Shown here: in pieces, positions 1 through 64,000 of the stretch
Position numbering within the stretch: position 1 is the first letter of the stretch
Layout: the number at the start of each line of letters is the position of its first letter
From: Minisyncoccota bacterium
GTDB lineage: Bacteria > Patescibacteriota > Minisyncoccia > Phycocordibacterales > UBA9973
DNA length: 64,000 bases
NCBI GenBank assembly: GCA_041657885.1
Contig: JBBABB010000001.1
Coordinates: 1,094-65,093 of the forward strand
Direction of reading: 5' to 3'
Translations under genes and position numbers: made by a program
The notes under the pieces: model-generated
What the model was told of the DNA's origin: nothing
Databases searched by the model: none
Seen by the model: only the letters and a program-made list of their open reading frames with translations

Positions 1-1067
1 TCTTCTTCTATATCTAACATTTCAAAAAACTTTGTTGCCAATTCTTTCGGCATAATATATTCGCTTAATGTTGACGAAAGTTGTCGTTCCAGTTCTTCGC
101 CTCGTATGCACGGTTCAAAACATTTTTGCGTTTTAGATTTCTTTGAGCAGTGATAATAAGTATAAAAATGTTTATTCCCGTTCTTTTGTCGTTTTATTTT
201 TATCTCTCCAGTAATTCCCATACCACACGAACCACAAGAGAGAAGTCCACAAAATGGTCTTGGGTTAGCTTCCTTTTTTGGTTTGCGACCCTTGCCTCGT
301 AAAATAGCATTTGCTTTATCAAAAAGTTCTTTGGAAATAATCGGCTCATGCTTGCCCTCGTATATTTCGCCTGCGTGGCGAAAATGTCCGTAATAAATAG
401 GGTTGCTAATAATGTGCGATATTCGTGAAATATGTACACGATTATTATTTTTTGATTTTACATTTCCATTTTCTAAAACTTTTGCGAGGTCTTCAAGTCT
501 GACATTTCCCGTTGCATAAAGTTCAAATATTTTTTTCACGAGTTTTGCGTTTTTCTGATGAATAGCAATTTTCTTAATATTGGAATTATTTATATATCCA
601 AATGGAGCAAGTCCGGGATAGTCGCCATTTCGTGCTTTCTGTCGTAGTCCGCGGGCGGTATTCTCGCTTAATTGGCGGACATATTCATTTGCCATTCCTA
701 ACTCAATAGACATCATTAACACATTATCATTTGGATAATGACTTTGTCCGTGTGTTTGAATATGTTGGATAATTCCTTGTTGCAAAAGCCATTGTATTTT
801 TCCACTATCTACTGGATTGCGTGATAAGCGGTCAATTTTCCAGCAAACAATTCCTTGTGCTTCACCATTTTGTATACGCGAAAGCATATTGTTAAAAACT
901 GGACGGCCGGGGATTTTTGCTGACCGCTTTTCTATAAATTCATCAGAAATATAAATATTTTCTCGTTTGGCTAGTTCACGAAGTTCGGCGAGTTGTGATT
1001 CAATAGAGAGGATTTGTTTATCCTCAACGTCAGTGCTTTTGCGAGCATATAAAAAGTATTTAAGCAT
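1..1067 (-). CDS. Large serine recombinase (resolvase/invertase N-domain, recombinase domain and zinc beta-ribbon); 5' part only, continues past the window edge
   Basis: Minus-strand translation from ATG at 1067-1065 reads MLKYFLYARKSTDVEDKQILSIESQ...GIVCWKIDRLSRN...CGLLSCGSCG..YYHCSKK. This gives the catalytic Ser motif (YARKST), the DRLSR motif and a C-terminal Cys4 ribbon. It is absent from the ORF track because it has no in-window stop. Confidence 0.8.
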   Translation of the reverse strand, partial: MLKYFLYARKSTDVEDKQILSIESQLAELRELAKRENIYISDEFIEKRSAKIPGRPVFNNMLSRIQNGEAQGIVCWKIDRLSRNPVDSGKIQWLLQQGIIQHIQTHGQSHYPNDNVLMMSIELGMANEYVRQLSENTARGLRQKARNGDYPGLAPFGYINNSNIKKIAIHQKNAKLVKKIFELYATGNVRLEDLAKVLENGNVKSKNNNRVHISRISHIISNPIYYGHFRHAGEIYEGKHEPIISKELFDKANAILRGKGRKPKKEANPRPFCGLLSCGSCGMGITGEIKIKRQKNGNKHFYTYYHCSKKSKTQKCFEPCIRGEELERQLSSTLSEYIMPKELATKFFEMLDIEE

Positions 1068-1127
1068 AGTTGTATTATACCACAACTGATGACATAAAGC
1101 ACAACTATAGAGTATAATCTGTGTATA

Positions 1128-1331
1128 ATGAATGAATCAGAAAAACTGGGCGAAAATCTAAAACGTATTAGAACTGCAAAAGGTATCTCGCAAGGCGAGA
1201 TTGGCCGAATACTTGAAGTAGATAAAAGTTTTATAAGTAATATTGAAAATGGTAAAACAAATCCCACTCTTTCAACGATTGCAAAAATAGCAAAAGCGGT
1301 CGGGGTGTCGGTCGGGGAGTTAATGAAATAG
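1128..1331 (+). CDS. XRE/Cro-C1 family helix-turn-helix transcriptional regulator
   Basis: 67 aa. LKRIRTAKGISQGEIGRILEVDKSFISNIENGKTNPTLSTIAKIAKAVGVSVGEL is a canonical HTH_3 motif. The stop lies 2 nt before the next ORF, implying an operon. Confidence 0.8.
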   Translation: MNESEKLGENLKRIRTAKGISQGEIGRILEVDKSFISNIENGKTNPTLSTIAKIAKAVGVSVGELMK

Positions 1332-1333
1332 TT

Positions 1334-2923
1334 ATGAAAATAAAAGAAATTAAAATTATCAACAATACAGAAACTTGTGCTGATATAAACCTAATTCTAG
1401 GTGCTAACAACACGGGTAAAAGTACTTTTATAAGAGAGCTTGAAGAAGCAAGTAAAACCTGTCAAATTGGGTTAAAGAACAAATGGATAACAGGCGTAAA
1501 ATTTGAGGCGTCTGGAATCAAGACTAGATTTGATAGTTTATTTCCCGGAGTATCTGCCTTTGCTGTTTACGAGGGAACAGAACAAGAAATAAATAGTATT
1601 GGAGGAGCAAATATTTTTAGTTCAAACTGGAATAATGAAGTTTTTCAAGCAATGAAGGCAAAGCTGGATACTTCTGAAACATATGAAGCTATAACTCATC
1701 CATCAAAAGATAGGGATTGGCATTATTTTAGTTTTGTTAATAATATGTCTGTTTCTATGGAAAACTGTGATTCAAGATTATCAGGACCATTTTTTACTCA
1801 AATAAACAGGGTGGATGAAAATTATAAAGATATAGTTCATTACTTTTATTCACAAAACTCTCTTTTTCAAAAAATATCAGATCATATTAAAGATGTTTTT
1901 GGTATAGAAATTATTTTTGACGACTTAGAGCAAGGACAAAAAGATATCCGCTTAGCACCTGATGTTGCTAAACCTGCTTCTTTTCCAAACCGTAGAAATG
2001 AAGGTCAGTTTTGGGCAGAACATTCTCCGATATTAGCTTCTCAAGGTGATGGCTTGAAAGCTTACTTGAAAATATTATACGCTCTCTTTAATCCCGCAAA
2101 GGATGTGATCATAATTGATGAACCTGAAGCATTTTTACATTCACCTCAAAGAAGAAGTTTAGGTAAATTCATTGCCGATAACGCATCTAGTGGTAAGCAA
2201 ATATTTATTTCTACTCATGATAGTGAATTTTTAAGAGGAGTTCTCACAAATACTACCTGTGATACACAAGTAGTTCATTTAAAAGAGAAACTAGGTAAAA
2301 GAAGCTATACAGTTAATAGAACACCTTCAAATACCAGAACGAGAAATAATAATGAACTCATGCTTAATTCTTATTTTAATAAATTAACCGTATTATGCGA
2401 AGCCGAAGACGATAGAGTAATTTATCAATATGCAAGTCAATCTTTTTTCCCTACACCGACGGTTGATATTCATTTTCTTGGACTCAATGCTAAAAGTGAT
2501 TTGTTTCTAATATTCAAACATTTACAGAGTTTAGAAATTGAAACCGTAGGAATAGTGGATATCGATGTTCTTTATTCAGGAGAATGTTTAGGGCTTTCTC
2601 TTAACCAAACAGAAAAAAATTTAATAGAGGAGGTGAAAAACCTCTTAAATGCTTTATCACAAGCAGACAGAGATATATTTAAGGAAAATGGGGTTGTCTC
2701 TCTGTCGTCCAATGCTTCACTTAGTCAGAAGGTTCAAGATGCAATACAAATAGCGAAGAAATACAAAATTTTTATTGTACCCATAGGAGAACTTGAGAGT
2801 TGGCTAGATACACCAACCGCATCAAAAAGAAAAGTGCAGGCTATGAAAAATGAGATCGACACAAGTCCAACGACTACAAAAAAATCAACCTTAAAAAAAT
2901 TCATAGGAGAAGTTATTTCTTAA
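1334..2923 (+). CDS. OLD-family / PARIS-like ABC-type ATPase fused to a Toprim nuclease (putative anti-phage or abortive-infection effector)
   Basis: Walker A ILGANNTGKST, Walker B VIIIDEPEAFLHSPQ and H-loop ISTHDSEF. The C-terminal half carries Toprim-like acidic motifs (VLCEAEDD, GIVDIDVLYSGE). It is coupled to the upstream HTH gene. Confidence 0.6.
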   Translation: MKIKEIKIINNTETCADINLILGANNTGKSTFIRELEEASKTCQIGLKNKWITGVKFEASGIKTRFDSLFPGVSAFAVYEGTEQEINSIGGANIFSSNWNNEVFQAMKAKLDTSETYEAITHPSKDRDWHYFSFVNNMSVSMENCDSRLSGPFFTQINRVDENYKDIVHYFYSQNSLFQKISDHIKDVFGIEIIFDDLEQGQKDIRLAPDVAKPASFPNRRNEGQFWAEHSPILASQGDGLKAYLKILYALFNPAKDVIIIDEPEAFLHSPQRRSLGKFIADNASSGKQIFISTHDSEFLRGVLTNTTCDTQVVHLKEKLGKRSYTVNRTPSNTRTRNNNELMLNSYFNKLTVLCEAEDDRVIYQYASQSFFPTPTVDIHFLGLNAKSDLFLIFKHLQSLEIETVGIVDIDVLYSGECLGLSLNQTEKNLIEEVKNLLNALSQADRDIFKENGVVSLSSNASLSQKVQDAIQIAKKYKIFIVPIGELESWLDTPTASKRKVQAMKNEIDTSPTTTKKSTLKKFIGEVIS

Positions 2924-2942
2924 AATAAAACTACAAAGGGAG

Positions 2943-2966
2943 TTTGCCGATTCGCAAATCGGCAAA
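2943..2966 (+). terminator. Stem-loop (9-bp stem, CGCA loop) immediately after the OLD-like gene stop
   Basis: tttgccgatt cgca aatcggcaaa forms a perfect hairpin. There is no strong U-tract, so the terminator assignment is tentative. Confidence 0.35.
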
Positions 2967-3263
2967 GGTTAACACGCGCATGGGCGTGGGTGGGTGAGAA
3001 GCGAATACTTGGAGCTTCGCAAGGCCGGAGGCTGGCGAGCCGAGGCGGGGTCGCAGGATTTTTCCGCAGAAAAATACCTGTGACAATGACTAATACGTAC
3101 GACCTCCCCTCCAAAAAACTCTCCCTCCAAAAAATCTTGGGCTTTTGAATTTTTGAACCTCACCCTAAAAAAACGCGAAGCGTCCGGAAACCCTTTGCCA
3201 CACTACGCAGAGCTTCGCTCTGCTCGCGAAAATTTTTCTGAAAAACCCTTGAGTTTGATTGCG

Positions 3264-3496
3264 GAGTATCTTTTAAAATCAGCTAGAACCTATTTTAGTA
3301 AAAATTGTTCCTAAAAACCTATCAAACGAACTAATGCGCACGCTCCGCGTGCCTCTTAACTTTAAACTAATTACCACGCTCTACTAATGTGCTAATTCCA
3401 AATGGACTCAGAAAATGGAAACAAATATTTTGGGGATTAGGATTTCCATTTTCCTCGACTGTATCTTTTGGCGAGATTTCAAATTCTGCCCGCAGG
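3264..3496. repeat. Left copy of a ~233-bp inverted repeat bracketing the R-M module
   Basis: The reverse complement of 8829-9060 matches this segment with about 5 differences (1 indel, ~4 substitutions). It contains internal hairpins (gcacgc..gcgtgc; aaaatggaaa..tttccatttt). Confidence 0.85.
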
Positions 3497-3572
3497 AGGG
3501 GTTTGGGGAGGAATGCGGGCGAAATTTATTGGTAGGCTATGGAAAGAATGCAAAAAATGTTAGAATTACTCT

Positions 3573-4412
3573 GTGGAATATATAAACAAAGTTTATTTTA
3601 AAGATGCTAGAAAAATGACAGAATTACCAGACAATTCTGTACAGTTAATTGTAACTAGTCCTCCTTATTTCAATATAAAAGATTATTCTCTTGACGGATA
3701 TCAAAAAAATAAAAAAGCTCAAAAAGCAACTGGTCAAATTGGTGATATCGCAGATTATGAAAAATACATTGATGAAATGGTTTTGGTTTGGAAAGAATGT
3801 GAGCGTGTATTAAAACCGAATGGAAAGTTAATAATTAATACACCACTTATGCCGATGTTAAAAAAAAATCTGATCACTCATTACAACAGGCACATTTTTA
3901 ATATTAACAACGACATAGAACACTCAATATTAAAAAAAACTAATTTGTTTTTAATGGATGTTTATTTTTGGAATAGAACGAATCCGAGCAAAAAACTAAT
4001 GTTCGGTAGCTATCCATATCCGCGAAATTTTTATGCTCAAAATACAACAGAGTTTATAACTGTGTTTGTGAAAGACGGAATTCCAGAAAATAATCTCCCA
4101 GCAAAAATTAAAGATAGAAGTAAATTGAGCCAAAAAGAATGGGTAGAATTTACTAAGCAAATTTGGAATATTCCAATCCCCGGCAAAGGCGATTTGGCTT
4201 TTGGAGAACATTCAGCACTAATGCCAGAAGAAATTGTTAGGCGTTGTGTTAGATTATTTACCTTTGTTGAAGATGTTGTCTTAGACCCATTTGCAGGATC
4301 AGGGACTACTTTAAAAGTAGCAAAGGAATTAGAAAGAAATTTTGTCGGGTATGAGATTTCTAAAAGTTATGAGGATATTATAAAATTAAAGTTGCGACCT
4401 AAATTATTTTAA
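3573..4412 (+). CDS. DNA methyltransferase, beta-class amino-MTase (N6-adenine or N4-cytosine); M subunit 1 of a Type II R-M system
   Basis: Motif IV TSPPY lies N-terminal to motif I DPFAGSGTT, which is the beta permutation. The likely true start is ATG at 3615 (MTELPDNS), since the track start at 3573 is a GTG. Confidence 0.85.
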   Translation: MEYINKVYFKDARKMTELPDNSVQLIVTSPPYFNIKDYSLDGYQKNKKAQKATGQIGDIADYEKYIDEMVLVWKECERVLKPNGKLIINTPLMPMLKKNLITHYNRHIFNINNDIEHSILKKTNLFLMDVYFWNRTNPSKKLMFGSYPYPRNFYAQNTTEFITVFVKDGIPENNLPAKIKDRSKLSQKEWVEFTKQIWNIPIPGKGDLAFGEHSALMPEEIVRRCVRLFTFVEDVVLDPFAGSGTTLKVAKELERNFVGYEISKSYEDIIKLKLRPKLF

Positions 4413-4415
4413 TTT

Positions 4416-5198
4416 ATGCTTAAAATTAACAAAATCTATAATTTAGACTGCTTCGACTTTTTAAGTAAAGTTGATGATTCGTCAATCAATCTTGCTGTTA
4501 TTGATCCCCCTTATAATATGAGCAAGGCAGATTGGGATACATTCAAATCACATAAAGACTTTTTGGATTTTACTTACAAATGGATAGACGCATTATTACC
4601 GAAATTAACACAAAATGGAAGTTTGTATATTTTTAACACACCATTTAACTCAGCATATATTTTACAATATCTTACTTCAAAAAATATGGTTTTCCAAAAT
4701 TGGATTACTTGGGACAAAAGAGATGGGCTTGGAACATCAAAAAGAAAATATAGCAATGGACAAGAATCAATACTATTTTTCACAAAATCTGATAAACATA
4801 TTTTTAATTACAACGATATAAGAGTTCCTTATGAATCCACAGACAGAATAGAACACGCCGTTAAAAAAGGAATCTTAAAAAATGGTGAGAGATGGTTTCC
4901 TAACCCGAACGGAAGATTTTGTGGAGAAGTTTGGCACATCACTAGTGAACGACACAAAAGAAAAATAAATGGGAAAGTTCAAAAAATGGAACACTTAACA
5001 CCTAAGCCGTTGGATTTAATTGAAAGAATTGTAAAAGCAAGTTCTAAAAAAGGAGATTTAGTTTTGGATTGCTTCGTCGGTAGCGGAACGACAGCAGTTG
5101 CTTCAAAAATACTAGGTAGAAATTTTTTGTGTTCCGATATAGACAAAAAATATGTTAAATTAGCAGAAAAAAATTTATATTTATATGCCGATAAATAA
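4416..5198 (+). CDS. Second beta-class amino DNA methyltransferase (M subunit 2)
   Basis: IDPPYN (motif IV) is followed C-terminally by DCFVGSGTTAVAS (motif I). It starts 3 nt after the M1 stop. Confidence 0.85.
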   Translation: MLKINKIYNLDCFDFLSKVDDSSINLAVIDPPYNMSKADWDTFKSHKDFLDFTYKWIDALLPKLTQNGSLYIFNTPFNSAYILQYLTSKNMVFQNWITWDKRDGLGTSKRKYSNGQESILFFTKSDKHIFNYNDIRVPYESTDRIEHAVKKGILKNGERWFPNPNGRFCGEVWHITSERHKRKINGKVQKMEHLTPKPLDLIERIVKASSKKGDLVLDCFVGSGTTAVASKILGRNFLCSDIDKKYVKLAEKNLYLYADK

Positions 5199-6441
5199 TA
5201 TCAATCAAGGAAATAAGGCACTAGAATTTATAGATTTTAGAATTAAAGACGACAAATATCGTGGTTCTCGTTCTTCGCAACATAACAGATATATCATGCA
5301 ACAAGTTGTAGATATATTAAAACTTTTTAATCAATATGCTCCAAATAAAATGCTTATGCCTATTCGTACGGCTGATATTTCAAAAAGACCACAAAATACA
5401 GCAGAGGAAGCTACATACGCTCAATTTTGTAATGACGCAAAAGAAAAAACAAAAGGCATAACAAGTAAAGAAGGAATAGGAACGCAAGATGCTATGAGAA
5501 AAAATTTATTTCCCGATTTGCACAGAATGGGACTTATTGTTAGGTATGATAAAGATAAAAAACCAACAGACCCATTTTCAAAACAAGGTGTTAAATATGT
5601 ATCGCTGAGTAATCAAGGACTAAAGTTGATAAAAGGGAAAACTATTCTTGAGCAATACTTTATATTTTCAAAAGGAATAGATAATTTACTTGGTGGTTAT
5701 ATTGACATTATTTTGGATATATTAAGAGATAAAGAGTATGGAATAGATAACCTAAACATTTTTGAATATATGTTTTTTGTTTCAGCAGTAGGAACGGAAA
5801 CAAGTTTTAACAAAAGCACAGATGAAGCAGTCGATTTAATAAAAGAATATAGAAATTTAACATCCACACAAAGAAAATCTGTAATTGAAACTTTAAAAGT
5901 TGAGCTAAATCCTAAAAAGTTTGCAGGAAATAAGACAAAGAAAAGAGATTTTCATAATTGGCATAATAAAGCCGTACAAGTATTTTATCTTCTAAATCAA
6001 ACAGTTTATTTTGAAGTCAGGGGCGATCAATTAGTTCTTAAGGGAGGAATAAATGGTTTTGCTGAAACAGCAATAATAAGCACAAGACTAGATAGATCAT
6101 TAAATGAGAAATACCAGTATTTTGTAAAAAATGAAATTGAAAAAGTAACGGGATTTGAACTTCATCATGTTGTTCCTTTGGCGTGGTCAGAAAGTATCCA
6201 CCATTTCAAATTGTTAGATAAATGGGAAAATATGGTTTATATAGATGCGTTTAGTCATGCAAAAATTACACAAAACAGAAACCGTAATGTAATTATAGAT
6301 TTTGTGAGTGATGACATGACACTAACCGATCATTCAAAAAATCAGATATATTTAAAAGTTCAAGATAATATTGCATATAAACCAACAAACAAGACAGTGA
6401 TGAAAAAGTATAATAATGAATTGCTGAATACGGTGAAATAA
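5185..6441 (+). CDS. Putative restriction endonuclease with a C-terminal HNH-like motif
   Basis: It overlaps the M2 stop by 14 nt. The C-terminus ELHHVVPLAWSE...NMVYIDAFSHAKIT has an HNH-like His-His...Asn...His spacing. The N-terminus shows no recognisable similarity. Confidence 0.5.
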   Translation: MPINNINQGNKALEFIDFRIKDDKYRGSRSSQHNRYIMQQVVDILKLFNQYAPNKMLMPIRTADISKRPQNTAEEATYAQFCNDAKEKTKGITSKEGIGTQDAMRKNLFPDLHRMGLIVRYDKDKKPTDPFSKQGVKYVSLSNQGLKLIKGKTILEQYFIFSKGIDNLLGGYIDIILDILRDKEYGIDNLNIFEYMFFVSAVGTETSFNKSTDEAVDLIKEYRNLTSTQRKSVIETLKVELNPKKFAGNKTKKRDFHNWHNKAVQVFYLLNQTVYFEVRGDQLVLKGGINGFAETAIISTRLDRSLNEKYQYFVKNEIEKVTGFELHHVVPLAWSESIHHFKLLDKWENMVYIDAFSHAKITQNRNRNVIIDFVSDDMTLTDHSKNQIYLKVQDNIAYKPTNKTVMKKYNNELLNTVK

Positions 6442-6452
6442 AAAATCCCCTA

Positions 6453-6798
6453 AAATACTAGTGGGAAAGGTAAATGGCTAACTACTACTTGTGCTTTGTC
6501 TTATCGACAAGCACAAAGGTTTTCGCGTCGCCTCCGTAAGGAGGAACGCGCTCACCTTTAGTTAGAGTAATCTCGCGTTTCGTTCCCGAGACTTGATATT
6601 GCCCTGACTTAGGAGCAGTGCCACCTGTTTTGATTTTAGTCATAACAGTTATTTGCTTAATTCTAATAATCTAGGGGCTTATCGAACCTCTCACCCCCTC
6701 GTTTAAGCTTCGTAGAAGCACAAACGAGGGGGAGGAGGATAAGTTGATCCCATAGAGAATAAAATTCGGCACCTAAGTTTTTCCCACTAGTATTTTAA
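6453..6798. repeat. MITE-like or structured-RNA element bounded by perfect 16-bp terminal inverted repeats (TAAAATACTAGTGGGA)
   Basis: 6453-6468 is the exact reverse complement of 6783-6798. The interior has nested hairpins including GNRA-type loops (cctcc-gtaa-ggagg; ccccctcgttt...aaacgaggggg) and no ORF of 60 aa or more. Confidence 0.5.
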
Positions 6799-6892
6799 AG
6801 GACTTTAATTTTTGAATTATATACTTATTTTAAAATTTTACAATTTCAAGAAAGTGCTTTCTCGTGCGCGAACGTGAGAATGGGTTAAGTGT

Positions 6893-6901
6893 GCTATAAT
6901 A
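6893..6901 (+). promoter_or_regulatory. Extended -10 promoter (TGcTATAAT) upstream of the zinc-ribbon ORF
   Basis: tgctataat matches TGnTATAAT. It overlaps the 3' end of a recurrent 30-nt motif. Confidence 0.35.
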
Positions 6902-6929
6902 TACTTACAACTGAATAGTTCGATCAAGA

Positions 6930-7367
6930 GTGGTGGTAGAGAATTGGCTCGATGACCCCACAGCAACCTGCTTCGGTAAGGTGCTAAATCCAACCAGACA
7001 CGAAAGTGTCAGGAAAGATGTGTTTGTGCCTAGTCCGCACAAAAACTCTTTCCTCTTTATTAGAGGAATTTTTTATTTTATGAAGAAAATACCAGAAGGT
7101 TTAGTTAGGTGTGAAGTATGTGGAGAGTATAAAGGTGAGGTAAAAGAGAAAGACTTAAATTGGGGCGACTCTTGTTTTTACAAAGCAGAAGTAGAAAAGA
7201 GTGAAGAATACCTCTCTGTGTCTTGTCTTTGCGACGGCATCTTATGTCATAAGTGTAAGAAAAATAAAATTCATAGGCCTATATCAAATTCTTATGATGA
7301 GATTGATAATGACATTGGTCATTGGCCGTGGTTCACCGGAATGATGCCATGTAAAGAGTGTAAATAA
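6930..7367 (+). CDS. Small cysteine-rich zinc-ribbon protein; likely real start at ATG ~7080 (MKKIPEGL...)
   Basis: CEVCG...SCLCDGILCHKCKK...PCKECK gives three CxxC pairs. The upstream 150 nt of the track ORF looks like a structured 5' UTR rather than coding sequence. Confidence 0.4.
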   Translation: MVVENWLDDPTATCFGKVLNPTRHESVRKDVFVPSPHKNSFLFIRGIFYFMKKIPEGLVRCEVCGEYKGEVKEKDLNWGDSCFYKAEVEKSEEYLSVSCLCDGILCHKCKKNKIHRPISNSYDEIDNDIGHWPWFTGMMPCKECK

Positions 7368-7379
7368 TAAAAAATCATT

Positions 7380-7610
7380 ATGAAAAATATAGAAGAATAC
7401 AAAACAACCAGTGAGTGGTATAAAGATGCTCGAAGTGAAGGATATAATTTCCCCGTCTCAATGTGCCACGGATTAGATGTTGGACAAAGAAAATTAAAAT
7501 TAAGTTTTGCAGACGTTTTTCAATTGTTTGTAAAAAATAATATAATTATTCAAGTCAATGATAGGTTTATTTATAATTTGGAGGGATATCTCGCTATCAA
7601 AAACAACTAG
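7380..7610 (+). CDS. Hypothetical small protein (76 aa)
   Basis: An ORF only 13 nt after the previous stop, with no recognisable motif. Confidence 0.3.
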   Translation: MKNIEEYKTTSEWYKDARSEGYNFPVSMCHGLDVGQRKLKLSFADVFQLFVKNNIIIQVNDRFIYNLEGYLAIKNN

Positions 7611-7644
7611 GATTAAATTATAAAAGAATGATAAAATAAAATAT

Positions 7645-8337
7645 ATGCCCGACGACCAAAACGCATCTCAAAATCCAATTTCCGAAGAAAACCCTTCACC
7701 TACAAGCCCCCAAGAGTCCATAGAGCAAGGCACTGAAAACACAGCACATTCTGAACCTTCCGTTGCACCTCTTGATGCCCTAGAAAGCTCACCGAACGAC
7801 TTTTCAGTGAAAAGTAATGATATACCACCCTCAAATTCTACCCCTACGGAAGCAGTAAATGAGCCAGAAACTCTAGAAAAACAAGTCCCAAATGAACCTA
7901 ACCCCGAGCCAGTTTCTGAACCCATAGAATCTCCTGAACCCGAAACGGCTCAAATACCGGTATCTGAGCCGTTGAACTCTACGAGCGAGCCGTTAGGCGA
8001 GCAAGTAGAATTCCCAGAAACTAAAACAGAGACAAAACCAACCCCCGAAGTAAAACCTGAACCAGTAGAAACTAACCCCATTCTTGTTTCAACTAAACCC
8101 TCCCAAAAAAATTTATGGCAAAGATTTCTAAGTAAAATACAAATTGGAAAAAGAAAAAAGCTGGATCGTGTTATGACTTTATTTCTTAAACAATCTAAAA
8201 TCACAAACGACGAAGTCGAGAAATTTCTTCATGTCTCGGATGCAACTGCAACTAGATACCTTTCACAATTGGAGAAAGAAGGAAAAATAAAACAAGTTGG
8301 TAAAATTGGAAAAGCAGTTTCGTATTCCAGAATTTAA
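7645..8337 (+). CDS. Protein with a Pro/Glu/Ser-rich disordered N-terminal half and a C-terminal winged-HTH domain
   Basis: About 150 aa of low-complexity PEPV/SEP repeats precede LDRVMTLFLKQSKITNDEVEKFLHVSDATATRYLSQLEKEGKIKQVGKIGKAVSYSRI, a DeoR/MarR-like wHTH. Confidence 0.5.
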   Translation: MPDDQNASQNPISEENPSPTSPQESIEQGTENTAHSEPSVAPLDALESSPNDFSVKSNDIPPSNSTPTEAVNEPETLEKQVPNEPNPEPVSEPIESPEPETAQIPVSEPLNSTSEPLGEQVEFPETKTETKPTPEVKPEPVETNPILVSTKPSQKNLWQRFLSKIQIGKRKKLDRVMTLFLKQSKITNDEVEKFLHVSDATATRYLSQLEKEGKIKQVGKIGKAVSYSRI

Positions 8338-8418
8338 TTTTCGGGGAGTCGCCGTCCTTCTTTTCCTCACGGCGGTTTAGTGCGCGAACGGGAGGGTGGG
8401 TCAAGCACGAGTATTTCC

Positions 8419-8730
8419 GCCTCGGGCATTTCCGCTAGGGTGTCCATGACTAAAGGACGAGTGCCGCCCAGCTGGTGCAATACTAAAATCTAAAGGCGAA
8501 AGCTATACACACTAAACACGGATATGAATAAAGTAGAGTGGGGATGGCGAGGGCAGACTGCTGGTAATCCAGCAGAGCCCGACCCGGGGAGAGGAAACTT
8601 CCTCTCCCCAAGAAGTTGCGGGCAATCTAGTGAACGGCTCATTTACTGGTATTTGAGCCGTTCGGATATTTTGCTTGCCCGCTCATAGGCATCTAGGCAC
8701 TCGTAGCCCTAGCGGAAATGCCCGAGGCGG
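8419..8730. repeat. Second MITE-like or structured element, closed by a perfect 24-bp inverted repeat
   Basis: ccgcctcgggcatttccgctaggg (8420-8443) is the exact reverse complement of 8706-8729. The interior holds hairpins such as gggagagga-aactt-tcctctccc. Confidence 0.5.
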
Positions 8731-8781
8731 ATGCCGAGGGTGCACCTCAAAACTTTAAATAACCACCAAAGTAGAAAAATG

Positions 8782-8791
8782 GTATAATGCC
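8782..8791 (+). promoter_or_regulatory. Extended -10 promoter (TGgTATAAT) reading into the right inverted repeat
   Basis: tggtataatg is a perfect extended -10. A transcript would cover 8829-9060, which is complementary to the plus-strand RNA of the left repeat. Confidence 0.35.
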
Positions 8792-8828
8792 CGAGACAAT
8801 GATTTTTGTATTTTGATTTTGAGTTTTT

Positions 8829-9060
8829 CCTGCGGGCAGAATTTGAAATCTCGCCAAAAGATATAGCCGAGGAAAATGGAAATCCTAATCCCCAAAATTT
8901 TGTTTCCATTTTCCGAGTCCATTTGGAATTAGCACATTAGTAGAGCGTGGTAATTAGTTTAAAGTTAAGAGGCACGCGGAGCGTGCGCATTAGTTCGTTT
9001 GATAGGTTTTTAGGAACAATTTTTACTAAAATAGGTTCTAGCTGATTTTAAAAGATACTC
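8829..9060. repeat. Right copy of the ~233-bp inverted repeat
   Basis: See the left copy at 3264-3496. Its outer end lies 6 bp from the cysK-like stop codon. Confidence 0.85.
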
Positions 9061-9066
9061 ATTAAA

Positions 9067-10068
9067 TTAAATATAAAAATTTGCTAATTCTTGAGTTATT
9101 TTTTCATCTAAAAGTTCCTTTTCAGCCATCCAGTCATCATTAAAGGCGTGGGTAAGATAACTTTCACCACTGTCGCCAATAATTAAGACCATATTTTTTA
9201 TTTTTTCTGAAATCGGTTCTCCATTAATAAATTTCATCGCATAATAAAGAACCATTCCACTTGAATCTCCAACTAGCAATCCTTTCTGTTCAGCAAAAAA
9301 GCGCATAGTATTAAATGCTTCCTTATCCGCAACATAATCATGTTTATCAAAAATAGAAGTATTAATATTTTTAGGTGGAATAGCTCCGGCTGGATATCCT
9401 GGGCCGGAAATAAAATAACCATGTCCGCGTGGGGAGAAATGACTGGAACCTTTTGGCTCTAGGGCGATTACCTTAGTATGTCCATGTTCTTTTATATATC
9501 GGCCAGATCCAGATAGGGAACTACCAGTACCGATTGTTCCAACTAAATAATCAGCATCAGGTACTTGTTCAAAAATTTCTTTACCCAAAGTGTTGTAGTA
9601 GCCCTTGGGGTTTTCAGGGTTGTCGTACTGGTCAAGATTGATTCCGCCTTTTTCTTCAGCCAGTCGCTTAGCAGTTTTGCGACGGACATCAACCAAATGC
9701 CCACCCTTTGGGTCTTCTTCGTCACTACAGAAATGTAATTTGCCGCCATAGGCCTTGATTGACCTAAGCTTATCGGCTGGAGCATGTTTGTCAACGATAG
9801 CGGTGAATTTATATCCCCGAGCGGCTGACAGCATTGCTAGGGCCTTGGCTGTATTTCCAGAAGAAGATTCAAAAATTTCCATTCCTTTTTTTAATTGGCC
9901 AGATTGTTCGGCTGCATTCATTAAGACTTGAGCAGTCCTATCTTTAAAACTTCCAGCTGGGTTAAAATATTCCAGCTTTAAATAAATCTTCCAATCCGAC
10001 CTAGTGGTCGATATTTCAAGCATTGGGGTTTCCCCGATGAGTTCATCAATACTTTTATTAATAGTCAT
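9067..10068 (-). CDS. cysK: PLP-dependent cysteine synthase / cystathionine beta-synthase family enzyme (fold type II)
   Basis: SFKDR lysine motif, GNTAKALA, and a Gly-rich loop GTIGTGSSLSG. Confidence 0.75.
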   Translation of the reverse strand: MTINKSIDELIGETPMLEISTTRSDWKIYLKLEYFNPAGSFKDRTAQVLMNAAEQSGQLKKGMEIFESSSGNTAKALAMLSAARGYKFTAIVDKHAPADKLRSIKAYGGKLHFCSDEEDPKGGHLVDVRRKTAKRLAEEKGGINLDQYDNPENPKGYYNTLGKEIFEQVPDADYLVGTIGTGSSLSGSGRYIKEHGHTKVIALEPKGSSHFSPRGHGYFISGPGYPAGAIPPKNINTSIFDKHDYVADKEAFNTMRFFAEQKGLLVGDSSGMVLYYAMKFINGEPISEKIKNMVLIIGDSGESYLTHAFNDDWMAEKELLDEKITQELANFYI

Positions 10069-10119
10069 CTTCCTATTATATAGGGGTTTTTTATTTTTGT
10101 GAACTGTGGTATTTTATAA

Positions 10120-11034
10120 GTGATGGACAAAGAAAAAATTCAGAAAGAAATAGAAGAACTTGAGGCACAAACGGCGCAAGGGAATTTTTGGGATGATAAA
10201 ATTTCTGCACAAGCGACAATCAAACGGATTGCATTTTTGAAAGATGAAATTCTAGGAAATCAAAAATATGACAAAGGGAATTGCATACTTTCAATTCTTT
10301 CAGGCGCTGGGGGTGATGATGCCGAAGATTTTTCGGCGATGTTGCTTCGAATGTATACAAAATATTTTGAGAGAAAAGGTTGGTCTTGGGAGGTAATCCA
10401 TGAAAATAAAAATGACAACGATGGATATCGCAATGTTTCTGTTGAAGTTTCTTCTCCCCCTGCGAAGGGGGAGTGGCCGAAGGTCGAGGGGGTCTATGGC
10501 ACTTTAAAAAATGAATCAGGTGTACATCGATTAGTTCGAATATCTCCATTTAATGCGAATGCCAAAAGGCACACTTCTTTTTCTCTCGTTGAAGTGATTC
10601 CAGAATTTGCGAAAGATGATAGCGCCATAGAAATCCCCCCAAATGACCTTCGGATTGAGCTTTCAAAGTCAGGTGGCCCCGGTGGGCAAAATGTAAACAA
10701 ACGCGAGACCGCTGTCAGGGTAGTCCATTTGCCAACCAATCTGTCTGTTCATGTAACATCAGAGCGTTCTCAAGAACAAAACAAAGAAAAAGCCATTGAA
10801 ATGCTAAAAGGTAAACTTTTCAAGAAAAGAGAAGATGATAAAAAGAGAGAAAAAGACGGAATGTCCATCTCAAAGACGACAGATATAGAATGGGGAAGTC
10901 AAATTCGCTCTTATGTCCTTCATCCATATAAAATGGTCAAAGACCACCGCACGGGAGTTGAAATTAATAATGTTGACTCTGTTCTTTTGGATGGTCAGAT
11001 AGATGAATTTATTGAAACAGAACGCAATTTGTGA
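10120..11034 (+). CDS. prfB: Peptide chain release factor 2, with a short N-domain and no programmed frameshift
   Basis: SPF tripeptide, GGQ motif (GGPGGQNVNK) and GVHRLVRISPF. The N-terminal region is contiguous in a single frame. Confidence 0.85.
   Translation: MMDKEKIQKEIEELEAQTAQGNFWDDKISAQATIKRIAFLKDEILGNQKYDKGNCILSILSGAGGDDAEDFSAMLLRMYTKYFERKGWSWEVIHENKNDNDGYRNVSVEVSSPPAKGEWPKVEGVYGTLKNESGVHRLVRISPFNANAKRHTSFSLVEVIPEFAKDDSAIEIPPNDLRIELSKSGGPGGQNVNKRETAVRVVHLPTNLSVHVTSERSQEQNKEKAIEMLKGKLFKKREDDKKREKDGMSISKTTDIEWGSQIRSYVLHPYKMVKDHRTGVEINNVDSVLLDGQIDEFIETERNL
10450..10490 (+). repeat. GC-rich palindromic element (CTCCCCC-TGCGAA-GGGGGAG) inserted in-frame within prfB
   Basis: It encodes SSPPAKGEWPKVE between the conserved VEV and GVYGTLK..GVHRLVR segments. 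The hairpin core is 10454-10473. Confidence 0.6.
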
Positions 11035-11728
11035 TATTCTTAATAACGGGATGATTTATTTCAATAATGTTACAAAAAAATATTCAGGCAGTGTATCTCT
11101 AGAAGATATTAATATTACAATCACACAAGGGGAATTTGTGGCAATAGTAGGGCACTCAGGCGCTGGCAAAACTACACTAACTAAATTAATTTTAGCCGAA
11201 GAATCACCAACAGGCGGGACTGTCTTCTTTGAATCTAAAGATATTCACAAGCTTTCAAGTAAAGATTTGACAAAGTTTCGTCGTAAAGTAGGGATAGTTT
11301 TTCAAGATTTTCGTCTTTTGCCCAATAAGACGGCCTATGAAAATATTGCATTTGCCTTGGAAGCAATAGAGAAAAATGAACATGAAATTGCTCAAGATGT
11401 CCCTCATGTGCTTGAGTTAGTAGACCTGACCGCAAAAGCATCTCTTTTCCCTCACCAGCTTTCTGGTGGAGAAAAACAACGTCTTGCTATCGCTCGCGCA
11501 ATAATAACTCAACCTGATTTAATAATTGCCGATGAACCCACAGGAAACCTTGACCCTATAAATACCAGTGAGGTTATCAACCTTCTAAAAAAGATAAATG
11601 ATTTAGGAACTACAGTTATTCTAACTACTCACAATAGAAATGTAGTAGACCAGGTCAAAAAAAGAGTTATCACCCTAGAAAATGGCCGTGTGATTAGGGA
11701 TGATAAAGATGGTAAATATATGTTATAA
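11003..11728 (+). CDS. ftsE: Cell-division ABC transporter ATP-binding protein FtsE
   Basis: Walker A GHSGAGKTTL, signature LSGGEKQRLAIARA and Walker B IIADEPTGNLD. The likely start is ~11051 (MIYFNNVTKKY). Confidence 0.85.
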   Translation: MNLLKQNAICDILNNGMIYFNNVTKKYSGSVSLEDINITITQGEFVAIVGHSGAGKTTLTKLILAEESPTGGTVFFESKDIHKLSSKDLTKFRRKVGIVFQDFRLLPNKTAYENIAFALEAIEKNEHEIAQDVPHVLELVDLTAKASLFPHQLSGGEKQRLAIARAIITQPDLIIADEPTGNLDPINTSEVINLLKKINDLGTTVILTTHNRNVVDQVKKRVITLENGRVIRDDKDGKYML

Positions 11729-12659
11729 TACGCCTATGTTTTTTATTAAATTAAAAAGAATAATAGTTTCAGGTTATCGTAATTTTAAACGCAGTGGTTT
11801 TACTTCTGTCGCCAGTATTCTTGTCATGACCATAACTCTTTTTGTTGTCACATCTCTTATATTTATACAGGCCGCACTAAATTCTTCTCTCAATGATATA
11901 AAAGAAAAAGTTGATGTAACTGTTTATTTTGTTTCAGATACTCCAGAGTCCTCTATTAAAAATATTGAAGGAGCGTTAAAAAATCTGCCGGAAGTTAGAG
12001 ATGTAACTTATACTTCCCAAGATGATGCCTTAATAAAATTTAAAGAGAAACACTCAAATGATTATCTAACACTTCAAGCTCTTGATGAATTAGACTCAAA
12101 TCCACTAGGTGCGTCTCTTAATGTTAAAGCAAAAGACCCTTCTCAATATGAGAATATTGCCAAATATTTTGAGAGCGAAGATGCTCTTTCAAAAGGGGCT
12201 TTAACCATTATTGACAAAATTGATTATCACCAGAATAAGATTGTTATAGATAGACTTACTTCTATTATTAATGGAGCCAAAAAACTTGGTTTTGCTGTCT
12301 CTCTTATTCTTATTTTAATTTCTCTTCTTATTACATTTAATACCATCCGACTTATTATTTATATGTCTCGTGAAGAAATAAGTGTTATGAAGCTTGTGGG
12401 TGCTGAAGGCAGATATATTCGTGGACCGTTTATTGTTTCAGGTGTCCTTGTCGGTATTGTCGCTTCTCTTCTTACTGTTTTAATCTTTTTCCCTGTATCT
12501 ATTTGGTTGGGCAATCAAATGACGGATTTCGTTGGGATTAATTTATACACATACTTCAAATCAAATTTCTTCCAGTTGTTTATTATTATGCTTGGGTCTG
12601 GCGTGATTATTGGAAGTATTTCCAGTATCTTTGCTATTCACCGATACTTACGAAAGTAA
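11700..12659 (+). CDS. ftsX: Cell-division permease FtsX
   Basis: It follows ftsE. It has 4 predicted TM segments and an FtsX-like extracellular domain. The likely start is ~11735. Confidence 0.7.
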   Translation: MIKMVNICYNTPMFFIKLKRIIVSGYRNFKRSGFTSVASILVMTITLFVVTSLIFIQAALNSSLNDIKEKVDVTVYFVSDTPESSIKNIEGALKNLPEVRDVTYTSQDDALIKFKEKHSNDYLTLQALDELDSNPLGASLNVKAKDPSQYENIAKYFESEDALSKGALTIIDKIDYHQNKIVIDRLTSIINGAKKLGFAVSLILILISLLITFNTIRLIIYMSREEISVMKLVGAEGRYIRGPFIVSGVLVGIVASLLTVLIFFPVSIWLGNQMTDFVGINLYTYFKSNFFQLFIIMLGSGVIIGSISSIFAIHRYLRK

Positions 12660-12662
12660 TTT

Positions 12663-14342
12663 ATGATGAAAAATAAACGAGGAAAGACAGTAGAAAAAAA
12701 ACTATCTGAGTGCAAATATATATTTGTTGTTGGTGGAGTTATCTCTGGCGTTGGTAAAGGAGTAGCTGCTTCTTCTATTGGTAAAATAATGCAGGCACGT
12801 GGGCATGTTGTAACATCTATTAAAATTGATCCATATATAAATATTGACGCTGGGACCATGAATCCTACAGAACATGGAGAAGTTTTTGTTTTGGATGATG
12901 GTTATGAATGTGACCAAGATATGGGTAATTATGAGCGTTTCTTAGGTATAGACTTGTCTCGTATGAATTATATGACTACTGGTAGTGTGTATCAGGAAGT
13001 TATTCGTAAAGAGCGTAATTTAGAATACAAAGGTAAGAATGTCGAAGTTGTTCCTGATTTTCCTTTTGAAGTCATAAGAAGAATAGAAGAAGCTACAAAG
13101 AAAGCCAAAGCAAATATTACTATTATTGAGATTGGTGGTACTGTGGGTGAATATCAGAACATTTTGTTTCTAGAAGCAGCACGTATGCTTAAGACCAAAC
13201 ATCATAATGATGTAGCTTTCGTTCTAGTATCATATCTTCCTATTCCTTCAAGGTTAGGTGAGATGAAGACTAAACCAACTCAATATGCTTCACGAACCCT
13301 TAATTCGGCTGGAGTTCAAGCTGATGTTATTATTGCTCGTGGTGAAGTTCCTCTGGATAAGAAAAGAAAAGAAAAGATTGCCTTATTCTGTAATATTTCA
13401 GAAGAGAATGTTATATCTGCTCCAGATGTAGATAGTATATACGATGTAGCTTTAAATTTTGAGAAAGATAAATTAGGAGAAATATTAGAAAAAGTGCTTG
13501 GTCTTACTAAGAGTCGAGCTAATCTCTCAAAGTGGAGAAATTTTGTAGCTAAAACAAAGAATGGTAAAGATAAAATAAAAATAGCAGTTGTTGGTAAGTA
13601 TTTTGATTCAGGAGATTTTGTACTTTCAGATGTATATATATCAGTTCTTGAAGCTCTAAAGTTTTCAGCTTATAAATCTGGTGTTAAAGTAGAAATTGCT
13701 TGTGTTAATTCTAAACATTTTGAATCAAAAAAAATCCCATTATCTATCCTTAAGAAATATGATGGAATTCTTGTTCCAGGTGGTTTTGGAGAAAGTGGAA
13801 TTGAAGGTATAATCTCTACTATTGGTTATGTAAGACGTGAAAAGATTCCATACTTTGGATTATGTTATGGGATGCAACTTATGATTATTGAATATGCTCG
13901 AAATATACTGGGATTAAAAGATGCAAATACTCGTGAAATAAATCCAAACTCTAAAAATCTAGTTATTGATGTAATGGAAGACCAGAAAGAAAAAATTAAA
14001 AATAAAAATCTAGGTGGAAGTATGCGACTCGGGGCATACCCAGCACGTTTAAAAAAGGGGACTATTGCACAAAAAGCATACTTGAAATCGGAAATCTCAG
14101 AACGTCATCGTCATCGTTATGAGGTGAATAATGATTATAAGGAAGCTTTAGAAAAAGCTGGGCTAATATTCTCTGGAATGTCACCAGATGGTAAACTTTG
14201 TGAAATTGCCGAATTGCCATCAAATAAGCATCCATTTTTCTTGGGGACACAATTTCATCCAGAGTTTAAAGCAAGACCATTATCCCCTCATCCACTATTT
14301 ACTGCTTTTATTAAATCTTGTATTAAGAACAAAAAGAAATAA
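12663..14342 (+). CDS. pyrG: CTP synthase
   Basis: N-terminal synthetase (GGVISGVGKG) and C-terminal glutamine amidotransferase (GLCYGMQ, HPEF). Confidence 0.9.
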   Translation: MMKNKRGKTVEKKLSECKYIFVVGGVISGVGKGVAASSIGKIMQARGHVVTSIKIDPYINIDAGTMNPTEHGEVFVLDDGYECDQDMGNYERFLGIDLSRMNYMTTGSVYQEVIRKERNLEYKGKNVEVVPDFPFEVIRRIEEATKKAKANITIIEIGGTVGEYQNILFLEAARMLKTKHHNDVAFVLVSYLPIPSRLGEMKTKPTQYASRTLNSAGVQADVIIARGEVPLDKKRKEKIALFCNISEENVISAPDVDSIYDVALNFEKDKLGEILEKVLGLTKSRANLSKWRNFVAKTKNGKDKIKIAVVGKYFDSGDFVLSDVYISVLEALKFSAYKSGVKVEIACVNSKHFESKKIPLSILKKYDGILVPGGFGESGIEGIISTIGYVRREKIPYFGLCYGMQLMIIEYARNILGLKDANTREINPNSKNLVIDVMEDQKEKIKNKNLGGSMRLGAYPARLKKGTIAQKAYLKSEISERHRHRYEVNNDYKEALEKAGLIFSGMSPDGKLCEIAELPSNKHPFFLGTQFHPEFKARPLSPHPLFTAFIKSCIKNKKK

Positions 14343-14371
14343 CCCACCACAACTTCGCAGATGTCGGCGGG

Positions 14372-15040
14372 TTATTTTAATGAGTCGTCCCCGTTACGAA
14401 TTTTACTATTTTTGATTATTTCTAGGATTTCATCTTCATCATCTTTTACGATATACATATTTATATCTTCTTTGTTTATAGTTTGAAATTTTTCTAATAA
14501 ATTTTCTTTTATCATTTTTACTATTGGATTCCAATAATCAGACCCGAGAAGAATTACAGGAATTTTTCCTATTTTACCCGTTTGTTGCAATGTAAGAATT
14601 TCAAAAAGTTCATTAAGTGTTCCAAATCCACCAGGGCAGAAAATACAGACCTCTGTAGAATACGACATTGCCGATTGTCTTGTAAAAAAGAAATGGAATT
14701 GTATCTCATCTGTTATATAAGGATTAGCTATTTGTTCAGTTGGCAATTTTATGGTAAGTCCTACGGATTTACCTCCTGCTTCAAATGCTCCTCTATTTGC
14801 AGCTTCCATTATTCCCGGGCCTCCACCAGATAAAATAGCATAACCTAATTCCTTGGCAATTCTAAAGGTTAAATTTCTAACCTTTTCATAGTATGGATGA
14901 CCTTCATTTACTCGTGTTGACCCATAGAAAGAGACCGATGGATTAAATTTATTTACAGTATCTATCCCATTATGGAACTCCTCCTGAACCATTTTTAATT
15001 TTATTTCCTCCTCTATATTTCTTTCATTATTATTATTCAT
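14372..15040 (-). CDS. LOG-family (TIGR00730) cytokinin riboside 5'-monophosphate phosphoribohydrolase-like protein
   Basis: PGGxGTxxE motif (CPGGFGTLNELFE) and GYGILSGGGPGIMEA. Confidence 0.75.
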   Translation of the reverse strand: MNNNNERNIEEEIKLKMVQEEFHNGIDTVNKFNPSVSFYGSTRVNEGHPYYEKVRNLTFRIAKELGYAILSGGGPGIMEAANRGAFEAGGKSVGLTIKLPTEQIANPYITDEIQFHFFFTRQSAMSYSTEVCIFCPGGFGTLNELFEILTLQQTGKIGKIPVILLGSDYWNPIVKMIKENLLEKFQTINKEDINMYIVKDDEDEILEIIKNSKIRNGDDSLK

Positions 15041-15126
15041 AAAGGCTATTGTAACCTAATTTTAAACGTTTTTCAACCGTTGTTTTTTTATCATTTTGTG
15101 GTACTATGTTGGGGTCGTAGATATTT

Positions 15127-15200
15127 TGGGAGATCGTCTAATGGTCGGACAACGGTTTCTGGAACCGTTTATCTAGGTTCGAGCCCTAGTCTCCCAGCCA
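15127..15200 (+). tRNA. tRNA-Gln (anticodon CUG)
   Basis: Cloverleaf with U1:A72, anticodon loop TTCTGGA, T-arm CTAGG-TTCGAGC-CCTAG, discriminator G and an encoded CCA. Confidence 0.8.
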
Positions 15201-15248
15201 AAAAATAGACAATAGGGATTTTAACTATTAATTTAATATAATAAAAAT

Positions 15249-15827
15249 ATGAAAAAAATTATTCTCGCTTCCACTTCTTCACATAGAAAAGAATTACTTG
15301 AAAACGCCGGTTTGATTTTTGAAGTTGCATCAAGTGATTATGAGGAAGATATGACCTTGGATTTAATGCCCGATGAATTAGCGAAGTTTTTATCGAGAGG
15401 AAAAGCTGAAAGTGTTGCCAAAAATTTTGAAGATGCAATTATCATATCCGCAGATACATTTGTATCATTTCAGAATAAAGTTATAGGTAAACCGCATACA
15501 GAAGAAAAGGCGAAAATCACATTAAGGACACTAAGTGGAAATACTCATTCTGTTTTTACTGGTTTTACTATCATTGACACGAAGAAAGAGAAATCTATTT
15601 CAAAAGTAGTTGAAACAAAAGTTACTTTTAAAGAATTGTCAGACGAAATGATTGACGATTATATTAAAAATGGTAACCCACTCAAATATGCTGGTTCTTA
15701 TACCCTAAACGATATCGCAGATAAATTCATCGAAAGAATAGAAGGGGATTCGTCAAATATCATTGGTCTCCCCGTTGATACAGTAATGGAAACCCTAAAA
15801 GAATTTGGTATTATTGTAGATAAATAG
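15249..15827 (+). CDS. maf: Maf-like nucleoside triphosphate pyrophosphatase
   Basis: ILASTSSHRKELL N-terminus and the Maf fold length (192 aa). Confidence 0.8.
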   Translation: MKKIILASTSSHRKELLENAGLIFEVASSDYEEDMTLDLMPDELAKFLSRGKAESVAKNFEDAIIISADTFVSFQNKVIGKPHTEEKAKITLRTLSGNTHSVFTGFTIIDTKKEKSISKVVETKVTFKELSDEMIDDYIKNGNPLKYAGSYTLNDIADKFIERIEGDSSNIIGLPVDTVMETLKEFGIIVDK

Positions 15828-15965
15828 GTATAATAAAAATAGGATATGACACAACAAGTAGCTTTGTTGGGGGTGTTATGCTAGGGCGTATTTTAAGTTT
15901 GCGTTTTTATATTAATAAAGTTCTCACAGAACAAGGAAAGACTAAATTAGATTAGATTTAAAAAA

Positions 15966-15988
15966 GGGTGTTCGTTTAGCGAACACCC
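15966..15988 (-). terminator. Rho-independent terminator of the sigma-factor gene
   Basis: A 9-bp stem (gggtgttcg / cgaacaccc) is followed on the minus strand by a U-run. Confidence 0.5.
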
Positions 15989-15995
15989 CAATTCC

Positions 15996-16856
15996 CTATA
16001 ACTCATTTAGAATATTTAATTGTTTTTTTATACGGCGAATTGCGTTATTCATTAATTGCCTAACTCTTTCTTTTGTTAGGCCTAATTTAGAGGCAACCTC
16101 ACTTTTTGACATTTCTTGTTCATATTCACCGAGTCCGAAAAGCATCTCAATAACTTCTCTCTCACGTCCGTGGCCATGAAGTGTTTTTAATAATCTTTCA
16201 ACTTCCTTACGTGATGAGATCTTCATTAGATCACCATCAGCAGATGGGGAATTCTCGTCAGTCAAAATATCAAGTAATCTATTATTTTCATTTTCGCCCC
16301 AAGATGAGTCAAGTGAAAAATGACAACCTTGATTATTGAGTGCATCATTTATTTTATATTTAGGTAAATTAAATGATGTAGCAAGTTCATCAGATGATGG
16401 TTCTCGCTCGTATTCTTGCAAAAATCTTGAAGATAGTTTATTGATTTTACTCAATAAACTTGTCTGATTGATTGGAATGCGGACCATTCTAGCTTGTTCG
16501 GAAATTGCCTGTAAAATAGATTGTCTAATATACCAAACAGCATAAGAAATAAATTTAAAGCCCATGGTTTCATCAAACCTTTCAGCGGCTTTAATTAATC
16601 CTATATTCCCCTCATTAATAAGGTCAGGTAAAAGTAACCCTTGGTTCTGATACTGTTTTGAGACCGAAACTACGAAGCGCAGATTGGCCAGTACCAGTTT
16701 TTCCAGTGCTTTTTTATCGCCCTCTCTTATTCTTTGTGCCAATTCTAATTCTTCTTCAGGAGATATCATTTCTTCTCTAGCAATTTCCTGTAGATATTTA
16801 TCTAGAGAAGGGAGATCATGATTAGTGACCCGTTGAGTGATTTTTAATTGTCTCAT
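15996..16856 (-). CDS. rpoD: RNA polymerase sigma-70 family factor (compact RpoD-like, regions 2-4)
   Basis: Region 2 motifs (LINEGNIGLIKAAERFD, FISYAVWYIRQ) and region 4 HTH (EVASKLGLTKERVRQLMNNAIRRIK). Confidence 0.85.
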   Translation of the reverse strand: MRQLKITQRVTNHDLPSLDKYLQEIAREEMISPEEELELAQRIREGDKKALEKLVLANLRFVVSVSKQYQNQGLLLPDLINEGNIGLIKAAERFDETMGFKFISYAVWYIRQSILQAISEQARMVRIPINQTSLLSKINKLSSRFLQEYEREPSSDELATSFNLPKYKINDALNNQGCHFSLDSSWGENENNRLLDILTDENSPSADGDLMKISSRKEVERLLKTLHGHGREREVIEMLFGLGEYEQEMSKSEVASKLGLTKERVRQLMNNAIRRIKKQLNILNEL

Positions 16857-17085
16857 TGTAGATAGTGTTTTTTGGTTGTTTTTTAAAGGAAGTTTATTTT
16901 CTCAATTTATACCATAATTTTATAAAAATGCAAAGACAACATCGGCCTAGACAATCAACTTGAAAATTTAATATCATAAAAAAGAATTTTGCTTTCTTCT
17001 TGCATTTTGGGGTTAAAAAGCATAGAATCTAAATATAATCATAATAACTTGTCTAGTATAGGCAGGTAAAAACATATATAATTTT

Positions 17086-17601
17086 ATGGGAAATTTTCAA
17101 GGAGGAGGTAATAGAGGAGGAGGTAGTTTTAGGAGTGGTAATGGGGGAGGTAATCGTGGTGGAGGGTATCATAGTGGCAGTGGTAGTGATCGAGGAGAAA
17201 AAACTATGTATAAAGCAGTTTGTGATGAATGTCACAAAAGTTGTGAAGTTCCCTTCCGTCCATCAAGCGATAAGCCAGTATATTGCAACGATTGTTTTGC
17301 AAGTAAGAGAAAAGATGATGATAGAGCACCACGAAGAGATTTTGGGGACAGAGGGCCAAAAAGAGATTACAATGCAAGTCCTGCACAATCTTCCTTTGCA
17401 AAGCCTGCTGTTGTCCAAGGTGACATGTCTAAACAATTAGCAGATATAAGTGCAAAGCTTGATCGTCTAATAAGTGCAATAGAAAAGCTTACTCAACCTA
17501 AAGTGGAAACAAAACCCATGGCAAAAATTGTTCCAGTTATTAAAAAGACAATTGCAGTTAAAACAGTAACCAAAAAAGTAGTAGCTAAAAAGACTAAATA
17601 A
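17086..17601 (+). CDS. Hypothetical protein with an RGG/Gly-rich N-terminus, a CxxC-x17-CxxC zinc ribbon and a Lys-rich tail
   Basis: CDECHKSCEVPFRPSSDKPVYCNDCF, followed by a KK-rich histone-H1-like tail. Confidence 0.4.
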   Translation: MGNFQGGGNRGGGSFRSGNGGGNRGGGYHSGSGSDRGEKTMYKAVCDECHKSCEVPFRPSSDKPVYCNDCFASKRKDDDRAPRRDFGDRGPKRDYNASPAQSSFAKPAVVQGDMSKQLADISAKLDRLISAIEKLTQPKVETKPMAKIVPVIKKTIAVKTVTKKVVAKKTK

Positions 17602-17682
17602 AAGAATACTTTTATCGTCCGAACTTTTGTACTCAAAAGTTTTAGGAAATAATTAAACATAACAACAGTCCTCAAAAATAAA

Positions 17683-18078
17683 ATGAAAAAAGGATACAAA
17701 GATAATATAGAGAGTTTAACTACAGAAAATAATAATTTTCGCAAGGTTTTGTATACAGGTGAACATTGTCAGTTTGTTCTTATGAGTTTATTACCAAATG
17801 AAGAAATTGGTATGGAGGTACACGTTGATAATGATCAGTTTTTCCGTTTTGAAAAGGGTAGTGGTAAAGTTGTAATTAATGGAACAGAATATGAAGTAAA
17901 AGATGGAGATGCAGTTATTGTTCCATCCGGAGCAAATCATAATGTTATCGCGAATAGTGATGGACTTAAAATGTACACAATTTATTCTCCGGCTCATCAC
18001 AAAGATGGCATCGTTCGCGCGACTAAAAATGAAGCAGAAAGTAATAGGGCCGATTTTGATGGAGTTACTACTGAATAA
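17683..18078 (+). CDS. Cupin-domain protein
   Basis: Beta-barrel cupin motifs (G..HVD...F..G.G; AVIVPSGANHNV). Confidence 0.55.
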   Translation: MKKGYKDNIESLTTENNNFRKVLYTGEHCQFVLMSLLPNEEIGMEVHVDNDQFFRFEKGSGKVVINGTEYEVKDGDAVIVPSGANHNVIANSDGLKMYTIYSPAHHKDGIVRATKNEAESNRADFDGVTTE

Positions 18079-18131
18079 TAAATGATTGGAAAATTTTATA
18101 GAAAAATTCTTAAGTCAATAAACTGTAATTT

Positions 18132-19343
18132 ATGTTTAATATAGAGAAAATAAGGACAGATTTTAATATTTTAAATAGAAAGAATGGGTCTGTGCCTATA
18201 TATTTTGATAGTGCTTGTATGAGCTTAAAACCAAACCAAGTCATTGATGCTATAAATGACTACTATTTGAATTATCCCGCTTGTGCGGGTAGAAGTTCTC
18301 ATAAACTAGGGGACACTGTTACTAAAAAAGTAAAAGAAACAAGACAGCTTATTGCAAAATTTATAAATGCGAATGATGAGAACGAGATAATTTTTACACA
18401 TAATACTACTGAAGGAACAAATTTATTTGCGAATTCTATCGGTCTTAAAAAAGGAGATATTGTTTTAATTTCTGATAAGGAGCACAATTCAAATCTAGTT
18501 CCGTGGTTATTACTTCGAGACAAGATAGGTATTGTTGTGAAAATAATTCCTTCAAATGAAGATGATAGTTTCAACTTAAATAATTTATCTCAAATGATTG
18601 TTGGAGCTAAAATAGTTTCAATAGTTCATACTTCAAACTTAGATGGTGCTACAAATCCCATAAAAGAAATAGTAGAAATTGCTCACAAAAATAATGCTCT
18701 AGTTTTTTTAGATGCTGCTCAAAGTATCGCTCATAAGAAAATTGATGTTCAAGATTTAGATGTTGATTTTTTAGCCTTTTCTGGGCACAAAATGCTAGGG
18801 CCTACTGGCACTGGAGTTCTTTATGGTAAATACAAATTATTAGAGAAATTAGAACCTTTTATTGTTGGCGGAGATACAGTATTATATTCAACTTATACTA
18901 GTTATGAATTTTTGCCTGTCCCTGAGAAATTTGAAGCAGGGCTTCAAGATTATGCTGGAATAATAGGATTAGGGGAGGCCGTTAAATATTTGAGCCAGTT
19001 TGATTTTAATGATATAAAAGAGTATGAACTTAAATTAAACACTTATATCACAGAAGAATTACAAAAAATTCCACAAATAAAGATTATTGGGCCTAAAGAC
19101 CCAAAGGATAGGTCTGGAATTATTAATTTTTATATTGATGGCACAGATATGCATAAATTCGCAATCATGCTTGATGAAATGGCGAATATAGAAATACGCT
19201 CAGGGCAACACTGCGTGCATTCATGGTTTGATGGTAAAAAAATTTTCAATTCTGCACGTGTTTCTTTATATTTATATAATACAATGGAAGAAGCAGAAAT
19301 ATTTATTACAAATTTAAATAAGATTATAAAAATATTATCCTAG
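18132..19343 (+). CDS. Class V aminotransferase / cysteine desulfurase (SufS/NifS-like)
   Basis: PLP lysine motif FSGHKMLGPTGTGVLYGK and active-site Cys region RSGQHCVHS. Confidence 0.8.
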   Translation: MFNIEKIRTDFNILNRKNGSVPIYFDSACMSLKPNQVIDAINDYYLNYPACAGRSSHKLGDTVTKKVKETRQLIAKFINANDENEIIFTHNTTEGTNLFANSIGLKKGDIVLISDKEHNSNLVPWLLLRDKIGIVVKIIPSNEDDSFNLNNLSQMIVGAKIVSIVHTSNLDGATNPIKEIVEIAHKNNALVFLDAAQSIAHKKIDVQDLDVDFLAFSGHKMLGPTGTGVLYGKYKLLEKLEPFIVGGDTVLYSTYTSYEFLPVPEKFEAGLQDYAGIIGLGEAVKYLSQFDFNDIKEYELKLNTYITEELQKIPQIKIIGPKDPKDRSGIINFYIDGTDMHKFAIMLDEMANIEIRSGQHCVHSWFDGKKIFNSARVSLYLYNTMEEAEIFITNLNKIIKILS

Positions 19344-19379
19344 TACTAGAGCAAAGCTCAGTACCGGACACGTAAATAT

Positions 19380-20318
19380 ATGCCTTGCATACTAGCTTTA
19401 ATTATTTTTTCAATTTTAGGAATATTTAGCGCGACTCAAAGAGCATTAGCCAAGGAAGCCTTTGATTGTGTTTTTCGACGAATTACTTTCAGACCTTGTA
19501 ATACAGGTTTTCAAGAAAAAATAAAAGGAAAAATTTTATCAAAATTGATTGCTCGTTCTACCTTTCTCGCAAAGATGGTCAATAAACATTATGAAATATT
19601 ATCTTGGATATTTTTTATTTTAATGGTTGGAAGCGCTATATGGGTATTTAGAGGAGGATATAATTTTTATGTTTATGGAAGTTGTAATGGTTTAAATCAA
19701 AGTGGATTTTGTGCTTTCGACCCAAGTGGAGAGAATAATAAAGTCACGGCCCTAGGGGATGATACGACTTGCGGTATTACTCAACAAACAGAAGCAAATC
19801 TAACACTTAAAAATGTAGACCTTTCTAGCTTCCCAACTCAAAATATTGGAGAGAAAGACCAAGTTGTATTTATCGGTTGTTATGCTTGTGACTATAGTAG
19901 AAAGGCGTATCCTGATATTTTGAAATTAATAGAAAATAAAAATGCCAATTATGCTTTTGCTCATTATCCAGCAAAAGGAGATACTACTTTTCTTGGAGAT
20001 GCTGGATATTGTATAGATAAAATGTATGAAGATAAATATTGGGATTTTAATAGTTATTTATTTAGTACAGATAAAAATTATATTTTAGATAAATTAAATT
20101 TGGATAAAATACTAGAGAATTTTAGTTTTGATGTCAAAAAGGTCAATGAATGTATGGATAGTGTTGAAACGAAAACTATCATAGAAAATCAAGTGAAAGA
20201 ACTTAATAAAACTAATATATATGGTACTCCGACAATATTTATAAACGGTAAAGCGTTTGTAGGACCAAAACCATATAGAGTTTATAGAAGTGCCATAAAT
20301 AAATATATTTTTTTCTAA
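19380..20318 (+). CDS. Membrane-anchored thioredoxin-fold (DsbA-like) protein
   Basis: Two N-terminal TM helices, then a CxxC redox motif (GCYAC). Confidence 0.5.
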   Translation: MPCILALIIFSILGIFSATQRALAKEAFDCVFRRITFRPCNTGFQEKIKGKILSKLIARSTFLAKMVNKHYEILSWIFFILMVGSAIWVFRGGYNFYVYGSCNGLNQSGFCAFDPSGENNKVTALGDDTTCGITQQTEANLTLKNVDLSSFPTQNIGEKDQVVFIGCYACDYSRKAYPDILKLIENKNANYAFAHYPAKGDTTFLGDAGYCIDKMYEDKYWDFNSYLFSTDKNYILDKLNLDKILENFSFDVKKVNECMDSVETKTIIENQVKELNKTNIYGTPTIFINGKAFVGPKPYRVYRSAINKYIFF

Positions 20319-20407
20319 AATCAATAAAGAGCTCGCTCTATTACTCAAAAAAGATGGATTCAAAAATATAAAGGAAGTGGTAGGGAGTTATAAATAAAAA
20401 TAATAAG

Positions 20408-20444
20408 AAATTACCCACAAGTGCATGGTTAGCATTTGTGGGTA
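20408..20444. terminator. Bidirectional terminator hairpin between convergent genes
   Basis: aattacccacaa...ttgtgggtaatt forms an 11-bp stem. Confidence 0.5.
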
Positions 20445-20476
20445 ATTATTTGGATGAAACTAGTTACTTGTTTAAA

Positions 20477-20788
20477 TCAAGCGGGAACAACATGTTCCGC
20501 TTCGCGGTGCTCCCAGTTTAATTTTACCGGGTGAGGGACTTTCCTCGCTATGAGGTTTTTAAGAATAGTAATCTTGCCTTCGTTTATATTCGTTTTGAAG
20601 ACAATTTCTGTTGGTTTTACAGCAGTAACCATATCCAGTAATTCGTCTGGCGTGGCAAACTTTGCTGAAACTCCATTAGGGAGGGCATTTAAAATTTCTG
20701 CCCGGAGTTTTTTTTCATAGTCGATTCTCTTTCTTTTTTCACTCGGAAGAAAAGGAGGAATTTCAAAAATCCAACAATTTTTACACAT
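20477..20788 (-). CDS. Hypothetical protein (103 aa)
   Basis: ORF only; no motif recognised. Confidence 0.3.
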   Translation of the reverse strand: MCKNCWIFEIPPFLPSEKRKRIDYEKKLRAEILNALPNGVSAKFATPDELLDMVTAVKPTEIVFKTNINEGKITILKNLIARKVPHPVKLNWEHREAEHVVPA

Positions 20789-20907
20789 AGCTTTAAAATT
20801 TTAAAAGATCTAAAAATTATTTAAGTTCTTTATTACTATATCGCTTTTGAGATAATAGTCAACCTTTATCTTTCTGTTTCAAATAAAATCATGTTATAAT
20901 TTGAAAT

Positions 20908-21519
20908 ATGGAGAAAGCTCAAAAACACCTCAAAAAGGCCAAAAATACCTTATATACAGGCTTTGGAGATAAAGGTACAACCACTCTTTTTGGTTGCAAG
21001 CAAGGCCGTATTTCCAAAAGTTCTATCCTCATAGAAGCGCTTGGCTCAGTGGATGAGTTGAACGCATACTTGGGAATAATAAAAGTATATTCTCTCATTG
21101 ACAAAATAATGTTAAAAATTGGTAACAAGAAAATTTTATATAACGAGATTATAGAAGACATTCAACAAAATCTTTTTGTTATTCAAGCAGAACTTGGTGG
21201 GTCTAAAATGTCTATTGGGAAAAAAGAATTAACAAAAATTGAAAATATAATAAATAAGATTGGAGAAGTACTTCCTCCGATTACATCTTTTACGATTTCT
21301 GGTGGAAGTATTATTAGTTCAGGACTTGATTTTGCTCGAACCCTTGCTCGTAAATCTGAAAGAAGAATTATCTCTGTTTCTGACGAGGGGAGTAGAATTA
21401 TTAATCCCAATACTATTTCTTATATGAATAGATTATCAAGCATACTCTTTGCAATGTCTCGATATGCAAACTATCTTTTTTCTATTCCCGAAAGTCATCC
21501 AAAATATAATAAAAAATAG
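20908..21519 (+). CDS. PduO-type ATP:cob(I)alamin adenosyltransferase
   Basis: TGFGDKGTTTLFG and EALGSVDELNAYLG signature motifs. Confidence 0.8.
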   Translation: MEKAQKHLKKAKNTLYTGFGDKGTTTLFGCKQGRISKSSILIEALGSVDELNAYLGIIKVYSLIDKIMLKIGNKKILYNEIIEDIQQNLFVIQAELGGSKMSIGKKELTKIENIINKIGEVLPPITSFTISGGSIISSGLDFARTLARKSERRIISVSDEGSRIINPNTISYMNRLSSILFAMSRYANYLFSIPESHPKYNKK

Positions 21520-21531
21520 TATAATGTTTCT

Positions 21532-22146
21532 ATGGATTTAATTAAACACGAAAAAGAACTTGTTTGGCTACAAATCTTGTATTTGTTTCTTATTCCAACA
21601 CTTCTTTTATATTTCAAAATTATTCCAGGTAATTTTCGAGTATTAATTCTACTTTCGATTTCGATTTTAATTTATGGTATTGCTAGACATGAACAATGGA
21701 AAAATGAAGATTTTGGCATTAAAAAGAATTGGACAAAAGAATCTATCCCATATATTATTTTTACAATTATAGGTATTTTTTTTCTTGTGTTTCTTGCAAA
21801 GACAACTATTCATCAACCATTTTTAAACTGGTGGAAAAATGCTAGATTTTTGCTTTTATTTATTCCTCTCAGTGTCTTACAAGAATTTGTCTTTCGTGGG
21901 ATTTTAATGCACATGCTCCGTAGAGCATTTACCAGTCCTTTATTTATCATTTTACTTAATGCGGCATTATTTACTATTATTCATATCATTTACTTAAATT
22001 CATTTATTGTTTTACCCGCAATGTTCATTGCTGGAGTTGGTTTTGCTTGGATGTATTATAAATACAAAAATTTGGTTTTAATCTCAGTTTCTCATACAAT
22101 TCTTAATTTTGTTGCAATGATTTTAGGTTTTTTTATTATTAGATAA
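21532..22146 (+). CDS. CPBP-family (CAAX/Abi) intramembrane metalloprotease
   Basis: EExxxR-like QEFVFRGIL, FxxxH (FTIIH) and HxxxN (HTILNF) motifs in a polytopic membrane protein. Confidence 0.7.
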   Translation: MDLIKHEKELVWLQILYLFLIPTLLLYFKIIPGNFRVLILLSISILIYGIARHEQWKNEDFGIKKNWTKESIPYIIFTIIGIFFLVFLAKTTIHQPFLNWWKNARFLLLFIPLSVLQEFVFRGILMHMLRRAFTSPLFIILLNAALFTIIHIIYLNSFIVLPAMFIAGVGFAWMYYKYKNLVLISVSHTILNFVAMILGFFIIR

Positions 22147-22158
22147 TAATTTTAATTT

Positions 22159-23475
22159 ATGGGAGTTTTTAATATATATAAAAAAAATTTAATAAAATTC
22201 TTTCATCTTACCTCTGTAAGAATAGTAGTTACAAGTATTATAACTTTTGTAGTTTTGTTAGTAATCGGCATTGGATTTTTATGGTTTTATCGTGATGACA
22301 TTTCTAATTATATTGTTAAAAATTATTTAGAAAAACCAGAAGTTTCAAATGATTTAACTAAAATTAGTAATTTTAAAAAAGAAAATTCAATTGAACCAAC
22401 CAAAATTGTTAAAAGTGAAGAAGATACAGTTGTAAATGCAGTCAAGAAAGCTAGACCTGCTGTTGTTTCTATTGTGATAAGTAAACAAGTTCCAAAATAT
22501 ACGGTCACATATAAAGACGAAAATGTTCTGGATCAAAACGGTAATGCCATCCCTGGATTATCTATTACTACACCAGTATATACACCAAATGGCACTGAGA
22601 AAAAACAACTTGGCAGTGGTTCCGGTTTTCTTATATCTGCCGATGGTATGATTGTTACTAACCGTCATGTAGTAGAAAAAACAGATGTAGATTACACAGT
22701 TCTTCTTAATAATGGGAAAGAATATCCTGCTGTGGTTCTTGCTCGAGATAGTATTTTAGATGTTGCTTTGATTAAAATTTCGGCAAATAATCTTCCTTAT
22801 TTGCAATTTGCAGATTCAGATAAACTTGAGGTTGGACAAAGTGTTATCGCTATTGGTAACGCACTTGGTGAGTTTAAGAATACTGTTTCTGTTGGTGTGA
22901 TTTCTGATTTATCTAGATCTATTACTGCCGGGAATAATTCTGGTCAACAAGAATACTTAGATAAGGTTATTCAAACAGATGCTGCCATTAATCCAGGAAA
23001 TTCTGGAGGGCCACTTCTTAATCTTAAAGGAGAAGTTGTCGGAATTAATGTGGCTGTAGTGCAGGGGTCTTCAAGTATTGGTTTTTCTCTACCAATCAAC
23101 AGTGTTAAAAATGCTATTGATTCAGTCAAAAAAACGGGGAAAATTATTAGCCCTTATGTCGGAATAAGATATATAGTTATAAATGATGAATTAAAAGTTA
23201 AAAATAATTTACCAGTTAATTATGGAATATTAGTTCAAAGAGGAAAGACCGCGAGTGAGTTGGCGATTATTCCAGGTTCTTCTGCGGATAAAGCTGGTAT
23301 TTTGGAAAATGATATTATTCTTGAGATCGATGGAATAAAAATTGATAAAAATCAAAGCTTTCTTTTCATAATCCGTGGTAAAAATGTTGGAGACACAATA
23401 AGTATGAAAGTTTTATCAAAGGGAGTTTACAAAACTGTCTATTTAGTTCTTGATGCTGCTTCAGATAGCCAATAA
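22159..23475 (+). CDS. htrA: HtrA/DegP family serine protease with a PDZ domain
   Basis: N-terminal TM, trypsin-like catalytic triad region (NRHV, D, GNSGGPL) and a C-terminal PDZ. Confidence 0.85.
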   Translation: MGVFNIYKKNLIKFFHLTSVRIVVTSIITFVVLLVIGIGFLWFYRDDISNYIVKNYLEKPEVSNDLTKISNFKKENSIEPTKIVKSEEDTVVNAVKKARPAVVSIVISKQVPKYTVTYKDENVLDQNGNAIPGLSITTPVYTPNGTEKKQLGSGSGFLISADGMIVTNRHVVEKTDVDYTVLLNNGKEYPAVVLARDSILDVALIKISANNLPYLQFADSDKLEVGQSVIAIGNALGEFKNTVSVGVISDLSRSITAGNNSGQQEYLDKVIQTDAAINPGNSGGPLLNLKGEVVGINVAVVQGSSSIGFSLPINSVKNAIDSVKKTGKIISPYVGIRYIVINDELKVKNNLPVNYGILVQRGKTASELAIIPGSSADKAGILENDIILEIDGIKIDKNQSFLFIIRGKNVGDTISMKVLSKGVYKTVYLVLDAASDSQ

Positions 23476-23501
23476 ATTTTTTAGGAGTTATAATATGGAT
23501 T

Positions 23502-23984
23502 ATGAAAAACACAAAAAATAAAAAAGTGACAGAAGCTCGTAACCGTATTTCATGGGATGAGTGTTTTATAAGAATGGCTCATGTTATAGCAGATAGATCT
23601 CAAGACCCCTCTACTCAAGCGGGAGCAATAGTTGTTAATGAGAAGAATGTAGTTGTCGGGGCAGGATATAATGGTTGGCCGAGGGGAATAAAAAATGAAG
23701 ATCTTCCTTGGGACAGAGAGGGTAATTTTGAAAATACAAAATATGCCTATGTTTGTCATGCCGAAGAGAATGCTGTTTATAATGCTAATAATTCAACAGA
23801 GGGATGTAAAATATACTGTACTCTTTTCCCTTGTAATGAATGTGCAAAAACAATGATTCAAAATGGAATAAAAGAAGTTATTTATGAAAGTGATAAATAT
23901 GCAAATACTCCAGTAATAAGAGCTTCAAAAAGAATGTTTAAATTAGCTAAAGTAACTCTTAGACAATATATTAGTAAGAAATAA
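23502..23984 (+). CDS. dCMP deaminase (cytidine/deoxycytidylate deaminase family)
   Basis: CHAEENA and PCNECAK zinc-binding motifs. Confidence 0.8.
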   Translation: MKNTKNKKVTEARNRISWDECFIRMAHVIADRSQDPSTQAGAIVVNEKNVVVGAGYNGWPRGIKNEDLPWDREGNFENTKYAYVCHAEENAVYNANNSTEGCKIYCTLFPCNECAKTMIQNGIKEVIYESDKYANTPVIRASKRMFKLAKVTLRQYISKK

Positions 23985-23994
23985 AAAAACAAAA

Positions 23995-24546
23995 ATGCCA
24001 AAAATAATTTTAGCAGTCGTAGGATTGCCCGGAGCTGGTAAAACGGAAACAGTCAATTATTTAATAAAGAAAAAAAATTGGCCGAAAGTTTATTTCGGTG
24101 ATGTTACTTTAGATGAAGTAAAGAAAAGGGGGCTTGAAGTAAATGAAGTCAATGAGCGAAAAACCCGAGAAGAAATTAGGAAAAATTTAGGAATGGGTGC
24201 TTATGCTATTTTAAATTTACCAAAGATTAAAAAACTTTTTGAAAACGGAAGTGTGGTAGTTGAAAGTTTGTATAGCTGGGAAGAATATATAGAAGTTAAA
24301 AAAGAGTTTGGAGATGATTTCAAAGTTTTAGCTATATATTCTTCTCCAGAAACAAGAATAGCAAGGTTGACTAATCGTCCTATCCGACCTCTAAATAGAG
24401 AAGATGTGATTTTACGTGATTATGCACAGATACAAAATCTTAATATGACTGGACCTATTGCTCGCGCCGACTGGACTATTGTGAACGAAGGGACAAAGGA
24501 AAATTTATATAAACAAATAGATAAAATTCTAGAAAAAATTATTTAA
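23995..24546 (+). CDS. P-loop nucleotide/nucleoside kinase (CoaE/dNMP-kinase-like), function uncertain
   Basis: Walker A GLPGAGKTE. It sits within the dTMP-synthesis cluster. Confidence 0.45.
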   Translation: MPKIILAVVGLPGAGKTETVNYLIKKKNWPKVYFGDVTLDEVKKRGLEVNEVNERKTREEIRKNLGMGAYAILNLPKIKKLFENGSVVVESLYSWEEYIEVKKEFGDDFKVLAIYSSPETRIARLTNRPIRPLNREDVILRDYAQIQNLNMTGPIARADWTIVNEGTKENLYKQIDKILEKII

Positions 24547-24562
24547 AATTAAAAAATAAAAA

Positions 24563-24598
24563 CCTATACAAACTCTGCCATGGCAGAGTTTGTATAGG
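24563..24598. repeat. REP-like 36-bp palindrome, copy 1; acts as a bidirectional terminator between convergent genes
   Basis: cctatacaaactctgccatggcagagtttgtatagg is a perfect palindrome. Near-identical copies lie at 28823 and 29367. Confidence 0.6.
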
Positions 24599-24601
24599 TT
24601 T

Positions 24602-25102
24602 TTATTTTCTCTTATATTCCGCAAATGACAATCTATATTTATTTTTCTCATCAGCTTCGTGTTTTTCTTCGGAGATTTTTTGCCATTTAGTCATATCAAT
24701 TTGAGGGAAGAAAGTATCGGCATCGGGGAATTCTACTTCCACATGAGTAATATAAAGCTTATCCACTTTGTCCATGAATAGTTTGTATATTTGTCCTCCG
24801 CCGATTATAAAACATTCACTATCTTCCGGTTCTGTTTTTTCAAGTAATTCCATGAGTTCATCTACCCCGTATACTATTTCAATTCCTTCACTTTTAAAAT
24901 CAGCATCTTTTGTAAGAATTATATTTCGGCGATTTGGAAGTGGTCGCCCAATAGATTCAAAAGTTTTTTGCCCCATTATTACTGTGTGTCCACTTGTGGT
25001 CTCTCTGAAATGCTTCATGTCAGCAGGTAAATCCCAAAGAAGGGCATTTCCTTTTCCAATTTCATTATTTTTTCCTATGGCTGATATTATTGATAGAATC
25101 AT
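24602..25102 (-). CDS. folA: Dihydrofolate reductase
   Basis: IAAIGKNNEIG..LPW (substituted LLW here) and GRKTFESIGRPLPNRRNIILT. Confidence 0.85.
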   Translation of the reverse strand: MILSIISAIGKNNEIGKGNALLWDLPADMKHFRETTSGHTVIMGQKTFESIGRPLPNRRNIILTKDADFKSEGIEIVYGVDELMELLEKTEPEDSECFIIGGGQIYKLFMDKVDKLYITHVEVEFPDADTFFPQIDMTKWQKISEEKHEADEKNKYRLSFAEYKRK

Positions 25103-25215
25103 CCCAGTACTAAAATTTTAAATTTATAATTTTTCATATCTTTTTTAATCATTTTGTATTCATATTATACACGTTGAGCTATCTAATCGAAAATTTAGTA
25201 CGGGACAAGTAATTT

Positions 25216-26088
25216 TTATACTGCTATTTCAAATACTATTCTGTCGTAACTCTGATAGTTTAGTATTTTTGAATCTTCTATATGCCAATCAAAAATTGAT
25301 TTCCAATTTTCTGTTTCAATTTTTGACAATGGAAATTTTTCTGGATCACGCGACAATTGTTCTTTTGCTCCCTCTAAATGATTTTCGTATATATGAACAT
25401 CAGCCAGGAATCCAACAAGTTTACCTTCTTCAAATCCAGATTCTTTTGCTAGTAGGTGTAACAACAACGCGTAACTTGCGATATTGAAGGGGAGACCAAG
25501 CATTGTATCTACTGATCGCTGATTCCACAAAAGATTCAATTTATTATCTATCACTGTTATTTGAAATGCATAATGACATGGTGGCAAAGCCATCTCATTA
25601 AACTGTTGTGGATTCCAAGCACTGACAATCATCCGACGATCACGAGGATTTGTTTTTAGTGTTTCTATTATTTTTTTAATCTGGTCGATACCTTGTCCTG
25701 TGTAATCTGTATCATAATTTATGTAAGGAGCATTGAAATGTCTCCACTGAAAACCATAAATTGGTCCAAGGTCGCGTTCTTCTAACATTTTCTTTTTTGA
25801 AACTTCATCGTGTCCATAGGGGGCAAGCTGCGGTTTTGCCCACTCATCCCAAATATGATTGTTTTTATCCTGCAACCATTTTTTATCAGTGATGCCATTT
25901 ATGAAAAATTCTAATTCACTAGCTACTAGACGAAATGGAACTTTTTTGGTTGTCAGTAGTGGAAAACCTTTAGACATATCGTGTTCAAACATCGCCCCAG
26001 CTATTGTATAAGCTTTTACTCCAGTTCTTGTGTCAACTAATTTTCCATCATTTAATATTTTTTTAACGATATCTAAATAGCTTCTCAT
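25216..26088 (-). CDS. thyA: Thymidylate synthase (ThyA type)
   Basis: Active-site PPCHYAFQ and DRRMIVSAWNP. Confidence 0.9.
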   Translation of the reverse strand: MRSYLDIVKKILNDGKLVDTRTGVKAYTIAGAMFEHDMSKGFPLLTTKKVPFRLVASELEFFINGITDKKWLQDKNNHIWDEWAKPQLAPYGHDEVSKKKMLEERDLGPIYGFQWRHFNAPYINYDTDYTGQGIDQIKKIIETLKTNPRDRRMIVSAWNPQQFNEMALPPCHYAFQITVIDNKLNLLWNQRSVDTMLGLPFNIASYALLLHLLAKESGFEEGKLVGFLADVHIYENHLEGAKEQLSRDPEKFPLSKIETENWKSIFDWHIEDSKILNYQSYDRIVFEIAV

Positions 26089-26167
26089 ACACTTATTATA
26101 CCCTTTTCTTATTTTTTGCCAAACGTGTTAAAATCAGATTATTAACAAATTAATTACTAATAAAAAA

Positions 26168-27349
26168 ATGCACGATAAACAAGTAGAAAAGCTCATAAAA
26201 GCCGAAGAGAAAAGACAAAAAAGCGTTATAAATTTAATTGCTTCTGAAAACTATGTTTCTAATGACGTTTTAAGGGCTCTTGGCTCAAAATTGACCAATA
26301 AATACGCTGAAGGTTACCCAGGGCGCCGATATTACGGTGGAAATAAAATTATTGATAAAGTTGAAAATCTTTGCATTGAGAGGGCTTTAAAGCTGTTTAA
26401 ACTGAAAAAGGAAGATTGGCATGTAAATGTTCAACTTCTTTCTGGGAGCCCGGCCAATTTTGCTCTTTATTCGGCTTTAATGCCAACTGATCGACAAGGA
26501 AAGATTATGGGAATGAAATTATCATCTGGAGGGCATTTAACTCATGGCCATCCAGCTTCAATGACGGGTAAACTTTGGAAACCAATTCAATTTGAACTTG
26601 ATCCAAAAACAGAAATGATAGATTATGAAGCTTTAAAAAAGTTAGCCATCGCTGAAAAACCAGATATCATTGTTTGCGGATTTACGGCTTATCCAAGGAT
26701 TGTTGATTTCAAAAAGTTTCGTGAAATTGCTGATGCTTGCAGTGCAATTCTTCACGTTGATATGTCGCATTTCGCTGGACTTGTAGCCGGAGGAGCATAT
26801 CCATCACCTTTTTCGTATGCTGATAGTGTAATGACGACAACTCACAAGTCTCTTCGTGGGCCGAGGCATGCAATTCTTTTTGTGAAAAAAGATGACCGTG
26901 GTTTTGATAAAAAAATAGACAAAATGGTGATTCCCGGGCTCTTCGGTGGTCCTCATGAAAATAATATTGCAGCGGTCGCCGTAGCTTTAGCGGAGGCGAC
27001 CAGACCAGATTTTAAAAAATATGCAAAGCAAGTTGTAAAAAATGCAAAAGTTTTAGCAAAAGAATTGCAAAAACTCGGCTGGCATATTATTTCAGGCGGG
27101 ACAGATTCTCACTTAATACTGATGGATACATGGATGGAAGGGAAAGGAATTTCTGGAAAGGAGGCCAGTATTAAATTAGAAAAAGCTGGAATTATTGTAA
27201 ATATGAATACAATTCCAGGTGACCCTCGCTCTGTCATGGACCCATCAGGAATTCGTCTTGGCACTTGCGCCGAAACAACGCGAGGACGAAAAGAAAAAGA
27301 TATGATAAATATCGCCAAGAAAATGGATAAAATTTTACGAGGTAAATAA
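26168..27349 (+). CDS. glyA: Serine hydroxymethyltransferase
   Basis: PLP lysine motif TTTHKSLRGPR and YYGG motif. Confidence 0.9.
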   Translation: MHDKQVEKLIKAEEKRQKSVINLIASENYVSNDVLRALGSKLTNKYAEGYPGRRYYGGNKIIDKVENLCIERALKLFKLKKEDWHVNVQLLSGSPANFALYSALMPTDRQGKIMGMKLSSGGHLTHGHPASMTGKLWKPIQFELDPKTEMIDYEALKKLAIAEKPDIIVCGFTAYPRIVDFKKFREIADACSAILHVDMSHFAGLVAGGAYPSPFSYADSVMTTTHKSLRGPRHAILFVKKDDRGFDKKIDKMVIPGLFGGPHENNIAAVAVALAEATRPDFKKYAKQVVKNAKVLAKELQKLGWHIISGGTDSHLILMDTWMEGKGISGKEASIKLEKAGIIVNMNTIPGDPRSVMDPSGIRLGTCAETTRGRKEKDMINIAKKMDKILRGK

Positions 27350-27350
27350 A

Positions 27351-27920
27351 ATGAATGAAATAGAAGTAAAAGCAAAACTAAGAGATAAAGAGAAAGTGCT
27401 AGAATTTATTAAAAATTCTGGGGCAGAATTTTTAGGCAAAAAACACCAAAGAGATATTGTTTTTTGGCCAAACCATATTAGAAAAATAGAAGATGGTACA
27501 AATTTACTCGGTATCAACTATTTGAGAATTAGAAAACAGGAATCAGAAAATGGTAAAAAAGTAATTTTTACTCTCAAACAACCCACAACAAATCAATCAG
27601 ATTGCAAGGAGCACGAAATTGAAATAAAGGAAGAAGATGTAGCCAAATTAGAATCAATTATTCTTGCTTTGGGATTTTATGAATTTTGCGTAACCGAAAA
27701 AGATAGAGAAACTTATAAATTAGGAGAAATTGAAATTTGCATTGATAATGTTGTGGAACTGGGTCAGTATATAGAATTAGAAAAATTTGGAAATGTAGAT
27801 GAGACAGAAAAAATTCAAAAAGAATTAAGCGATGTATTAGAATCATGGGGTGTGGATAAAGAAGATCATACCGAAAATGGTTATGATATATTAGCGTATA
27901 AATTGAAAAATAATTTATGA
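27351..27920 (+). CDS. CYTH-domain triphosphate-tunnel metalloenzyme
   Basis: N-terminal EIEVK(A)KL signature and length (189 aa). Confidence 0.65.
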   Translation: MNEIEVKAKLRDKEKVLEFIKNSGAEFLGKKHQRDIVFWPNHIRKIEDGTNLLGINYLRIRKQESENGKKVIFTLKQPTTNQSDCKEHEIEIKEEDVAKLESIILALGFYEFCVTEKDRETYKLGEIEICIDNVVELGQYIELEKFGNVDETEKIQKELSDVLESWGVDKEDHTENGYDILAYKLKNNL

Positions 27921-28369
27921 AAAGAAAGAATAAAAAAACAATTGTTATATGTTCAAGCGCTTCTTTTTATGAAAAAGTCGCTGAAGTGGAAACTAAACTG
28001 AAAGGTATAGGTTTTAAAGTTAAATCTCCTCTAAATGTATCGAAAATGAAAAAAAGCGGTAATTATAAAGTTGAATCATATAAGACCTGGTATAAAAATC
28101 CAGATGATTACAAAAGAAAAGCCTTTTTAACTCGAAAACATTTTAATGAAGTTATTAAAGGTGATGCAGTGCTTGTACTAAATTATGAAAAGAATGGTAA
28201 GCTTGGATATATAGGAGGTGCGGTTTTAATGGAAATGGGAATCGCTTTTCATTTTAAGAAACCAATTTATATTTTAAATAAAATTGATGAAAGTTCAAAT
28301 TTAAAAGAAGAAATTTATGGTTTTCTACCAACTATTCTAAATGGTGATTTTAATTTAATTAAAAAATAA
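27917..28369 (+). CDS. Nucleoside 2-deoxyribosyltransferase-like protein
   Basis: N-terminal strand IVICSSASF and C-terminal E(M)G(I)A..KPIYIL motif of the NDT family. Confidence 0.45.
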   Translation: MKRKNKKTIVICSSASFYEKVAEVETKLKGIGFKVKSPLNVSKMKKSGNYKVESYKTWYKNPDDYKRKAFLTRKHFNEVIKGDAVLVLNYEKNGKLGYIGGAVLMEMGIAFHFKKPIYILNKIDESSNLKEEIYGFLPTILNGDFNLIKK

Positions 28370-28372
28370 TTT

Positions 28373-28813
28373 ATGAGTAATCACAAAGATGGGATAGCAT
28401 CAAATGGAGAGTTACTTCACTATTCTGTGGGGGCTGTTATTGAAAAAGATGGAAAATATTTGCTAATTGATCGAGTTAATCCACCCTTTGGCTTCGCAGG
28501 GCTTGCTGGTCATGTGGATGAAGGTGAATCGGAAGATGATGCAATCACACGAGAAGTGACAGAAGAATCTGGGTTGAAAGTATTGTCTTATAAACTTCTT
28601 TTTGAAGAAGAAATTCTTTGGAATTATTGTCGTGGTGTTAGCCGTGGGGCTACAGCACATAAATGGCGTTTATATGAATGTGAGGTTGAAGGAGAAGTTA
28701 TTCATAACAAAGAGGAAACTAAATCAATCGGATGGTATAGTATTGATGAAATCAAAAAGATGAATCTTGAGCCAGTTTGGGAGTATTGGTTCGAAAAATT
28801 AAAAATAATTTAA
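28373..28813 (+). CDS. NUDIX hydrolase
   Basis: Nudix box GHVDEGESEDDAITREVTEESGL. Confidence 0.8.
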   Translation: MSNHKDGIASNGELLHYSVGAVIEKDGKYLLIDRVNPPFGFAGLAGHVDEGESEDDAITREVTEESGLKVLSYKLLFEEEILWNYCRGVSRGATAHKWRLYECEVEGEVIHNKEETKSIGWYSIDEIKKMNLEPVWEYWFEKLKII

Positions 28814-28822
28814 ATATAAAAA

Positions 28823-28858
28823 CCTATACATTTTCTGCCATGGCAGAGAATGTATAGG
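28823..28858. repeat. REP-like palindrome, copy 2
   Basis: cctatacattttctgccatggcagagaatgtatagg shares the core CTCTGCCATGGCAGAG with copies 1 and 3 and has compensatory arm changes. Confidence 0.6.
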
Positions 28859-28861
28859 TTT

Positions 28862-29338
28862 TTATTTGTATGGTTTTTCTAATTTGAAAGTTTTAATACA
28901 CTTATCTAATTTAATTTCCTTAATATAATCTTTAAATTCTTTTGGCATAGGAGATGGTCCCACCCAAACACTTTTTTGAATCATAATGTAATTAAATTTT
29001 TTCAAATGCCATCTCAACCATTCCCTATGAGCTTTCTTCTCTGTTGGTACATCAAACATCACCAATAGAGTTTTATCTTTGGAAATATTTTCTGGTCGAT
29101 CGAATTGTTTTAATGAATCAAATTTTCTTTTCACATATTCTTTCCCATATTTTGATAAAACTATTCCCGCCAATTCTTTTTCAATTAAACCTCTTTTCCT
29201 CAATCTACTTATAGTGTTATACATGACATCTTTTTTGTATTTCTTAAAACGGGGGATTCCAAAAAGATTTACCCTAACTCCTTTGTAGTTAAGTTCGGTA
29301 TTCCACAACTCTTCTAATAGTTCACTTACAATAGACAT
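28862..29338 (-). CDS. Small winged-HTH plus Cas2/VapD-like-pattern protein (paralog A)
   Basis: N-terminal YNTISRLRKRGLIEK (wHTH-like) and C-terminal LLVMFDVPTEKKAHREWLRWHLKKFNYIMIQKSVWVG. The ORF at 40491 is a paralog. The gene is bracketed by REP-like palindromes. Confidence 0.35.
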   Translation of the reverse strand: MSIVSELLEELWNTELNYKGVRVNLFGIPRFKKYKKDVMYNTISRLRKRGLIEKELAGIVLSKYGKEYVKRKFDSLKQFDRPENISKDKTLLVMFDVPTEKKAHREWLRWHLKKFNYIMIQKSVWVGPSPMPKEFKDYIKEIKLDKCIKTFKLEKPYK

Positions 29339-29366
29339 ACAATATATATTATATACTCTTGATAAA

Positions 29367-29404
29367 ATCTATACAAACTCTGCCATGGCAGAGATTGTAT
29401 AGAT
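29367..29404. repeat. REP-like palindrome, copy 3, in a divergent promoter region
   Basis: atctatacaaactctgccatggcagagattgtatagat. Confidence 0.6.
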
Positions 29405-29443
29405 TTCTCGAGATTAGATTTTAGTGATATAATTTAACTTAAT

Positions 29444-30145
29444 ATGAAACAAAAATATAAGGGAAAACTAATTGTTATAGATGGGACAGATGGAAGTGGA
29501 AAGGCGACGCAAGTTGCTTATTTAACAAAACATCTTAAAAAGGATGGACATACTGTAAAAATTGTAGATTTTCCCGAATATTATAAAAACTTTTTCGGTA
29601 AGTTTATTGGGCATTGTTTGAGCGAACAATACTATAATTGGCTCAATATACACTCTAAAATCGCTTCTGTGATGTATGCAGCGGACAGGTGGGAATCAAG
29701 TGACGAGATAAGAAAATGGCTTAAAAAGGGCTATATAGTCATTGCCAATAGATATGTTTCAGCCAACCAGATTCATCAAGGTGGTAAAATCAAAAGTGCA
29801 AAAAAACGAGCTAATTTTATGAAATGGCTTAATCAAATGGAATATGAAGTTTTTGGAATTCCAAGACCAGATTTAACATTGTATTTGAGTTTGCCGATAG
29901 ATATTGTTCTCAAGCTTTTGAAGAATCGAGATAGTAGTAAGATGAAAAGAGAATATTTGAAAAAGAAAAAAGATGTTCACGAGAGTGATGTAAATCATCT
30001 AATTAATTCCCGCAAAAGTGCATTAAAGTTAGTTAAAGAAATACCCCATTTTATTAAAATAGAATGTGCCGAAGGTGGCAAAATTTTGTCTCGTGAGGAA
30101 ATTCACGAAATTATTTATCAGAAAGTTAAAAAAATATTAAGATAG
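29444..30145 (+). CDS. tmk: Thymidylate kinase
   Basis: P-loop IVIDGTDGSGKAT, DRY-like motif and LID region. Confidence 0.85.
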   Translation: MKQKYKGKLIVIDGTDGSGKATQVAYLTKHLKKDGHTVKIVDFPEYYKNFFGKFIGHCLSEQYYNWLNIHSKIASVMYAADRWESSDEIRKWLKKGYIVIANRYVSANQIHQGGKIKSAKKRANFMKWLNQMEYEVFGIPRPDLTLYLSLPIDIVLKLLKNRDSSKMKREYLKKKKDVHESDVNHLINSRKSALKLVKEIPHFIKIECAEGGKILSREEIHEIIYQKVKKILR

Positions 30146-30148
30146 TTT

Positions 30149-30763
30149 ATGAAATTTGAAGAAAATGTATTTAAAAACATAAAAGAGACTGTAGAAAAAA
30201 AGGTTGAAAAAGCTGTAGCAAATTATTTTACCGTTGGACAGAACTTGGAGCAAGATTTGACTGACGATGCTTTAAGGGGGGAGATATTCTCTAAACTTGA
30301 AAATGCAACAATAAAAGTGAATACATTAAATGAATTTCGTCTTGCCTTAGAAAAATTAAAAAATCTGCGAATTTTTAAGGATTTTGGGGAAAAACAAATT
30401 AATGAGTTGATTTCTCATGAGAATGCCCACGCTAACAAGGCAGAAGAGTTAGGGGCTGAACATAAGTCTTTCAAAATAGTTATTATAAAAAATAATGAAA
30501 ATGATTATGCTCTGTCAACGACAACGGCAGAAATTTATATTCCTGAAGAATGGGATGCAAAAAAGAAAAGAGAAGTTTTGGTACAAATTTTTAAGGCTCC
30601 AGAAATTTATGGAGGTAGTAATATGTCTTCTTACGATAAGAAAATGTTACTTGAAATTTTATACGAAGAAAGAGAGGCTTTATTGAAAGAAAGAGAAGTT
30701 TTGTTGAAAGAAATTAAAGATAGGCAAAAAGATAATGAAATAATTAAATCAAATGAAAATTAA
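30149..30763 (+). CDS. Hypothetical coiled-coil protein with an HExxH motif (possible small metallopeptidase)
   Basis: LISHENAHANKAEELG has HExxH spacing. There is no further homology, so confidence is low. Confidence 0.3.
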   Translation: MKFEENVFKNIKETVEKKVEKAVANYFTVGQNLEQDLTDDALRGEIFSKLENATIKVNTLNEFRLALEKLKNLRIFKDFGEKQINELISHENAHANKAEELGAEHKSFKIVIIKNNENDYALSTTTAEIYIPEEWDAKKKREVLVQIFKAPEIYGGSNMSSYDKKMLLEILYEEREALLKEREVLLKEIKDRQKDNEIIKSNEN

Positions 30764-31175
30764 AATTAAAAAATTAAAAGAAGGAGCCAAATTGCCGAAA
30801 TATCACCATCCGGGAGATGTGGGGATGGATATGTATGCTATGGAGACAGTTGTGGTTCCACCAGGTGGGCATGTTAGACTCTATCATGGGTTTGCTCTAG
30901 AATTTCCGGATGGATATGCAGCTGTTATAATGGATAAAAGTAGTATTTCTAAAGCAGGATTAACCAAAATGGGTGGAATTTTTGATGCTGGTTTTCGTGG
31001 AGAATATAATACTCATCTTGTTAATCTTTCAGATAAATCTTATACAATAGAAGAAGGAGATAAAGTATCTCAACTTATAATTTTTCCAGTAAGTATAGTA
31101 GAATTAGAAGAGACTGATATTTTGAGTGAATCGGCTAGGGGAATAGATGGTTTTGGTTCAACAGGGAGGAAATAA
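30753..31175 (+). CDS. dut: dUTP diphosphatase
   Basis: dUTPase motifs (DKSSISKAGL; GIFDAGFRGE). Confidence 0.8.
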   Translation: MKIKIKKLKEGAKLPKYHHPGDVGMDMYAMETVVVPPGGHVRLYHGFALEFPDGYAAVIMDKSSISKAGLTKMGGIFDAGFRGEYNTHLVNLSDKSYTIEEGDKVSQLIIFPVSIVELEETDILSESARGIDGFGSTGRK

Positions 31176-31184
31176 ATTCCCCTC

Positions 31185-32975
31185 TTGAGGGGTGGACTCT
31201 GTAATCAGAGGACGGGGTGGAAAATCATTATGAAAGAAAAGATACAAAAATTAATACAAGAGATATTGAAAAAACTCGATATAGATGAGTGTGATTTTTC
31301 AGTTGAACATCCAGATGATTTTAAAAATGGAGATTATTCGACAAATGTGGCGATGGTTTGTGCTAAGCAATTGAAAACTAATTCAAAGGAATTTGCAGAG
31401 AAAATAGTTATAGAATTAAGGGGTTTACCGAAGCAAGGCTTCGGTGGAATTGAAAAAATGGAAGTTGCCGGTCTTGGATTTATAAATTTCTATTTATCAC
31501 GAGAATTTTTTACAGATAGTATCAAAGAGATTTTGGAACAAAAAGAAGATTGGGGAAAGAATAATTTATTAAAAGGGAAGAAAATTATGGTTGAATATAC
31601 AGACCCGAATCCTTTTAAACCCTTTCATATAGGGCATTTAATGGCGAATACAATAGGTGAATCAATATCTCGAATTGTGGAATTCTCTGGCGCAAAAACC
31701 ATAAGAGCGAATTATCAGGGTGATGTAGGTCCCCATGTGGCAAAAGCAATATACGGGCTTATGAAATTTGGAATGCCTGATTTATCGAAGTCTATATCAG
31801 AACAAGCTCAATATATTGGTGAATGTTATTCAAAGGGAAGTAATCTATATGATACAGATGAAAATGCAAAAAAAGAAATAGATGAAATAAATAAAAAAAT
31901 TTACGACAAGACAAATCCCGATATAAATAAAATTTATGATTGGGGGAAAAAGGCAACTCTTGATGCTTTTGAAGAAATTTATAAAATTCTGGGAACAAAA
32001 TTTGATTACTATTTCTTTGAAAGTGAAATGACAATAATAGGTGAAAAAATTGTTAGGGAAAATATTGGAAAAGTTTTTGATGAATCAGATGGCGCAATAA
32101 TATTTCACGGTGAAAACTATGATAAAAAACTTCACACTCGTGTTTTTATAAATTCTCAAGGATTGCCGACTTATGAGACAAAGGAAATTGGTCTCACCGT
32201 TACAAAGTTTGAAAAAGAAAACCCTGATATTTCAATAATAACAACAGCGATAGAGCAAGCTGAATATATGAAAGTTGTCCAGAAAGCAATTTCTATAATG
32301 CATCCAAATCTTGAATCAAGAATGAAACATATTACGCACGGCATGATGCGCCTTTCAACTGGGAAGATGTCTTCAAGAAAAGGTAATGTCATTACCGGTG
32401 AGTCACTTTTACGTGATTCGATGGATGTTGTATATGAAAAAGTCAAAAATCGTGAACTAACAGATGAAGAAAAAAAGAAAATTTCTGAGATTGTTGGAGT
32501 TGCGGCGCTCAAATATTCAATACTTCGTTCATCACTTGGTAGTGATATTGTTTATGATTTTGAAAAATCAATTTCTTTTGATGGAGATTCAGGTCCATAT
32601 TTACAATATACTGCTGTTCGCGCAAATTCTATTTTGTTGAAAGCAGATAGTTTTAAAAAAGTAGGAGTTGGAATTCCAGAAGAAATAACTGAATTAGAAA
32701 AAATATTATATCAATTTCCTGAAGTTGTAGAACAATCATATAATCTTCTTGAACCTCACCACATCGCCACTTATCTCACCCAACTTGCAAGTGCATTTAA
32801 TACTTTCTATGGAAACACAAAAATATTGCCTGCCCGCCCTCACGATGGTTCGGGAGCAAGTGGGGAGAGTGGCAATAAATACATGAGCTATCATCTTGAA
32901 CTCGTAAAAGCGTTTTATCAAACCATGAAGAATGGTCTCTGGCTACTAGGTATTGAAACACCAGAAAAAATGTAA
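31185..32975 (+). CDS. argS: Arginyl-tRNA synthetase
   Basis: HIGH motif (PFHIGHLM) and anticodon-binding DALK-like C-terminus. The likely start is ~31230 (MKEKIQKL). Confidence 0.9.
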   Translation: MRGGLCNQRTGWKIIMKEKIQKLIQEILKKLDIDECDFSVEHPDDFKNGDYSTNVAMVCAKQLKTNSKEFAEKIVIELRGLPKQGFGGIEKMEVAGLGFINFYLSREFFTDSIKEILEQKEDWGKNNLLKGKKIMVEYTDPNPFKPFHIGHLMANTIGESISRIVEFSGAKTIRANYQGDVGPHVAKAIYGLMKFGMPDLSKSISEQAQYIGECYSKGSNLYDTDENAKKEIDEINKKIYDKTNPDINKIYDWGKKATLDAFEEIYKILGTKFDYYFFESEMTIIGEKIVRENIGKVFDESDGAIIFHGENYDKKLHTRVFINSQGLPTYETKEIGLTVTKFEKENPDISIITTAIEQAEYMKVVQKAISIMHPNLESRMKHITHGMMRLSTGKMSSRKGNVITGESLLRDSMDVVYEKVKNRELTDEEKKKISEIVGVAALKYSILRSSLGSDIVYDFEKSISFDGDSGPYLQYTAVRANSILLKADSFKKVGVGIPEEITELEKILYQFPEVVEQSYNLLEPHHIATYLTQLASAFNTFYGNTKILPARPHDGSGASGESGNKYMSYHLELVKAFYQTMKNGLWLLGIETPEKM

Positions 32976-32983
32976 GCTAAAAA

Positions 32984-33011
32984 GTAGTAAGTAGTAAGTA
33001 GTAAGTAGTAT
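32984..33011. repeat. GTAGTAA heptamer tandem array (about 4 copies) abutting the start codon of the next gene
   Basis: gtagtaa gtagtaa gtagtaa gtagtATG. Confidence 0.7.
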
Positions 33012-34746
33012 GGAATATAAATCAGAAAATCGAATATGCCAAAACTGCAAAAATGACTTCACTATTGAGCCAGATGATTTTTTGTTTTATGAAAAAATTA
33101 AAGTTCCCCCGCCTACATTTTGTCCAAATTGTAGACGAATCAGAAGATGGGTGTGGAGGAATGAAAGAACTTACTATAAAAGAAAGTGTAATGTGCCTAA
33201 CCATTCTGAGGAAATTGTCAGTCTTTATAGTCCAGAGCAACCATTTTTTGTGTATGACCAAAAATATTGGTGGTCTGACCAATGGGACCCCTTAGATTAC
33301 GGTGTGGATTATGATTTTTCGGAATCATTTTTTAAACAATTTTCGAAACTACTTAAGAATATTCCATTGATAACTTTATCAAACACCGAGGCTATAAATA
33401 GTGAATATTGCAGTTCTACTGCTTGGAATAAGGATTGTTACTTAATAAGTGCAAGTGGCTGGAACGAAAAAGTTTTATACTCTAATAGACTAGCAAAAAA
33501 TAAAGATTCGATGGATTTATATATAGCTGATAATAACGAATTGTGTTATGAGGATTTATATTGCAATAAATGTTACCAAACTTGTTACTCTAATCAGTGT
33601 GAAGGATGTAGTGATTCAATGTTTTTACACAATTGTCGTAATTGCTCCAATTGTTTTGGATGTACTAATTTAATGGGGCAAGATCATTGTTTTTTCAATA
33701 AGAAATTACCTAAAGAAGAATATAAAAGAAAAATTGCACAGCTTAATCTAGGAAGTTCAAAAGAAATTCAAAAGATAAAAAGAAAATTTTACGAAGAAAT
33801 ATATCTTAATACAATAAATAAATACTCCGACCAAATAAATTGTATCAATTCAACTGGTGACCACTTGCGTAACACAAAAAATTGCCACGAGTGTTATGAT
33901 TTTCCCGGTGATAATAATGAAGATTGTAAATTTGTAGATTGGGGGGGTTTTAAATCAAAAGATATATATGATACTGGGCCAGGTGTCGGCTGGAATACTG
34001 AACTTGTCTATGAGGGGGTAGATAATAACGACGACTCAAATATGATAGGTTGTATCGTCTGTTATAATTCAAATAATTTGTTTTATTGTATGAATTGTCA
34101 TGGTTCTTCAAATTTATTTGCTTGCATAGGGCTTCGTAATAAAAAGTACTGTATTCTTAATAAACAATATACAAAAGAAGAGTACGATGAAATAATTTTA
34201 AAAATAAAAAAACAAATGGAAGAAATTCCTTATATTGATAGAAGAGGAATGATTTATAAATATGGAGAATTTTTTCCATCAGAATTATCGCCATTTGCTT
34301 ACAATGAAACAGTAGCCCAAGAATATAACCCATTAACCAAGGAGCAAGCTCTAGAACAAGGTTACAAATGGAAAGACAAAGAAGAAAGAAACTATCAAAT
34401 AGACATTAAGAACGAAGACATTCCTGATAATATTAAAGATATAACTGATGATATCATCGGTAAAGTCATTGAATGTGGTCATAAAGGAGAATGTAACCAA
34501 CAATGTACCGAAGCCTTCAAGATAATTCCCGAAGAACTTCAATTCTACCAACGGATGAACCTTCCTCTACCTCGTCTCTGTCCTAATTGTCGTCATTATG
34601 AACGACTCTCCCAACGTAATCCTCTTAAACTCTGGCACCGTTCCTGTATGAAAGAGGGATGTAATAATGAATTTGAAACTAGCTACTCACCAGATCGACC
34701 TGAGATAGTATATTGTGAACGTTGTTATCAGAATGAAGTGTATTAA
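33010..34746 (+). CDS. Large cysteine-rich protein with duplicated N- and C-terminal zinc ribbons and internal Cys-rich repeats (unknown function)
   Basis: N-terminal FLFYEKIKVPPPTFCPNCRRIRR resembles C-terminal LQFYQRMNLPLPRLCPNCRHYER. The interior has many Cys clusters. Confidence 0.5.
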   Translation: MEYKSENRICQNCKNDFTIEPDDFLFYEKIKVPPPTFCPNCRRIRRWVWRNERTYYKRKCNVPNHSEEIVSLYSPEQPFFVYDQKYWWSDQWDPLDYGVDYDFSESFFKQFSKLLKNIPLITLSNTEAINSEYCSSTAWNKDCYLISASGWNEKVLYSNRLAKNKDSMDLYIADNNELCYEDLYCNKCYQTCYSNQCEGCSDSMFLHNCRNCSNCFGCTNLMGQDHCFFNKKLPKEEYKRKIAQLNLGSSKEIQKIKRKFYEEIYLNTINKYSDQINCINSTGDHLRNTKNCHECYDFPGDNNEDCKFVDWGGFKSKDIYDTGPGVGWNTELVYEGVDNNDDSNMIGCIVCYNSNNLFYCMNCHGSSNLFACIGLRNKKYCILNKQYTKEEYDEIILKIKKQMEEIPYIDRRGMIYKYGEFFPSELSPFAYNETVAQEYNPLTKEQALEQGYKWKDKEERNYQIDIKNEDIPDNIKDITDDIIGKVIECGHKGECNQQCTEAFKIIPEELQFYQRMNLPLPRLCPNCRHYERLSQRNPLKLWHRSCMKEGCNNEFETSYSPDRPEIVYCERCYQNEVY

Positions 34747-35141
34747 GAATAAGTAGTATGTAGAATGTAGAAAGTAATATTAAAGCAATTAAGAATTAAA
34801 ATGAAAGAAGAAAAAAGGGCTCAGCACATCAATGTTGAGCCCATAACCTTCGAGGGGTAGAGTAAGTGGTGTTTGTTTTTAAACCCCAGAAAGGTTTATT
34901 CCTCGACATCAGTAGACCGTTTTTTACGGCCGTCGGGGTTTGCCTTGGGCAGTGTCTGCAAGGAACAGATTTAATGTTATATATTCCCCAAGGAGATATA
35001 TAGAACAAAAAGATTGCCCTAATAAGGCTGAACTATTATGTTCTGCTCGCATACCGTTAGGCGCATCTCAAAAGGGCAATCTATTTAATATATTACATAA
35101 ACCTATGAAAAAAGCAATATTTCTGTTAAAATCATCCATAT

Positions 35142-38100
35142 ATGGATAAGAACAACGAAAAGAGCCCACCCGCCTCCGCACAAGGCTATGGCGAGGCAAA
35201 GTCAGCGTTACCCGCCTCTGCAGAACGCTCCGGCGTGGCAAAGCGAGAAGAGGCAATTTTACAATTCTGGAAAGAAAATAAAATTTTTGAAAAAAGTTTA
35301 GAAAAAGAAGCACCAAAAGGAAAGTATGTTTTTTATGATGGTCCTCCTTTTGCTTCTGGTCTTCCTCATTATGGACATATACTTGGCAGTACGGCTAAAG
35401 ATGTAATTGGCAGATATAAAACTATGTGCGGATTTAATGTTCCACGACGTTGGGGTTGGGATTGTCATGGTTTACCAATTGAAAATATTGTTGAAAAAGA
35501 TTTGGGAATTTCTGGAAAGAAAGCCATTGAAGCACTGGGAATTGATAAATTCACCGAACATGCGCGCAGTAAAGTTTTAACTTATGTAAGCGAATGGAAA
35601 AAGACGATAGATCGTATGGGGCGCTGGGTAGATTTTAATAATTCTTACAAAACTATGGACAACACTTTCATTGAAAGTGTTTGGTGGGCTCTTGGTGAGA
35701 TGAATAAAAAAGAATTACTTTATGAAGGAGTCCGAGTGCTTGCTTATTGTCCTCGTTGTGAGACACCGATTGCAAATTCTGAAATTGCCATGGATAATAG
35801 TTATAAAGATATTACAGATATTTCTGTATATGTGAAATTCCAACTTACAGAGGCTTCACATTCTCAAATTTCTTCGTGCTTTACCCTAAAGGGCTCCGAC
35901 GCGACGAAGAAATTAGAAAATGTTTTGACTATTTATCTATTGGCTTGGACGACGACTCCGTGGACGCTTCCCGGGAACACTGCTATTGCTATCAATAAAA
36001 AATTAAATTATGTATTAGTAAAAAATAAAATAGAGACAGGAGAAGAAATATTAATAGTGGCAAAAGAACTATTTGAAGGATTAAAAAATAAATTTAACAA
36101 TCCTGAGATAGTAAAAGAAGTGAAAGGCAGTGAACTTATAGGTCTTTCTTATGAACCATTATTCTCATATTATAAAAATAAAGACGTGGCAAAAAATCCA
36201 AATATTTGGAAAATTTGGCATGCCGATTTCGTAACGCTTGATAAGGGAACGGGTGTTGCTCATCAGGCTCCAGCTTTTGGAGAGGATGATATGGACCTTG
36301 CCAAGAAAAATAATGTTCCATTTATTCGTCATGTTGAACCGAATGGTGATTTCTCAAAAGAGATTACCGATTTCCCAAATGTAAAAGTCAAACCCAAAGA
36401 AGACCATCAATCTACAGATATCCTTATTATCAAACACCTTGCCCATGCTGGGCTTCTGTTTGCCAAAGAAAAAATTATTCACTCATATCCGTATTGTTAT
36501 CGTTGCGAGACACCGCTTCTTTACTATGCGTTGCCATCTTGGTTTGTGAATATTCAAAAAGTTAAAAATGATTTAGTAAAAAAAGGTGAAGAGATGAATT
36601 GGATTCCAGCGCATTTGAAAGAAGGACGTTTCAAAAATACAATGGAAAGTGCGCCTGATTGGACCATATCTAGGAATCGTTATTGGGCAAGCCCACTTCC
36701 TATTTGGAAAAATAAAGAGGGTAGGGTGATGGTAGTAAATTCACTTGAAGATTTAAAAATAAAAACAAAAAAATCAGGGAATAAATATTTTGTGATGAGG
36801 CATGGAGAATCAGAAGGAAATCTCAATGGACTTGTCAGTTCTTCTTATGAAGAAGATGATAATTTAACGGAAAATGGAAAAAGACAAGCTGAAGAAGCAT
36901 CTATAGGGTTAAAAAATAAAAAAATTGATTTAATTTTTTCTTCTCCCATTAAAAGAACCAAAGAAACAGCTGAAATTATGTGTTCCGCATTAGGTTTAGA
37001 TAAAAAAAATATTATTATAGATGATAGAATTCGTGAAATTTCTATTCCTGATTATGAAGGAAAAACATGGACAGAGTTTCGTAAAGATTTTCCTAATACA
37101 ATAGAAAACTTTTATCATATTAAAGAAAACAATGAATCATACAATGATGTTAAAAAAAGAGTTATGAATTTTCTTTATGAAATAGAAGAAAAATATAAAG
37201 ATAAAAATATTCTGATTGTTACTCATGCAGGTCCAATATGGCTTGCAATTTCAGGGGCTATGGGTTTTGATGCTAAAGAATCACTGAATATAAAGAATAT
37301 AGATACTTCTGGTAAAAATGCGGAATATCGAGAATTAGATTTTACTTTTATTCCTCACAATGAAAATTATGAGCTTGATTTACATAGGCCATATATTGAT
37401 TCTGTAACACTTGTTGATGAAAAAGGGGAAGAATATAAAAGAATTCCAGAGGTTGTGGATTGTTGGTTTGAGTCTGGCTCAATGCCATTCGCGCAAGACC
37501 ATTATCCATTTGAAAATAAAAATTGGCAAAAAGAAAATTTCCCAGCAGGATTTGTGGCTGAATATATAGCTCAAACAAGGACATGGTTTTACTATACTCA
37601 CACTATTTCAACAATACTTTTTGGGCATGCTCCATTTGAAAATGTGGTAACGACAGGAACTATTTTGGCAGAGGATGGGAGTAAAATGTCAAAATCAAAA
37701 AATAATTATCCAGACCCTTGGCTTTTGTTTGATAAATATGGAGTGGATGCTCTTCGTTTTTATCTGATGTCTAGTACTTTAATGAAAGGGGAAGATGTAA
37801 ATTTTTCTGAAAAATTAGTTCAAGAAGTTGCCAGTAAAATAGTTAACCGTTTTGACAATGTCATGGCTTTTTATGAATTGTATAGGAGTAAAGAAGTAGA
37901 AAGTAGTAAGGAAAAAATAGTAAGTAAAAATATTTTAGACCAGTGGATAATCGCGCGAACTTCACAATTTATTAATGAAGTGAAAGACAGTATGGAAATT
38001 TATGATATGGCACAAGCTGCAAAACCTTTTGATTTATTTGTTGAAGATCTCTCAACTTGGTATTTGCGTCGTTCGCGTGAAAGAATAAAAAATGGAGATG

Positions 38101-38789
38101 AAAATGCAAAACAGACACTATATTTTGTTTTAAAAACCGCCATTCAACCCTTCGCACCATTTATGCCTTTTATTGCAGAAGATATTTGGCAGAAATTAAA
38201 ATTTAATTCTGATCCAGAGAGTGTCCACTTAACAAACTTTTTCTTAGATGTTGAAACTAAAAAAATTGATAATAAAATTATCGAAGAAATGCAAAAAGCG
38301 CGTGAGGTTGTGACGCTTGGATTACAAGCTCGGCAGAAAGCGGGGATTCCGGTGAGACAACCGTTAAAAGAATTACGAATTACGAATTACGAATTACGAA
38401 AAGAATACGAGGAGATAATAAAAGATGAATTAAATGTAAAAGAAATTAAAATAATTAAAGGCGAAGAAGAGAAAGTTGAATTGGATACAAATATTACAGA
38501 AGAATTAAAGAAAGAAGGGCAATATCGCGAGCTTGTTCGAGCCATACAAGATATTCGTAAGAAAAATGGATTAAATCCAAATGATATTGTAACTCTCCAG
38601 ATTTCTGCTTCAACAGAAGGACAAGAATTGATAAATAAATTTAAAAAAGAATTAATGAAGGCAGTTAGTGCAAAAGAAATACAAATTAAAGAAAATAATG
38701 GGGTACCTGCCCGCAATACTTCTGGTACAGCTGATGCAGGCGGGGAAATAAAAATTGATGAATTAATATTTATAATTAGTCTTATATAA
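35142..38789 (+). CDS. ileS: Isoleucyl-tRNA synthetase carrying an embedded histidine-phosphatase-superfamily domain
   Basis: Class I motifs HYGH and KMSKS, plus WTISRNRYW and DCWFESGS. A ~190-aa insert between these two blocks (~36760-37340) carries RHGESEGN and THAG motifs. Confidence 0.9.
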   Translation: MDKNNEKSPPASAQGYGEAKSALPASAERSGVAKREEAILQFWKENKIFEKSLEKEAPKGKYVFYDGPPFASGLPHYGHILGSTAKDVIGRYKTMCGFNVPRRWGWDCHGLPIENIVEKDLGISGKKAIEALGIDKFTEHARSKVLTYVSEWKKTIDRMGRWVDFNNSYKTMDNTFIESVWWALGEMNKKELLYEGVRVLAYCPRCETPIANSEIAMDNSYKDITDISVYVKFQLTEASHSQISSCFTLKGSDATKKLENVLTIYLLAWTTTPWTLPGNTAIAINKKLNYVLVKNKIETGEEILIVAKELFEGLKNKFNNPEIVKEVKGSELIGLSYEPLFSYYKNKDVAKNPNIWKIWHADFVTLDKGTGVAHQAPAFGEDDMDLAKKNNVPFIRHVEPNGDFSKEITDFPNVKVKPKEDHQSTDILIIKHLAHAGLLFAKEKIIHSYPYCYRCETPLLYYALPSWFVNIQKVKNDLVKKGEEMNWIPAHLKEGRFKNTMESAPDWTISRNRYWASPLPIWKNKEGRVMVVNSLEDLKIKTKKSGNKYFVMRHGESEGNLNGLVSSSYEEDDNLTENGKRQAEEASIGLKNKKIDLIFSSPIKRTKETAEIMCSALGLDKKNIIIDDRIREISIPDYEGKTWTEFRKDFPNTIENFYHIKENNESYNDVKKRVMNFLYEIEEKYKDKNILIVTHAGPIWLAISGAMGFDAKESLNIKNIDTSGKNAEYRELDFTFIPHNENYELDLHRPYIDSVTLVDEKGEEYKRIPEVVDCWFESGSMPFAQDHYPFENKNWQKENFPAGFVAEYIAQTRTWFYYTHTISTILFGHAPFENVVTTGTILAEDGSKMSKSKNNYPDPWLLFDKYGVDALRFYLMSSTLMKGEDVNFSEKLVQEVASKIVNRFDNVMAFYELYRSKEVESSKEKIVSKNILDQWIIARTSQFINEVKDSMEIYDMAQAAKPFDLFVEDLSTWYLRRSRERIKNGDENAKQTLYFVLKTAIQPFAPFMPFIAEDIWQKLKFNSDPESVHLTNFFLDVETKKIDNKIIEEMQKAREVVTLGLQARQKAGIPVRQPLKELRITNYELRKEYEEIIKDELNVKEIKIIKGEEEKVELDTNITEELKKEGQYRELVRAIQDIRKKNGLNPNDIVTLQISASTEGQELINKFKKELMKAVSAKEIQIKENNGVPARNTSGTADAGGEIKIDELIFIISLI
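38371..38398 (+). repeat. GAATTAC heptamer x4 in-frame inside ileS
   Basis: gaattacgaattacgaattacgaattac encodes ELRITNYEL. Confidence 0.6.
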
Positions 38790-38790
38790 T

Positions 38791-39234
38791 ATGTTACCAA
38801 TTAAGCAATGTTATGGAATTGTTGTTGTTCTTAAAGAAGAACAATATAAATTTCTAATTCTAAAACAAGAAGATACTAAAGATAATAATAACTGGAGTTT
38901 TGCAAAAGGTCACGCAGAAGAAGGTGAGACACCAAAAGAAACAGCGATTAGAGAGTTGGAAGAAGAAACGGGAATAACAAAAATTGATATTCTTGATTTT
39001 CCACTTATTCATGAAGAATATGAGCTTATTTATCATGATGGGAAACATTTAAAAGTGAATGGATATTTTATAGGCTTTGTTAAAGAAAAAAAAGTTAAAA
39101 TTGATGAAAAAGAACTTAATTCTTATAAATGGGCAACATATGAAGAAGCTTTAAATACTTTTAGTCATGAAAGTCGCAAACAAGTGTTAAAAGAAGCTCA
39201 AAAATATATAAATAAAAATGGACTCACAAAATAA
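38791..39234 (+). CDS. NUDIX hydrolase
   Basis: Nudix box GHAEEGETPKETAIRELEEETGI. Confidence 0.75.
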   Translation: MLPIKQCYGIVVVLKEEQYKFLILKQEDTKDNNNWSFAKGHAEEGETPKETAIRELEEETGITKIDILDFPLIHEEYELIYHDGKHLKVNGYFIGFVKEKKVKIDEKELNSYKWATYEEALNTFSHESRKQVLKEAQKYINKNGLTK

Positions 39235-39850
39235 AAAATTAGTTATATTTGATTTTGATGGAGTATTGGTGGATACTTTGATTATGCACTATAAGATAAG
39301 TAGTAAAGTTAATAAAGGCATATCTCTCAACACGTTTAAATCATTTTTTGAGGGAAATATTCACAAAGCAATTAGGTTTGACGGAACACCAAAAATTCGA
39401 CACCATAATTTCAATGAGCTTTATAAACAACATACTCGTGAGTTGGTAATCCCTGAAATATTAAAAAATATTTTAAAAAATCTATCTGAAATGTATAACT
39501 TAGTAATAATTTCTTCGGCAGATACTTTTTTAATAAATGATATTTTGAATAAAGAATGTGTTGGAGTTTATTTCCAAGATATTTTGGGGGCAGATATGGC
39601 TCGTGATAAAACTGAAAAGATAAAAACTATTCTAAATAAATATAATATTGGATCTGAGAATTCAGTATTTGTTACTGATACATCTGGGGATGTCAGAGAA
39701 GGTTTTAAATGTGGAGTAAAATCTATCGCAGTAACGTGGGGATTCCATGACAGAAAAACGCTAGAAAACGCTAATCCTATCGCTATTATTGATGACCCAA
39801 GAGATTTATTGGGTGCGATAAAAAATGCCTGCCCCGTAGGAGATTTTTAA
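39218..39850 (+). CDS. HAD-superfamily hydrolase
   Basis: Motif I LVIFDFDGVLVD. Confidence 0.75.
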   Translation: MDSQNKKLVIFDFDGVLVDTLIMHYKISSKVNKGISLNTFKSFFEGNIHKAIRFDGTPKIRHHNFNELYKQHTRELVIPEILKNILKNLSEMYNLVIISSADTFLINDILNKECVGVYFQDILGADMARDKTEKIKTILNKYNIGSENSVFVTDTSGDVREGFKCGVKSIAVTWGFHDRKTLENANPIAIIDDPRDLLGAIKNACPVGDF

Positions 39851-39879
39851 AATCTCGTTCGGGGTGTTAAAATAGGGAT

Positions 39880-40446
39880 ATGAAAAAAGTATTTATGGTA
39901 CATGGATTTAAGGGAGAGCCAAATGGAGGTTGGCGACCTTGGCTTATGGGGGAACTTGCAAAGAAAGATATATACGCTTGTGCTTTACCAATGCCAAATC
40001 CTAATGCACCAGATAAAGAAGAATGGGTAAAAACAATAAAAGATGCAGTTGGAGAACCCACAGAAGAAATATTTTTGATTGGGCATTCTCTTGGTGTTCC
40101 TGCTATTTTAAGATATTTAGAAACTTTACCAAGTGAATCAAAAATTGGTGGAGCTGTCCTTGTGTCTGGTTTAATATATGAGATTAAAGAAAATGGTTAT
40201 GATTCTCTGAATAGTTTCTTAAACACACCATTTGATTTTAAGAAAATAAAAAGTGTTTGTGAAAATTTTGTAGTAATTCATGGTGATAATGATAAATCTG
40301 TTTCATTTGAAGAAGGGCAAGCTCTTTCTAAAATACTTTATTGTAATTTAATTTCTATACCTAATGGTAGCCACTTAAATGGATCTGCTAGGTTTTATAA
40401 ATTACCTGAAGCACTGGATTCTTTACTAAAAATGATAAAAAACTAA
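39880..40446 (+). CDS. Alpha/beta serine hydrolase (YdeN/RBBP9-like)
   Basis: GHSLG nucleophile elbow. Confidence 0.55.
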   Translation: MKKVFMVHGFKGEPNGGWRPWLMGELAKKDIYACALPMPNPNAPDKEEWVKTIKDAVGEPTEEIFLIGHSLGVPAILRYLETLPSESKIGGAVLVSGLIYEIKENGYDSLNSFLNTPFDFKKIKSVCENFVVIHGDNDKSVSFEEGQALSKILYCNLISIPNGSHLNGSARFYKLPEALDSLLKMIKN

Positions 40447-40490
40447 CATAACGACTTTTCGCGGTCGTCAAAAAGTGTTATACTTATTAT

Positions 40491-40982
40491 ATGAACAATA
40501 AATATAGAAATACTTTTTCTGAAGAGCTAATTGCTTTTTTGTTTTCGTGTAAATCTCATAAAATGCGAAGAGCGATTCTATATGAATTTGCTAAAAAAAG
40601 ATTTGAGATGGAAAAGTCTGTTTATAATCAGAATATATATCGTCTAAAAAAGAATGGTTTTTTAATTCAGGACGAAGATGTTTTTTTTCTTTCTTTAAAG
40701 GGGGTTTCTTATTACACTAATCCGTATAGACATATTAAAGAAAAAATAGATAAGAAAAATAAAATAATTATTATTTTTGATATACCGGAAAATAAAAGAA
40801 AAGTTAGAGAATGGATAAGAAGCCAAATAAAATTTTGGGATTTTGAAATGATCCAGAAGAGTGTATGGGTGGGGTATGGGCCATTACCATCTGAATTTAT
40901 GAGTCGTTTAAGGATGTTGGGAGTATATGATGGAGTGAGGATTTTTAACGTACAAAGTAAAAATAGTACCGTAACGAAATAA
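40491..40982 (+). CDS. Small winged-HTH plus Cas2/VapD-like-pattern protein (paralog B)
   Basis: IIIIFDIPENKRKVREWIRSQIKFWDFEMIQKSVWVG matches paralog A (28862-29338). It is flanked by ~21-bp direct repeats (40460-40481 / 40985-41004). Confidence 0.35.
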   Translation: MNNKYRNTFSEELIAFLFSCKSHKMRRAILYEFAKKRFEMEKSVYNQNIYRLKKNGFLIQDEDVFFLSLKGVSYYTNPYRHIKEKIDKKNKIIIIFDIPENKRKVREWIRSQIKFWDFEMIQKSVWVGYGPLPSEFMSRLRMLGVYDGVRIFNVQSKNSTVTK

Positions 40983-41040
40983 TGCGGTCGCGAAATAGTG
41001 TTATGGTTTAGTTTTAGGAAATTTGTGCTAAAATAAAGGT

Positions 41041-41433
41041 ATGAAAACTATTTTAGTTGATGCTGTACATTGTTTTATAATAGAAAGAAAAGGAAAATTT
41101 GTCGTTTTTGCAGATATGTATAAATTACTTGAAGAGTACCTGAACAGAAAGATTGTCTTAACTGGTGCAAATGACGAGGAAATAAAAAAATTTGAATTAG
41201 ATAATATACCTTATCAATACTTTACTCTAAAACATAACCCTGAAAAAACTAATCCTGAGTATTATAAAACACTACTGGCTAACCTAAATTTAAAGGAAAA
41301 TGGAGTAATTTATTTTGAACATAATATAAATGCTGTTAAAAGTGCTCAATCTATTGGAATGAATACTTATCATTATGATAATGATAAAAAAGATTTAGAA
41401 AGTTTAAAAAATTTTCTAGACGATAATTTGTAA
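41041..41433 (+). CDS. Hypothetical, HAD-like small protein
   Basis: ILVDAVH near the N-terminus; weak evidence. Confidence 0.3.
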   Translation: MKTILVDAVHCFIIERKGKFVVFADMYKLLEEYLNRKIVLTGANDEEIKKFELDNIPYQYFTLKHNPEKTNPEYYKTLLANLNLKENGVIYFEHNINAVKSAQSIGMNTYHYDNDKKDLESLKNFLDDNL

Positions 41434-41476
41434 TAAGAATATTTTCCTAGAACCTAATCACTAGAACCTAACTCAC

Positions 41477-42061
41477 ATGCATCACATTTATCACACACAT
41501 GGATTTATATTAAGCTCTCGAAACACTGGCGAGGCGAATAAAATGTTCACGATTTACACTCGCGAGATGGGACTTGTGCGTGCAATGGCTCAAGGTATAC
41601 GGTTACACAAATCAAAACTTCGTTTTACCCTTCAAGATTTTTCTTATATTAATGTTGACTTAGTTAAAGGTAGGGAATTGTGGCGAGTTACTTCAGCCAA
41701 ACATATTTCTTCATTCCCATTTGCAAGAAGTAGTACTCCATCTCTTCTTTTGATTACAAGAATTAGTAAATTACTAGAACGACTTTGTACTGGAGAAAGC
41801 CCAAGTGAAAATATTTTTAATGATTTTATTCAAGCACTTTATTTATTAGATGATGAAAACATGACACCTCATTCTCGAGAAGCGCTTGAGTTACACCTTG
41901 TGCTTAGGATTATGAATAGTCTCGGATATATAGGAGATTCAGATATTTTGTCAAAGTATTTGTCTTCTTCGTTTGATTATAATAAAACAGAGATGTTACT
42001 TAAAGAGCGACAGTCCATAATTGCTTATATAAATAAAGCACTAAATGAGAGTCAATTATAA
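41477..42061 (+). CDS. recO: DNA repair protein RecO-like (short form)
   Basis: N-terminal OB-fold pattern (GFILSSRNTGEANKMFTIYTREMGLVRAMAQGIR). Confidence 0.55.
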   Translation: MHHIYHTHGFILSSRNTGEANKMFTIYTREMGLVRAMAQGIRLHKSKLRFTLQDFSYINVDLVKGRELWRVTSAKHISSFPFARSSTPSLLLITRISKLLERLCTGESPSENIFNDFIQALYLLDDENMTPHSREALELHLVLRIMNSLGYIGDSDILSKYLSSSFDYNKTEMLLKERQSIIAYINKALNESQL

Positions 42062-42087
42062 AGTTAAATTATGATATAATAAAACGT

Positions 42088-43974
42088 ATGCCCGAAGATA
42101 GTAAAAATAAAATTGAAGATGTAAAAAGACACCTCTATGACCCAAATGATAAATCAATGACCCACCAAAGAGAGGGTATATTACACCAGATAAGTCACAA
42201 TGTACCGCTTGAATGGAAAGAAGATAGTCAAACTAAATCGGAAGATAATATGAAGAATAAATTTAAAAAACCACCAGTATCAATATTTAAAAAGTTTTTT
42301 GTTGTCTCAATTATTTTTTTTATAGGAGCTTTGGGTTTTGCTTTCTATAAATTTTCTAATAATGATGTATCCGTATCAAGCGATAAGATAGATATAGAGG
42401 TTATTGGTAATTCTTTTACTAAAGGTGGAGATGAGTTGCCTCTTCAAATTGAAATTACTAATAATAATAATGCTAGTCTTGAACTCGCAAACCTTGTTAT
42501 AGAATATCCCAAAGGGGCAGATGATAGTGTTAATGATGTTGTTCGTCTACCTCGAGATGCTATAGGCACAGTAAAGCCCGGGGAAAGTATTATTAGAAAT
42601 ATTAAAGTTAAACTTTTTGGAGAAGAGAAATCAATTCGTAATATTAAAGTTAGCTTAGAATATCACCCCGAGGGTTCTAATGCAATTTTTACTAAAGACA
42701 AATTATATCCTGTCACAATAAGTTTGGCGCCGCTGTCTCTCATCATAGTGGCTCCTACTAGTATCTCTTCTGACCAGCCTATTTCATTTGAGATAACAGC
42801 TACATTAAATACTTCTTTACCAAACGAGAATACAATGTTGCAAGTGTCATACCCTAATAATTTCGTTTTTGATAGTGCTATACCAGCTCCTTCCTTAGGA
42901 AATTCTACTTGGGACCTTTCATCTATTACGGTCACAAACCCAGTAACCGTTGAAGTTAAAGGGCGTCTCATAGGTGAGGATGGCGATGAACAAGTATTTC
43001 ATGTTTATGCGGGGACAACCAATCAAACTAACCGGTCAGTAATAAATGTAATTTACAGTTCTATTTTGCAGAAAATTTTAATAACAAAGCCATTCCTTGA
43101 AGCGCATATTTTAGTTAATGGTCAAGACCAGACAGAGTACGCTGTTTCGGGAGGAACAACAGTTAACGGAGAGATAGCTTGGGCAAATAATTTACCAACA
43201 CGAATAACAGATGGACAAATTATTGTAAGTTTATCTGGTAATGTTTTTGATAAGAGTATGGTTAATTCAACTAATGGTTTTTATGATTCAGCGAATAATC
43301 AAATTATATGGGACAAGAATTCAGTCTCTGAATTATCAGAAATAAATCCCGGGGAAAAAGGAACAGCTTCATTTAGCTTTAAAATACCTTCTCTCGTTGG
43401 TTTATTAAATACTATTAAAGACCCACAAGTTTCTATTAAGGTCAGTATCAAAGGGAGACAACCACAACTTGGTTCTACTTATACTGATGTGAATAATTTT
43501 TCTGAAAAAGTGGTAAAGGTATTGTCTGATTTTCAGATTGCTTCATCTGCAACTTATCTTTTGGGAAGCATACCACCAAAAGCAGAAACTGAAACAAAGT
43601 ATACGGTTACTTGGACGCTTTCAAACTCTGCAAACAATATATCGGGAGCTCAAGCACGTTCTACATTACCAATATATATAAACTGGACTGGTGTTACAAC
43701 TGGAGAAAATGAAAATGTGACCTATAATGAAGTTTCTCGTGAAGTAATCTGGAATATAGGTTCGGTTCTTCCCAATACAGGGATAGATTCAAATCGCGAA
43801 GTTTCTTTTATTATTTCTCTTAAACCATCTTTATCTCAAGTAGGTAGTGTCCCTCAACTTATGAAAGAGATTTATCTTTCAGGGATGGATTCATTTGCTA
43901 ATGCTTTAATTAAAAATACTCGTGGCGTCATTACAACCTCATCAATTGGTGGTGATGGAAGGGTTACACAGTAA
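42088..43974 (+). CDS. Membrane-anchored cell-surface protein (unknown function)
   Basis: Single TM after ~75 aa, then a long beta-rich extracellular region. Confidence 0.4.
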   Translation: MPEDSKNKIEDVKRHLYDPNDKSMTHQREGILHQISHNVPLEWKEDSQTKSEDNMKNKFKKPPVSIFKKFFVVSIIFFIGALGFAFYKFSNNDVSVSSDKIDIEVIGNSFTKGGDELPLQIEITNNNNASLELANLVIEYPKGADDSVNDVVRLPRDAIGTVKPGESIIRNIKVKLFGEEKSIRNIKVSLEYHPEGSNAIFTKDKLYPVTISLAPLSLIIVAPTSISSDQPISFEITATLNTSLPNENTMLQVSYPNNFVFDSAIPAPSLGNSTWDLSSITVTNPVTVEVKGRLIGEDGDEQVFHVYAGTTNQTNRSVINVIYSSILQKILITKPFLEAHILVNGQDQTEYAVSGGTTVNGEIAWANNLPTRITDGQIIVSLSGNVFDKSMVNSTNGFYDSANNQIIWDKNSVSELSEINPGEKGTASFSFKIPSLVGLLNTIKDPQVSIKVSIKGRQPQLGSTYTDVNNFSEKVVKVLSDFQIASSATYLLGSIPPKAETETKYTVTWTLSNSANNISGAQARSTLPIYINWTGVTTGENENVTYNEVSREVIWNIGSVLPNTGIDSNREVSFIISLKPSLSQVGSVPQLMKEIYLSGMDSFANALIKNTRGVITTSSIGGDGRVTQ

Positions 43975-44032
43975 TTAAGAATTAAGAATTAAGAATTAAG
44001 AATTAAGAATTAAGAATTAAGAATTAAGAATT
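43973..44032. repeat. AATTAAG heptamer tandem array (7 full copies plus 1 partial) filling the intergenic spacer upstream of glyQS
   Basis: Exact 7-nt period; every unit contains TAA. Confidence 0.8.
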
Positions 44033-44035
44033 AAA

Positions 44036-45391
44036 ATGGAAAAAAAAGAAAACAACTTAATGGAAAAGATAATCTCACTTTGTAAAAGAAGAGGTTTTGT
44101 TTATCCCGGGTCAGAGATTTATGGTGGGTTAGCGGGGACATATGATTATGGTCCACTCGGGGTAGCTTTAAAGAATAATATAAAAAATCTTTGGTGGAAG
44201 AAGTTTGTCGATTCTCGAGAAGATATATACCCTATAGATGCTGCAATACTGATGCGTCAAGAAGTTTGGCAAAAAGTAGGGCATGTTGCTAATTTTGCGG
44301 ATCCGATGGTGGAATGCAAAAGATGTCATGAAAAATTTCGTATTGAGTTTGAAATGTCTAGTCAAAAAATACCTAAAGAAATCTATGAACATCAAGAGAC
44401 TAAACATAAATTAGGGGTGGATACTTATGAATCAATAAAACAAGATTTTTCCGAAACAAAACAATTTAATATGATGTTTAAGACCCAGATTGGAGCAGTT
44501 CTAGATTCTTCTGCCACGGTTTATCTTCGTCCAGAGACGGCGCAAGGAATGTTTGTCAATTTCAAAAATGTAGTTGATTCTTTCCACCCTAAATTACCTT
44601 TTGGTATGGCACAAATTGGGAAGGCCTTCAGGAATGAAATTACACCACGTGATTTTATTTTTCGAGTTCGTGAAATTGAACAAATGGAGATAGAGTATTT
44701 CTTGAGACCTGAGGATTGGGAAAAATATTTTGAATATTGGCGAAATGAAATGCTTGCGTGGATAGAAATGATAGGTATTGATATGAACAAAATCCACGAG
44801 CTTGAAGTGAAAGGGGCAGATCTCGCACATTATTCTAAACGCACGATAGATTTTGAATTTGATTTTCCATTTGGACGAAGTGAACTTTACGGATTAGCTT
44901 ACAGAACTGATTTTGATTTGAAGAATCACAATCTCTCATATCTTGACGAAGAGACAAATACGAAAATTGTTCCGCATGTTGTTGAACCTACTTTTGGTGT
45001 AGAAAGAACTTTTCTTGCCCTTTTGCTCTCTGCTTATACCGAAGATATAAGTGGTGAAGAAGTAAGGCTGTATTTGGCATTCAATCCAACTGTTGCACCG
45101 GTTATATGTGCAGTGTCGCCACTTCTTAAAAATAAACCAGAACTTCGTGATTATGCGCATTTAGTTTATCGTACGCTTAAAGATGAGTTCGGACGTGTGA
45201 TGTGGGATGATAACGGTAATATTGGCAAACGTTATCGTCGACAAGATGAAATCGGTACCCCTTGGTGTATTGTTATAGACTTTGACACCCTCACAGATGA
45301 TTCTGTAACTATCCGCGACCGCGATACAGGCAAGCAAGAAAGAATTAAAAAAGAAGATATTGTGGATTATATAAAAGACAAGATGAATTAA
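44036..45391 (+). CDS. glyQS: Glycyl-tRNA synthetase (class II, alpha2 type)
   Basis: Motif 2/3 regions ([35 protein letters not shown]). Confidence 0.9.
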   Translation: [451 protein letters not shown]

Positions 45392-45398
45392 AAACTAA

Positions 45399-46670
45399 AT
45401 GCAAAAAGCTAAAAAGAAAACATATAAAAATGGGTTGCGGGTTGTAACTGTACCAATGAAGGACAATCCGACCGTGACCGTACTTGTCCTTGTGGGAACG
45501 GGGAGCAATTATGAAACGAAAGATATAAATGGTATTTCTCATTTCTTGGAGCATATGTGTTTCAAGGGAACTGTAAAGCGTAAAAATTTTCAGGTTATCT
45601 CTCACGAATTAGATTCACTTGGTTGCCAGTATAATGCTTTTACGGACCACGAAATGACTGGATATTATGCAAAAGGGGATGCAAAGAATTTCAAACAAAT
45701 ATTTGATGTTGTTTCGGATATTTATCTAAATTCTACTTTTCCAGAAGCTGAAATGGAAAAAGAAAAAGGTGTAATAATAGAAGAAATAAATATGTATGAA
45801 GATATGCCACAGCGACACGTAAATGATTTATTTGAAGAAGTGCTCTATGGTAATCAACCCGCAGGATGGAGTGTCGCAGGCACCAAAGAAAATATTCGTA
45901 AAATGAAACGTCCCAATCTTGTGAATTATAAAGGAAGTCACTATGTGGCATCCAATACTCTTATTGTAGTGTCTGGAAATATTACAAATGATGAAGTTTA
46001 CAAAGAAGTAGATAAATATTTTAAAGATATAAAATCTACAAAAAAAGTCAAAAAATTAAAGACAAAAGATGAGCAAGTTAGTCCAAGAGTTTTAATTAAA
46101 TACAAAAAAACAGACCAGACACATTTTGTGCTTGGGGTACGCACTTTCTCATTATTTGATAAAAGAAATATGGCACTTTCTTTACTCTCTGGTATTCTTG
46201 GAGCAGGGATGAGTTCACGATTATTTATTAAACTTCGTGAAGAAATGGGTGTGGCATACTATGTGAGAGCTTATAATGAGCCATCACTTGACCATGGGGC
46301 TTTTCAAATATCAGCTGGAGTAAATAATACGCGAACTGCAGAAGTGATAATAGAAATTCTAAAAGAGTGTAAAGATTTGATGAATCAAAAAGTAAGTGAG
46401 AAAGAACTTAATAAAGTAAAATCATACCTCGTAGGAAATATGAAGATGTCTCTTGAAGCAACTGATGATATTGCAAATTTTTATGGTGGGCAAGAACTTA
46501 TGAAGAATGAAATAAAAACATTGGAAGAAAAAATAAAAGAAATAAAAAAAGTGACAGCGAACAACATACAAAAAATGGCAAAAACAATATTTAAGACCAA
46601 GAATCTTAACCTCGCTATTATTGGGCCCCTTAAAGACAACTCAAAATTCAAAGAAATATTGAAATTCTAA
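45399..46670 (+). CDS. M16-family zinc peptidase (pitrilysin-like)
   Basis: Inverted zincin HxxEH motif (HFLEHM). Confidence 0.8.
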   Translation: MQKAKKKTYKNGLRVVTVPMKDNPTVTVLVLVGTGSNYETKDINGISHFLEHMCFKGTVKRKNFQVISHELDSLGCQYNAFTDHEMTGYYAKGDAKNFKQIFDVVSDIYLNSTFPEAEMEKEKGVIIEEINMYEDMPQRHVNDLFEEVLYGNQPAGWSVAGTKENIRKMKRPNLVNYKGSHYVASNTLIVVSGNITNDEVYKEVDKYFKDIKSTKKVKKLKTKDEQVSPRVLIKYKKTDQTHFVLGVRTFSLFDKRNMALSLLSGILGAGMSSRLFIKLREEMGVAYYVRAYNEPSLDHGAFQISAGVNNTRTAEVIIEILKECKDLMNQKVSEKELNKVKSYLVGNMKMSLEATDDIANFYGGQELMKNEIKTLEEKIKEIKKVTANNIQKMAKTIFKTKNLNLAIIGPLKDNSKFKEILKF

Positions 46671-46705
46671 TTCTCATCATAATGTGTTATTATGAGAGTA
46701 TATGG

Positions 46706-46818
46706 ATCCCGTACGAAACGTTTATCACTCGTAACGGGGAATAAAATACGAGTTTTTATTTATGTCGAGTTTATTTAATCAATAATAACAACGGAAATGT
46801 AAACATTTCCTGCTTCGT
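46706..46818 (+). ncRNA. Candidate cis-regulatory RNA (three-way junction) upstream of the AI-2E transporter gene
   Basis: A 12-bp closing stem (atcccgtacgaa / ttcgtacgggat) encloses two hairpins (actcgta..tacgagt; ggaaatgt..acatttcc). The 3' strand overlaps the annotated start codon. Confidence 0.35.
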
Positions 46819-46823
46819 ACGGG

Positions 46824-47891
46824 ATGGACGAAAAGGTTAAAAATATGCATATAAGTATTTCTACAAATACTCTAATAAAAATACTTCTTTTGGGGGTACT
46901 GGTTTTTGTTGTTATAAAATTATTTAATGTCGTTCTTATTATTCTTGTGGCCATAGTGCTTGCTTCTTTTGTGGAATCAGCCGTTAGGAAACTTAAGCGT
47001 TTTATAAAGAATCGTTCCATTGCAGTTTTCCTTATATATGTCATAACTCTCGGCATAATAGTTGGTTTGTCATCTGTATTCATGCCTGTTTTTATTGAAG
47101 AAATGTCTGCCCTTGTCACATCACTTTCCCAATATATTCCTCACGGTAGTATTTTAAATACTTTTCAAGCTGATACTATTTCCGGGGCAAAAGATGTGGT
47201 TTCTAGCTTATCACACAATGCATCTTTGAGTGATGTTGTAAAAAGTGTGCAGAGTTTAGTCTCTGGTTTGTCTGGTGGTTTTATGGATATTTTTAATGGA
47301 GCTTTTGGTGGTATTCTTAATTTTATACTGATTGTAATTATTTCTTTTTACTTATCGGTTACAGAAAAAGGTATTGAGAATTTCTTGCGTATTATTACTC
47401 CAAGAAAAAGCGAAGAATATATAATTGACTTATGGCAAAGGACAGAACACAAAATCGGGTTATGGATTCAAGGTCAGATGCTTCTAGGACTTATTATTGG
47501 TGTTTTAGCTTATCTAGGACTTACTATCATAGGGGTTAAGTATTCACTTGTTCTTGCCATATTAACTGCATTTTGTGAGCTTGTGCCATTTGGAATATAT
47601 TTGGCTGTAATTCCAGTTGTTCTCTTTAGTTTTTTGGGCGGTGGAATGACGATGGCGATGCTTTCTTTCGGATTATATTTTATCCTTCACCAATTTGAAA
47701 ATTATTTAATATATCCTTTAATTATAAAAAAAGTTATTGGCATATCACCACTTGTGGTTATTCTTTCTATTATTATCGGAGCAGAACTCGCAGGATTTCT
47801 AGGTGTGATTTTGGCAATACCCGCGGCCGTTTGTTTATTAGAATTTTTAGATGATCTTGAAAAGAAAAAGATTCTTTCAAAGACGGAGTAG
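46824..47891 (+). CDS. AI-2E family transporter (PerM/YhhT-like permease)
   Basis: Eight predicted TM helices with the typical family topology. Confidence 0.6.
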   Translation: MDEKVKNMHISISTNTLIKILLLGVLVFVVIKLFNVVLIILVAIVLASFVESAVRKLKRFIKNRSIAVFLIYVITLGIIVGLSSVFMPVFIEEMSALVTSLSQYIPHGSILNTFQADTISGAKDVVSSLSHNASLSDVVKSVQSLVSGLSGGFMDIFNGAFGGILNFILIVIISFYLSVTEKGIENFLRIITPRKSEEYIIDLWQRTEHKIGLWIQGQMLLGLIIGVLAYLGLTIIGVKYSLVLAILTAFCELVPFGIYLAVIPVVLFSFLGGGMTMAMLSFGLYFILHQFENYLIYPLIIKKVIGISPLVVILSIIIGAELAGFLGVILAIPAAVCLLEFLDDLEKKKILSKTE

Positions 47892-49401
47892 TATGCAAAA
47901 ATCATTTTTTCTAACAACAACGCTCCCTTATATAAATGCGCCACTTCATATGGGTAATGCGCTTGAATTTGTGCGCGCTGATACGATTGCCCGCTACAAA
48001 AAGCTTCTTGGTTTTGATGTATATTTTAATACGGGAACAGATGAGCATGGAATAAAAAATTATCTAAAAGCCGAAGAAAAAAAGATATCGGTAGAAAATT
48101 TTGTGGACCTTGGTTTTGCAACTTTTAAAGAGCAACTTAAAATGTTTGGAGTAAGCGATGATATACATTTCGTTCGCACAACAGATAAACATCACGAATT
48201 CGCAGCGCAGGAATTTTGGAAGAAAGTAGCAAACAACGGTTACATTTATAAGAAAAATTATGAAGCTAAATATTGTGTTGGTTGCGAGAGTGAAAAAACT
48301 GATTCGGAGTTGAATGATGCAGGTGAATGTCCAGAGCACCCGGGTAAAAAACTTGAGACAATAAATGAAGAGAATTATTTTTTTAAATATTCAGCCTTCC
48401 AACAACAACTTTTAGATTTTTATGAGAAAAATCCAAGTTTTGTAATTCCAGATTTTCGTTTTAATGAAATGAAAAATTTTGTCAAAAATGGATTACGTGA
48501 TTTTTCAATTTCAAGGTTAAAATCAAAAATGCCTTGGGGAATAGAAGTGCCAGGAGATAAAAATCACGTAATGTATGTTTGGTTTGATGCACTTGTAAAT
48601 TATATTTCAACGCTTGGTTGGCCTAAAACACGTGCTAATGGCACGTGTTCGACCGAACATTCATCTACTGATGAATGTTTTAGGCCAGATGAAGAAGATT
48701 TATTTACTAAGTATTGGGTCAATGGTACTCCCACGCAGTATTGCGGAAAAGATAATACTCGTTTTCAAGGTGCAATGTGGCAAGCTATGCTTATGGCAGC
48801 AGGATTACCGAACTCGCACCAAATAGTTGTGAATGGATTTATCACAGCCGAAGGAGGAGTACGAATGTCAAAAACTATTGGGAACGTAGTTGACCCAAGG
48901 GATATTGTAAAAGAGTATGGGACAGACGCATTGCGATATTTTCTCTTGCGAGAAGTCGGAAGTTTTGAAGATAGTCCATTTACAATTGAACGTTTTAAAG
49001 ATGCGTACAATTCAGGTCTTGCAAACGGGCTGGGGAATTTGGTGAGTCGCGTGATGACTATGGCTGTGAGTTATGGAGTAAAACTTTCAGGTATTGATTT
49101 GGAAGTTAAATATTATACAAATCCAATTGAAGAATTAGAAAGTTTTGATATAAATAAATTTATAAATAAAATTTGGGCAGATTTAAAAAGTTTGGATGAA
49201 TATATACAAAAGAACGAACCATTTAAGAAAATAAAAATAAACAAAGAAGAAGCCAAAAAAGATGTTTATTATTTACTTTTTCATTTGTATAAATGCGCAT
49301 TGGCTATTGAACCGTTGTTGCCTGAAACATCAAAGAAAATTCAAGAATTAATAAAAGAGAATAAAAAACCAAAGCAACCATTATTTTTAAGGAAAGAATA
49401 A
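47851..49401 (+). CDS. metG: Methionyl-tRNA synthetase
   Basis: PYINAPLHMGNALE (variant of the HLGH motif), zinc knuckle CVGCESEKTD...ECPEHPG and KMSKS variant VRMSKT. The likely start is 47893. Confidence 0.85.
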   Translation: MILKRKRFFQRRSSMQKSFFLTTTLPYINAPLHMGNALEFVRADTIARYKKLLGFDVYFNTGTDEHGIKNYLKAEEKKISVENFVDLGFATFKEQLKMFGVSDDIHFVRTTDKHHEFAAQEFWKKVANNGYIYKKNYEAKYCVGCESEKTDSELNDAGECPEHPGKKLETINEENYFFKYSAFQQQLLDFYEKNPSFVIPDFRFNEMKNFVKNGLRDFSISRLKSKMPWGIEVPGDKNHVMYVWFDALVNYISTLGWPKTRANGTCSTEHSSTDECFRPDEEDLFTKYWVNGTPTQYCGKDNTRFQGAMWQAMLMAAGLPNSHQIVVNGFITAEGGVRMSKTIGNVVDPRDIVKEYGTDALRYFLLREVGSFEDSPFTIERFKDAYNSGLANGLGNLVSRVMTMAVSYGVKLSGIDLEVKYYTNPIEELESFDINKFINKIWADLKSLDEYIQKNEPFKKIKINKEEAKKDVYYLLFHLYKCALAIEPLLPETSKKIQELIKENKKPKQPLFLRKE

Positions 49402-49402
49402 T

Positions 49403-50035
49403 ATGAAAAAGAAAGTAATAATTTTTGATATGGATGGAGTGCTTTTTGATACTATTCCTTTTGCTGAAGAATTTTTTTTAAATAACCATCCAGGCATAAC
49501 CAGTGAAATGTACAAAGATATGCATACCGGCAATTTTCACGAAGGGACTCAAAAATATTCTCACCTCAAAAAATCTGAAACAGAGGAAGAAAGATCTCAG
49601 CGACTTATTTTTTACGCTGAGAAAAAAAGCAAAACTCCTTTATTTGAAGGGATAAAAGAATTTTTAGAAACTTTACATAATAGTGGATACTTCTTGGCAT
49701 TAAATACAAATGCTTATGATCGTAATTGTTTACCATTACTGGAAAGTACTGGAATCAAATCGTTATTTGATTTTTTAGCTACTGCTGAACTATCTAAGGA
49801 CAAAGTAGAAAAATTTAGATTAATTAAAGAAAAATATAAAGTAGATGAAAAAGAGATGCTATTTATAACAGATGCACTTGGAGATGTTAAGGATGCAGAT
49901 ATTGCCAGAGTTCCAACCATTGCTGTTACTTGGGGTGTTCACGATAAAACATTTTTTGAGCGAGAAAAACACGACAATCTAATTGGTATTGTTAACACAG
50001 TAAAAGAATTGAGTAATTTTATAAAAAAACAATAA
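49403..50035 (+). CDS. HAD-superfamily hydrolase
   Basis: VIIFDMDGVLFD. Confidence 0.7.
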   Translation: MKKKVIIFDMDGVLFDTIPFAEEFFLNNHPGITSEMYKDMHTGNFHEGTQKYSHLKKSETEEERSQRLIFYAEKKSKTPLFEGIKEFLETLHNSGYFLALNTNAYDRNCLPLLESTGIKSLFDFLATAELSKDKVEKFRLIKEKYKVDEKEMLFITDALGDVKDADIARVPTIAVTWGVHDKTFFEREKHDNLIGIVNTVKELSNFIKKQ

Positions 50036-50038
50036 TTT

Positions 50039-51007
50039 ATGCCTAAATACATTGATATACATTCACACGTAAATTTCAAAGCATTTGATGAGGACAGGGA
50101 TGCGGTTATTCGTCATGCCCTCGACAATGATACTTGGGTCATAAATATCGGCACACAATTTGATACTTCAAAAAAGGCAGTTGAGATGACGAACGATTAT
50201 AAGGAAGGAATTTATGCAACAATTGGGCTACATCCGATTCACACTGATGTTTCGTATCATGATGAAAATGAATTGGGTGCTGAGGCTAGCGAATTTATCT
50301 CTCGTGGAGAAATTTTTGACAAAGAAAAATATAGAGAGCTCGCAAAACTTGGTAAGGTTGTCGCAATAGGGGAATGCGGACTTGATTATTATAGAATGGA
50401 ACTAGAATCTATTGAAAAACAAAAAGTTGCTTTTATTGCTCAGATTGAATTGGCTAATGAACTTAATCTTCCACTTATGCTCCATGTTAGAAATCCTTCA
50501 CCCCTCAGTCCCTTGGACAGCTCCTTACAGGAGCAGTACACCTTTCGCATTTTGATTACAAAAATGCTCAAGGTCTTGCACTTGGGTCCCTTTCCCAAGC
50601 TCACCCCTTCGCAGGGGAGCAAGAATGCTTATGCCGATGTTGCTGATTTATTAAAAAAATATTCAAAAAGAGAAATAAAAGGTGTGTCACATTTCTTTGC
50701 AGGAAATGTGGAAGATATGAAAAGATTTATTGAGATAGGTGTATATGTTTCTTTTGCTGGTCCAATAACTTATAAACCAAAACCAGAAATTTGTGATTAT
50801 ATAAGTGTTATAAAAGAAACCCCCGTGGATATGATATTGGCTGATACAGACAGCCCCTATGTCGCTCCAGTGCCTCACAGGGGAGAGAGAAATGAACCAA
50901 GCAATGTTTGTGATATAGTAGCTAAAATAGCTGAAATTAAAGAGTTATCGAAAGAAGAAGTTGCAACAGTAATTCTCTCTAATGCAAAAAAACTCTTTGA
51001 CTTATAG
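50039..51007 (+). CDS. tatD: TatD-family metal-dependent DNase with an in-frame insertion
   Basis: IDIHSHV N-terminus and GECGLDY. A ~46-aa GC-rich insert lies at ~50487-50625. Confidence 0.8.
   Translation: MPKYIDIHSHVNFKAFDEDRDAVIRHALDNDTWVINIGTQFDTSKKAVEMTNDYKEGIYATIGLHPIHTDVSYHDENELGAEASEFISRGEIFDKEKYRELAKLGKVVAIGECGLDYYRMELESIEKQKVAFIAQIELANELNLPLMLHVRNPSPLSPLDSSLQEQYTFRILITKMLKVLHLGPFPKLTPSQGSKNAYADVADLLKKYSKREIKGVSHFFAGNVEDMKRFIEIGVYVSFAGPITYKPKPEICDYISVIKETPVDMILADTDSPYVAPVPHRGERNEPSNVCDIVAKIAEIKELSKEEVATVILSNAKKLFDL
50487..50625 (+). repeat. GC-rich palindromic element cluster inserted in-frame within tatD
   Basis: cttgggtccctttcccaag and ccccttcgcagggg hairpins encode PSPLSPLDSS...LTPSQGSKN. 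Confidence 0.6.
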
Positions 51008-51127
51008 CTAAATCTTTGTTAGTATATAGCTCATCTCGTTTGTCCCGACCCTGAAGTCGGTACACACAGGTCCATAGCGAGATAATATTAAAATTAATAA
51101 TTTATTGCGTTTTTACGCGTTTATCGG

Positions 51128-51634
51128 ATGGCAAAAACAAAAAAAGACACAGAAACAGAGGAAAATACCCCTGAAGAAGTAGAGTTTCGTGTGAGTGTCT
51201 ATGAAGTGGGTTACATTCTAGTGCCTACAATTGCAGAAGAAAACCTTGGTGGTGAGGTAACACTATTTAAGGATATGTTCACAGAAAATGGAGCGGTGTT
51301 CATTTCTGATGAATATCCTAAACTCATAGAATTGGCATATGAAATGTCACGTGCTATCAATAATAAAAAACAAAAGTTTTCTTATGGTTATTTTGGTTGG
51401 GTAAAGTTTGAGTGTACAACTATAGAAGCTAAAGTTATAAAAGATATTTTGGACAAGAATGAAAAGCTTGTCCGCTATCTTATGATTAAGACAGTTCGTG
51501 AGAACACTATGTCGATCAGGCGTTCTTATAGTAAGCAAGATGGCAGAAGTCGTCGTCCTATCCAAAAACACGAAGCAATTGAGAAAATAAATGAGGAAAC
51601 AATAGACAGAGAAATTGACGCTTTGGTGGTATAA
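51128..51634 (+). CDS. rpsF: Ribosomal protein S6 (extended termini)
   Basis: YE..YIL.P pattern. It is followed by ssb and rpsR, the canonical operon order. Confidence 0.7.
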   Translation: MAKTKKDTETEENTPEEVEFRVSVYEVGYILVPTIAEENLGGEVTLFKDMFTENGAVFISDEYPKLIELAYEMSRAINNKKQKFSYGYFGWVKFECTTIEAKVIKDILDKNEKLVRYLMIKTVRENTMSIRRSYSKQDGRSRRPIQKHEAIEKINEETIDREIDALVV

Positions 51635-51664
51635 TAAAATTATTAATAATTTAACTATTTATTT

Positions 51665-52129
51665 ATGTATTTAAACAAAGTATTTATAATAGGTAACCTT
51701 ACTCGTGACCCAGAATTGAAAGCAATTCCCTCAGGTATAAAAGTTTGTAGTTTCTCTGTCGCAACTAATCGTGTCTGGAAAGATAAAAATGGAGCCAAAC
51801 AAGAAGCAGCGGACTTTCACAATGTAGTTGTCTTTGGTCGCCAAGCAGAGACGACGGCTCAATATATGAAAAAGGGTAGTCAAGTTATGGTAGAGGGTCG
51901 CATGCAGACCAGAAGTTGGGATGATGCAGCGACAAACACTAAGAAATATCGTACCGAAGTTATCGCCGACAGAGTCCAATTTGGTTCAAATAGTGGGGGA
52001 GCTAAAAGTGGAGGAAATTTTGACCAATCAGCTTCACCTAAAAGTGCTCAACCAGAAGCAAAAGAAGAAGAACTAGATACTATTGAATATCCAGAAGAAC
52101 AAATAAACGCAGAAGATATACCGTTCTAG
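51665..52129 (+). CDS. ssb: Single-stranded DNA-binding protein
   Basis: OB-fold with an acidic C-terminal tail ending DIPF. Confidence 0.85.
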   Translation: MYLNKVFIIGNLTRDPELKAIPSGIKVCSFSVATNRVWKDKNGAKQEAADFHNVVVFGRQAETTAQYMKKGSQVMVEGRMQTRSWDDAATNTKKYRTEVIADRVQFGSNSGGAKSGGNFDQSASPKSAQPEAKEEELDTIEYPEEQINAEDIPF

Positions 52130-52147
52130 ACCCCTCCGCCTACGGCA

Positions 52148-52167
52148 CCTCCCCTTCGCAGGGGAGG
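52148..52167. repeat. GC-rich palindromic element (CCTCCCC-TTCGCA-GGGGAGG), intergenic between ssb and rpsR
   Basis: Same core as the elements in prfB, tatD and the infB-rbfA spacer. Confidence 0.6.
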
Positions 52168-52205
52168 AAGAATACAAAAAATTAAAAATTTAACAAATCA
52201 CTAAC

Positions 52206-52406
52206 ATGAAACAAGATTATTTTTCATCGAATAATATAAAACATATTGACTACAAAGACATAGAAGTATTAAAAAGATTTCTAACTCCAAGTGCCCGTAT
52301 GCTTGCACGCCGACGTACAGATGTGACAGCTAAGAATCAACGCAAGCTTTCTATGGCAATCAAGCGTGCAAGATTTATGGGGTTATTGCCCTATATAGCA
52401 AAGTAA
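52206..52406 (+). CDS. rpsR: Ribosomal protein S18
   Basis: DYKDIEVLKRFLT...RRTDVTAKNQRKLSMAIKRARFMGLLPY. Confidence 0.85.
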   Translation: MKQDYFSSNNIKHIDYKDIEVLKRFLTPSARMLARRRTDVTAKNQRKLSMAIKRARFMGLLPYIAK

Positions 52407-52424
52407 AAGAATCACCACCCCCTG

Positions 52425-52484
52425 CCCCCTCCTCAATAAGGAGGGGGTTTTGGATTTCCCAGACAGTGCTTTAGGCGCTGTCTG
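52425..52484 (+). terminator. Tandem GC hairpins after rpsR (ccccctcc-tcaataa-ggaggggg then cagacag..ctgtctg)
   Basis: The first hairpin is followed by TTTTGG. Confidence 0.5.
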
Positions 52485-52565
52485 AACTTGTGTATAACTT
52501 CCTTGCGGGGGGGGTATTTGTGATACAATATGAGTATATTAATAATCATAATTTTTTAAATATAT

Positions 52566-54233
52566 ATGAAAAAAATATTATTAGGATTGTTTGTTTTGAG
52601 TTTTTTGGTGGTTGGTTATAATGCCTATGCTGAAAGTGCTGTTGATTGCCCCGCAGATCAAAATTACAGCTCTCTAACAGGAGAGCTTTGTGGTTGTTCA
52701 CATAATGAAGTTTATAGTTCAACAACAGGACAGACATGTCCAGTTATTGTTCCTTCTATTAAGGTCACATCTCCTAACAGTGGCTTTGAAGCGATAGAAT
52801 CAGGTCAAAAAGTAGAAATAAGATGGGAATCAAACGTTTCAATAAATGCTTTGGTAGACGTTTACGTTTCAGACAGGATTCATACAGGAGAAGTAGTAAG
52901 GACCAATAATAATGGTGCTCATGGTTTAATATATACTCTCGATAACAGTTTAACTCCGGGTTCAAATTATAGAGCTTATGTTTCTCTCGTTTCCGAAAAC
53001 CCAGTTAGTGATTCGTCAGATAATCCATTTATCATTAAACCCGCAAATTCTGGTTGTTTAAATGGCGAAGTTTTTAGTTCTACCACAGGAGCAATTTGTC
53101 CTACTACTCCTTATAAAATTACTACTACGACAGATTTAACTCCTCGTATTTCATATTGGCAAGGTAAGGTGAATCAACATGTAAGTGTAAGTGAGGGCAT
53201 GTGGCAAACAGATTCGGATGGAGTTTCGGGAGCTGAAATCAACAAGCTCACATATTGTAAAAAGTTTTATCCAAATACGACGAGTGTAGTTGAATACAAG
53301 AAGGAATATATAAATGCTTGGCATGATAGGGGTAATGTAAATGATTATTTAGGTCTGAACATGTCTTATCAATGCGTGGGAATAGATGCTGGTTGTTCAA
53401 ATGGCCAAGTTTATAGTTCAACAACAGGGCAAAGATGTCTTGTAAATACAAATCCAATAATTTCAGGAATTTCTGGTCCACAAACATTAGCCATAACTCA
53501 ATCTGGAACATGGAAGGTTACAGCTTCAAGTTCAAGTGGAGGAAATCTAACATATTCTGTTGTTTGGGGAGATGAAGCTGTTCAAACAAATTATTCCACT
53601 GCAACAAGGCAAATACCTCAGCAATCAGCAACATTTACTCACAGTTATTCACAAATAGGAACATATACACCAACATTTACTGTTACAAATAGTAATGGTG
53701 GAAGTGCAAAGACAAGTATCACAGTAAAAGTAAATAATTTAACAAATACTTGCCCTGTTGTATTGACAGATTGTATAGTTGGTTATTCTGCTGTACTTTC
53801 GGGTAAAGATTCCAATGGTTGTAATTCTTGGTCCTGCAAAAAAGATTCTGAATCAGATAATGGATGTCATTTAGGTAACATATATAGTGTTACGACTGGC
53901 AAAATGTGTCCTATCAAAGATGATGGGTGTCTTCTCGGTTATAACTATAGTCCAATAACAGGAAAAGCATGTGTTGAATATTTTATTTATCCATGTACCT
54001 CTTCATCAGAATCTAATTGTTTTAATCCAACTACTTCCATAACTAGAACCCTCAAGGTTGGTACGACAGGGGAGGATGTTAAAACATTACAGTCATTCCT
54101 TGGGATAAACGCAGATGGAGTATTCGGTCGCGGAACGCAAGCCAGTGTTATAAACTGGCAAACATCAAAGGGTCTCACTGCTGATGGTGCATTTGGAAGT
54201 ATGAGTCGTGCAAAAGCAGGATTTACTCAATAA
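52566..54233 (+). CDS. Secreted protein with about 6 cysteine-containing YSSTTGQxCP repeats, an Ig/PKD-like segment and a C-terminal peptidoglycan-binding domain
   Basis: Signal peptide, repeats of C..G.VYSSTTGQ.CP, and a PG_binding_1-like C-terminus (GEDVKTLQSFLG...DGVFG). Confidence 0.6.
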   Translation: MKKILLGLFVLSFLVVGYNAYAESAVDCPADQNYSSLTGELCGCSHNEVYSSTTGQTCPVIVPSIKVTSPNSGFEAIESGQKVEIRWESNVSINALVDVYVSDRIHTGEVVRTNNNGAHGLIYTLDNSLTPGSNYRAYVSLVSENPVSDSSDNPFIIKPANSGCLNGEVFSSTTGAICPTTPYKITTTTDLTPRISYWQGKVNQHVSVSEGMWQTDSDGVSGAEINKLTYCKKFYPNTTSVVEYKKEYINAWHDRGNVNDYLGLNMSYQCVGIDAGCSNGQVYSSTTGQRCLVNTNPIISGISGPQTLAITQSGTWKVTASSSSGGNLTYSVVWGDEAVQTNYSTATRQIPQQSATFTHSYSQIGTYTPTFTVTNSNGGSAKTSITVKVNNLTNTCPVVLTDCIVGYSAVLSGKDSNGCNSWSCKKDSESDNGCHLGNIYSVTTGKMCPIKDDGCLLGYNYSPITGKACVEYFIYPCTSSSESNCFNPTTSITRTLKVGTTGEDVKTLQSFLGINADGVFGRGTQASVINWQTSKGLTADGAFGSMSRAKAGFTQ

Positions 54234-54234
54234 T

Positions 54235-54272
54235 TAAGAATTAAAAATTAATAATTAAAAATTAAATGCAAA
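54235..54272. repeat. Degenerate AATTAAN heptamer array (about 5 copies)
   Basis: aattaag aattaaa aattaat aattaaa aattaaa. Confidence 0.6.
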
Positions 54273-54274
54273 AT

Positions 54275-54299
54275 GCCCCCGAACCTACGGTTCGGGGGC
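54275..54299 (+). terminator. Rho-independent terminator
   Basis: gcccccgaacc tac ggttcgggggc followed by a T-rich run. Confidence 0.7.
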
Positions 54300-54348
54300 A
54301 TTTTAATTTGCAATAAATATACAGGGGTGTATTTTTTGCAAATTATTT

Positions 54349-55098
54349 TTATATTAGTTGTAAGGATTTAAGAAATTCTTTTAATTCTTTTTCTTTGATT
54401 TCTTGAAACTCTCCAAGGGGTATTTTATCAAGCACTATGTTCATTATACGTATTCGTTTTAAGTTGATGACATTATGGTGTAATGCCTCACACATGCGTC
54501 TTATTTGGCGTTTTTTACCCTCTGTGAGGACTATATGGAAGGTATCTTTGGACTTTGGCTTGCGGAATACTTCGCACTTCCTACTGATAAATCCGTCAAA
54601 GTGAACACCGTTTGACATTAATTCTACAAATTTATCTGAAAAGTTTGGCTCTACTTTTACAACATATTCTTTTTCATGAACATATTTGGGAGAAAGAAGT
54701 CGGTCTGTTACTCGGCCATCGTTTGTCATTATCATTAGCCCATGCGAATCTTTATCAAGTCGGCCAACAGGGAAGACAGAATTCCCCCTCCCCTTACTAA
54801 GGGGAGGGTTGGGGAGGGGTATTGGAAATTTTGTGACTGATAAAATATCTTTGGAATTGAGCTCGGGATTAGTTGCAATTCCAATCGGTTTATTGTAAGC
54901 ATAATAAACAAAATCTTTGTGGATACCTTTTGATTTTACAACTACTTGATCTCCCTCATTTACTTTATCTCCTAAAACTGCCTTTCTGCCATTTATAGAA
55001 ACAAGACCTTTTTTGATAAGGTCGTCTCCACCCACGCGAGTAGAGTAATTATTCATTGCGAGATATTTATTTATTCGGATCGGGTAAAATATTTTCAT
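54349..55098 (-). CDS. rluB: Pseudouridine synthase, RsuA/RluB family (S4 domain plus catalytic domain) with an in-frame insert
   Basis: S4 domain (RINKYLA..GRKAV) and catalytic PVGRLDKDSHGLMIMTNDG. Confidence 0.8.
   Translation of the reverse strand: MKIFYPIRINKYLAMNNYSTRVGGDDLIKKGLVSINGRKAVLGDKVNEGDQVVVKSKGIHKDFVYYAYNKPIGIATNPELNSKDILSVTKFPIPLPNPPLSKGRGNSVFPVGRLDKDSHGLMIMTNDGRVTDRLLSPKYVHEKEYVVKVEPNFSDKFVELMSNGVHFDGFISRKCEVFRKPKSKDTFHIVLTEGKKRQIRRMCEALHHNVINLKRIRIMNIVLDKIPLGEFQEIKEKELKEFLKSLQLI
54785..54821. repeat. GC-rich element (CCCCCTCCCC-TTACTAA-GGGGAGGG-TT-GGGGAGGGG) in-frame within rluB
   Basis: It encodes PLPNPPLSKGRGNS immediately before the conserved FPVGRLD. A near-identical element lies at 63284-63319. 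Confidence 0.6.
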
Positions 55099-56263
55099 TA
55101 GGATATTCGTGACTATGTTTTAAGTGTGGAATATAATATAGGCCAGACAGTAAAATGATACTTAAAATAATAAACAAAAATTTGAATGGTAAGAAAATAA
55201 ATATCAAAGTACTTATGAGTGGAGCAATAATGTATGCAACAGGCATCATATCTCGGAATACACTAAGTAAATATGCCTCTTCCTCTTTTATGTGTGTAAA
55301 GAAATAAATTTCTGAAGTTGTTTCTATTATACTTGCTCCAACTCTTGTTATAAATAATACTGCGCCCCATAGAATAACATTTTTAGTAGTTATCCCAGCT
55401 ATTAAGAGTGTAGATACACTTATAATAATAAATCCAATATATAGTAACGTTCTTTTACTTACATGATATTTGTCTATTAATATTCCAATAGGAAAACCAA
55501 AAATGACAAACGGAGTAAGCATTATCGTAAATATAATACCAATTTGACCCCACTCCAATCCTATATGTTGATATAAGTATATTGGAGTATAAACAACCAT
55601 CCAAGCATAGAAGAATTGCAAAATAAAATTAATTATTGCGATTGCAAGCATGTGGTGATTTGTTTTTAGATATCTATATGTTTCTAAAAATGGAGTTTTT
55701 TTGTAGGTTCTATCTTTGAAAGTTTTTACTGAAAACATTAACCCGATTGTCATTATAATTACTGTGGCAAAAGCTAAAATATATATTGTCTTATATCCTC
55801 CTTCTTTTGTTATTAGAAATGCGGCTAAAAGAGGAGAGGCCATCCACGCAAGATTTATTATTGTTAGGTAAAGTCCACGATTTTTCCCGACGGTCTTTTT
55901 ATCTCCAAAATGCTGAATAAATATATCAATACAGAAAAGTATTTGGGTGTTTGTAGAGACAAATAAAACAAAAGAAGCTCCAACTATATAGGGATTTGCC
56001 GATGTTATCATTCCCGCCAATGACAACATATTTACTAAAAGAAGTATCAATGTTAATCTTTTATTACCAAAATGCTTTAATATATTTGAACTTTTTGAGA
56101 GAAGCAGTAGCGTTACGAGAGAAGCTATTGTAAACAATATACCAACATATTTTTCTGAAATAATATTAGTTAAGAAAGTAGAATTTACATATGCAGAAAG
56201 TGCTATGTGTAAAGAGAAAAGAAATGATAAAACATACATTCTTTTGATTTTTGTTGTTTTCAT
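55067..56263 (-). CDS. MFS transporter
   Basis: About 12 TM helices with an MFS loop pattern. Confidence 0.7.
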   Translation of the reverse strand: MKTTKIKRMYVLSFLFSLHIALSAYVNSTFLTNIISEKYVGILFTIASLVTLLLLSKSSNILKHFGNKRLTLILLLVNMLSLAGMITSANPYIVGASFVLFVSTNTQILFCIDIFIQHFGDKKTVGKNRGLYLTIINLAWMASPLLAAFLITKEGGYKTIYILAFATVIIMTIGLMFSVKTFKDRTYKKTPFLETYRYLKTNHHMLAIAIINFILQFFYAWMVVYTPIYLYQHIGLEWGQIGIIFTIMLTPFVIFGFPIGILIDKYHVSKRTLLYIGFIIISVSTLLIAGITTKNVILWGAVLFITRVGASIIETTSEIYFFTHIKEEEAYLLSVFRDMMPVAYIIAPLISTLIFIFLPFKFLFIILSIILLSGLYYIPHLKHSHEYPNENILPDPNK

Positions 56264-56317
56264 TTTATTTTTTAGTAGTCCGACTACTAAAATTTTAATT
56301 TGTGTTATAATATTTTT

Positions 56318-58303
56318 TTATATGCTTAATAATACTGGTATAACAATTGGTCTCTTGGCTGTTTTTTGGAAAAGAAATTTTGATATATTGTCTCCCAGTG
56401 CAGTTTTTATAACGTCAAAATTGATAGGGTTCATCCCATGAGTTTCATCTTCAACAGTTTTCTTGATGATAAGCCTGACTTGATGTAACAACTCTTGATT
56501 TTCTTTTAAATAAATAAATCCACGAGATATTATATCGGGTGATTTCCTTAACTTTCCTGTGGCAGAATCAATAGTTGCAATTAAAACAAACATTCCATCT
56601 TGGGCAAGCATTACTCTATCTCTGATAACCACATCTTGTTCATCTCCAATTGAGAATCCATCTACCATCATTGGGCCTGAAGGTGCTTTTTCTTTTCGAA
56701 GAATCATTTTATTTCCATTATCAACAATTTCAATAATTGAACCATTATCAGGCACGATTATATTTTCTTCAGACATTCCGAGCAACATTGCAATTTCTTT
56801 GTGTTTAACTAGCATTGAATGCCATCCGTGGATAGGAATAAAAAATTTAGGATGTGTTTTTCTATGTAACCACTTAATATCTTCTTGATTACCATGTCCA
56901 GTCGCATGAATATATTCTTCACTTGTTCGGTAACTTATAAGACGAACACCGTGACGAGTTAAATTATCTTTTAAATGTTGGACGGCAATTTCATTTCCTG
57001 GAACAATGGAAGCCGAAAGAATTATTGTATCACCAGCTTTAATTTGGAATTTTTTATGAGTTTTATTTGCTGCTCTGGAAAGAGCAGCAAATTCTTCGCC
57101 TTGAGCTCCAGTCATCATAATAAGAATTTTATTTGGAGGATATTTATCAGCATCTTCAACAGGAATAATAGTACCTTTTTTCGGTTTAAAAATTCCAGCT
57201 TGTTCACAGACCTCCATATTTGTTTTTAGAGACCTTCCATCGAGCACTACTTTTTTATTAAGAGATTCAGCGATCTCAACGATTTTCATCAGACGAGTAA
57301 TAGACGAAGCAAAAGCTGAAATAATAACACGACCAGTTACTTGTTTTATAAGTTTATCTAAACCTTCATGGACTTTAATTTCTGGAAGAGCAAATCCTTC
57401 GTTCTCAATGTTGGTTGAGTCAGTCATAAGCAAAAGTACTTTTTCTTTATCAAAAAAGGCATACTCTTTTTCCTCTTCCTCTGTTGCTTTTCCATCTATT
57501 TGGTCAAGTTTAAAATCTCCCGGTGTAACGATTGACCCATAAGGAGTTTCAATTACTATGCCCATAGAATCAGGGAAAGTATGTGTTACTCCAAAAAAAC
57601 GAATACGAATATTTCCAGCATAGACAACAGAATCTTTTTCAACAATATGAGTATTAAGAGGAAGTAAATGTGAAAATTCCTCTTGGCGTTTTTTTATTAA
57701 TAAAATTGAAAGGTTGCGAGAATAAAGTGGGGGATTACCAATACGACTCATTACAAGAGGAACACCTCCAATATGGTCTAGATGTCCATGGGTTATAAAC
57801 ATACCTCGTATTTTATCTTTACGTTCTTCTAGGTATGTTGTGTTTGGTATAATGTAATCAATTCCAGGAGTATCTTCTGTCTTGAATTGCATTCCAGCAT
57901 CGATAACGATAATATCGTCACCAATTTCAATAGCTGTCATATTTTTCCCGATTTCTTCTGCTCCTCCAAGGGGGATTATTCTAATAACTCCTTTTTCTGG
58001 AGACGGTATTGGATTTGTTTTGTTTTTTTGTAAAGTTATTTTGTTTTGAATTCCTTCCATTTCTTTTCTCGAACGGCTGTTGCCTCTTTTAATATTGCTG
58101 TATTGATAACTTCCACGACTTATTCTCTTATTAATTACTTGTGTTTTATCACTAGTGTAATTTTGTTTAATTGTTGAACCGATTATATTATTGGTAGGTT
58201 GCTGTGTCTTATGCATAACACGGATGTTGCCTTGTTTGCGATAACTGAATCTTTGACCGCTTTTTAATTTAGGGTTTTGAATTTGTTTAGGTATTTCATT
58301 CAT
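56318..58303 (-). CDS. rnj: Ribonuclease J (with a basic N-terminal extension)
   Basis: Metallo-beta-lactamase HGHLDHIG, beta-CASP and the RNase J C-domain. Confidence 0.85.
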   Translation of the reverse strand: MNEIPKQIQNPKLKSGQRFSYRKQGNIRVMHKTQQPTNNIIGSTIKQNYTSDKTQVINKRISRGSYQYSNIKRGNSRSRKEMEGIQNKITLQKNKTNPIPSPEKGVIRIIPLGGAEEIGKNMTAIEIGDDIIVIDAGMQFKTEDTPGIDYIIPNTTYLEERKDKIRGMFITHGHLDHIGGVPLVMSRIGNPPLYSRNLSILLIKKRQEEFSHLLPLNTHIVEKDSVVYAGNIRIRFFGVTHTFPDSMGIVIETPYGSIVTPGDFKLDQIDGKATEEEEKEYAFFDKEKVLLLMTDSTNIENEGFALPEIKVHEGLDKLIKQVTGRVIISAFASSITRLMKIVEIAESLNKKVVLDGRSLKTNMEVCEQAGIFKPKKGTIIPVEDADKYPPNKILIMMTGAQGEEFAALSRAANKTHKKFQIKAGDTIILSASIVPGNEIAVQHLKDNLTRHGVRLISYRTSEEYIHATGHGNQEDIKWLHRKTHPKFFIPIHGWHSMLVKHKEIAMLLGMSEENIIVPDNGSIIEIVDNGNKMILRKEKAPSGPMMVDGFSIGDEQDVVIRDRVMLAQDGMFVLIATIDSATGKLRKSPDIISRGFIYLKENQELLHQVRLIIKKTVEDETHGMNPINFDVIKTALGDNISKFLFQKTAKRPIVIPVLLSI

Positions 58304-58343
58304 CTTTTTCTTTGGCTCGCCGAAGCAAAAGCGTAGGCGGCTG

Positions 58344-60155
58344 TTATTTAGTAAAAATTTTCCACACTTTGTCTGTATCAGCAGACCATGTATAGATTTC
58401 AGAAAAACGATCTGATGGTATCGTTATATTTTCAATTGAAAAATTATTAAGATTAGGTGAAGTTACATACAAATATTCTGGAGAATAAATTAATATTGCT
58501 GGTATATTAATAGTAAATTCTTTTGCAAGATCCTCATATTTATTTATACGATCTTCGATTTTTAGTGTTTTTTGGATTGATTCAAGAATAGTATCTGCCT
58601 TCTTATCATTATACATTGCGATGTTTAATCCGGGGTCTGTTCGTTGAGTTGAGTGCCAAAATGAATATAAGTCAGATTCATGATTTACAACTTGCCCAAA
58701 GAATAATGCTTCATACTCACGAGCTCGGATAAGTTGGTTTAATTGGCCAGTCTCATAAACCTTTTTTATATCTACTTCAACACCAATTTTTGCTAATTGT
58801 TCTTGGATTAATAATGCTGTTTGTTTGAGTTCTGGGGTATCTCCAGTGGTTAGAGAAAAAGAAAGTCTGGTGACTGGAGTTGTACTTTTCACTGCTTGTG
58901 TGACTGTTTTTCCGCCCACTTTTTTCGTTACAGTTTTGGTAGTTGTTCCTCCTTTTGTACGAATACCATCATCTCCTTTCACCCACCCCGCTTTTTCAAG
59001 TAGAAGATTAGCTTCTTCTATTGTTGCATTATTATACTTTTCTTTAGATTCACTTGGAATAATTTTTTCTGGTATTGGACTATAAACCATAGACCCATAA
59101 CCTCCTAATACTTGGTCTACGATTTCTTGTTTATTTATCGCTTTATCAAAAGCTTTAACAATTGTCTGGTCGGTAAAAATTTTATTTTTACTACTATTAA
59201 AAAAGATTCCGAAGATTCTAGGTAATGTTGCTGTGCGGATTACGTATTTACCCTTTTTTATGCTTTCTGTGTTTTCTGAACTTATTCCGCCTGCTTGGTC
59301 AATTGAATGATTGAGCAATGCTTTTACTAAATCTTTTTCATTAGCATAAGAAATAATATTGAAATATTTAATGCGTGGTTTACCAAGAGAAAAATTATTA
59401 AAACGTTCAAGCTTATATTCCAAAGATATTCCATCTTTATTTTTTAAAACAGATTTAATTTTATAAGGACCTGTTCCTATGGCTTTAGTGTTGAGAGGGG
59501 ATAAATTAAATTCATTTACATTAACACTTTTCCATAAACTAGAAGGAAGTATTCCGATAGTTGTGTTATCTAGGAAAGATATATAAGGTTGAGCGAGTGT
59601 AAAGACAATTGTATAATCATCTTTTTTACTAACACTAATCCCATCCCATCCCATTTTGCGAGGGCTCTTTATTATCGGGTCTTTTATTTTTTCTATTGTA
59701 AAAATAACATCGTCGGCTGTAACTTTTGTGCCATTATGGAATTTCGCATTTTTTTTAATTATAAAAGTATAACTTGTGCCGTCAGGGGATACTGTAAATG
59801 ATTCAGCGATGTCTGGTATAAATTTACCTTCAGGGGTTTTTCTCATTAAACCAGAATAAACAAGCGAGGTTAAGTCTTTATCTGCATCAGATAAAGAAAT
59901 AACTGGGCTAATCAGTGTTGGAACACCAATAATGCCCTCCGTGATGGTTCCTCCGTTTGTTGGGATATTAATCATGAATACAGAATTAATTTTCCCCAGT
60001 AAAACTATCATAAAAATAAAAGCAACAAATAAAATTGTTACGAAAACTAGAAATTGCTTCTTAGAAAAAGATGCAACAGCCTCCAGGAGTTCTTTTTTCT
60101 TATAAATATGGAATTCTTTAATGAATAGAATAAATTTACGCATAAAAGCACTCAA
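58344..60155 (-). CDS. ABC transporter substrate-binding protein, family 5 (OppA/DppA-like), membrane-anchored
   Basis: N-terminal TM, SBP_bac_5 architecture and an internal Thr/Lys-rich linker. Confidence 0.7.
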   Translation of the reverse strand: MSAFMRKFILFIKEFHIYKKKELLEAVASFSKKQFLVFVTILFVAFIFMIVLLGKINSVFMINIPTNGGTITEGIIGVPTLISPVISLSDADKDLTSLVYSGLMRKTPEGKFIPDIAESFTVSPDGTSYTFIIKKNAKFHNGTKVTADDVIFTIEKIKDPIIKSPRKMGWDGISVSKKDDYTIVFTLAQPYISFLDNTTIGILPSSLWKSVNVNEFNLSPLNTKAIGTGPYKIKSVLKNKDGISLEYKLERFNNFSLGKPRIKYFNIISYANEKDLVKALLNHSIDQAGGISSENTESIKKGKYVIRTATLPRIFGIFFNSSKNKIFTDQTIVKAFDKAINKQEIVDQVLGGYGSMVYSPIPEKIIPSESKEKYNNATIEEANLLLEKAGWVKGDDGIRTKGGTTTKTVTKKVGGKTVTQAVKSTTPVTRLSFSLTTGDTPELKQTALLIQEQLAKIGVEVDIKKVYETGQLNQLIRAREYEALFFGQVVNHESDLYSFWHSTQRTDPGLNIAMYNDKKADTILESIQKTLKIEDRINKYEDLAKEFTINIPAILIYSPEYLYVTSPNLNNFSIENITIPSDRFSEIYTWSADTDKVWKIFTK

Positions 60156-60188
60156 TCAAAATAGTTAGCTAGAGATAACAACCTTTAA

Positions 60189-60458
60189 TTATTTGATGAA
60201 TATAGCTATGAACGATGACACGGCGAAAATGATACCAATAACTATTGTTAAGATAAAGAGAAATTTCTCAAAACCACGGCGTGTACTATAAAGTCCACCT
60301 CCATCTCCTCCACCTAGAGCACCCCCGACCCCAGCACTTGATTGCTGAAGCAAGATTGCAGCTATTAAAATAATGGACAGTATAATCTGTAAATAAGGCA
60401 ATATATTAGCAATAATCGTCATGCTTTTGAGTATACTATATTTGGATAAGATAAGCAA
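60189..60458 (-). CDS. secG: Preprotein translocase subunit SecG
   Basis: LLQQSSAGVGGALGGG motif between two TM helices. Confidence 0.6.
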   Translation of the reverse strand: MLILSKYSILKSMTIIANILPYLQIILSIILIAAILLQQSSAGVGGALGGGDGGGLYSTRRGFEKFLFILTIVIGIIFAVSSFIAIFIK

Positions 60459-60478
60459 ACAAAAAATGATATTTTTAC

Positions 60479-60565
60479 TGGTGCTGGGGAGAGGATTTGA
60501 ACCTCCATGAGATGAATCTCGTTGCGTCCTAAGCGCAGTGCGTCTACCAGTTTCGCCACCCCAGC
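60479..60565 (-). tRNA. tRNA-Leu (anticodon UAG), class II with a long variable arm
   Basis: Acceptor GCTGGGG/CCCCAGC, anticodon loop CTTAGGA, T-arm GAGG-TTCAAAT-CCTC and an encoded CCA. Confidence 0.8.
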
Positions 60566-60614
60566 AATAAAATTATACTAACAAAAATTTGTATAAATTG
60601 CTACTTTATTTTTG

Positions 60615-60686
60615 AGGCCTGGGGCGGAATTGAACCGCCGTATAGAGATTTTGCAGATCTCTGCCTTACCACTTGGCTACCAGGCC
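60615..60686 (-). tRNA. tRNA-Cys (anticodon GCA)
   Basis: Acceptor GGCCTGG/CCAGGCC, anticodon loop CTGCAAA and discriminator U. CCA is not encoded. Confidence 0.8.
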
Positions 60687-60724
60687 TTGATTTTTACTAT
60701 AACCTAGAAACTATAACCTAGCAA

Positions 60725-61048
60725 CTAACTCTTCAGCAACTCGTCAATTTTTTGGCGATTTTTTTCGCCCTCGTCTATTACTACATCTAAAAATGGGATA
60801 GGGTTTATTTTTAGATTTTTAGAAACATACTTTCTCAATTCCCCCAGATTTCTTTTTATAAATCCATAAGCGGCATTTTCTTTTTCTCTAGGTAAGACGC
60901 TTATCATAATCGTTGCTCTTTTTCCGTCAGGAGAGAGAATAACTCTAGTGACTGTAATCATAGATGTAGGTCCCGCTTCGCGCTCTATATAAAGGGCTGC
61001 GAGTTCTTTCACATTATTTTTTATTTTTTCATTTCTAAATTCAGACAT
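60725..61048 (-). CDS. rbfA: Ribosome-binding factor A
   Basis: KH-like RbfA pattern (RVILSPDGKRATIMISVL). Confidence 0.8.
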   Translation of the reverse strand: MSEFRNEKIKNNVKELAALYIEREAGPTSMITVTRVILSPDGKRATIMISVLPREKENAAYGFIKRNLGELRKYVSKNLKINPIPFLDVVIDEGEKNRQKIDELLKS

Positions 61049-61055
61049 AATTTAT

Positions 61056-61141
61056 GCTCCCCTGCGAAGGGGAGCTGTCGCTTGCGACTGAGGGGTGATA
61101 CACCCCCTCGTCCTCCGGGCACTCCCCCTTCGCAGGGGGAG
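61056..61141. repeat. Three tandem GC-rich palindromic hairpins in the infB-rbfA spacer
   Basis: gctcccc-tgcgaa-ggggagc; gagggg-tgatacac-cccctc; ctccccc-ttcgca-gggggag. Confidence 0.7.
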
Positions 61142-61150
61142 AAAAATACG

Positions 61151-62680
61151 TTACTTAATTACTATTTCAAAAACTTCTAAAACATCACCTGCTGAAATGT
61201 CTATTTTGGTTTCTACTTGAATTCCACAATCAGAGCCCTCTAAAACTTCTCTTGATTTTAATTTGTTCACTTGTAATTCTACAATTTTTCCAGTTCCTAT
61301 TTCAAAATCACGACGAATTATACGGATTTTACTGCCGAGAGCTATTCTTCCAGTTGTAACTTTTCCCCCGACGATATGCTTATCCTTTGTTGACCCAAAT
61401 GTTTTTAGAACTTTGAGAGACCCTATTACTTCTATAGTTTCAAGACGAGGACGACGAATTTCTACGAGTTCTTTTAGCCAATCAGTAAGTTTATAAATAA
61501 TATTAAATATTTCCACATTTACCTTCAGGGTCTCATTCAAATCCCCAGCTCCACTGTCCATCTTTGTATTAAATCCAACAATTATACTTTCTTTATTCAC
61601 ATTTCCCATTTTGAGGTCTGATTCATTTATCGCTCCAACTCCCTTACTAATTATTTTGAATGAAATTTCTTCGGTATTTAATTTTGCTATTTCTTTTTCT
61701 ATGGCTTCGATTGTTCCAGAAACATCTGTTTTTATTATTATCGGAATTATTTTACCTGCCTTGCCGGTAGGCAGGCTCCCGACGTTTACAGTCGAGACCC
61801 CGACTCCTTTGGACTTCGGGGCAGTAACGCTCAATTTTACATAATTTTCAGCTTCTTTTTTTGTGTTAAATGACTCAAATACATTACCCACTTCTGGCAT
61901 TGATTCAAATCCAACAAGTTTAATAGGGGACGAGAAGGTGGCTTCTTTTATGGGTTTACCCAAGAAGTTCTCCATTATACGGGTGTTAACTATGGCTTCT
62001 CCACAGGCTACAAACATTCCAGCACGAAGTGTCCCGTCTTTTATCACACATGTTGCAGAAACTCCTCGTTTTGGTTCACGTTTTGCTTCTATTATTACGC
62101 CCGTAGCATTTAGTTCTCTGTTTCCGGTGAGTCCTTGTAGGTCAGCAACAAGAATAATCATCTCTAAAAGCTCGGATACACCTGTTCCTGCTTTAGCTGA
62201 AATAAGAACAAAAGGAATATCGCCACCCATTCCTTCTAAATATATTTCTTTTTCAGATAAATCCATTTTTGTTTTTTCAATGTTGGCATTTGGTTTATCT
62301 ATTTTATTTATAGCTACAATATATGGAATTTTACTTTCCATTATTGTTTTGTAGGCTTCAAGTGTTTGAGCCTTAACTCCATCTTCAGCTGATACGACTA
62401 GTATTGCAATGTCTGCGGCTTGTGCGCCACGAGTTCGCATTTTTGAAAATGCTTCGTGTCCGGGTGTATCTAAAAATGTGATTAGTCGATTTTCACCTTT
62501 ATCATCCTTAGCCACAACTTCATACGCACTAATATGCTGAGTTATTCCACCCGCTTCACCTTCGACGATATTTGATTTCCTAATATAGTCAAGAAGAGTT
62601 GATTTTCCATGGTCAACGTGCCCCATAACAACTACTACGGGAGGGCGAACCTTTTCAATTGTTTTTGTTTCTGTTGACAT
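61151..62680 (-). CDS. infB: Translation initiation factor IF-2 (short form)
   Basis: G-domain [25 protein letters not shown], and C-terminal beta-barrel domains. Confidence 0.9.
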
Positions 62681-62790
62681 AAATGAAATTGGAGCAGAAA
62701 ATGAAATTTTATGAGTCGCGTCGGAGCCCTTTAGGGTAAAGCGCGAATAAAATTATATTTTCTGCGGAAATAATTATTATCTTGCTATTT

Positions 62791-63237
62791 TTATTTAATG
62801 GTTTTTTCTAGAACCTCTTTTTCTTCACTAGACAATTCAAATTCTGATTTACCATTTACTATTGGCTTTGCAAAGATGCTCATACGGTCCCGTGCATAAA
62901 GGCTCGACATCACGACTCCATTTTTTTCATCATTCATAAAGGCGATTGCAAAACTTTGGTTTCCACCGGCATCTATAAATGGATTAAAACGTACCATCTC
63001 AACATTTCTAATGGATTTATCCAATCTACTATCTATGGTGACTAAATGCTTATCTATCTTTACTTGAGTCTCTTCTAATTGATTTATCTTTTTACCAACA
63101 ATAACGATCATTTCTTCTAAATTGCGGGCCTTTGTTCCAGCAAAGATTTTATTCAATCTGAGCTCAATTATTAAAATCCATAATAAGATGATAACAACAG
63201 CCCCGGAAATTATATAAAATAAGATAATAGTATTCAT
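62791..63237 (-). CDS. Hypothetical membrane-anchored coiled-coil protein
   Basis: N-terminal TM, then a coiled-coil region. Confidence 0.3.
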   Translation of the reverse strand: MNTIILFYIISGAVVIILLWILIIELRLNKIFAGTKARNLEEMIVIVGKKINQLEETQVKIDKHLVTIDSRLDKSIRNVEMVRFNPFIDAGGNQSFAIAFMNDEKNGVVMSSLYARDRMSIFAKPIVNGKSEFELSSEEKEVLEKTIK

Positions 63238-63283
63238 ATATTAAAAGAGTATATACCAATAAGGCTTTTTTTACAATAAGAAC

Positions 63284-63319
63284 TCCCTCCCTCTGCCAAG
63301 GGGAGGGTTGGGGAGGGGT
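63284..63319. repeat. GC-rich element (CTCCCTCCCTC-TGCCAA-GGGGAGGG-TT-GGGGAGGGG), intergenic copy
   Basis: Near-identical 3' half to the element at 54802-54821. Confidence 0.6.
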
Positions 63320-63342
63320 GAAAATATGGTATAGTAATAAGC

Positions 63343-64000
63343 ATGTTTAGAAATAAAAATATTTATCTTGATTATGCAAGTGCTACGCCGATAGATAAAA
63401 GTGTGGCACGGAAAATGGCTCTTTATGAGTGTAATTTTTTTACTAATTCAAGTGCGATACACCAAGAAGGGGTTAAAGTAAGAAATGTTATAGAGGAATC
63501 AAGGAATAAAATTGCGAAGCTTATAAATGCTCATAATGATGAGATTATTTTTACAGGGAGTGGAACAGAAAGCATTGCCCTCGCTTTGCTCGGGCTAATT
63601 AAGAATTATGAATTAAGAATTAAGAATGAAAATTCCGAATTCGAATATAAAAAGCCACATATAATTACTACAAAAATAGAACATCCTGCAGTACTTGAAA
63701 ATTGTAAAATGCTCGAAGAGAGCGGGGAAGCTGAAGTCACTTATATTTCTGTTGATAAATCTGGAATTGTAAATCTCGAAGAATTAAAAGATTCTTTGAA
63801 AGAAAATACGGTTTTAGTTTCGGTAATGTATGCGAACAATGAAATTGGGACGGTCCAACCGATACAGGAGATTGCAAAAATAATTCGGCATTTTAAGAAG
63901 AATTACCTTACCCCAGCCCTCTCCAAAGGAGAGGGAGCTCCTTCCCCTTTGGGGAAGGCGGGGGATGGGGTTTTCCCTGTTTTCCACACAGATGCATGTC
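63343..64000 (+). CDS. Cysteine desulfurase (IscS/NifS-like), 5' part, with two in-frame low-complexity inserts
   Basis: IYLDYASATP, FTGSGTESI and ..HTDA motifs. Inserted segments are IKNYELRIKNENSEFEYKK and LTPALSKGEGAPSPLGKAGDG. Confidence 0.75.
   Translation, partial: MFRNKNIYLDYASATPIDKSVARKMALYECNFFTNSSAIHQEGVKVRNVIEESRNKIAKLINAHNDEIIFTGSGTESIALALLGLIKNYELRIKNENSEFEYKKPHIITTKIEHPAVLENCKMLEESGEAEVTYISVDKSGIVNLEELKDSLKENTVLVSVMYANNEIGTVQPIQEIAKIIRHFKKNYLTPALSKGEGAPSPLGKAGDGVFPVFHTDAC

What the first reader, a model, noticed from the sequence alone, without database searches (positions are those of the whole stretch)
32984..34800. Cysteine-rich 578-aa protein with duplicated terminal zinc ribbons inserted between argS and ileS, flanked by GTAGNAN heptamer arrays
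The N-terminal FLFYEKIKVPPPTFCPNCRRIRR and C-terminal LQFYQRMNLPLPRLCPNCRHYER are evidently duplicated ribbon modules. The interior has many C..C clusters (CRNCSNCFGCTNL; CIVCYNS..CMNCHGSS). Upstream the gene is abutted by gtagtaa x4, which overlaps the ATG. Downstream lies gtagtat gtagaat gtagaaa gtaatat. This flanking by one repeat family suggests the gene arrived as a cassette. Function unknown.
Basis: partly seen in the sequence, partly recalled or inferred. Interest (0 to 1): 0.55.

Follow-up and report, generated by a model that had tools for sequence, protein, structure and literature searches.

The report
Zinc-finger-capped beta-solenoid protein family of Patescibacteria
The gene is a native member of a very large, strongly conserved and entirely uncharacterised protein family found only in ultra-small Patescibacteria, where it forms tandem arrays of up to nine copies; it is not a foreign cassette, though the number and type of copies at this site differ between close relatives.

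Summary
ORF 33010-34746 (578 aa, 37 Cys) lies between argS and ileS. Its end modules are duplicates (E=6e-18), and GTAG heptamer arrays lie on both sides.

The protein has two treble-clef zinc-finger modules around a duplicated core. The core Cys sit at every third residue of a 12-residue repeat and swap with Ser, Val or Leu. That fits inward-facing beta-solenoid positions, not zinc knuckles. Pfam, NCBIfam, PDB, Foldseek, PHROGs, PADLOC and the literature search gave no assignment.

The family has at least 7,980 members at 90% clustering, all from Patescibacteria-type MAGs. Arrays reach 9 copies per locus. Its one strongly enriched neighbour is an orphan VirD4/TrwB-like ATPase (24 of 149 direct neighbours).

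The cassette reading is partly supported. The argS slot holds 0, 1, 1, 3 or at least 5 family genes in relatives, of different old paralog types. The same GTAG leader precedes family genes behind other upstream genes. However, heptamer arrays are the lineage-wide microsatellite class. Composition is native, there is no recombinase nearby, and there are no phage or plasmid copies.

Function is inferred only: a cytoplasmic adaptor or cargo of the orphan ATPases.

The parts
31230..32975 (+). argS (arginine--tRNA ligase), the upstream neighbour; stop codon TAA at 32973-32975
   Evidence: ORF list. 100% match to a protein named arginine--tRNA ligase, with Pfam Arg_tRNA_synt_N, tRNA-synt_1d and DALR_1.
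32982..33011 (+). Heptamer array (AAGTAGT/GTAGTAA x4.1) filling the argS-X spacer. It overlaps the ATG and puts TAG/TAA stops in all three frames.
   Evidence: The same array abuts the ATG of the ortholog in L001 and of other paralogs in L096/L097, L098 and L102.
33010..34746 (+). CDS of the 578-aa Cys-rich protein ('X'); no signal peptide or membrane segment
   Evidence: Highest Kyte-Doolittle 19-residue mean is 0.99, pI 5.4. 100% identical to MFA5773088.1, 'hypothetical protein WC908_00215', Candidatus Paceibacterota MAG.
33010..33309 (+). N-terminal module (aa 1-100). Finger 1 uses C10, C13, C38, C41. Finger 2 is degenerate in this copy (C60, P63, D83, Y86).
   Evidence: C10/13/38/41 are 98% conserved in 165 sequences. 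C63/C83/C86 are kept or lost together (phi 0.96-1.0): all four Cys present in 64 sequences, only C60 in 70. Relatives hit zf_Tbcl and zf_Tbcl_2 weakly.
33367..33705 (+). Core repeat A (aa 120-232): about 9 turns of a 12-residue repeat. Cys/Ser/small aliphatic residues occupy positions 1, 4, 7, 10. Turn C209-C212-C215-C218 is all Cys.
   Evidence: Cys autocorrelation is 0.35-0.58 at lags 3, 6, 9, 12 and negative elsewhere; conservation autocorrelation at lag 12 is 0.53. Residue repertoires. AF2 shows short periodic strands.
33862..34167 (+). Core repeat B (aa 285-386): a more degenerate copy of A. It keeps C363, C372, C381 and N384.
   Evidence: A versus B BLASTP E=2e-12.
34168..34464 (+). Helical and highly conserved linker (aa 387-485) with the motif YKYGEFFPxELSPFAYNET; best-modelled part (pLDDT 86-96)
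34465..34743 (+). C-terminal module (aa 486-578), a duplicate of the N-terminal one. Site 3 uses C489 or C495 with C499, C524, C527. Site 4 uses C546, C551, C569, C572.
   Evidence: E=6e-18. C499/C524/C527 are kept or lost together (phi 0.97-1.0). C546/551/569/572 are 99% conserved.
34753..34780 (+). Degenerate heptamer array GTAGTAT GTAGAAT GTAGAAA GTAATAT, starting 7 nt after the stop codon
   Evidence: L001 has a comparable TAGNNNN run after its ortholog.
34785..34860 (+). AATTAAG AATTAAA ATG start context, the same as before ORF 44036, followed by a 19-codon ORF. Possibly the remnant of a lost gene start.
   Evidence: this reading is an inference.
34817..34842 (.). GC-rich hairpin with an A-run before it and a U-run on the minus strand. 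It opens a structured 300-nt spacer (34790-35145) before ileS.
35142..38789 (+). ileS, the downstream neighbour, with an inserted His_Phos_1 domain (aa 550-723)
   Evidence: the same architecture occurs in L090-L092.

Best explanation
Shown: the gene encodes a cytoplasmic protein of a large, old, paralogous family found only in Patescibacteria-type genomes. The protein has five parts. A treble-clef zinc-finger module sits at each end, and the two are duplicates. Between them lie two copies of a narrow solenoid-like domain with a 12-residue turn, plus a highly conserved linker. In the solenoid, every third residue comes from a Cys/Ser/small-aliphatic set, as expected for inward-facing positions. 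This copy has three intact Cys4 sites (C10/13/38/41; C489 or C495 with C499/524/527; C546/551/569/572). A fourth site is degenerate.

Shown: the gene is native. It sits in a slot behind argS that in this lineage holds a family array of variable size (0 to at least 5 copies).

Inferred: turnover at the slot comes from loss, rearrangement and exchange between paralogs. The GTAG heptamers are the lineage's usual stop-rich spacer or start leader, not mobile-element ends.

Inferred, about 0.3 on its own: the protein works with the orphan VirD4/TrwB-type ATPases that are its one strongly enriched neighbour. The long form of that ATPase carries the same type of finger. The terminal fingers would dock on the ATPase or on a shared ligand. 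The rigid double solenoid would serve as an adaptor surface or as the cargo. The different paralogs would give different specificities.
For: - Architecture and duplications.
- All-or-none behaviour of the terminal Cys quartets.
- 12-residue register and C/S/V/L interchange in the core.
- AF2 full length pLDDT 81, pTM 0.80; core-only model shows periodic short strands.
- Family size: at least 7,980 hits at 90% clustering and 4,824 representatives at 50% clustering.
- All named hits come from Patescibacteria-type MAGs, apart from two contigs labelled otherwise that have 30-35% GC.
- Tandem arrays: 49 of 89 loci hold at least 2 copies; L010 has 8, L070 has 9; one MAG (L024 + L081) has 9.
- Strong constraint: median pairwise identity 44%, with 33 non-Cys positions at least 95% conserved; the nearest relative is 72% identical, against 81% for ArgRS.
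- Slot variability.
- Native composition. Absence from viral contigs, phages and plasmids.
- Partner ATPase: directly adjacent on the same strand in 15 (upstream) plus 8 (downstream) of 85 loci, and 24 of 149 direct neighbours of at least 120 aa. The adjacency occurs in several gene arrangements and in differently named lineages.
- The ATPase matches TrwB_AAD_bind, T4SS-DNA_transf and TraG-D_C, and its long form has zf_Tbcl_2 at E=6.6e-11.
- The ATPase and a neighbouring membrane protein match the two halves of one PHROG profile, so together they look like a split coupling protein.
- PMC12102498 reports 5,713 VirD4-type homologues in 2,918 Patescibacteria genomes, only 148 near virB4, and says they may be exapted for other functions.
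Against: - No biochemical or expression evidence exists.
- In this window no ATPase, DnaK/J or CutA1 gene lies near the gene. About 70% of loci (59 of 85) show no adjacent ATPase.
- Neighbourhood counts are not phylogenetically independent. They rest on my own ORF calling and single-linkage clustering.
- The solenoid parts of the models have pLDDT of only 55-75. No coordinates could be inspected, so the solenoid reading rests mainly on sequence periodicity.
- The match between the family's end module and the ATPase finger is weak (E=5e-4, one protein).
- The protein is mildly acidic (pI 5.4; family median 6.3), which does not favour general nucleic-acid binding by the whole protein.
- The conserved GTAG leader on different paralogs is not explained by simple array decay.
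Confidence: 0.45

Rival explanations
1. Mobile cassette. The unit heptamers-gene-heptamers moves between sites by recombination at the repeats, and it arrived between argS and ileS.
For: - Repeats of one type lie on both sides.
- The same leader plus first codons occur on family genes behind four other upstream genes.
- The window's nt 1-45 are 93% identical to a 47%-identical paralog in L102, but 78% identical to the true ortholog.
- Slot content varies between relatives.
Against: - Heptamer arrays are genome-wide and lineage-wide and occur at unrelated junctions and inside genes.
- Only 3 of 166 copies have GTAG arrays upstream, and five of seven orthologs lack them.
- No recombinase lies nearby, composition is native, and there are no phage, plasmid or viral copies.
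- The slot holds family arrays in relatives, so differential loss explains much of the pattern.
Confidence: 0.12
2. Zinc- or thiol-based stress protein: a redox- or metal-sensing holdase or metal buffer that works with the DnaK/DnaJ/GrpE system, in the manner of Hsp33 or the DnaJ zinc centres.
For: - Family genes sit inside the dnaK-dnaJ interval in 11 loci and directly after grpE in 3.
- CutA1 is a direct neighbour in 12 loci in several arrangements.
- DsbB lies close in 3 loci.
- Members carry 22-45 Cys.
Against: - The dnaK-linked arrangement seems confined to one related group of genomes and always includes the ATPases.
- Core Cys swap freely with Ser, Val or Leu, which is unlike a redox switch.
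- There is no Pfam match to DnaJ_CXXCXGXG or Hsp33.
- Nine paralogs are hard to explain for a buffer.
Confidence: 0.13
3. Exported protein: a disulfide-stabilised beta-helix delivered to the surface or into a host by the VirD4-like ATPase and its membrane partner, without a Sec signal.
For: - ATPase adjacency and the split coupling-protein architecture.
- SecDF, DsbB and type IV pilus genes recur nearby.
- The 12-residue Cys-lined helix recalls the secreted Tenebrio antifreeze protein (own knowledge).
- Paralog arrays are common for surface or effector families.
Against: - No signal peptide or membrane segment.
- The terminal Cys4 quartets behave as zinc sites.
- Core Cys are not conserved in pairs.
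- Conservation is far higher than is usual for effectors.
- Most Patescibacteria T4CP homologues are not next to a T4SS.
Confidence: 0.1
4. Translation- or tRNA-linked factor. The window's ortholog group often sits beside aminoacyl-tRNA synthetase or tRNA-modification genes, and the fingers would bind RNA.
For: Neighbours of the seven orthologs include argS and ileS (window), mnmA and thrS (L008), tRNA-synt_1b and two tRNA-synt_2 genes (L093), and mnmA with cysS one gene away (L094). The finger helices are Arg-rich.
Against: Across 112 other direct neighbours family-wide, no synthetase family ranks among the top 25 Pfam families. The sample is small (7 contexts). Multi-copy arrays are unusual for a translation factor. 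The protein is acidic overall.
Confidence: 0.08
5. Structural hetero-oligomer: the equal-length, slowly evolving paralogs are subunits of one cytoplasmic assembly, for example a solenoid polymer.
For: Old paralogs of near-constant length (about 550-610 aa) have many invariant aromatic and charged residues. Beta-solenoid proteins such as bactofilins polymerise (own knowledge).
Against: Copy number varies from 1 to at least 9 between genomes. There is no direct evidence of assembly and no structural match.
Confidence: 0.08

Closest known systems
Pfam zf_Tbcl (PF13451) and zf_Tbcl_2 (PF23477), 'probable treble clef' zinc fingers
   Same: Both terminal modules have the pattern CxxC-(24)-CPxCR followed by a second Cys4 finger. 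Paralogs and relatives hit these profiles at the right places (aa 5-45, 51-85, 530-562). BFVD 'putative zinc-ribbon domain' proteins are the only structural matches.
   Different: The window protein itself scores below reporting level. Relatives stay below the curated cut-off except one hit at 27.1 against 27 bits. The fingers cover under a third of the protein, and their own function is not known.
12-residue beta-helix of the Tenebrio molitor antifreeze protein type (own knowledge: consensus TCTxSxxCxxAx, inward residues every third position)
   Same: 12-residue period, inward positions every third residue filled by Cys, Ser or small residues, and a run of Asn at one position in this copy.
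   Different: No signal peptide, Cys not kept as disulfide pairs, no sequence or Foldseek match, two solenoids per chain capped by helices, and zinc fingers at both ends. This is an analogy of architecture, not membership.
Left-handed beta-helix (hexapeptide-repeat) proteins such as LpxD, LpxA and gamma-carbonic anhydrase
   Same: They are the only kind of PDB entry returned for the core model, which agrees with a solenoid-like model.
   Different: All matches are insignificant (E>=1.9, TM<=0.13). The period is 12, not 18, and there is no Hexapep Pfam hit.
Partners and substrates of type IV coupling proteins (relaxosome proteins; effectors recognised by VirD4)
   Same: Family genes lie directly beside VirD4/TrwB-like ATPase genes far more often than chance. 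They share a finger type with the long ATPase form.
   Different: No relaxase motif and no T4SS genes seen beside them. The ATPases are orphan and lack their own membrane domain. No transfer signal could be tested.
Zinc-centre chaperone modules (DnaJ cysteine-rich domain, Hsp33)
   Same: Several Cys4 centres, and gene linkage to dnaK, dnaJ and grpE in some lineages.
   Different: No CxxCxGxG repeats and no Pfam match. The overall architecture is unrelated.

Membership tests
Pfam zf_Tbcl / zf_Tbcl_2 (terminal modules) | Profile HMM score at or above the curated gathering score | tested here: not met
   The window protein gives 0 Pfam families at E<=1. Of 49 close relatives, 9 hit zf_Tbcl, with best E=8e-4. 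Paralogs score 18.6 bits against a cut-off of 24. One zf_Tbcl_2 hit reaches 27.1 against 27.
Pfam zf_Tbcl / zf_Tbcl_2 (terminal modules) | Two Cys pairs forming one Cys4 metal site, conserved as a unit | tested here: met
   C10/13/38/41 are 98% conserved and C546/551/569/572 are 99% conserved. The C63/83/86 and C499/524/527 groups are kept or lost together (phi 0.96-1.0).
Pfam zf_Tbcl / zf_Tbcl_2 (terminal modules) | Treble-clef or zinc-ribbon fold | tested here: inconclusive
   The best BFVD match is a 'putative zinc-ribbon domain protein' with E=0.027 over 68 columns. PDB Foldseek gave no hit.
Tenebrio-type 12-residue beta-helix | 12-residue turns with every third residue pointing inward | tested here: met
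   Cys autocorrelation peaks at lags 3, 6, 9, 12. Conservation peaks at lag 12 (0.53). Positions 1, 4, 7, 10 hold C/S/V/I/L/A/N.
Tenebrio-type 12-residue beta-helix | One disulfide per turn, in a secreted protein | tested here: not met
   No signal peptide. Core Cys are present in many unpaired combinations.
Tenebrio-type 12-residue beta-helix | Detectable structural similarity to solved members | tested here: not met
   Foldseek of the core model against the PDB gave no hit better than E=1.9, and none was an antifreeze protein.
Left-handed beta-helix (hexapeptide repeat) | 18-residue turns with the hexapeptide motif and a significant fold or profile match | tested here: not met
   The period is 12. 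No Hexapep hit. Foldseek E>=1.9 and TM<=0.13.
Mobile gene cassette bounded by repeats | The same repeat family on both sides of the gene | tested here: met
   Arrays at 32984-33011 and 34753-34780. L001 shows the same pattern.
Mobile gene cassette bounded by repeats | Repeats specific to the element's ends | tested here: not met
   Period-7 arrays occur at many unrelated junctions and inside genes in the window and in 92 loci. Only 3 of 166 family copies have GTAG arrays upstream.
Mobile gene cassette bounded by repeats | Presence/absence polymorphism at the site in relatives | tested here: met
   The slot behind argS holds 0, 1, 1, 3 or at least 5 copies.
Mobile gene cassette bounded by repeats | Recombinase nearby, foreign composition, or copies on mobile elements | tested here: not met
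   No recombinase appears among called neighbours. GC is 0.27-0.39, like the flanks. No hit in viral contigs, phages or plasmids.
Partner or substrate of a type IV coupling protein | Gene linkage to a VirD4/TrwB-type ATPase | tested here: inconclusive
   Met for the family: 24 of 149 direct neighbours, and 23 locus-sides out of 85 loci. Not met in this window.
Partner or substrate of a type IV coupling protein | Physical interaction with, or transfer by, the ATPase | not testable with these tools
   Needs co-expression and pull-down experiments, or multimer structure prediction.
DnaJ cysteine-rich domain | Four CxxCxGxG repeats and the Pfam DnaJ_CXXCXGXG profile | tested here: not met
   No Pfam hit. 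The motif is absent from the sequence.

The most novel reading that the evidence does not exclude
The family and the orphan VirD4-like ATPases, with their separate membrane partner, form a transport or remodelling system specific to Patescibacteria that has not been described. The zinc-finger-capped double solenoids would be its adaptors or cargo. Their core would be a new cytoplasmic Cys-lined 12-residue solenoid fold. The stop-rich heptamer arrays that precede many of these and other genes would be a functional, frame-independent termination and re-start leader in a genome that largely lacks Shine-Dalgarno sites.
Probability: 0.15. Interest if true: 0.8.

Novelty: categorically new. Interest (0 to 1): 0.6.

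Why it matters
Patescibacteria have genomes of roughly 1 Mb or less, yet some carry nine genes of this family, about 15 kb in all. The family's nearest database relative is 72% identical, against 81% for ArgRS. A family that large, that constrained and confined to one radiation probably serves a core part of their biology, and nothing is known about it.

The link to the thousands of orphan VirD4-type ATPases gives those ATPases a first candidate partner. Their role is an open question in the literature (PMC12102498). This turns the question into a testable pair.

The 12-residue Cys-lined solenoid with zinc-finger caps would be a new protein architecture. The lineage-wide heptamer arrays, seen at gene junctions and inside genes, are a separate and apparently undescribed genome feature.

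Tried and rejected
- Direct family searches gave nothing: Pfam and NCBIfam on the protein, and PADLOC and PHROGs.
- PDB sequence searches gave only noise with the single protein and nothing with the profile.
- Foldseek of the full model found 0 PDB hits. Against BFVD it matched only zinc-ribbon fragments. Foldseek of the core-only model gave insignificant beta-helix hits.
- Literature searches for the family, the finger families and heptamer repeats in these bacteria found nothing specific.
- Rfam found nothing in the X-ileS spacer. A four-genome RNAalifold of that spacer gave no consensus structure, probably because the alignment was poor.
- I rejected a family-wide link to aminoacyl-tRNA synthetases. 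It appears in the window's ortholog group, but no synthetase family ranked among the 25 Pfam families most often matched by the 112 other direct neighbours.
- I rejected the idea that the core Cys form obligate Cys4 sites. They vary singly and swap with Ser, Val or Leu.
- Sub-family clustering at 52% identity merged most copies into one group and was not informative.
- I rejected foreign origin on composition and on absence from mobile-element collections.
Full report
**1. Observation**

The window holds an ORF at 33010..34746 (+, 578 aa, 37 Cys) between argS (to 32975) and ileS (from 35142). The quoted N- and C-terminal strings are there. Residues 11-90 align with 497-576 at 33% identity, E=6e-18.

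The interior is also an internal duplication. Residues ~122-260 align with ~285-412 at E=2e-12. The order of parts is finger module, repeat A, repeat B, linker, finger module.

GTAGTAA x3 plus GTAGTAT occupy 32984-33011 and overlap the ATG. GTAGTAT GTAGAAT GTAGAAA GTAATAT occupy 34753-34780. A two-unit 13-mer with up to 2 mismatches occurs 6 times against 1.13 expected, and five of those flank this gene.

**2. What the protein is**

No Pfam, NCBIfam, PADLOC or PHROG family matches. No PDB sequence matches by profile.

Paralogs and close relatives hit the Pfam 'probable treble clef' fingers zf_Tbcl and zf_Tbcl_2 at both ends. Nearly all of these hits are below the curated cut-off.

In an alignment of 165 family members the terminal Cys behave as Cys4 metal sites:
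- C10/13/38/41 and C546/551/569/572 are 98-99% conserved.
- C499/524/527 are kept or lost together.
- The second N-terminal finger (C60/63/83/86) is complete in 64 sequences and lost as a unit in the rest, including this copy.

The core Cys behave differently. In repeat A, Cys occur only at positions 1, 4, 7 and 10 of a 12-residue register over about nine turns. Cys autocorrelation is 0.35-0.58 at lags 3, 6, 9, 12 and negative elsewhere. Conservation autocorrelation at lag 12 is 0.53. At those positions Cys swaps with Ser, Val, Ile, Leu, Ala and Asn, and Cys are present in many unpaired combinations. This is what inward-facing residues of a narrow beta-solenoid look like. It is not what zinc knuckles or obligate disulfides look like. 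Only the turn C209-C212-C215-C218 is nearly always all-Cys (109 of 165).

AlphaFold2 gives pLDDT 81 and pTM 0.80 for the whole chain. Confidence is high for the fingers, helices and linker, and 55-75 for the two repeats. A core-only model shows short strands recurring about every 12 residues.

Foldseek finds nothing in the PDB for the full model. Against BFVD it matches only zinc-ribbon fragments. For the core it returns only insignificant hits, all of them left-handed beta-helix proteins (E>=1.9, TM<=0.13).

The protein has no signal peptide or membrane segment and is mildly acidic.

**3. The family**

The 90%-clustered database returns at least 7,980 hits. The best 120 are all about 540-615 aa, at 51-72% identity and, apart from two shorter entries (93-95%), 98-100% query coverage. 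All are unnamed or 'hypothetical' apart from one stray JGI name, and come from Paceibacterota, Nomurabacteria, Liptonbacteria and similar MAGs. A profile search of 1.84 billion 50%-cluster representatives finds 4,824 (2,137 at E<=1e-30).

In one-genome-per-species contigs more than 565 loci match. The records are named Jorgensen-, Giovannoni-, Kaiser-, Staskawicz-, Sungii-, Niyogi-, Lipton- and Nomurabacteria. Many automated 'uncultured Saccharibacteria' labels are, I suspect, unreliable. Two contigs labelled Burkholderiales and Gammaproteobacteria have 30-35% GC. The Burkholderiales-labelled one (L040) also shows the usual gene order. Both are probably mis-binned.

The family is multi-copy. 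Of 89 loci, 49 hold two or more copies. L010 has 8 and L070 has 9 in about 15 kb. One MAG has 9 across two contigs (L024 + L081). Paralogs are old (median pairwise identity 44%) but constrained, with 33 non-Cys positions at least 95% conserved. The nearest relative of this copy is 72% identical, against 81% for the neighbouring ArgRS.

**4. Neighbourhood**

I called ORFs in 85 non-redundant loci and clustered them. The one strongly enriched neighbour is a soluble P-loop ATPase of the VirD4/TrwB/TraG/HerA type:
- It is directly adjacent on the same strand in 15 loci upstream and 8 downstream.
- It accounts for 24 of 149 direct neighbours of at least 120 aa.
- By the figures in PMC12102498 there are about 2 such genes per genome. 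On that basis I estimate chance adjacency at well under 1% per neighbour.

The ATPase comes in a ~500-aa form and a ~700-aa form. The long form carries its own zf_Tbcl_2 finger (E=6.6e-11). This ATPase and a recurrent membrane protein (weak DUF8128) match the C-terminal and N-terminal parts of a single PHROG profile. Together they resemble a split coupling protein.

Two recurrent arrangements exist:
- DnaK - ATPase(long) - X(-X) - ATPase(short) - DnaJ(-X).
- SecD - SecF - sigma-r4/HARE-HTH protein - membrane protein - ATPase - X...

CutA1 is adjacent in 12 loci in varied arrangements. GrpE is adjacent in 3. DsbB is adjacent or one gene away in 3. The remaining 112 direct neighbours show no dominant family.

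The literature notes 5,713 VirD4-type homologues in 2,918 Patescibacteria genomes, only 148 near virB4. The authors suggest they may be exapted for other functions (PMC12102498). None of these partner genes lies near the gene in this window.

**5. The 'cassette' question**

Relatives identified through ArgRS (71-81% identity) keep the block SHMT - NUDIX - thymidylate kinase - dUTPase - argS - [slot] - ileS(with His_Phos) - NUDIX or hydrolase - RecO. The slot holds:
- no family gene in L092;
- one in L090;
- three in L091;
- at least five behind argS in L102.

These copies are 33-47% identical to the window's. Each has its best matches (45-57%) in distant species, so they are old paralog types.

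The window's own orthologs (69-72%) lie elsewhere: CutA1-X-X (L001), GrpE-X-CutA1 (L006), MnmA-X-thrS (L008), tRNA-synt_1b-X-tRNA-synt_2 (L093), MnmA-X-X-cysS (L094) and purine genes-X (L095). So the slot is dynamic, and the gene is not a fixed syntenic element.

The heptamers, however, are not element ends. With at least 4 copies and at most 1 mismatch per unit, the window has five period-7 arrays and none of period 8-12. The 92 loci (1.27 Mb) have 29 of period 7, against 6 of period 5, 2 of period 6 and 0 of periods 8-11. They fill short spacers and often abut the next ATG. They also occur inside coding sequence.

Only 3 of 166 family copies have GTAG arrays upstream. Five of seven members of the ortholog group lack them on either side. 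GC is like the flanks. No recombinase is nearby. There are no copies on 2.9 million viral contigs, phages or plasmids.

One point stays open. The exact junction (GTAGNAN)n-ATGGAATAYAAATCAGAAAA recurs on family genes of different paralog types, behind different upstream genes (L001/L101, L096/L097, L098, L102). The window's first 45 nt are 93% identical to a 47%-identical paralog in L102, but only 78% identical to the true ortholog. This suggests either 5'-end exchange between paralogs or a selected start leader.

**6. Mechanism**

Shown: the architecture, the three intact Cys4 sites, the solenoid-type periodicity, the family's size, constraint and restriction, the tandem arrays, the variable slot, and the enrichment of the VirD4-like ATPase as neighbour.

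Inferred: cytoplasmic location (no export signal, zinc-type sites). Also inferred is a role as adaptor or cargo of the orphan ATPases, with docking through the shared finger type. I put this at about 0.3.

Rivals are a zinc or thiol stress protein tied to DnaK/DnaJ/CutA1, an exported disulfide-rich helix, an RNA/tRNA-linked factor, and a hetero-oligomeric structural assembly. None is excluded.

**7. Comparison and novelty**

The ends resemble zf_Tbcl and zf_Tbcl_2 but fail the profile cut-off in this protein. The core resembles the 12-residue antifreeze beta-helix in repeat logic only. It fails the disulfide, secretion and fold-match tests. Nothing characterised is homologous to the core or the linker.

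I rate the family as lying outside known kinds. The caveat is that the novelty is that of an uncharacterised family and probable fold, not of a demonstrated system. Limits of this work: I could not inspect model coordinates, the neighbourhood counts are not corrected for phylogeny, and the taxon labels of MAGs are uneven.

Noticed in passing
window 43973-44034, 54232-54266, 63597-63627, 38370-38400; loci L013, L018, L026, L064, L070, L088 and others: Heptamer tandem arrays (AATTAAG, AATTAAA, GAATTAC and others) are the dominant microsatellite class in this lineage. Intergenic arrays carry TAA or TAG, so they place stops in all three frames, and they often run straight into the next ATG. Arrays also lie inside genes: ileS reads ELRITNYELR, and a NifS/IscS-like gene at 63597-63627 has one unit changed from TAA to TAT, which keeps the frame open. 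My search of the held literature found no description of this.
   Followed up: partly
window, all ORF starts: Only 7 of 61 ORFs have a Shine-Dalgarno-like 4-mer at -20..-4. Many have a TATAAT-like box ending about 7-10 nt before the ATG. This suggests widespread leaderless or SD-independent initiation.
   Followed up: partly
window 35142-38789 (aa 550-723); also L090, L091, L092: The isoleucyl-tRNA synthetase carries a complete histidine-phosphatase (His_Phos_1) domain (E=5.7e-39) inserted within the synthetase. The insertion is conserved in relatives.
   Followed up: partly
window 34790-35145: The X-ileS spacer is GC-rich for this genome and strongly structured (z=-5.0 on the minus strand, -3.8 on the plus strand). 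A hairpin at 34817-34842 is followed by a U-run on the minus strand. There is no Rfam match. Similar hairpins open the same spacer in L090-L092. It may be a minus-strand small RNA or an ileS leader.
   Followed up: partly
L090 ~12100-12330 and L092 ~10150-10380 (spacer before ileS): These two relatives have a T-box-like leader (GGTGGTACCACG, then a terminator) before ileS. The window and L091 lack it.
   Followed up: no
window 34785-34860: AATTAAGAATTAAAATG, the same start context as ORF 44036, opens a 19-codon ORF just after the gene. It may be the stump of a lost gene start.
   Followed up: no
window 28862-29338 (-): A 158-aa protein with a PaaX_M/Cas2-like domain (E=3.9e-13). The same small family recurs within 8 kb of family genes in 5 other loci and in L092.
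   Followed up: no
L055, L057, L060, L026, L073, L008, L074, L094: A conserved gene string: SecD - SecF - a protein with Sigma70_r4 plus HARE-HTH - a DUF8128-like membrane protein - (a 170-aa membrane protein) - the VirD4-like ATPase. The membrane protein and the ATPase match the two halves of PHROG 5156, as if they were a split coupling protein.
   Followed up: partly
L096 8817-8867 and L098 (near contig end): Two family genes with the GTAG leader appear frameshifted soon after the start (MEYKSEKKNTCPVLIF*). They are either pseudogenes or assembly errors.
   Followed up: no
window 6918-7024: A SAM riboswitch (56.1 bits), unrelated to the finding.
   Followed up: no

What the first reader, a model, noticed from the sequence alone, without database searches (positions are those of the whole stretch)
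36760..37340. Isoleucyl-tRNA synthetase with an embedded histidine-phosphatase (PGM/CobC-like) domain
IleRS here is 1215 aa. Between the conserved WTISRNRYWASPLPIW block and the DCWFESGS block, where E. coli has about 85 aa, there are about 250 aa. These include YFVMRHGESEGN (the RHGE..N catalytic motif of the histidine phosphatase superfamily) and a downstream LIVTHAGPIW (second catalytic His motif). The reading frame is continuous and the flanking synthetase motifs (HYGH, KMSKS) are intact. An aminoacyl-tRNA synthetase carrying an in-line phosphatase domain is, to my knowledge, not a described arrangement. It could act on a phosphorylated nucleotide or cofactor, or confer resistance or regulation.
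Basis: partly seen in the sequence, partly recalled or inferred. Interest (0 to 1): 0.7.

Follow-up and report, generated by a model that had tools for sequence, protein, structure and literature searches.

The report
Isoleucyl-tRNA synthetase carrying a nested phosphatase
The enzyme that loads isoleucine onto tRNA in this tiny-genome (Patescibacteria) bacterium really does carry a complete histidine phosphatase with every catalytic residue intact inside its catalytic domain. The pairing recurs in hundreds of related species, has not turned up in any paper I could search, and has an unknown purpose.

Summary
ORF 35142-38789 (+) is a 1215-aa type-2 IleRS (TIGR00392, 850 bits). A full His_Phos_1 domain (E 5.7e-39, aa 550-723) sits between the PLPIW strand and DLHRPYID/DCWFESGS. 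The nearest solved IleRS has 19 residues where this one has 213.

It is not an artefact. 341 GTDB species genomes encode the same fusion, as continuous ORFs where examined. In 67 full-length sequences (41-70% identity) R553, H554, N560, R605, E632 and H695 are invariant. Modelled alone, the insert folds confidently (pLDDT 90) as a PhoE/PspA/CobC-like phosphatase.

Three new points:
- Stand-alone relatives of the domain lie immediately 5' of an insert-less ileS in 10 of 11 contexts, so this is a fused form of a two-gene module.
- The insert splits a Cys4 knuckle, which many fused enzymes, including this one, have lost.
- Other IleRSs carry 2-4 phosphatase domains, at three different insertion sites, and the complete copies keep the catalytic residues. 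One also carries a GNAT domain.

All 20 multidomain relatives examined are IleRS. The substrate is unknown. Being attached to IleRS seems to matter more than exact position. No paper describing this was found. I rate it a new variant of a known kind, with fairly high interest.

The parts
35142..38789 (+). ileS: type-2 (eukaryote-like) isoleucyl-tRNA synthetase, 1215 aa, with the nested phosphatase
   Evidence: TIGR00392 849.9 bits against cut-off 621.4. An identical protein, P0121, is in an NCBI MAG of Candidatus Paceibacterota on a 361,958-bp contig.
35367..35378 (+). HYGH (HIGH signature of the class I synthetic site)
   Evidence: H52/Y53/G54/H55 are invariant in alignment A1.
36660..36707 (+). 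WTISRNRYWASPLPIW block, the last conserved IleRS segment before the insert
   Evidence: It aligns to 8C8U up to chain residue 460.
36717..37355 (+). Whole inserted segment (aa 526-738) relative to insert-less IleRS2. It includes the conserved junctions ...DLKxKTKKSGNKYF and PLPHNxNYELD.
   Evidence: 19 aa in 8C8U against 213 aa here. Junction conservation.
36789..37310 (+). His_Phos_1 domain (aa 550-723), branch-1 histidine phosphatase fold
   Evidence: Pfam E 5.7e-39. AF2 pLDDT 90, pTM 0.88. Foldseek top hits PspA 4IJ5/4IJ6, GpgP, PhoE, HFP 9MMH, CobC.
36798..36803 (+). R553-H554 of the RHG motif (phosphate-binding Arg and nucleophilic His)
   Evidence: Invariant in 67/67 sequences. Roles are inferred from the established mechanism of the superfamily.
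36954..36956 (+). R605, the second phosphate-binding Arg (S-x-x-x-R-T motif)
   Evidence: Invariant in 67/67 sequences.
37035..37037 (+). E632, the presumed proton donor
   Evidence: Invariant in 67/67 fused sequences. It is mostly Asp in the stand-alone clade.
37224..37226 (+). H695, the second catalytic His (VTHAG motif)
   Evidence: Invariant in 67/67 sequences.
37377..37481 (+). DLHRPYID ... DCWFESGS, where the IleRS catalytic domain resumes. The stretch VDEKGEEY replaces the CxC half of the ancestral Cys4 knuckle.
37683..37697 (+). KMSKS loop
   Evidence: Invariant in A1.
37938..38705 (+). Anticodon-binding domain plus the type-2 C-terminal domain (DUF5915)
31185..32975 (+). argS. It belongs to the conserved synteny argS - [phosphatase] - ileS - recO.
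   Evidence: TIGR00456 362 bits. Found upstream in 61 loci.
41477..42061 (+). recO, the downstream end of the conserved synteny
   Evidence: TIGR00613 77 bits. Found in 63 loci.

Best explanation
What it is (shown). This is the genuine type-2 IleRS of a Paceibacteria (candidate phyla radiation) bacterium. A complete branch-1 histidine phosphatase, with all catalytic residues intact, is nested in a surface loop of its catalytic domain, at the tip of what is a Cys4 knuckle in insert-less IleRS. It is the fused form of a conserved two-gene module. In a sister group, a stand-alone phosphatase of about 195 aa is encoded immediately 5' of an insert-less ileS.

How it works (inferred). The synthetase part charges tRNA-Ile normally, since HYGH, KMSKS, the editing motifs and the anticodon domains are all intact. 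The phosphatase part uses the standard chemistry of its superfamily:
- His554 attacks a phosphomonoester held by R553, R605, N560 and H695.
- E632 protonates the leaving group.
- The phospho-histidine intermediate is then hydrolysed.

Related IleRSs carry the domain at three different loops and in one to four copies, and all complete copies keep the catalytic residues. Selection therefore seems to favour keeping the activity physically attached to IleRS, not holding it in a fixed position.

Favoured substrate class. I favour a small, probably nucleotide-like or acidic, phosphomonoester. The fold and its cap subdomain are those of PhoE, PspA, CobC, GpgP and HFP.

Rough probabilities:
- Active phosphatase functionally coupled to IleRS: about 0.7.
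- Small-molecule substrate: about 0.55.
- A blocking phosphate on the tRNA-Ile 3' end or on IleRS itself: about 0.25.
- No catalysis: about 0.05.

The stated confidence refers to the compound claim: real, ancient, active, coupled to IleRS, and acting on a small molecule.
For: - Identity and continuity of the gene.
- Spread: all 120 best full-length homologues (61-100% identity) carry PF00300. 341 GTDB species genomes encode the fusion. In the 80 loci kept it is a continuous ORF in most; a few are split or cut by a contig end.
- Purifying selection: R553, H554, N560, R605, E632 and H695 are invariant in 67/67 sequences. The insert is as conserved as the editing domain (mean identity to the window 0.47 against 0.49).
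- Fold: pLDDT 90, pTM 0.88; Foldseek E 1e-14 and TM 0.75 to PspA, then GpgP, PhoE, HFP, CobC (by sequence).
- Gene-pair evidence: stand-alone relatives lie within 0-41 nt upstream of ileS in 10 of 11 contexts. This includes a locus without argS nearby (L093) and IleRS clades only 35% identical to the window enzyme.
- Exclusivity: all 20 multidomain relatives checked are IleRS.
- Recurrence: there are three insertion sites and 1-4 copies. Every complete copy keeps both Arg, both His and the Glu; one copy has Ala and one stand-alone copy has Gln at the N560 position. The site B+C form was assembled six times, on contigs up to 1.06 Mb.
Against: - No biochemical data exist and no substrate can be named.
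- The domain falls below every NCBIfam equivalog cut-off: dPGM_arch 105 against 225, CobC 97 against 163, PspA 83 against 350.
The position of the phosphatase active site relative to the synthetic site or the tRNA is therefore unknown.
- Multi-site, multi-copy insertion fits equally well with a phosphatase that merely rides in permissive loops of a gene it was already next to.
- The direction of evolution, fusion or fission, is unresolved.
Confidence: 0.55

Rival explanations
1. Hitch-hiking housekeeping enzyme. The domain is an ordinary metabolic phosphatase, for example of the phosphoserine, phosphoglycerate or riboflavin-pathway type. Its gene happened to sit next to ileS, and it was later copied into permissive loops of that gene. 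It gains co-expression but has no mechanistic link to aminoacylation.
For: - The closest structures are all small-molecule metabolic phosphatases.
- Three different loops and 1-4 copies show there is no geometric constraint.
- The genomes are streamlined, with tightly packed operons.
- The region downstream of ileS also collects assorted hydrolases (Nudix, HAD, serine hydrolase) in a variable way.
Against: - The partnership is exclusive: 20 of 20 multidomain relatives are IleRS and 10 of 11 stand-alone genes abut ileS.
- It persists across IleRS clades 35% identical to each other, and in lineages with different GC content and synteny.
- The phosphatase stays with ileS when argS is absent.
- It scores below cut-off for every named metabolic equivalog.
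Confidence: 0.25
2. Built-in unblocking or repair module. The phosphatase removes an inhibitory phosphate from a macromolecule. That would be either a 2'/3'-(pyro)phosphate on A76 of tRNA-Ile or a phospho-serine on IleRS itself (for example in the KMSKS loop), placed by a kinase-type toxin.
For: - There is strict physical coupling to one synthetase.
- Several tethering points around the enzyme would all allow access to a bound tRNA or to the enzyme's own loops.
- From my own knowledge, not tested here: some members of the superfamily are protein phosphatases (SixA, PGAM5, Sts-1); HipA-type kinases inactivate aaRSs by phosphorylating the ATP-site loop; toxSAS enzymes pyrophosphorylate tRNA CCA ends.
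Against: - I know of no histidine-phosphatase family member that acts on RNA ends.
- The domain has the helical cap typical of small-substrate enzymes.
- No kinase or toxin gene was seen near ileS in the loci inspected.
- The insert has no PADLOC hit.
- Nothing explains why only IleRS would need this protection.
Confidence: 0.15
3. Structural or regulatory pseudo-enzyme. The domain replaces the lost zinc knuckle as a structural plug, or binds a phosphorylated ligand to regulate IleRS, without turnover.
For: 39 of 67 fused enzymes, including the window's, have lost all four knuckle cysteines on either side of the insert.
Against: - Both Arg, both His and the Glu are invariant in every complete copy, including duplicated copies, and the N560 position varies in only two copies. 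That is the signature of retained catalysis.
- 26 of 67 fused enzymes keep the knuckle as well as the insert.
Confidence: 0.04
4. Assembly artefact, chimera, or a spliced-out element (intein-like).
For: None found.
Against: - The same in-frame architecture is found in 341 species genomes and more than 120 protein clusters from independent projects.
- There is no composition break beyond the usual AT-richness.
- The fold is a histidine phosphatase, not a HINT domain.
- The residue after the conserved ...PHN junction is variable (E/A/K/H/R/D/S/Q/T), not the Cys/Ser/Thr that protein splicing needs.
Confidence: 0.01

Closest known systems
Bacterial type-2 (eukaryote-like) IleRS, e.g. Priestia megaterium IleRS2 (PDB 8C8U)
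   Same: All synthetase modules align: HYGH, the CP1 editing domain, KMSKS, the anticodon domains and the DUF5915 C-terminus (697 bits).
   Different: 8C8U has a 19-residue zinc-knuckle tip where the window enzyme has a 213-residue segment containing a phosphatase. The window enzyme has also lost the four cysteines.
IleRS with an N-acetyltransferase domain (NCBIfam NF040702, 'ileS_w_GNAT')
   Same: It is a precedent for an IleRS carrying an extra enzymatic domain. One relative found here (P0467) carries both the phosphatase and a GNAT domain.
   Different: The window protein has no GNAT domain and scores 330 against a cut-off of 1999. The extra enzyme here is a phosphatase.
Small broad-specificity or metabolic histidine phosphatases: PhoE (1H2E/1EBB), PspA (4IJ5), CobC (6NRU), GpgP (4QIH), HFP (9MMH)
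   Same: Same fold, size, cap subdomain and catalytic residues.
   Different: Only 21-28% identity to them. The domain falls below all equivalog cut-offs. It is nested in, or operonic with, an aaRS, whereas the named enzymes are free-standing.
Bifunctional RNase H / acid phosphatase of actinobacteria (NF005567; Rv2228c/RnhC)
   Same: A CobC-like histidine phosphatase is fused to a nucleic-acid enzyme, and its physiological substrate is likewise unclear (the last point is from memory). It is the best NCBIfam hit for the stand-alone relative (92 bits).
   Different: That is an end-to-end fusion to RNase H, not a nested insertion in a synthetase. The score is far below the cut-off of 326.
6-phosphofructo-2-kinase / fructose-2,6-bisphosphatase
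   Same: The classical case of a histidine phosphatase domain fused to a second catalytic domain (hits).
   Different: There the two activities act on the same metabolite and are joined end to end. Here no shared substrate is evident.

Membership tests
Isoleucyl-tRNA synthetase (class Ia, type 2) | Whole-protein match to the ileS equivalog model above its curated cut-off | tested here: met
   TIGR00392 849.9 bits against 621.4.
Isoleucyl-tRNA synthetase (class Ia, type 2) | HIGH and KMSKS signatures of the class I synthetic site | tested here: met
   HYGH aa 76-79 and KMSKS aa 848-852, invariant in A1.
Isoleucyl-tRNA synthetase (class Ia, type 2) | CP1 editing domain with the Thr-rich motif | tested here: met
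   WTTTPWTLPGN and GTGVAHQAPAFGEDD align to 8C8U. W245-W250 are invariant.
Isoleucyl-tRNA synthetase (class Ia, type 2) | Type-2 C-terminal organisation (Anticodon_1 plus the DUF5915/ARD3-type domain, no C-terminal zinc-binding domain) | tested here: met
   PF08264 and PF19302 hits. Domain nomenclature follows bioRxiv 10.64898/2026.02.03.703510.
Isoleucyl-tRNA synthetase (class Ia, type 2) | Charges tRNA-Ile with isoleucine | not testable with these tools
   Needs an enzyme assay.
Histidine phosphatase superfamily, branch 1 (PF00300) | Profile match above the gathering score | tested here: met
   134.2 bits against 21.7, E 5.7e-39, profile positions 2-175 of 194.
Histidine phosphatase superfamily, branch 1 (PF00300) | Catalytic core: RHG (Arg plus nucleophilic His), second Arg, acidic proton donor, second His | tested here: met
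   R553, H554, R605, E632 and H695 (plus N560) are present and invariant in 67/67 sequences. Both Arg, both His and the Glu are kept in every complete copy of multi-copy variants; N560 is replaced in two copies.
Histidine phosphatase superfamily, branch 1 (PF00300) | Alpha/beta fold of the superfamily as an independent domain | tested here: met
   AF2 pLDDT 90, pTM 0.88. Foldseek probability 1.00 and TM 0.72-0.76 to 4IJ5, 4QIH and 1H2E. This is a prediction, not an experimental structure.
Histidine phosphatase superfamily, branch 1 (PF00300) | Phosphomonoesterase or mutase activity through a phospho-histidine intermediate | not testable with these tools
   Needs an enzyme assay with an H554A control.
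Cofactor-dependent phosphoglycerate mutase (dPGM) | Equivalog-level match | tested here: not met
   dPGM_arch 105 bits against cut-off 225. GpmB 45 against 261. Other dPGM models weaker.
Phosphoserine phosphatase PspA | Equivalog-level match | tested here: not met
   82.7 bits against cut-off 350, although PspA is the nearest solved structure.
Alpha-ribazole phosphatase CobC | Equivalog-level match | tested here: not met
   TIGR03162 97 bits against 162.9. PRK15004 60 against 250.
Mupirocin-resistance IleRS MupA/MupB | Exception-model cut-off | tested here: not met
   685 and 654 bits against 1900. The resemblance is only that all are type-2 IleRS.
Intein / protein-splicing insertion | HINT fold, and a nucleophilic Cys/Ser/Thr as first residue of the downstream extein | tested here: not met
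   The fold is a histidine phosphatase. The residue after the PHN junction varies among E, A, K, H, R, D, S, Q and T.

The most novel reading that the evidence does not exclude
IleRS in these ultra-small bacteria carries its own immunity or repair enzyme. The tethered histidine phosphatase(s) would strip a blocking phosphate or pyrophosphate from the 3' end of tRNA-Ile, or from a phosphorylated active-site loop of IleRS itself. That would make charging of one tRNA resistant to kinase-type toxins from hosts, phages or competitors. It would be the first RNA-end or aaRS-directed member of the histidine phosphatase superfamily, and the first aaRS with a built-in anti-toxin activity.
Probability: 0.15. 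Interest if true: 0.85.

Novelty: new variant of a known kind. Interest (0 to 1): 0.66.

Why it matters
Aminoacyl-tRNA synthetases are among the most studied enzymes, and their accessory domains usually reveal new biology such as editing, signalling or resistance. Here an apparently active phosphatase has been tied to a single synthetase again and again. It occurs as a neighbouring gene, as a nested domain at three sites, and in up to four copies, across hundreds of species of a major uncultivated bacterial radiation.

That pattern argues for an unrecognised phosphate-dependent step connected with isoleucine charging, or at least for an unusual way of evolving multi-enzyme proteins by repeated nested insertion. 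The question can be tested directly with recombinant protein. The natural series of variants (insert-less with partner, fused, multi-copy) provides ready-made controls.

Tried and rejected
1. I first assumed the insertion site corresponds to the 'leucine-specific domain' of LeuRS. I rejected this on re-reading the motif order, because that domain lies just before KMSKS. The site here is the loop between PLPIW and DLHRPYID/DxWFxSG, which in insert-less IleRS is a CxxC...CxC knuckle.

2. Conserved Nudix or HAD partners downstream of ileS. These occur in only 7 and 15 of 80 loci, so the region is variable cargo.

3. A second phosphatase copy elsewhere in the window or next to fused ileS genes. 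None was found.

4. Proteins of about 500 aa or 915-980 aa carrying the domain, as possible split or editing-less IleRSs. All proved to be truncated ORFs of ordinary fused enzymes.

5. Direction of evolution. An NJ tree separates {fused + P0097} from the ileS-adjacent stand-alone clade with 71% bootstrap but cannot be rooted. Fusion versus fission is unresolved (one search timed out).

6. A T-box or other known leader upstream of ileS. Rfam finds nothing and the sequence is not conserved in relatives.

7. A defence-system link. PADLOC gives no hit for the insert.

8. Inter-domain geometry. The full-length AF2 model is only moderate (pTM 0.55) and coordinates are not returned, so no distance to the synthetic site could be measured.

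10. Literature. Eight searches found no description.
Full report
**1. The observation**

The window holds one uninterrupted ORF, 35142-38789 (+), of 1215 aa.
- HYGH at aa 76
- WTISRNRYWASPLPIW at aa 507-522
- RHGESEGN at aa 553-560
- THAGPIW at aa 694-700
- DCWFESGS at aa 773-780
- KMSKS at aa 848-852

Pfam finds tRNA-synt_1 (1.3e-123), Anticodon_1, DUF5915 and His_Phos_1. The His_Phos_1 match has E 5.7e-39 over aa 550-723, nt 36789-37310. NCBIfam places the whole protein above the ileS equivalog cut-off, 849.9 against 621.4 bits.

The closest solved structure is Priestia megaterium IleRS2 (8C8U). That enzyme has 19 residues between the points that are 213 residues apart here. The composition of the insert is unremarkable for this roughly 32% GC sequence.

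**2. It is not an artefact, and it is old**

The identical protein is in an NCBI MAG of Candidatus Paceibacterota, on a 362-kb contig. All 120 best full-length homologues (61-100% identity, 1136-1232 aa) carry PF00300. One of them comes from the 2015 groundwater Parcubacteria genomes.

A scan of one genome per GTDB species found 341 genomes encoding the insert plus its flank. These carry names such as Nomura-, Campbell-, Yonath- and Zambryskiibacteria, RAAC4_OD1_1 and 'Minisyncoccia'. In the 80 loci kept, the gene is a continuous ORF in most, and it is 41-70% identical to the window enzyme.

In a MAFFT alignment of 67 full-length sequences, R553, H554, N560, R605, E632 and H695 are invariant. 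The insert is as conserved as the editing domain: mean identity to the window is 0.47 against 0.49.

**3. Structure of the insert**

Modelled alone, with 40 stand-alone relatives as its alignment, the insert gives pLDDT 90 and pTM 0.88. Foldseek places it with these small histidine phosphatases (the same ranking by sequence):
- PspA phosphoserine phosphatase (E 1e-14, TM 0.75)
- glucosyl-3-phosphoglycerate phosphatase
- PhoE
- the riboflavin-pathway phosphatase HFP
- CobC

It is below the curated cut-off of every named equivalog, so it is a distinct subfamily of unknown substrate.

In the model of residues 25-1215 (pLDDT 73, pTM 0.55), the insert is the best-predicted part. The inter-domain arrangement is not reliable.

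**4. Where it sits**

In insert-less type-2 IleRS, the segment after PLPIW reads CxxC ... CxC. This is seen in the L081 enzyme and in 8C8U. The 2026 preprint on PmIleRS2 reports zinc ions in its zinc fingers.

The phosphatase is inserted between the two halves of this knuckle. Of the 67 fused enzymes:
- 26 keep all four cysteines
- 2 keep three
- 39, including the window's, have lost them all

The junctions...DLKxKTKKSGNKYF and PLPHNxNYELDLHRPYID, are strongly conserved.

**5. A two-gene version of the same module**

The nearest stand-alone relatives are 186-200 aa and 33-41% identical to the insert. They form a large family in the same bacterial class. In 10 of 11 genomic contexts retrieved, the gene lies immediately upstream of an insert-less ileS of 952-970 aa, from an 8-nt overlap to a 41-nt gap. 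Cut ORFs were verified as IleRS by blastp. The L081 enzyme scores 734 bits on TIGR00392.

The surrounding order, argS - phosphatase - ileS - recO - DUF7619-like protein, matches the window: argS at 31185, ileS, recO at 41477, orf628 at 42088. The phosphatase stays with ileS where argS is absent (L093).

These partner IleRSs include a clade only 35% identical to the window enzyme. They also include clades closer to it, with 48-69% identity in the N-terminal part.

In the stand-alone clade the acidic catalytic residue is mostly Asp. An unrooted NJ tree separates the fused domains (plus the one non-adjacent protein, P0097) from the ileS-adjacent clade with 71% bootstrap. The direction of the event cannot be decided.

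**6. Repeated capture**

An exhaustive HMMER search with the insert gave 46 clusters at E <= 1e-30 and 2382 at E <= 1e-10. Every multidomain hit I examined, 20 of 20, is an IleRS.

Several carry more than one phosphatase domain, and mapping onto the window enzyme shows three insertion sites:
- Site A is the window's site, aa 540|740.
- Site B lies after DCWFESGS... and before ...QTRTWF, at about aa 784-799.
- Site C lies between the KMSKS/stem-contact part and the anticodon domain, aa 914|928.

| Arrangement | Proteins | Notes |
|---|---|---|
| A+A tandem | P0450, P0434, P0447, P0476 | |
| Four tandem copies | P0380 | protein cut at the end |
| A+B | P0471 | |
| A+C | P0412, P0442, P0520 | |
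| B+C | P0421 | six members, contigs up to 1.06 Mb |
| A, plus a GNAT domain at site B, plus an IS200-like Y1 transposase domain in the editing region | P0467 | single contig |

Every complete copy keeps both Arg, both His and the Glu. One copy has Ala and one stand-alone copy has Gln at the N560 position. Stand-alone two-domain phosphatases also exist.

Two of these genes were read in their contigs. One contig has 48% GC, and neither shows the argS-ileS-recO order of the window. The fusion therefore appears to extend beyond the window's immediate lineage.

**7. Interpretation**

Three things are shown:
- The IleRS is real and carries an intact histidine phosphatase that has been maintained for a long time.
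- The phosphatase partners exclusively with IleRS, either as an adjacent gene or as a nested domain.
- The insertions are multiple and independent-looking.

Three things are inferred:
- The domain is catalytically active, from the invariant catalytic residues, even in duplicated copies.
- It acts by the standard phospho-histidine mechanism.
- Attachment to IleRS, not a fixed orientation, is what selection keeps.

The substrate is not known. On fold and cap architecture, a small phosphomonoester is most likely. A blocking phosphate on tRNA-Ile or on IleRS is the more exciting alternative, but it has no precedent in this superfamily for RNA. The main rival is neutral hitch-hiking of a neighbouring housekeeping phosphatase into permissive loops. 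That rival explains the lack of geometric constraint. It explains the exclusivity and persistence of the partnership less well.

**8. Novelty**

The parts are known families, and an IleRS with an extra enzymatic domain has a curated precedent (NF040702, with GNAT). Eight full-text searches found no description of an aaRS-phosphatase fusion. A 2026 survey of IleRS domain evolution does not mention one. The sequences are public but named only generically.

I classify it as a new variant of a known kind, of fairly high interest. The pattern is widespread, recurrent and directly testable.

Noticed in passing
P0467 (protein found; Pfam): A single-contig IleRS with three extras: the phosphatase at site A, a GNAT acetyltransferase domain at site B (aa 935-1063), and an IS200-like Y1 transposase domain inside the editing-domain region (aa 340-461). 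It links the phosphatase fusions to the curated 'ileS_w_GNAT' type and suggests these ileS genes tolerate in-frame capture of foreign ORFs.
   Followed up: partly
window 34750-35141 (intergenic, upstream of ileS): A 390-nt GC-richer leader (0.39-0.41 against about 0.32). It folds much better than shuffled sequence (MFE -96.6 kcal/mol, z = -3.7). It has no Rfam match and no conserved counterpart in related loci. It could be an unknown regulatory leader or just a terminator plus spacer.
   Followed up: partly
window 35168-35243: The IleRS N-terminal extension, which is absent from the homologue alignments before about aa 28, contains a 34-nt direct repeat spaced 42 nt apart (82% identity). It encodes PPASAQGYGEAKSA / LPASAERSGVAKRE. 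The true start codon may lie further downstream.
   Followed up: no
window 33010-34746 (+): A 578-aa cysteine-rich protein with many CxxC pairs lies between argS and ileS. It has no Pfam, NCBIfam or PADLOC match. It is present at this position in only 5 of the 80 related loci.
   Followed up: partly
window 38791-41433: A variable cargo region lies between ileS and recO: Nudix (one base after the ileS stop codon), HAD phosphatase, Ser_hydrolase (PF06821), a PaaX/Cas2-like protein and a small HAD-like ORF. In related loci Nudix follows ileS in 7 of 80 and HAD in 15 of 80.
   Followed up: partly
window 42088-43974 (+): A 628-aa protein with no family match. It is conserved downstream of recO in 57 loci, and corresponds to the DUF7619/CLIPPER-like protein in the stand-alone-phosphatase lineage.
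   Followed up: no
window 6918-7024 (+): A SAM riboswitch (RF00162, 56.1 bits) lies ahead of a 145-aa ORF. It is notable in a genome of such reduced metabolism.
   Followed up: no
L093:1254-4546: In one stand-alone-phosphatase genome, the genes just upstream of phosphatase-ileS look defence-related: Peptidase_S24, PycTM and AGS_C domains.
   Followed up: no
P0045 (sequence): A partial fused IleRS is labelled Rectinemataceae (Spirochaetota) in NCBI (MDP2815778.1, 1440-bp contig). This is either a mis-binned contig or a sign that the fusion occurs outside Patescibacteria.
   Followed up: no

What the first reader, a model, noticed from the sequence alone, without database searches (positions are those of the whole stretch)
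50487..50625. ~46-codon GC-rich insert with multiple small palindromes inside tatD
The TatD core motifs resume after the insert (AYADVADLL...). The inserted DNA is markedly GC-richer than its surroundings. It contains cttgggtccctttcccaag and cccc-ttcgca-gggg hairpins. This is the same CCCC/GGGG family as the prfB insert.
Basis: partly seen in the sequence, partly recalled or inferred. Interest (0 to 1): 0.6.

Follow-up and report, generated by a model that had tools for sequence, protein, structure and literature searches.

The report
Nested hairpin repeat inside tatD
The extra 44 codons in this CPR bacterium's tatD gene are copies of a small GC-rich, hairpin-forming repeat that is scattered through Paceibacteria genomes and survives, apparently translated, in tolerant loops of essential genes, much as Rickettsia palindromic elements do.

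Summary
Window 50495-50626 (132 nt, 44 codons, 51.5% GC against 35% for the rest of tatD) is an in-frame, stop-free insert. It sits between the LMLHVRN strand and the AYADV helix, where T. maritima TatD and deep Paceibacteria orthologues have no residues. It is not a TatD loop.

It has two layers:
- **Outer unit.** About 51 nt: ACCCCTC, hairpin 1, hairpin 2 (GCTCCCCTTCGCAGGGGAGC), AAGAAT. Ten of the 120 closest orthologues carry it at the same codon. Paralogues in the window lie in prfB (antisense, in frame), after ssb, and as a head-to-head pair between infB and rbfA.
- **Inner unit.** 81 nt with three more hairpins, splitting hairpin 2. Only this genome's tatD has it. The same composite occurs in frame, in a different reading frame, in metG of another Paceibacterium, and a related copy is intergenic in a third.

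The hairpins covary. Third-codon positions inside the element are 71-94% conserved, against 51-58% elsewhere in tatD.

No Rfam family, intron, intein or terminator signature was found, and no transposase was found in the window ORFs scanned.

Best reading: a REP/BIME/RPE-like non-autonomous palindromic repeat family, undescribed in the searched literature, that is tolerated as a surface loop. How it moves is unknown. Related modules flank DUF559 nuclease genes.

The parts
50039..51007 (+). Host gene tatD (TatD-family metal-dependent hydrolase/DNase), 322 aa, with the reading frame intact through the insert.
   Evidence: ORF list. Pfam PF01026 at 1.3e-65 in two stretches. Identical protein P0001 is annotated as a TatD family hydrolase of Ca. 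Paceibacterota. The AF2 TIM barrel has pTM 0.83.
50495..50626 (+). Whole insert: 132 nt, 44 codons (PSPLSPLDSSLQEQYTFRILITKMLKVLHLGPFPKLTPSQGSKN), five consecutive small hairpins, 51.5% GC.
   Evidence: Gap against 1j6o, against insert-free Paceibacteria TatD and against L001. GC, folds. AF2 gives block-mean pLDDT of about 49-66 over residues 153-196.
50495..50524 (+). 5' part of the outer short element: CCTTC-ACCCCTC, hairpin 1 (GTCC-CTT-GGAC, 50508-50518), and AGCTCC, the left half of the hairpin-2 stem.
   Evidence: Collinear with the 51-nt element at the same codon in L083, L084 and L085. Matched by family model R2 at 39.2 bits.
50525..50605 (+). Inner 81-nt unit found only in this genome's tatD. 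It holds hairpin a (50520-50534, whose 5' arm is flank sequence), hairpin b (50540-50574, ACCTT-TC-GCATTTT...AAAATGC-TC-AAGGT) and hairpin c (50581-50599, CTTGGG-TCCCTTT-CCCAAG). It encodes LQEQYTFRILITKMLKVLHLGPFPKLT.
   Evidence: Absent from L083 and L085, and from L084, which carry only the short element. The same three hairpins in the same order occur in L090 metG and in L037 intergenic DNA.
50606..50626 (+). 3' part of the outer short element. The hairpin-2 core CCCCT-TCGC-AGGGG spans 50604-50617 and so begins 2 nt inside the codon-based inner-unit segment. It is followed by AGC-AAGAAT.
10446..10497 (-). Paralogous short element, antisense and in frame inside prfB (RF2). It encodes SSPPAKGEWPKVEG.
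   Evidence: Inverted-repeat pair I4. R2 match of 66.8 bits. Ten extra residues against RF2 9fy1. Pfam PCRF and RF-1 domains.
52130..52175 (+). Paralogous short element directly after the ssb stop codon. The same position is occupied in L083 and L090.
   Evidence: 67.1 bits; L083:12002-12059 at 68.1 bits; L090:4702-4758 at 59.7 bits.
61050..61149 (.). Head-to-head pair of short elements (61050-61097 on the minus strand, 61098-61149 on the plus strand) between the infB stop and the rbfA start. This is a REPIN/BIME-like doublet.
   Evidence: An independent assembly (L094) reproduces it. In L083 infB and rbfA are 4 nt apart.
54784..54822 (-). Related cassette (CCCTCCCCTTACTAAGGGGAGGG plus tail), in frame in the pseudouridine-synthase gene. 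It encodes IPLPNPPLSKGRG and is absent from L001, L083 and L085.
   Evidence: family D6; 26.9 bits.

Best explanation
The segment is selfish repeat DNA, not TatD sequence. It consists of two nested or fused members of a family of GC-rich, hairpin-forming, non-autonomous repeat elements that populate AT-rich Paceibacteria (CPR) genomes.

**The basic unit.** It is about 57 nt: ACC(C)CCTC, hairpin 1, hairpin 2, A(A/G)GAAT. It occurs between genes, as inverted pairs, and in either orientation inside genes.

**What happened in tatD.** One unit sits in the loop after the metal-binding HxR strand and is shared by related species. In this genome a further three-hairpin piece of 81 nt lies inside the stem of hairpin 2, giving a 132-nt composite.

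**What is shown.**
- Repeat-family membership.
- Copies in unrelated genes, reading frames and strands.
- Presence/absence differences among close relatives.
- Base-pair covariation.
- Conservation at the nucleotide level rather than the protein level.
- An intact host reading frame and an intact TIM-barrel model.

**What is inferred.**
- The element spreads at the DNA level by a hairpin-directed transposition or recombination process supplied in trans, as REP/BIME elements are moved by RAYT, or by a nuclease such as the DUF559 proteins that related modules flank.
- Insertions into genes persist only when they are a multiple of 3, free of stop codons and in a permissive surface loop.
- The insert stays in the mRNA and is translated into a flexible excursion that TatD tolerates.
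For: **Insert status.**. Deep orthologues and 1j6o have no residues at this point. Of the 120 closest TatD, 84 have a 7-8-aa loop and 35 have 12-22 aa. Those longer loops are of several unrelated types, such as LSAQAG, SPLSP..SQGS, QPAPDKQGGLAG and PLNEGNLN. Only this genome has 44 aa.

**Family.**
- CCCCTTCGCAGGGG at 5 sites in the window, against 0.06 matches expected.
- Model R2 finds 45 matches at E <= 0.1 in 1.39 Mb of Paceibacteria DNA. They lie in tatD, metG, prfB, ftsK-like and other genes, sense and antisense, and in intergenic DNA.
- Cassettes from other genomes' TatD loops also have dispersed copies.

**Composite.**
- L090 carries the same five-hairpin element in frame in metG, read in frame +2 where tatD reads it in frame +0. 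It again lies inside a resident short element that L001, L084, L085 and L009 carry without the inner piece.
- L037 has an intergenic copy.

**Structure.** 93.7% of cells pair, against 32-53% when partners are slid. 13 of 37 pairs changed on both sides, against 0-4 when slid, and 0 of 500 shuffles reach this.

**Nucleotide-level constraint.** Third-position identity is 71-94% in the element and 51-58% in the rest of tatD.

**Not a protein module.**
- Three of the six frames are open, and two different forward frames are in use.
- The 44-aa peptide has no relative among 1.84 billion cluster representatives.

**Tolerated.** AF2 gives block-mean pLDDT of about 49-66 for residues 153-196 within a confident barrel.

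**Real DNA.** An independent assembly reproduces the neighbouring doublet.
Against: - No transposase, RAYT or DUF559 gene was found in the 64-kb window ORFs scanned, nor in the Pfam calls or tblastn of the 17 kb of flanks fetched. The mobilising activity is therefore unidentified.
- There are no clear terminal inverted repeats and no target-site duplication. AGCTC occurs at both junctions of the inner unit, but 79 nt apart, which does not fit an 81-nt insertion. L090 and L089 show no duplication.
- Only three full composites were found. The copy in tatD could be the retained ancestral form rather than a secondary insertion.
- Covariation and third-position conservation would also fit a selected RNA or DNA function rather than pure selfishness.
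- Translation of the insert was not tested.
Confidence: 0.75

Rival explanations
1. The hairpin array is a functional nucleic-acid structure kept by selection rather than merely tolerated. It could be an mRNA stabiliser or RNase processing site, a ribosome-pausing element, or a protein-binding DNA site. Such a site could act like the REP sites bound by gyrase or IHF, or like uptake sequences. The coding insertions would then be a side effect.
For: - Compensatory base changes in all hairpins.
- Third-codon positions far more conserved than in the host gene.
- The metG copy keeps about the same nucleotide sequence in genomes whose TatD is only about 52% identical, L029 and L030.
- The copy after ssb is retained in three genomes.
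Against: - Copies lie on either strand relative to transcription. They are antisense in prfB, in the L012 ftsK-like gene and in L030, so one RNA-level role cannot cover all of them.
- No Rfam family matches.
- No T-tract follows the hairpins, so they are not intrinsic terminators.
- Close relatives do without individual copies.
- Density, about 5 per 64 kb, and sequence variability are too low and too high respectively for uptake sequences.
Confidence: 0.15
2. The palindromes arose locally, by template switching or fold-back during replication or repair in a mutation-tolerant loop. They would then not be copies of a mobile element.
For: - The TatD and MetRS loops carry many different small palindromes in different lineages.
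- The 3' arm of hairpin a is complementary to whatever flank sequence lies 5' of it: GCTCC/GGAGC in tatD and TCTC/GAGA in L090.
Against: - Unlinked loci in different genomes share the same order of five hairpins and identical linker sequences: CTGTACACC, GCTCARGGTCTTGC, AAGCTCACCCC.
- The family model finds dozens of dispersed copies.
Confidence: 0.04
3. The segment is a lineage-specific protein insertion selected for a TatD function, such as a new surface helix or interaction loop.
For: - It is in frame and free of stop codons.
- AF2 draws a helix at residues 161-180.
- The loop lies on the catalytic face of the barrel.
Against: - The same DNA is read in another frame in metG, antisense in prfB, and is untranslated between genes.
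- Conservation is at the nucleotide level.
- pLDDT is low.
- The peptide has no relatives in 1.84 billion proteins.
Confidence: 0.03
4. The segment is removed or skipped before the protein is made: a mini-intron, an intein, or a translational bypass element like the GC-cluster-derived byps of yeast mitochondria.
For: - It is a GC-rich hairpin element in an AT-rich genome, like byp elements.
- It is strongly structured.
Against: - Both coding copies are exact multiples of 3 and free of stop codons in the host frame (81 and 78 nt inner units; 132 nt in all). That is unnecessary if the segment were removed.
- No intron or ribozyme family matches.
- 44 aa with no intein motifs.
- There is no take-off stop codon.
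Confidence: 0.02

Closest known systems
Rickettsia palindromic elements (RPE; Ogata et al. 2000, as reviewed in PMC3184786)
   Same: Both are short non-autonomous palindromic repeats of roughly 100-150 nt. Both are found between genes and inserted in frame in essential protein-coding genes without inactivating them. Both end up as surface excursions, and both occur in a small genome of a host-dependent bacterium.
   Different: - The phylum is different.
- This element is GC-rich in an AT-rich genome.
- It is built from a string of independent small hairpins and nested modules, rather than one element-wide palindrome.
- It is read in different frames and on both strands, so it yields no common peptide.
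- Sequence similarity to RPE consensus sequences could not be tested here.
REP / BIME / REPIN elements of Proteobacteria and their RAYT transposases (PMC3733652, PMC3184786)
   Same: Both are GC-rich imperfect palindromes of 20-40 nt. Both combine in mosaic fashion and occur as inverted doublets (61050-61149). Both sit just after stop codons, and in both the stem sequences co-vary between lineages.
   Different: - REPs are extragenic by definition and carry a GTAG or CGTC tag.
- Here many copies are inside genes, no tag is present, and no RAYT gene was found in the DNA available.
GC clusters of yeast mitochondrial DNA and their byp derivatives (from my own knowledge: Weiller 1989; Lang et al. 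2014)
   Same: Both are mobile GC-rich palindromic clusters invading a very AT-rich genome, including coding regions.
   Different: - Those are organellar.
- byps break the reading frame and are skipped by the ribosome.
- Here the frame is kept and read-through is the simplest reading.
Intragenic small mobile sequences of enterobacteria and streptococci (RU/ERIC, BOX/RUP/SPRITE; PMC2759123, PMC3184786)
   Same: These are repeat units carrying open frames that fuse in frame with host genes.
   Different: They mostly extend gene ends rather than sitting inside catalytic domains, and they have different architectures (terminal inverted repeats, terminator-like).
IS200/IS605-derived palindrome-associated elements (PATE)
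   Same: Both have subterminal hairpins and no obvious terminal inverted repeats or target duplication. All four copies that share hairpin c abut ...AAGCTC|ACCC(C). In L089 the insertion sits exactly after GGGGT in a tRNA-like T-arm.
   Different: Only four junctions are known, the two end hairpins are unlike each other, and no Y1 transposase was seen. This is a resemblance, not membership.

Membership tests
Rickettsia palindromic elements (RPE) | In-frame insertion inside protein-coding genes that stay intact. | tested here: met
   tatD, prfB and the pseudouridine-synthase gene in the window; metG in L090 and other loci.
Rickettsia palindromic elements (RPE) | One element-wide palindrome whose two ends pair. 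| tested here: not met
   The fold is five consecutive local hairpins. In the MFE the ends pair only through a 4-bp helix of flanking tatD sequence, which the centroid weakens.
Rickettsia palindromic elements (RPE) | Copies translated in one frame, giving related peptides. | tested here: not met
   Frame +0 in tatD, frame +2 in metG, antisense in prfB.
Rickettsia palindromic elements (RPE) | Sequence similarity to the RPE-1 to RPE-8 consensus sequences. | not testable with these tools
   No RPE sequences or Rickettsia collection were available. The organism is a Paceibacterium.
REP / BIME / REPIN | Short GC-rich imperfect palindrome present in many copies. | tested here: met
   The motif scan gave 11 matches against 0.06 expected (5 sites). 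Model R2 gives 45 matches in 1.39 Mb.
REP / BIME / REPIN | Extragenic location. | tested here: not met
   About half of the stronger R2 matches lie inside long ORFs.
REP / BIME / REPIN | Inverted doublets or mosaic arrangement. | tested here: met
   Head-to-head pair at 61050-61149. The composite in tatD matches R2 twice.
REP / BIME / REPIN | GTAG or CGTC tag at the foot of the palindrome (PMC3733652). | tested here: not met
   No consistent tag in the ten aligned copies. CCTACGG occurs only in some hairpin-1 loops.
REP / BIME / REPIN | Cognate RAYT (Y1 transposase) gene in the genome. | tested here: inconclusive
   No transposase domain in the 41 window ORFs scanned against Pfam; the remaining window ORFs are known only from precomputed Pfam calls on syntenic relatives. 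None in the gene calls of the flanks. Only about 80 kb of a 362-kb contig was seen.
MITE | Terminal inverted repeats. | tested here: inconclusive
   Only CCCCT...AGGGG (5-7 nt) can be paired between the ends.
MITE | Target-site duplication. | tested here: not met
   AGCTC at 50519-50523 and 50598-50602 is 79 nt apart, against an 81-nt insertion. No duplication at the L090 or L089 junctions.
IS200/IS605-type PATE | Insertion next to a fixed tetra- or pentanucleotide, without duplication, with subterminal hairpins. | tested here: inconclusive
   Four of four copies with hairpin c end ...AAGCTC|ACCC(C). L089 is inserted after GGGGT of a tRNA-Gln-like T-arm. There are too few junctions to decide.
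Intron / ribozyme / known structured RNA | Match to a curated RNA family. | tested here: not met
   Rfam 15, permissive E-value searches of the insert and of related loci, found nothing relevant.
Intrinsic terminator | GC hairpin followed by a T-tract. | tested here: not met
   No terminator-like site in 50495-50626 or 52130-52175. The rpsR terminator at 52424-52448 is detected as a positive control.

The most novel reading that the evidence does not exclude
The two-hairpin modules may be the non-autonomous partners, or recognition sites, of small DUF559 (Vsr-like PD-(D/E)XK) nuclease genes. Together they would form an undescribed class of mobile or homing element in CPR bacteria. In it, a nuclease cassette of about 120 aa bounded by GC-rich hairpin modules hops between intergenic slots. 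Solo modules, and three-hairpin add-ons that target the module's own stem, colonise permissive loops of essential genes such as tatD, metG and prfB.

The evidence does not exclude this:
- 13 of 14 DUF559 genes in the fetched loci have such a hairpin within 120 nt, against 28 of 150 other ORFs.
- In L014 identical modules flank the cassette.
- The family model built from the tatD-type copies matches the DUF559-flanking modules.
Probability: 0.2. Interest if true: 0.75.

Novelty: new variant of a known kind. Interest (0 to 1): 0.55.

Why it matters
CPR/Patescibacteria genomes are usually described as streamlined. A dispersed, structured repeat family that repeatedly lands in the same loops of essential enzymes shows an active layer of selfish DNA. 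TatD carries several unrelated cassette types at a single codon, and MetRS behaves the same way.

Practical consequences:
- It explains many odd "insertions" and length variants in CPR proteins.
- It can mislead orthology and domain annotation.
- It gives natural markers of permissive sites in these proteins.

If the DUF559 link or the self-targeting of hairpin 2 holds, it would point to a new hairpin-directed mobility mechanism that could be tested with purified proteins and oligonucleotides. I found no description of such elements in CPR bacteria in the searchable literature.

Tried and rejected
- **Six-frame peptide search.** A search of the element's translations against 5.8 billion proteins returned 40 candidates and no real hit, not even the window's own TatD. 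It is uninformative.
- **Peptide search without a word index.** phmmer of the 44-aa peptide against 1.84 billion representatives gave only P0122, a translated tandem repeat, which is spurious.
- **Rfam.** Searches on the insert, the whole window and related loci found no relevant family.
- **Viral contigs.** The hairpin-c pattern gave no match. CTCCCCTTCGCAGGGGAG gave four matches, all terminator-like hairpins in contigs of about 50-59% GC with no family flanks.
- **Terminator reading.** Rejected, because no T-tract follows the hairpins.
- **Target-site duplication (AGCTC).** Rejected, because the spacing is 79 nt and not 81.
- **L083 as a deletion scar.** I considered whether the short copy in L083 (CAGCTCACC) is a scar of the long form. 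I rejected this because a deletion between the AGCTC repeats would remove 79 nt and break the frame. L083 also has the same length as the other short copies.
- **REP tags.** GTAG and CGTC tags are absent.
- **Uptake-sequence reading.** Density is too low and the sequence too variable.
- **Walking the contig.** 17 kb of extra flank (L094, L095) held no further composite copy.
- **Assembly artefact.** Unlikely. The frame is intact, the composite recurs in an unrelated sample (L090), and the neighbouring doublet is reproduced by a second assembly. The tatD insert itself was seen on one contig only.
Full report
**Source and host gene.** The window is 33.8% GC. The protein identical to the tatD product is annotated as coming from a Candidatus Paceibacterota metagenome-assembled genome, on a 361,958-bp contig. 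tatD is 50039-51007 (+), 322 aa. Pfam TatD_DNase matches at 1.3e-65 but in two stretches.

**The insert is real.**
- Against T. maritima TatD (1j6o), query 5-152 aligns to chain 14-142 and query 196-320 to chain 142-263. Residues 153-195 have no counterpart.
- Eighty-two related loci were fetched from GTDB species representatives. Many deep Paceibacteria TatD read PLMLHIR[ND]|AYxDA with nothing in between.
- The insert is 50495-50626, 44 codons. It is 51.5% GC, against 35.2% for the rest of tatD, and only 1.1% of 132-nt windows reach 50%. GC skew reverses inside it.
- It folds into five consecutive small hairpins: 50508-50518, 50520-50534, 50540-50574, 50581-50599 and 50604-50617. The fold is better than every one of 200 shuffles (RNA z -3.15, DNA z -4.83).

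**The site is a hot spot.** Among the 120 closest TatD proteins, 84 have a 7-8-aa loop here, typically NPTDKTHN. Thirty-five have 12-22 aa of several unrelated types, such as NPTD-LSAQAG-KTRN, SPLSPxDSSPSQGS(R/K)N, QPAPDKQGGLAG-NPTDKTHN, NPNKIHPALQAPLNEGNLN and QPNASTPSLRATPQEGNLN. Only the window has 44 aa. Where the DNA is available, these cassettes encode GC-rich hairpins. Examples are CCTGCCTGCGCAGGCAGG in L013 and CCCCTCAACGAGGGG in L023. They have dispersed copies elsewhere in the fetched loci.

**The insert has two layers.** Close relatives L083, L084 and L085 carry, at the same codon, a 51-nt element: CCTTCACCCCTCAG-TCC-TAC-GGA-CAG-CTCCCCTTCGCAGGGGAG-CAGAAAT. The window has the same element with 81 extra nt (50525-50605) placed inside the 5' arm of hairpin 2.

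**The short element is a dispersed repeat.**
- Window copies lie antisense and in frame in prfB (10446-10497, ten extra residues against solved RF2). Others lie directly after the ssb stop (52130-52175) and as a head-to-head pair between infB and rbfA (61050-61149).
- The motif scan for CCCCTTCGCAGGGG gave 11 matches at 5 sites, against 0.06 expected.
- A second assembly of the same organism reproduces the infB-rbfA pair. In L083 those two genes are 4 nt apart.
- A covariance model of ten copies (R2) finds 45 matches at E <= 0.1 in 1.39 Mb of Paceibacteria DNA. About half of the stronger ones lie inside long ORFs, sense or antisense. The hosts are tatD, metG in at least seven genomes, prfB, ftsK-like genes and others.

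**The composite recurs.**
- A scan of JGI metagenomes for the hairpin-c 19-mer gave eight contigs. Four are low-GC Paceibacteria-like and share GGTCTTGCRCTTGGGTCCCTTTCCCAAGCTCACCC.
- L090 is syntenic with the window. It has the whole five-hairpin composite in frame in metG, read in frame +2 (…TPSASGTSLTETVHPSHLNTEAQGLALGSLSQAHPFAGGEES…), where tatD reads it in frame +0.
- In L001, L084, L085 and L009 the same metG loop holds only the short element. The basal state is TLGWPENIEQFEKYW.
- So in two unlinked genes of two genomes, the three-hairpin piece (81 and 78 nt) lies at the same internal position of a resident short element.
- A third copy, in L037, is intergenic.
- In L089 a related 88-nt element that shares hairpin c interrupts the T-arm of a duplicated tRNA-Gln-like sequence, exactly after GGGGT.

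**Structure is conserved at the nucleotide level, not the protein level.**
- Across the three composites, 93.7% of cells pair, against 32-53% when partners are slid. Thirteen of 37 pairs changed on both sides, against 0-4 when slid, and 0 of 500 shuffles reach this. Only three sequences underlie these numbers, so they are indicative.
- Hairpin 2 of the short family shows whole-stem replacements between lineages: CTCCCC/GGGGAG, TCCTCCTC/GAGGAGGA and CCCTCC/GGAGGG.
- Among the window, L083, L084 and L085, third-codon positions inside the 51-nt element are 71-94% identical. In the rest of tatD they are 51-58% identical.
- The same DNA is translated in two different forward frames and antisense, and is untranslated between genes.
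- The 44-aa peptide has no relative among 1.84 billion cluster representatives.

**Effect on the host protein.** AlphaFold2 with 32 orthologues gives a confident TIM barrel (pTM 0.83). Residues 153-196 have block-mean pLDDT of about 49-66, with a tentative helix at 161-180. They lie between strand 146-151 (LMLHVR) and helix 197-208. Residues around the known TatD motifs are invariant in the alignment. The simplest reading is a tolerated surface excursion. Translation itself was not tested.

**What it is not.**
- No Rfam family matches the insert or its relatives.
- No T-tract follows the hairpins, whereas the rpsR terminator nearby is detected.
- Nothing related was found in viral contigs.
- No transposase domain occurs in the 41 window ORFs scanned against Pfam, nor in the Pfam calls of the 17 kb of flanks.
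- There are no convincing terminal inverted repeats or target duplications.

**Lead on mobility.**
- Small DUF559 (Vsr-like PD-(D/E)XK) genes recur in intergenic slots of related genomes, most often between metG and tatD.
- Thirteen of 14 have a strong GC hairpin within 120 nt, against 28 of 150 other ORFs.
- In L014 an identical 57-nt module flanks the cassette on both sides.
- The R2 model built from tatD-type copies matches these flanking modules at 33-44 bits.
- The window has no DUF559 homologue. This remains a hypothesis about a trans-acting factor.

**Comparison with known systems.** In-frame insertion of small repeats into protein genes is established for Rickettsia RPEs and for some enterobacterial and streptococcal repeats (PMC3184786, PMC2759123). 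GC-rich palindromes arranged as mosaics and doublets recall REP/BIME/REPIN (PMC3733652). GC-rich clusters invading AT-rich coding DNA recall yeast mitochondrial GC clusters (my own knowledge). The present elements fail at least one defining feature of each family. They are not one element-wide palindrome, they give no common peptide, they are not extragenic, they carry no GTAG tag, and they show no target duplication. They work like these systems without being members. Literature searches found no description of such elements in CPR bacteria.

**Verdict.** This is a real, non-artefactual, nested palindromic repeat insertion, apparently translated. It represents a repeat family that is undescribed in the searched literature, in a phylum thought of as streamlined. 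Its mobility mechanism and its function, if any, are open.

Noticed in passing
L006:9486-9941, L014:9314-9721, L024:9159-9551, L027:9562-9936, L029:5139-5513 and 9530-9928, L032:9646-9996, L083:9504-9890, L084:1010-1438, L004:5653-6042, L018:5715-6044, L021:5709-6044: Small DUF559 (Vsr-like nuclease) genes recur in intergenic slots, after metG just upstream of tatD and after a glyS-like gene. Thirteen of 14 are flanked by GC-rich two-hairpin modules related to the tatD element. In L014 the identical module lies on both sides. The window has no DUF559 homologue.
   Followed up: partly
window 48616-48690 (metG loop); L008:7805-7936: At the very metG loop where L090 carries the composite, the window has a different, AT-richer palindromic cassette. 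An outer stem CCTAAAAC/GTTTTAGG encloses AACACGTGC-TAATG-GCACGTGTT and GAACATTCATC-TACT-GATGAATGTT. L008 has the same layout with compensatory stem changes (AACTTGCGC...GCGCAAGTT).
   Followed up: partly
window 38700-38744 (ileS), 54784-54822 (pseudouridine synthase), 58304-58339 (near the RNase J start): Further GC-rich in-frame inserts are absent from one or more of the syntenic relatives L001, L083 and L085. L085 has one of its own in the tRNA-synt_2b-family (class II) aminoacyl-tRNA synthetase gene (PASPSQGG, 75% GC).
   Followed up: partly
window 3264-3434 and 8890-9060; L095:7393-9998: 171-nt inverted repeats, 98% complementary, bracket a 5.4-kb island holding two N6/N4 DNA methylase genes and unknown ORFs. 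Just upstream of the window lie a large serine recombinase, a GIY-YIG gene and an HTH gene, and the second assembly breaks at this repeat. This is probably an integrated defence or mobile island.
   Followed up: partly
L089:96-261: Next to an intact tRNA-Gln(CTG) lies a second, degenerate tRNA-Gln-like copy. Its T-arm is interrupted, exactly after GGGGT, by an 88-nt element that shares hairpin c and the AAGCTC|ACCCC junction with the tatD insert. The window's orthologous tRNA-Gln (15127-15200) is single.
   Followed up: partly
window 24553-24608, 28794-28885, 29339-29412: A different, AT-rich repeat family: long perfect palindromes (28-nt arms, AAAACCTATACAAACTCTGCCATGGCAGAGTTTGTATAGGTTTT) between genes. 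Two of them flank a Cas2-like/PaaX_M gene (28862-29338).
   Followed up: no
window 43966-44036, 32965-33015, 38364-38400, 54225-54265, 63583-63640: Short tandem heptamer runs (AATTAAG, GTAGTAA, AATTACG) lie just upstream of several start codons. Their meaning is unknown.
   Followed up: no
window 61751-61825 (inside infB): A 75-nt GC-rich stretch with three small hairpins lies in frame in IF-2. One loop, GTTTACAG, resembles the TTACA loop of hairpin a. The L083 comparison flagged no insertion of 5 aa or more here, so if it is an insert L083 may share it.
   Followed up: no
window 31178-31222: Another intergenic hairpin cassette lies between dut and argS (CCCCTCTTGAGGGG plus GGACTCTGTAATCAGAGGAC). 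It is 95% identical over 22 nt to part of the TatD-loop cassette of L021.
   Followed up: no
window 6918-7024: A SAM riboswitch (56 bits, above Rfam's gathering score) overlaps the listed GTG start of ORF 6930-7367. That start is probably called too early.
   Followed up: no
TatD loop DNA in L003-L008 versus hairpin 1 of the short element: The common 8-aa loop NPTDKTHN is encoded by AAT CCT ACA GAC AAA... This resembles the CCTACGGAC core of hairpin 1. The ordinary loop may itself be an eroded ancient element, or the resemblance may be coincidence.
   Followed up: no
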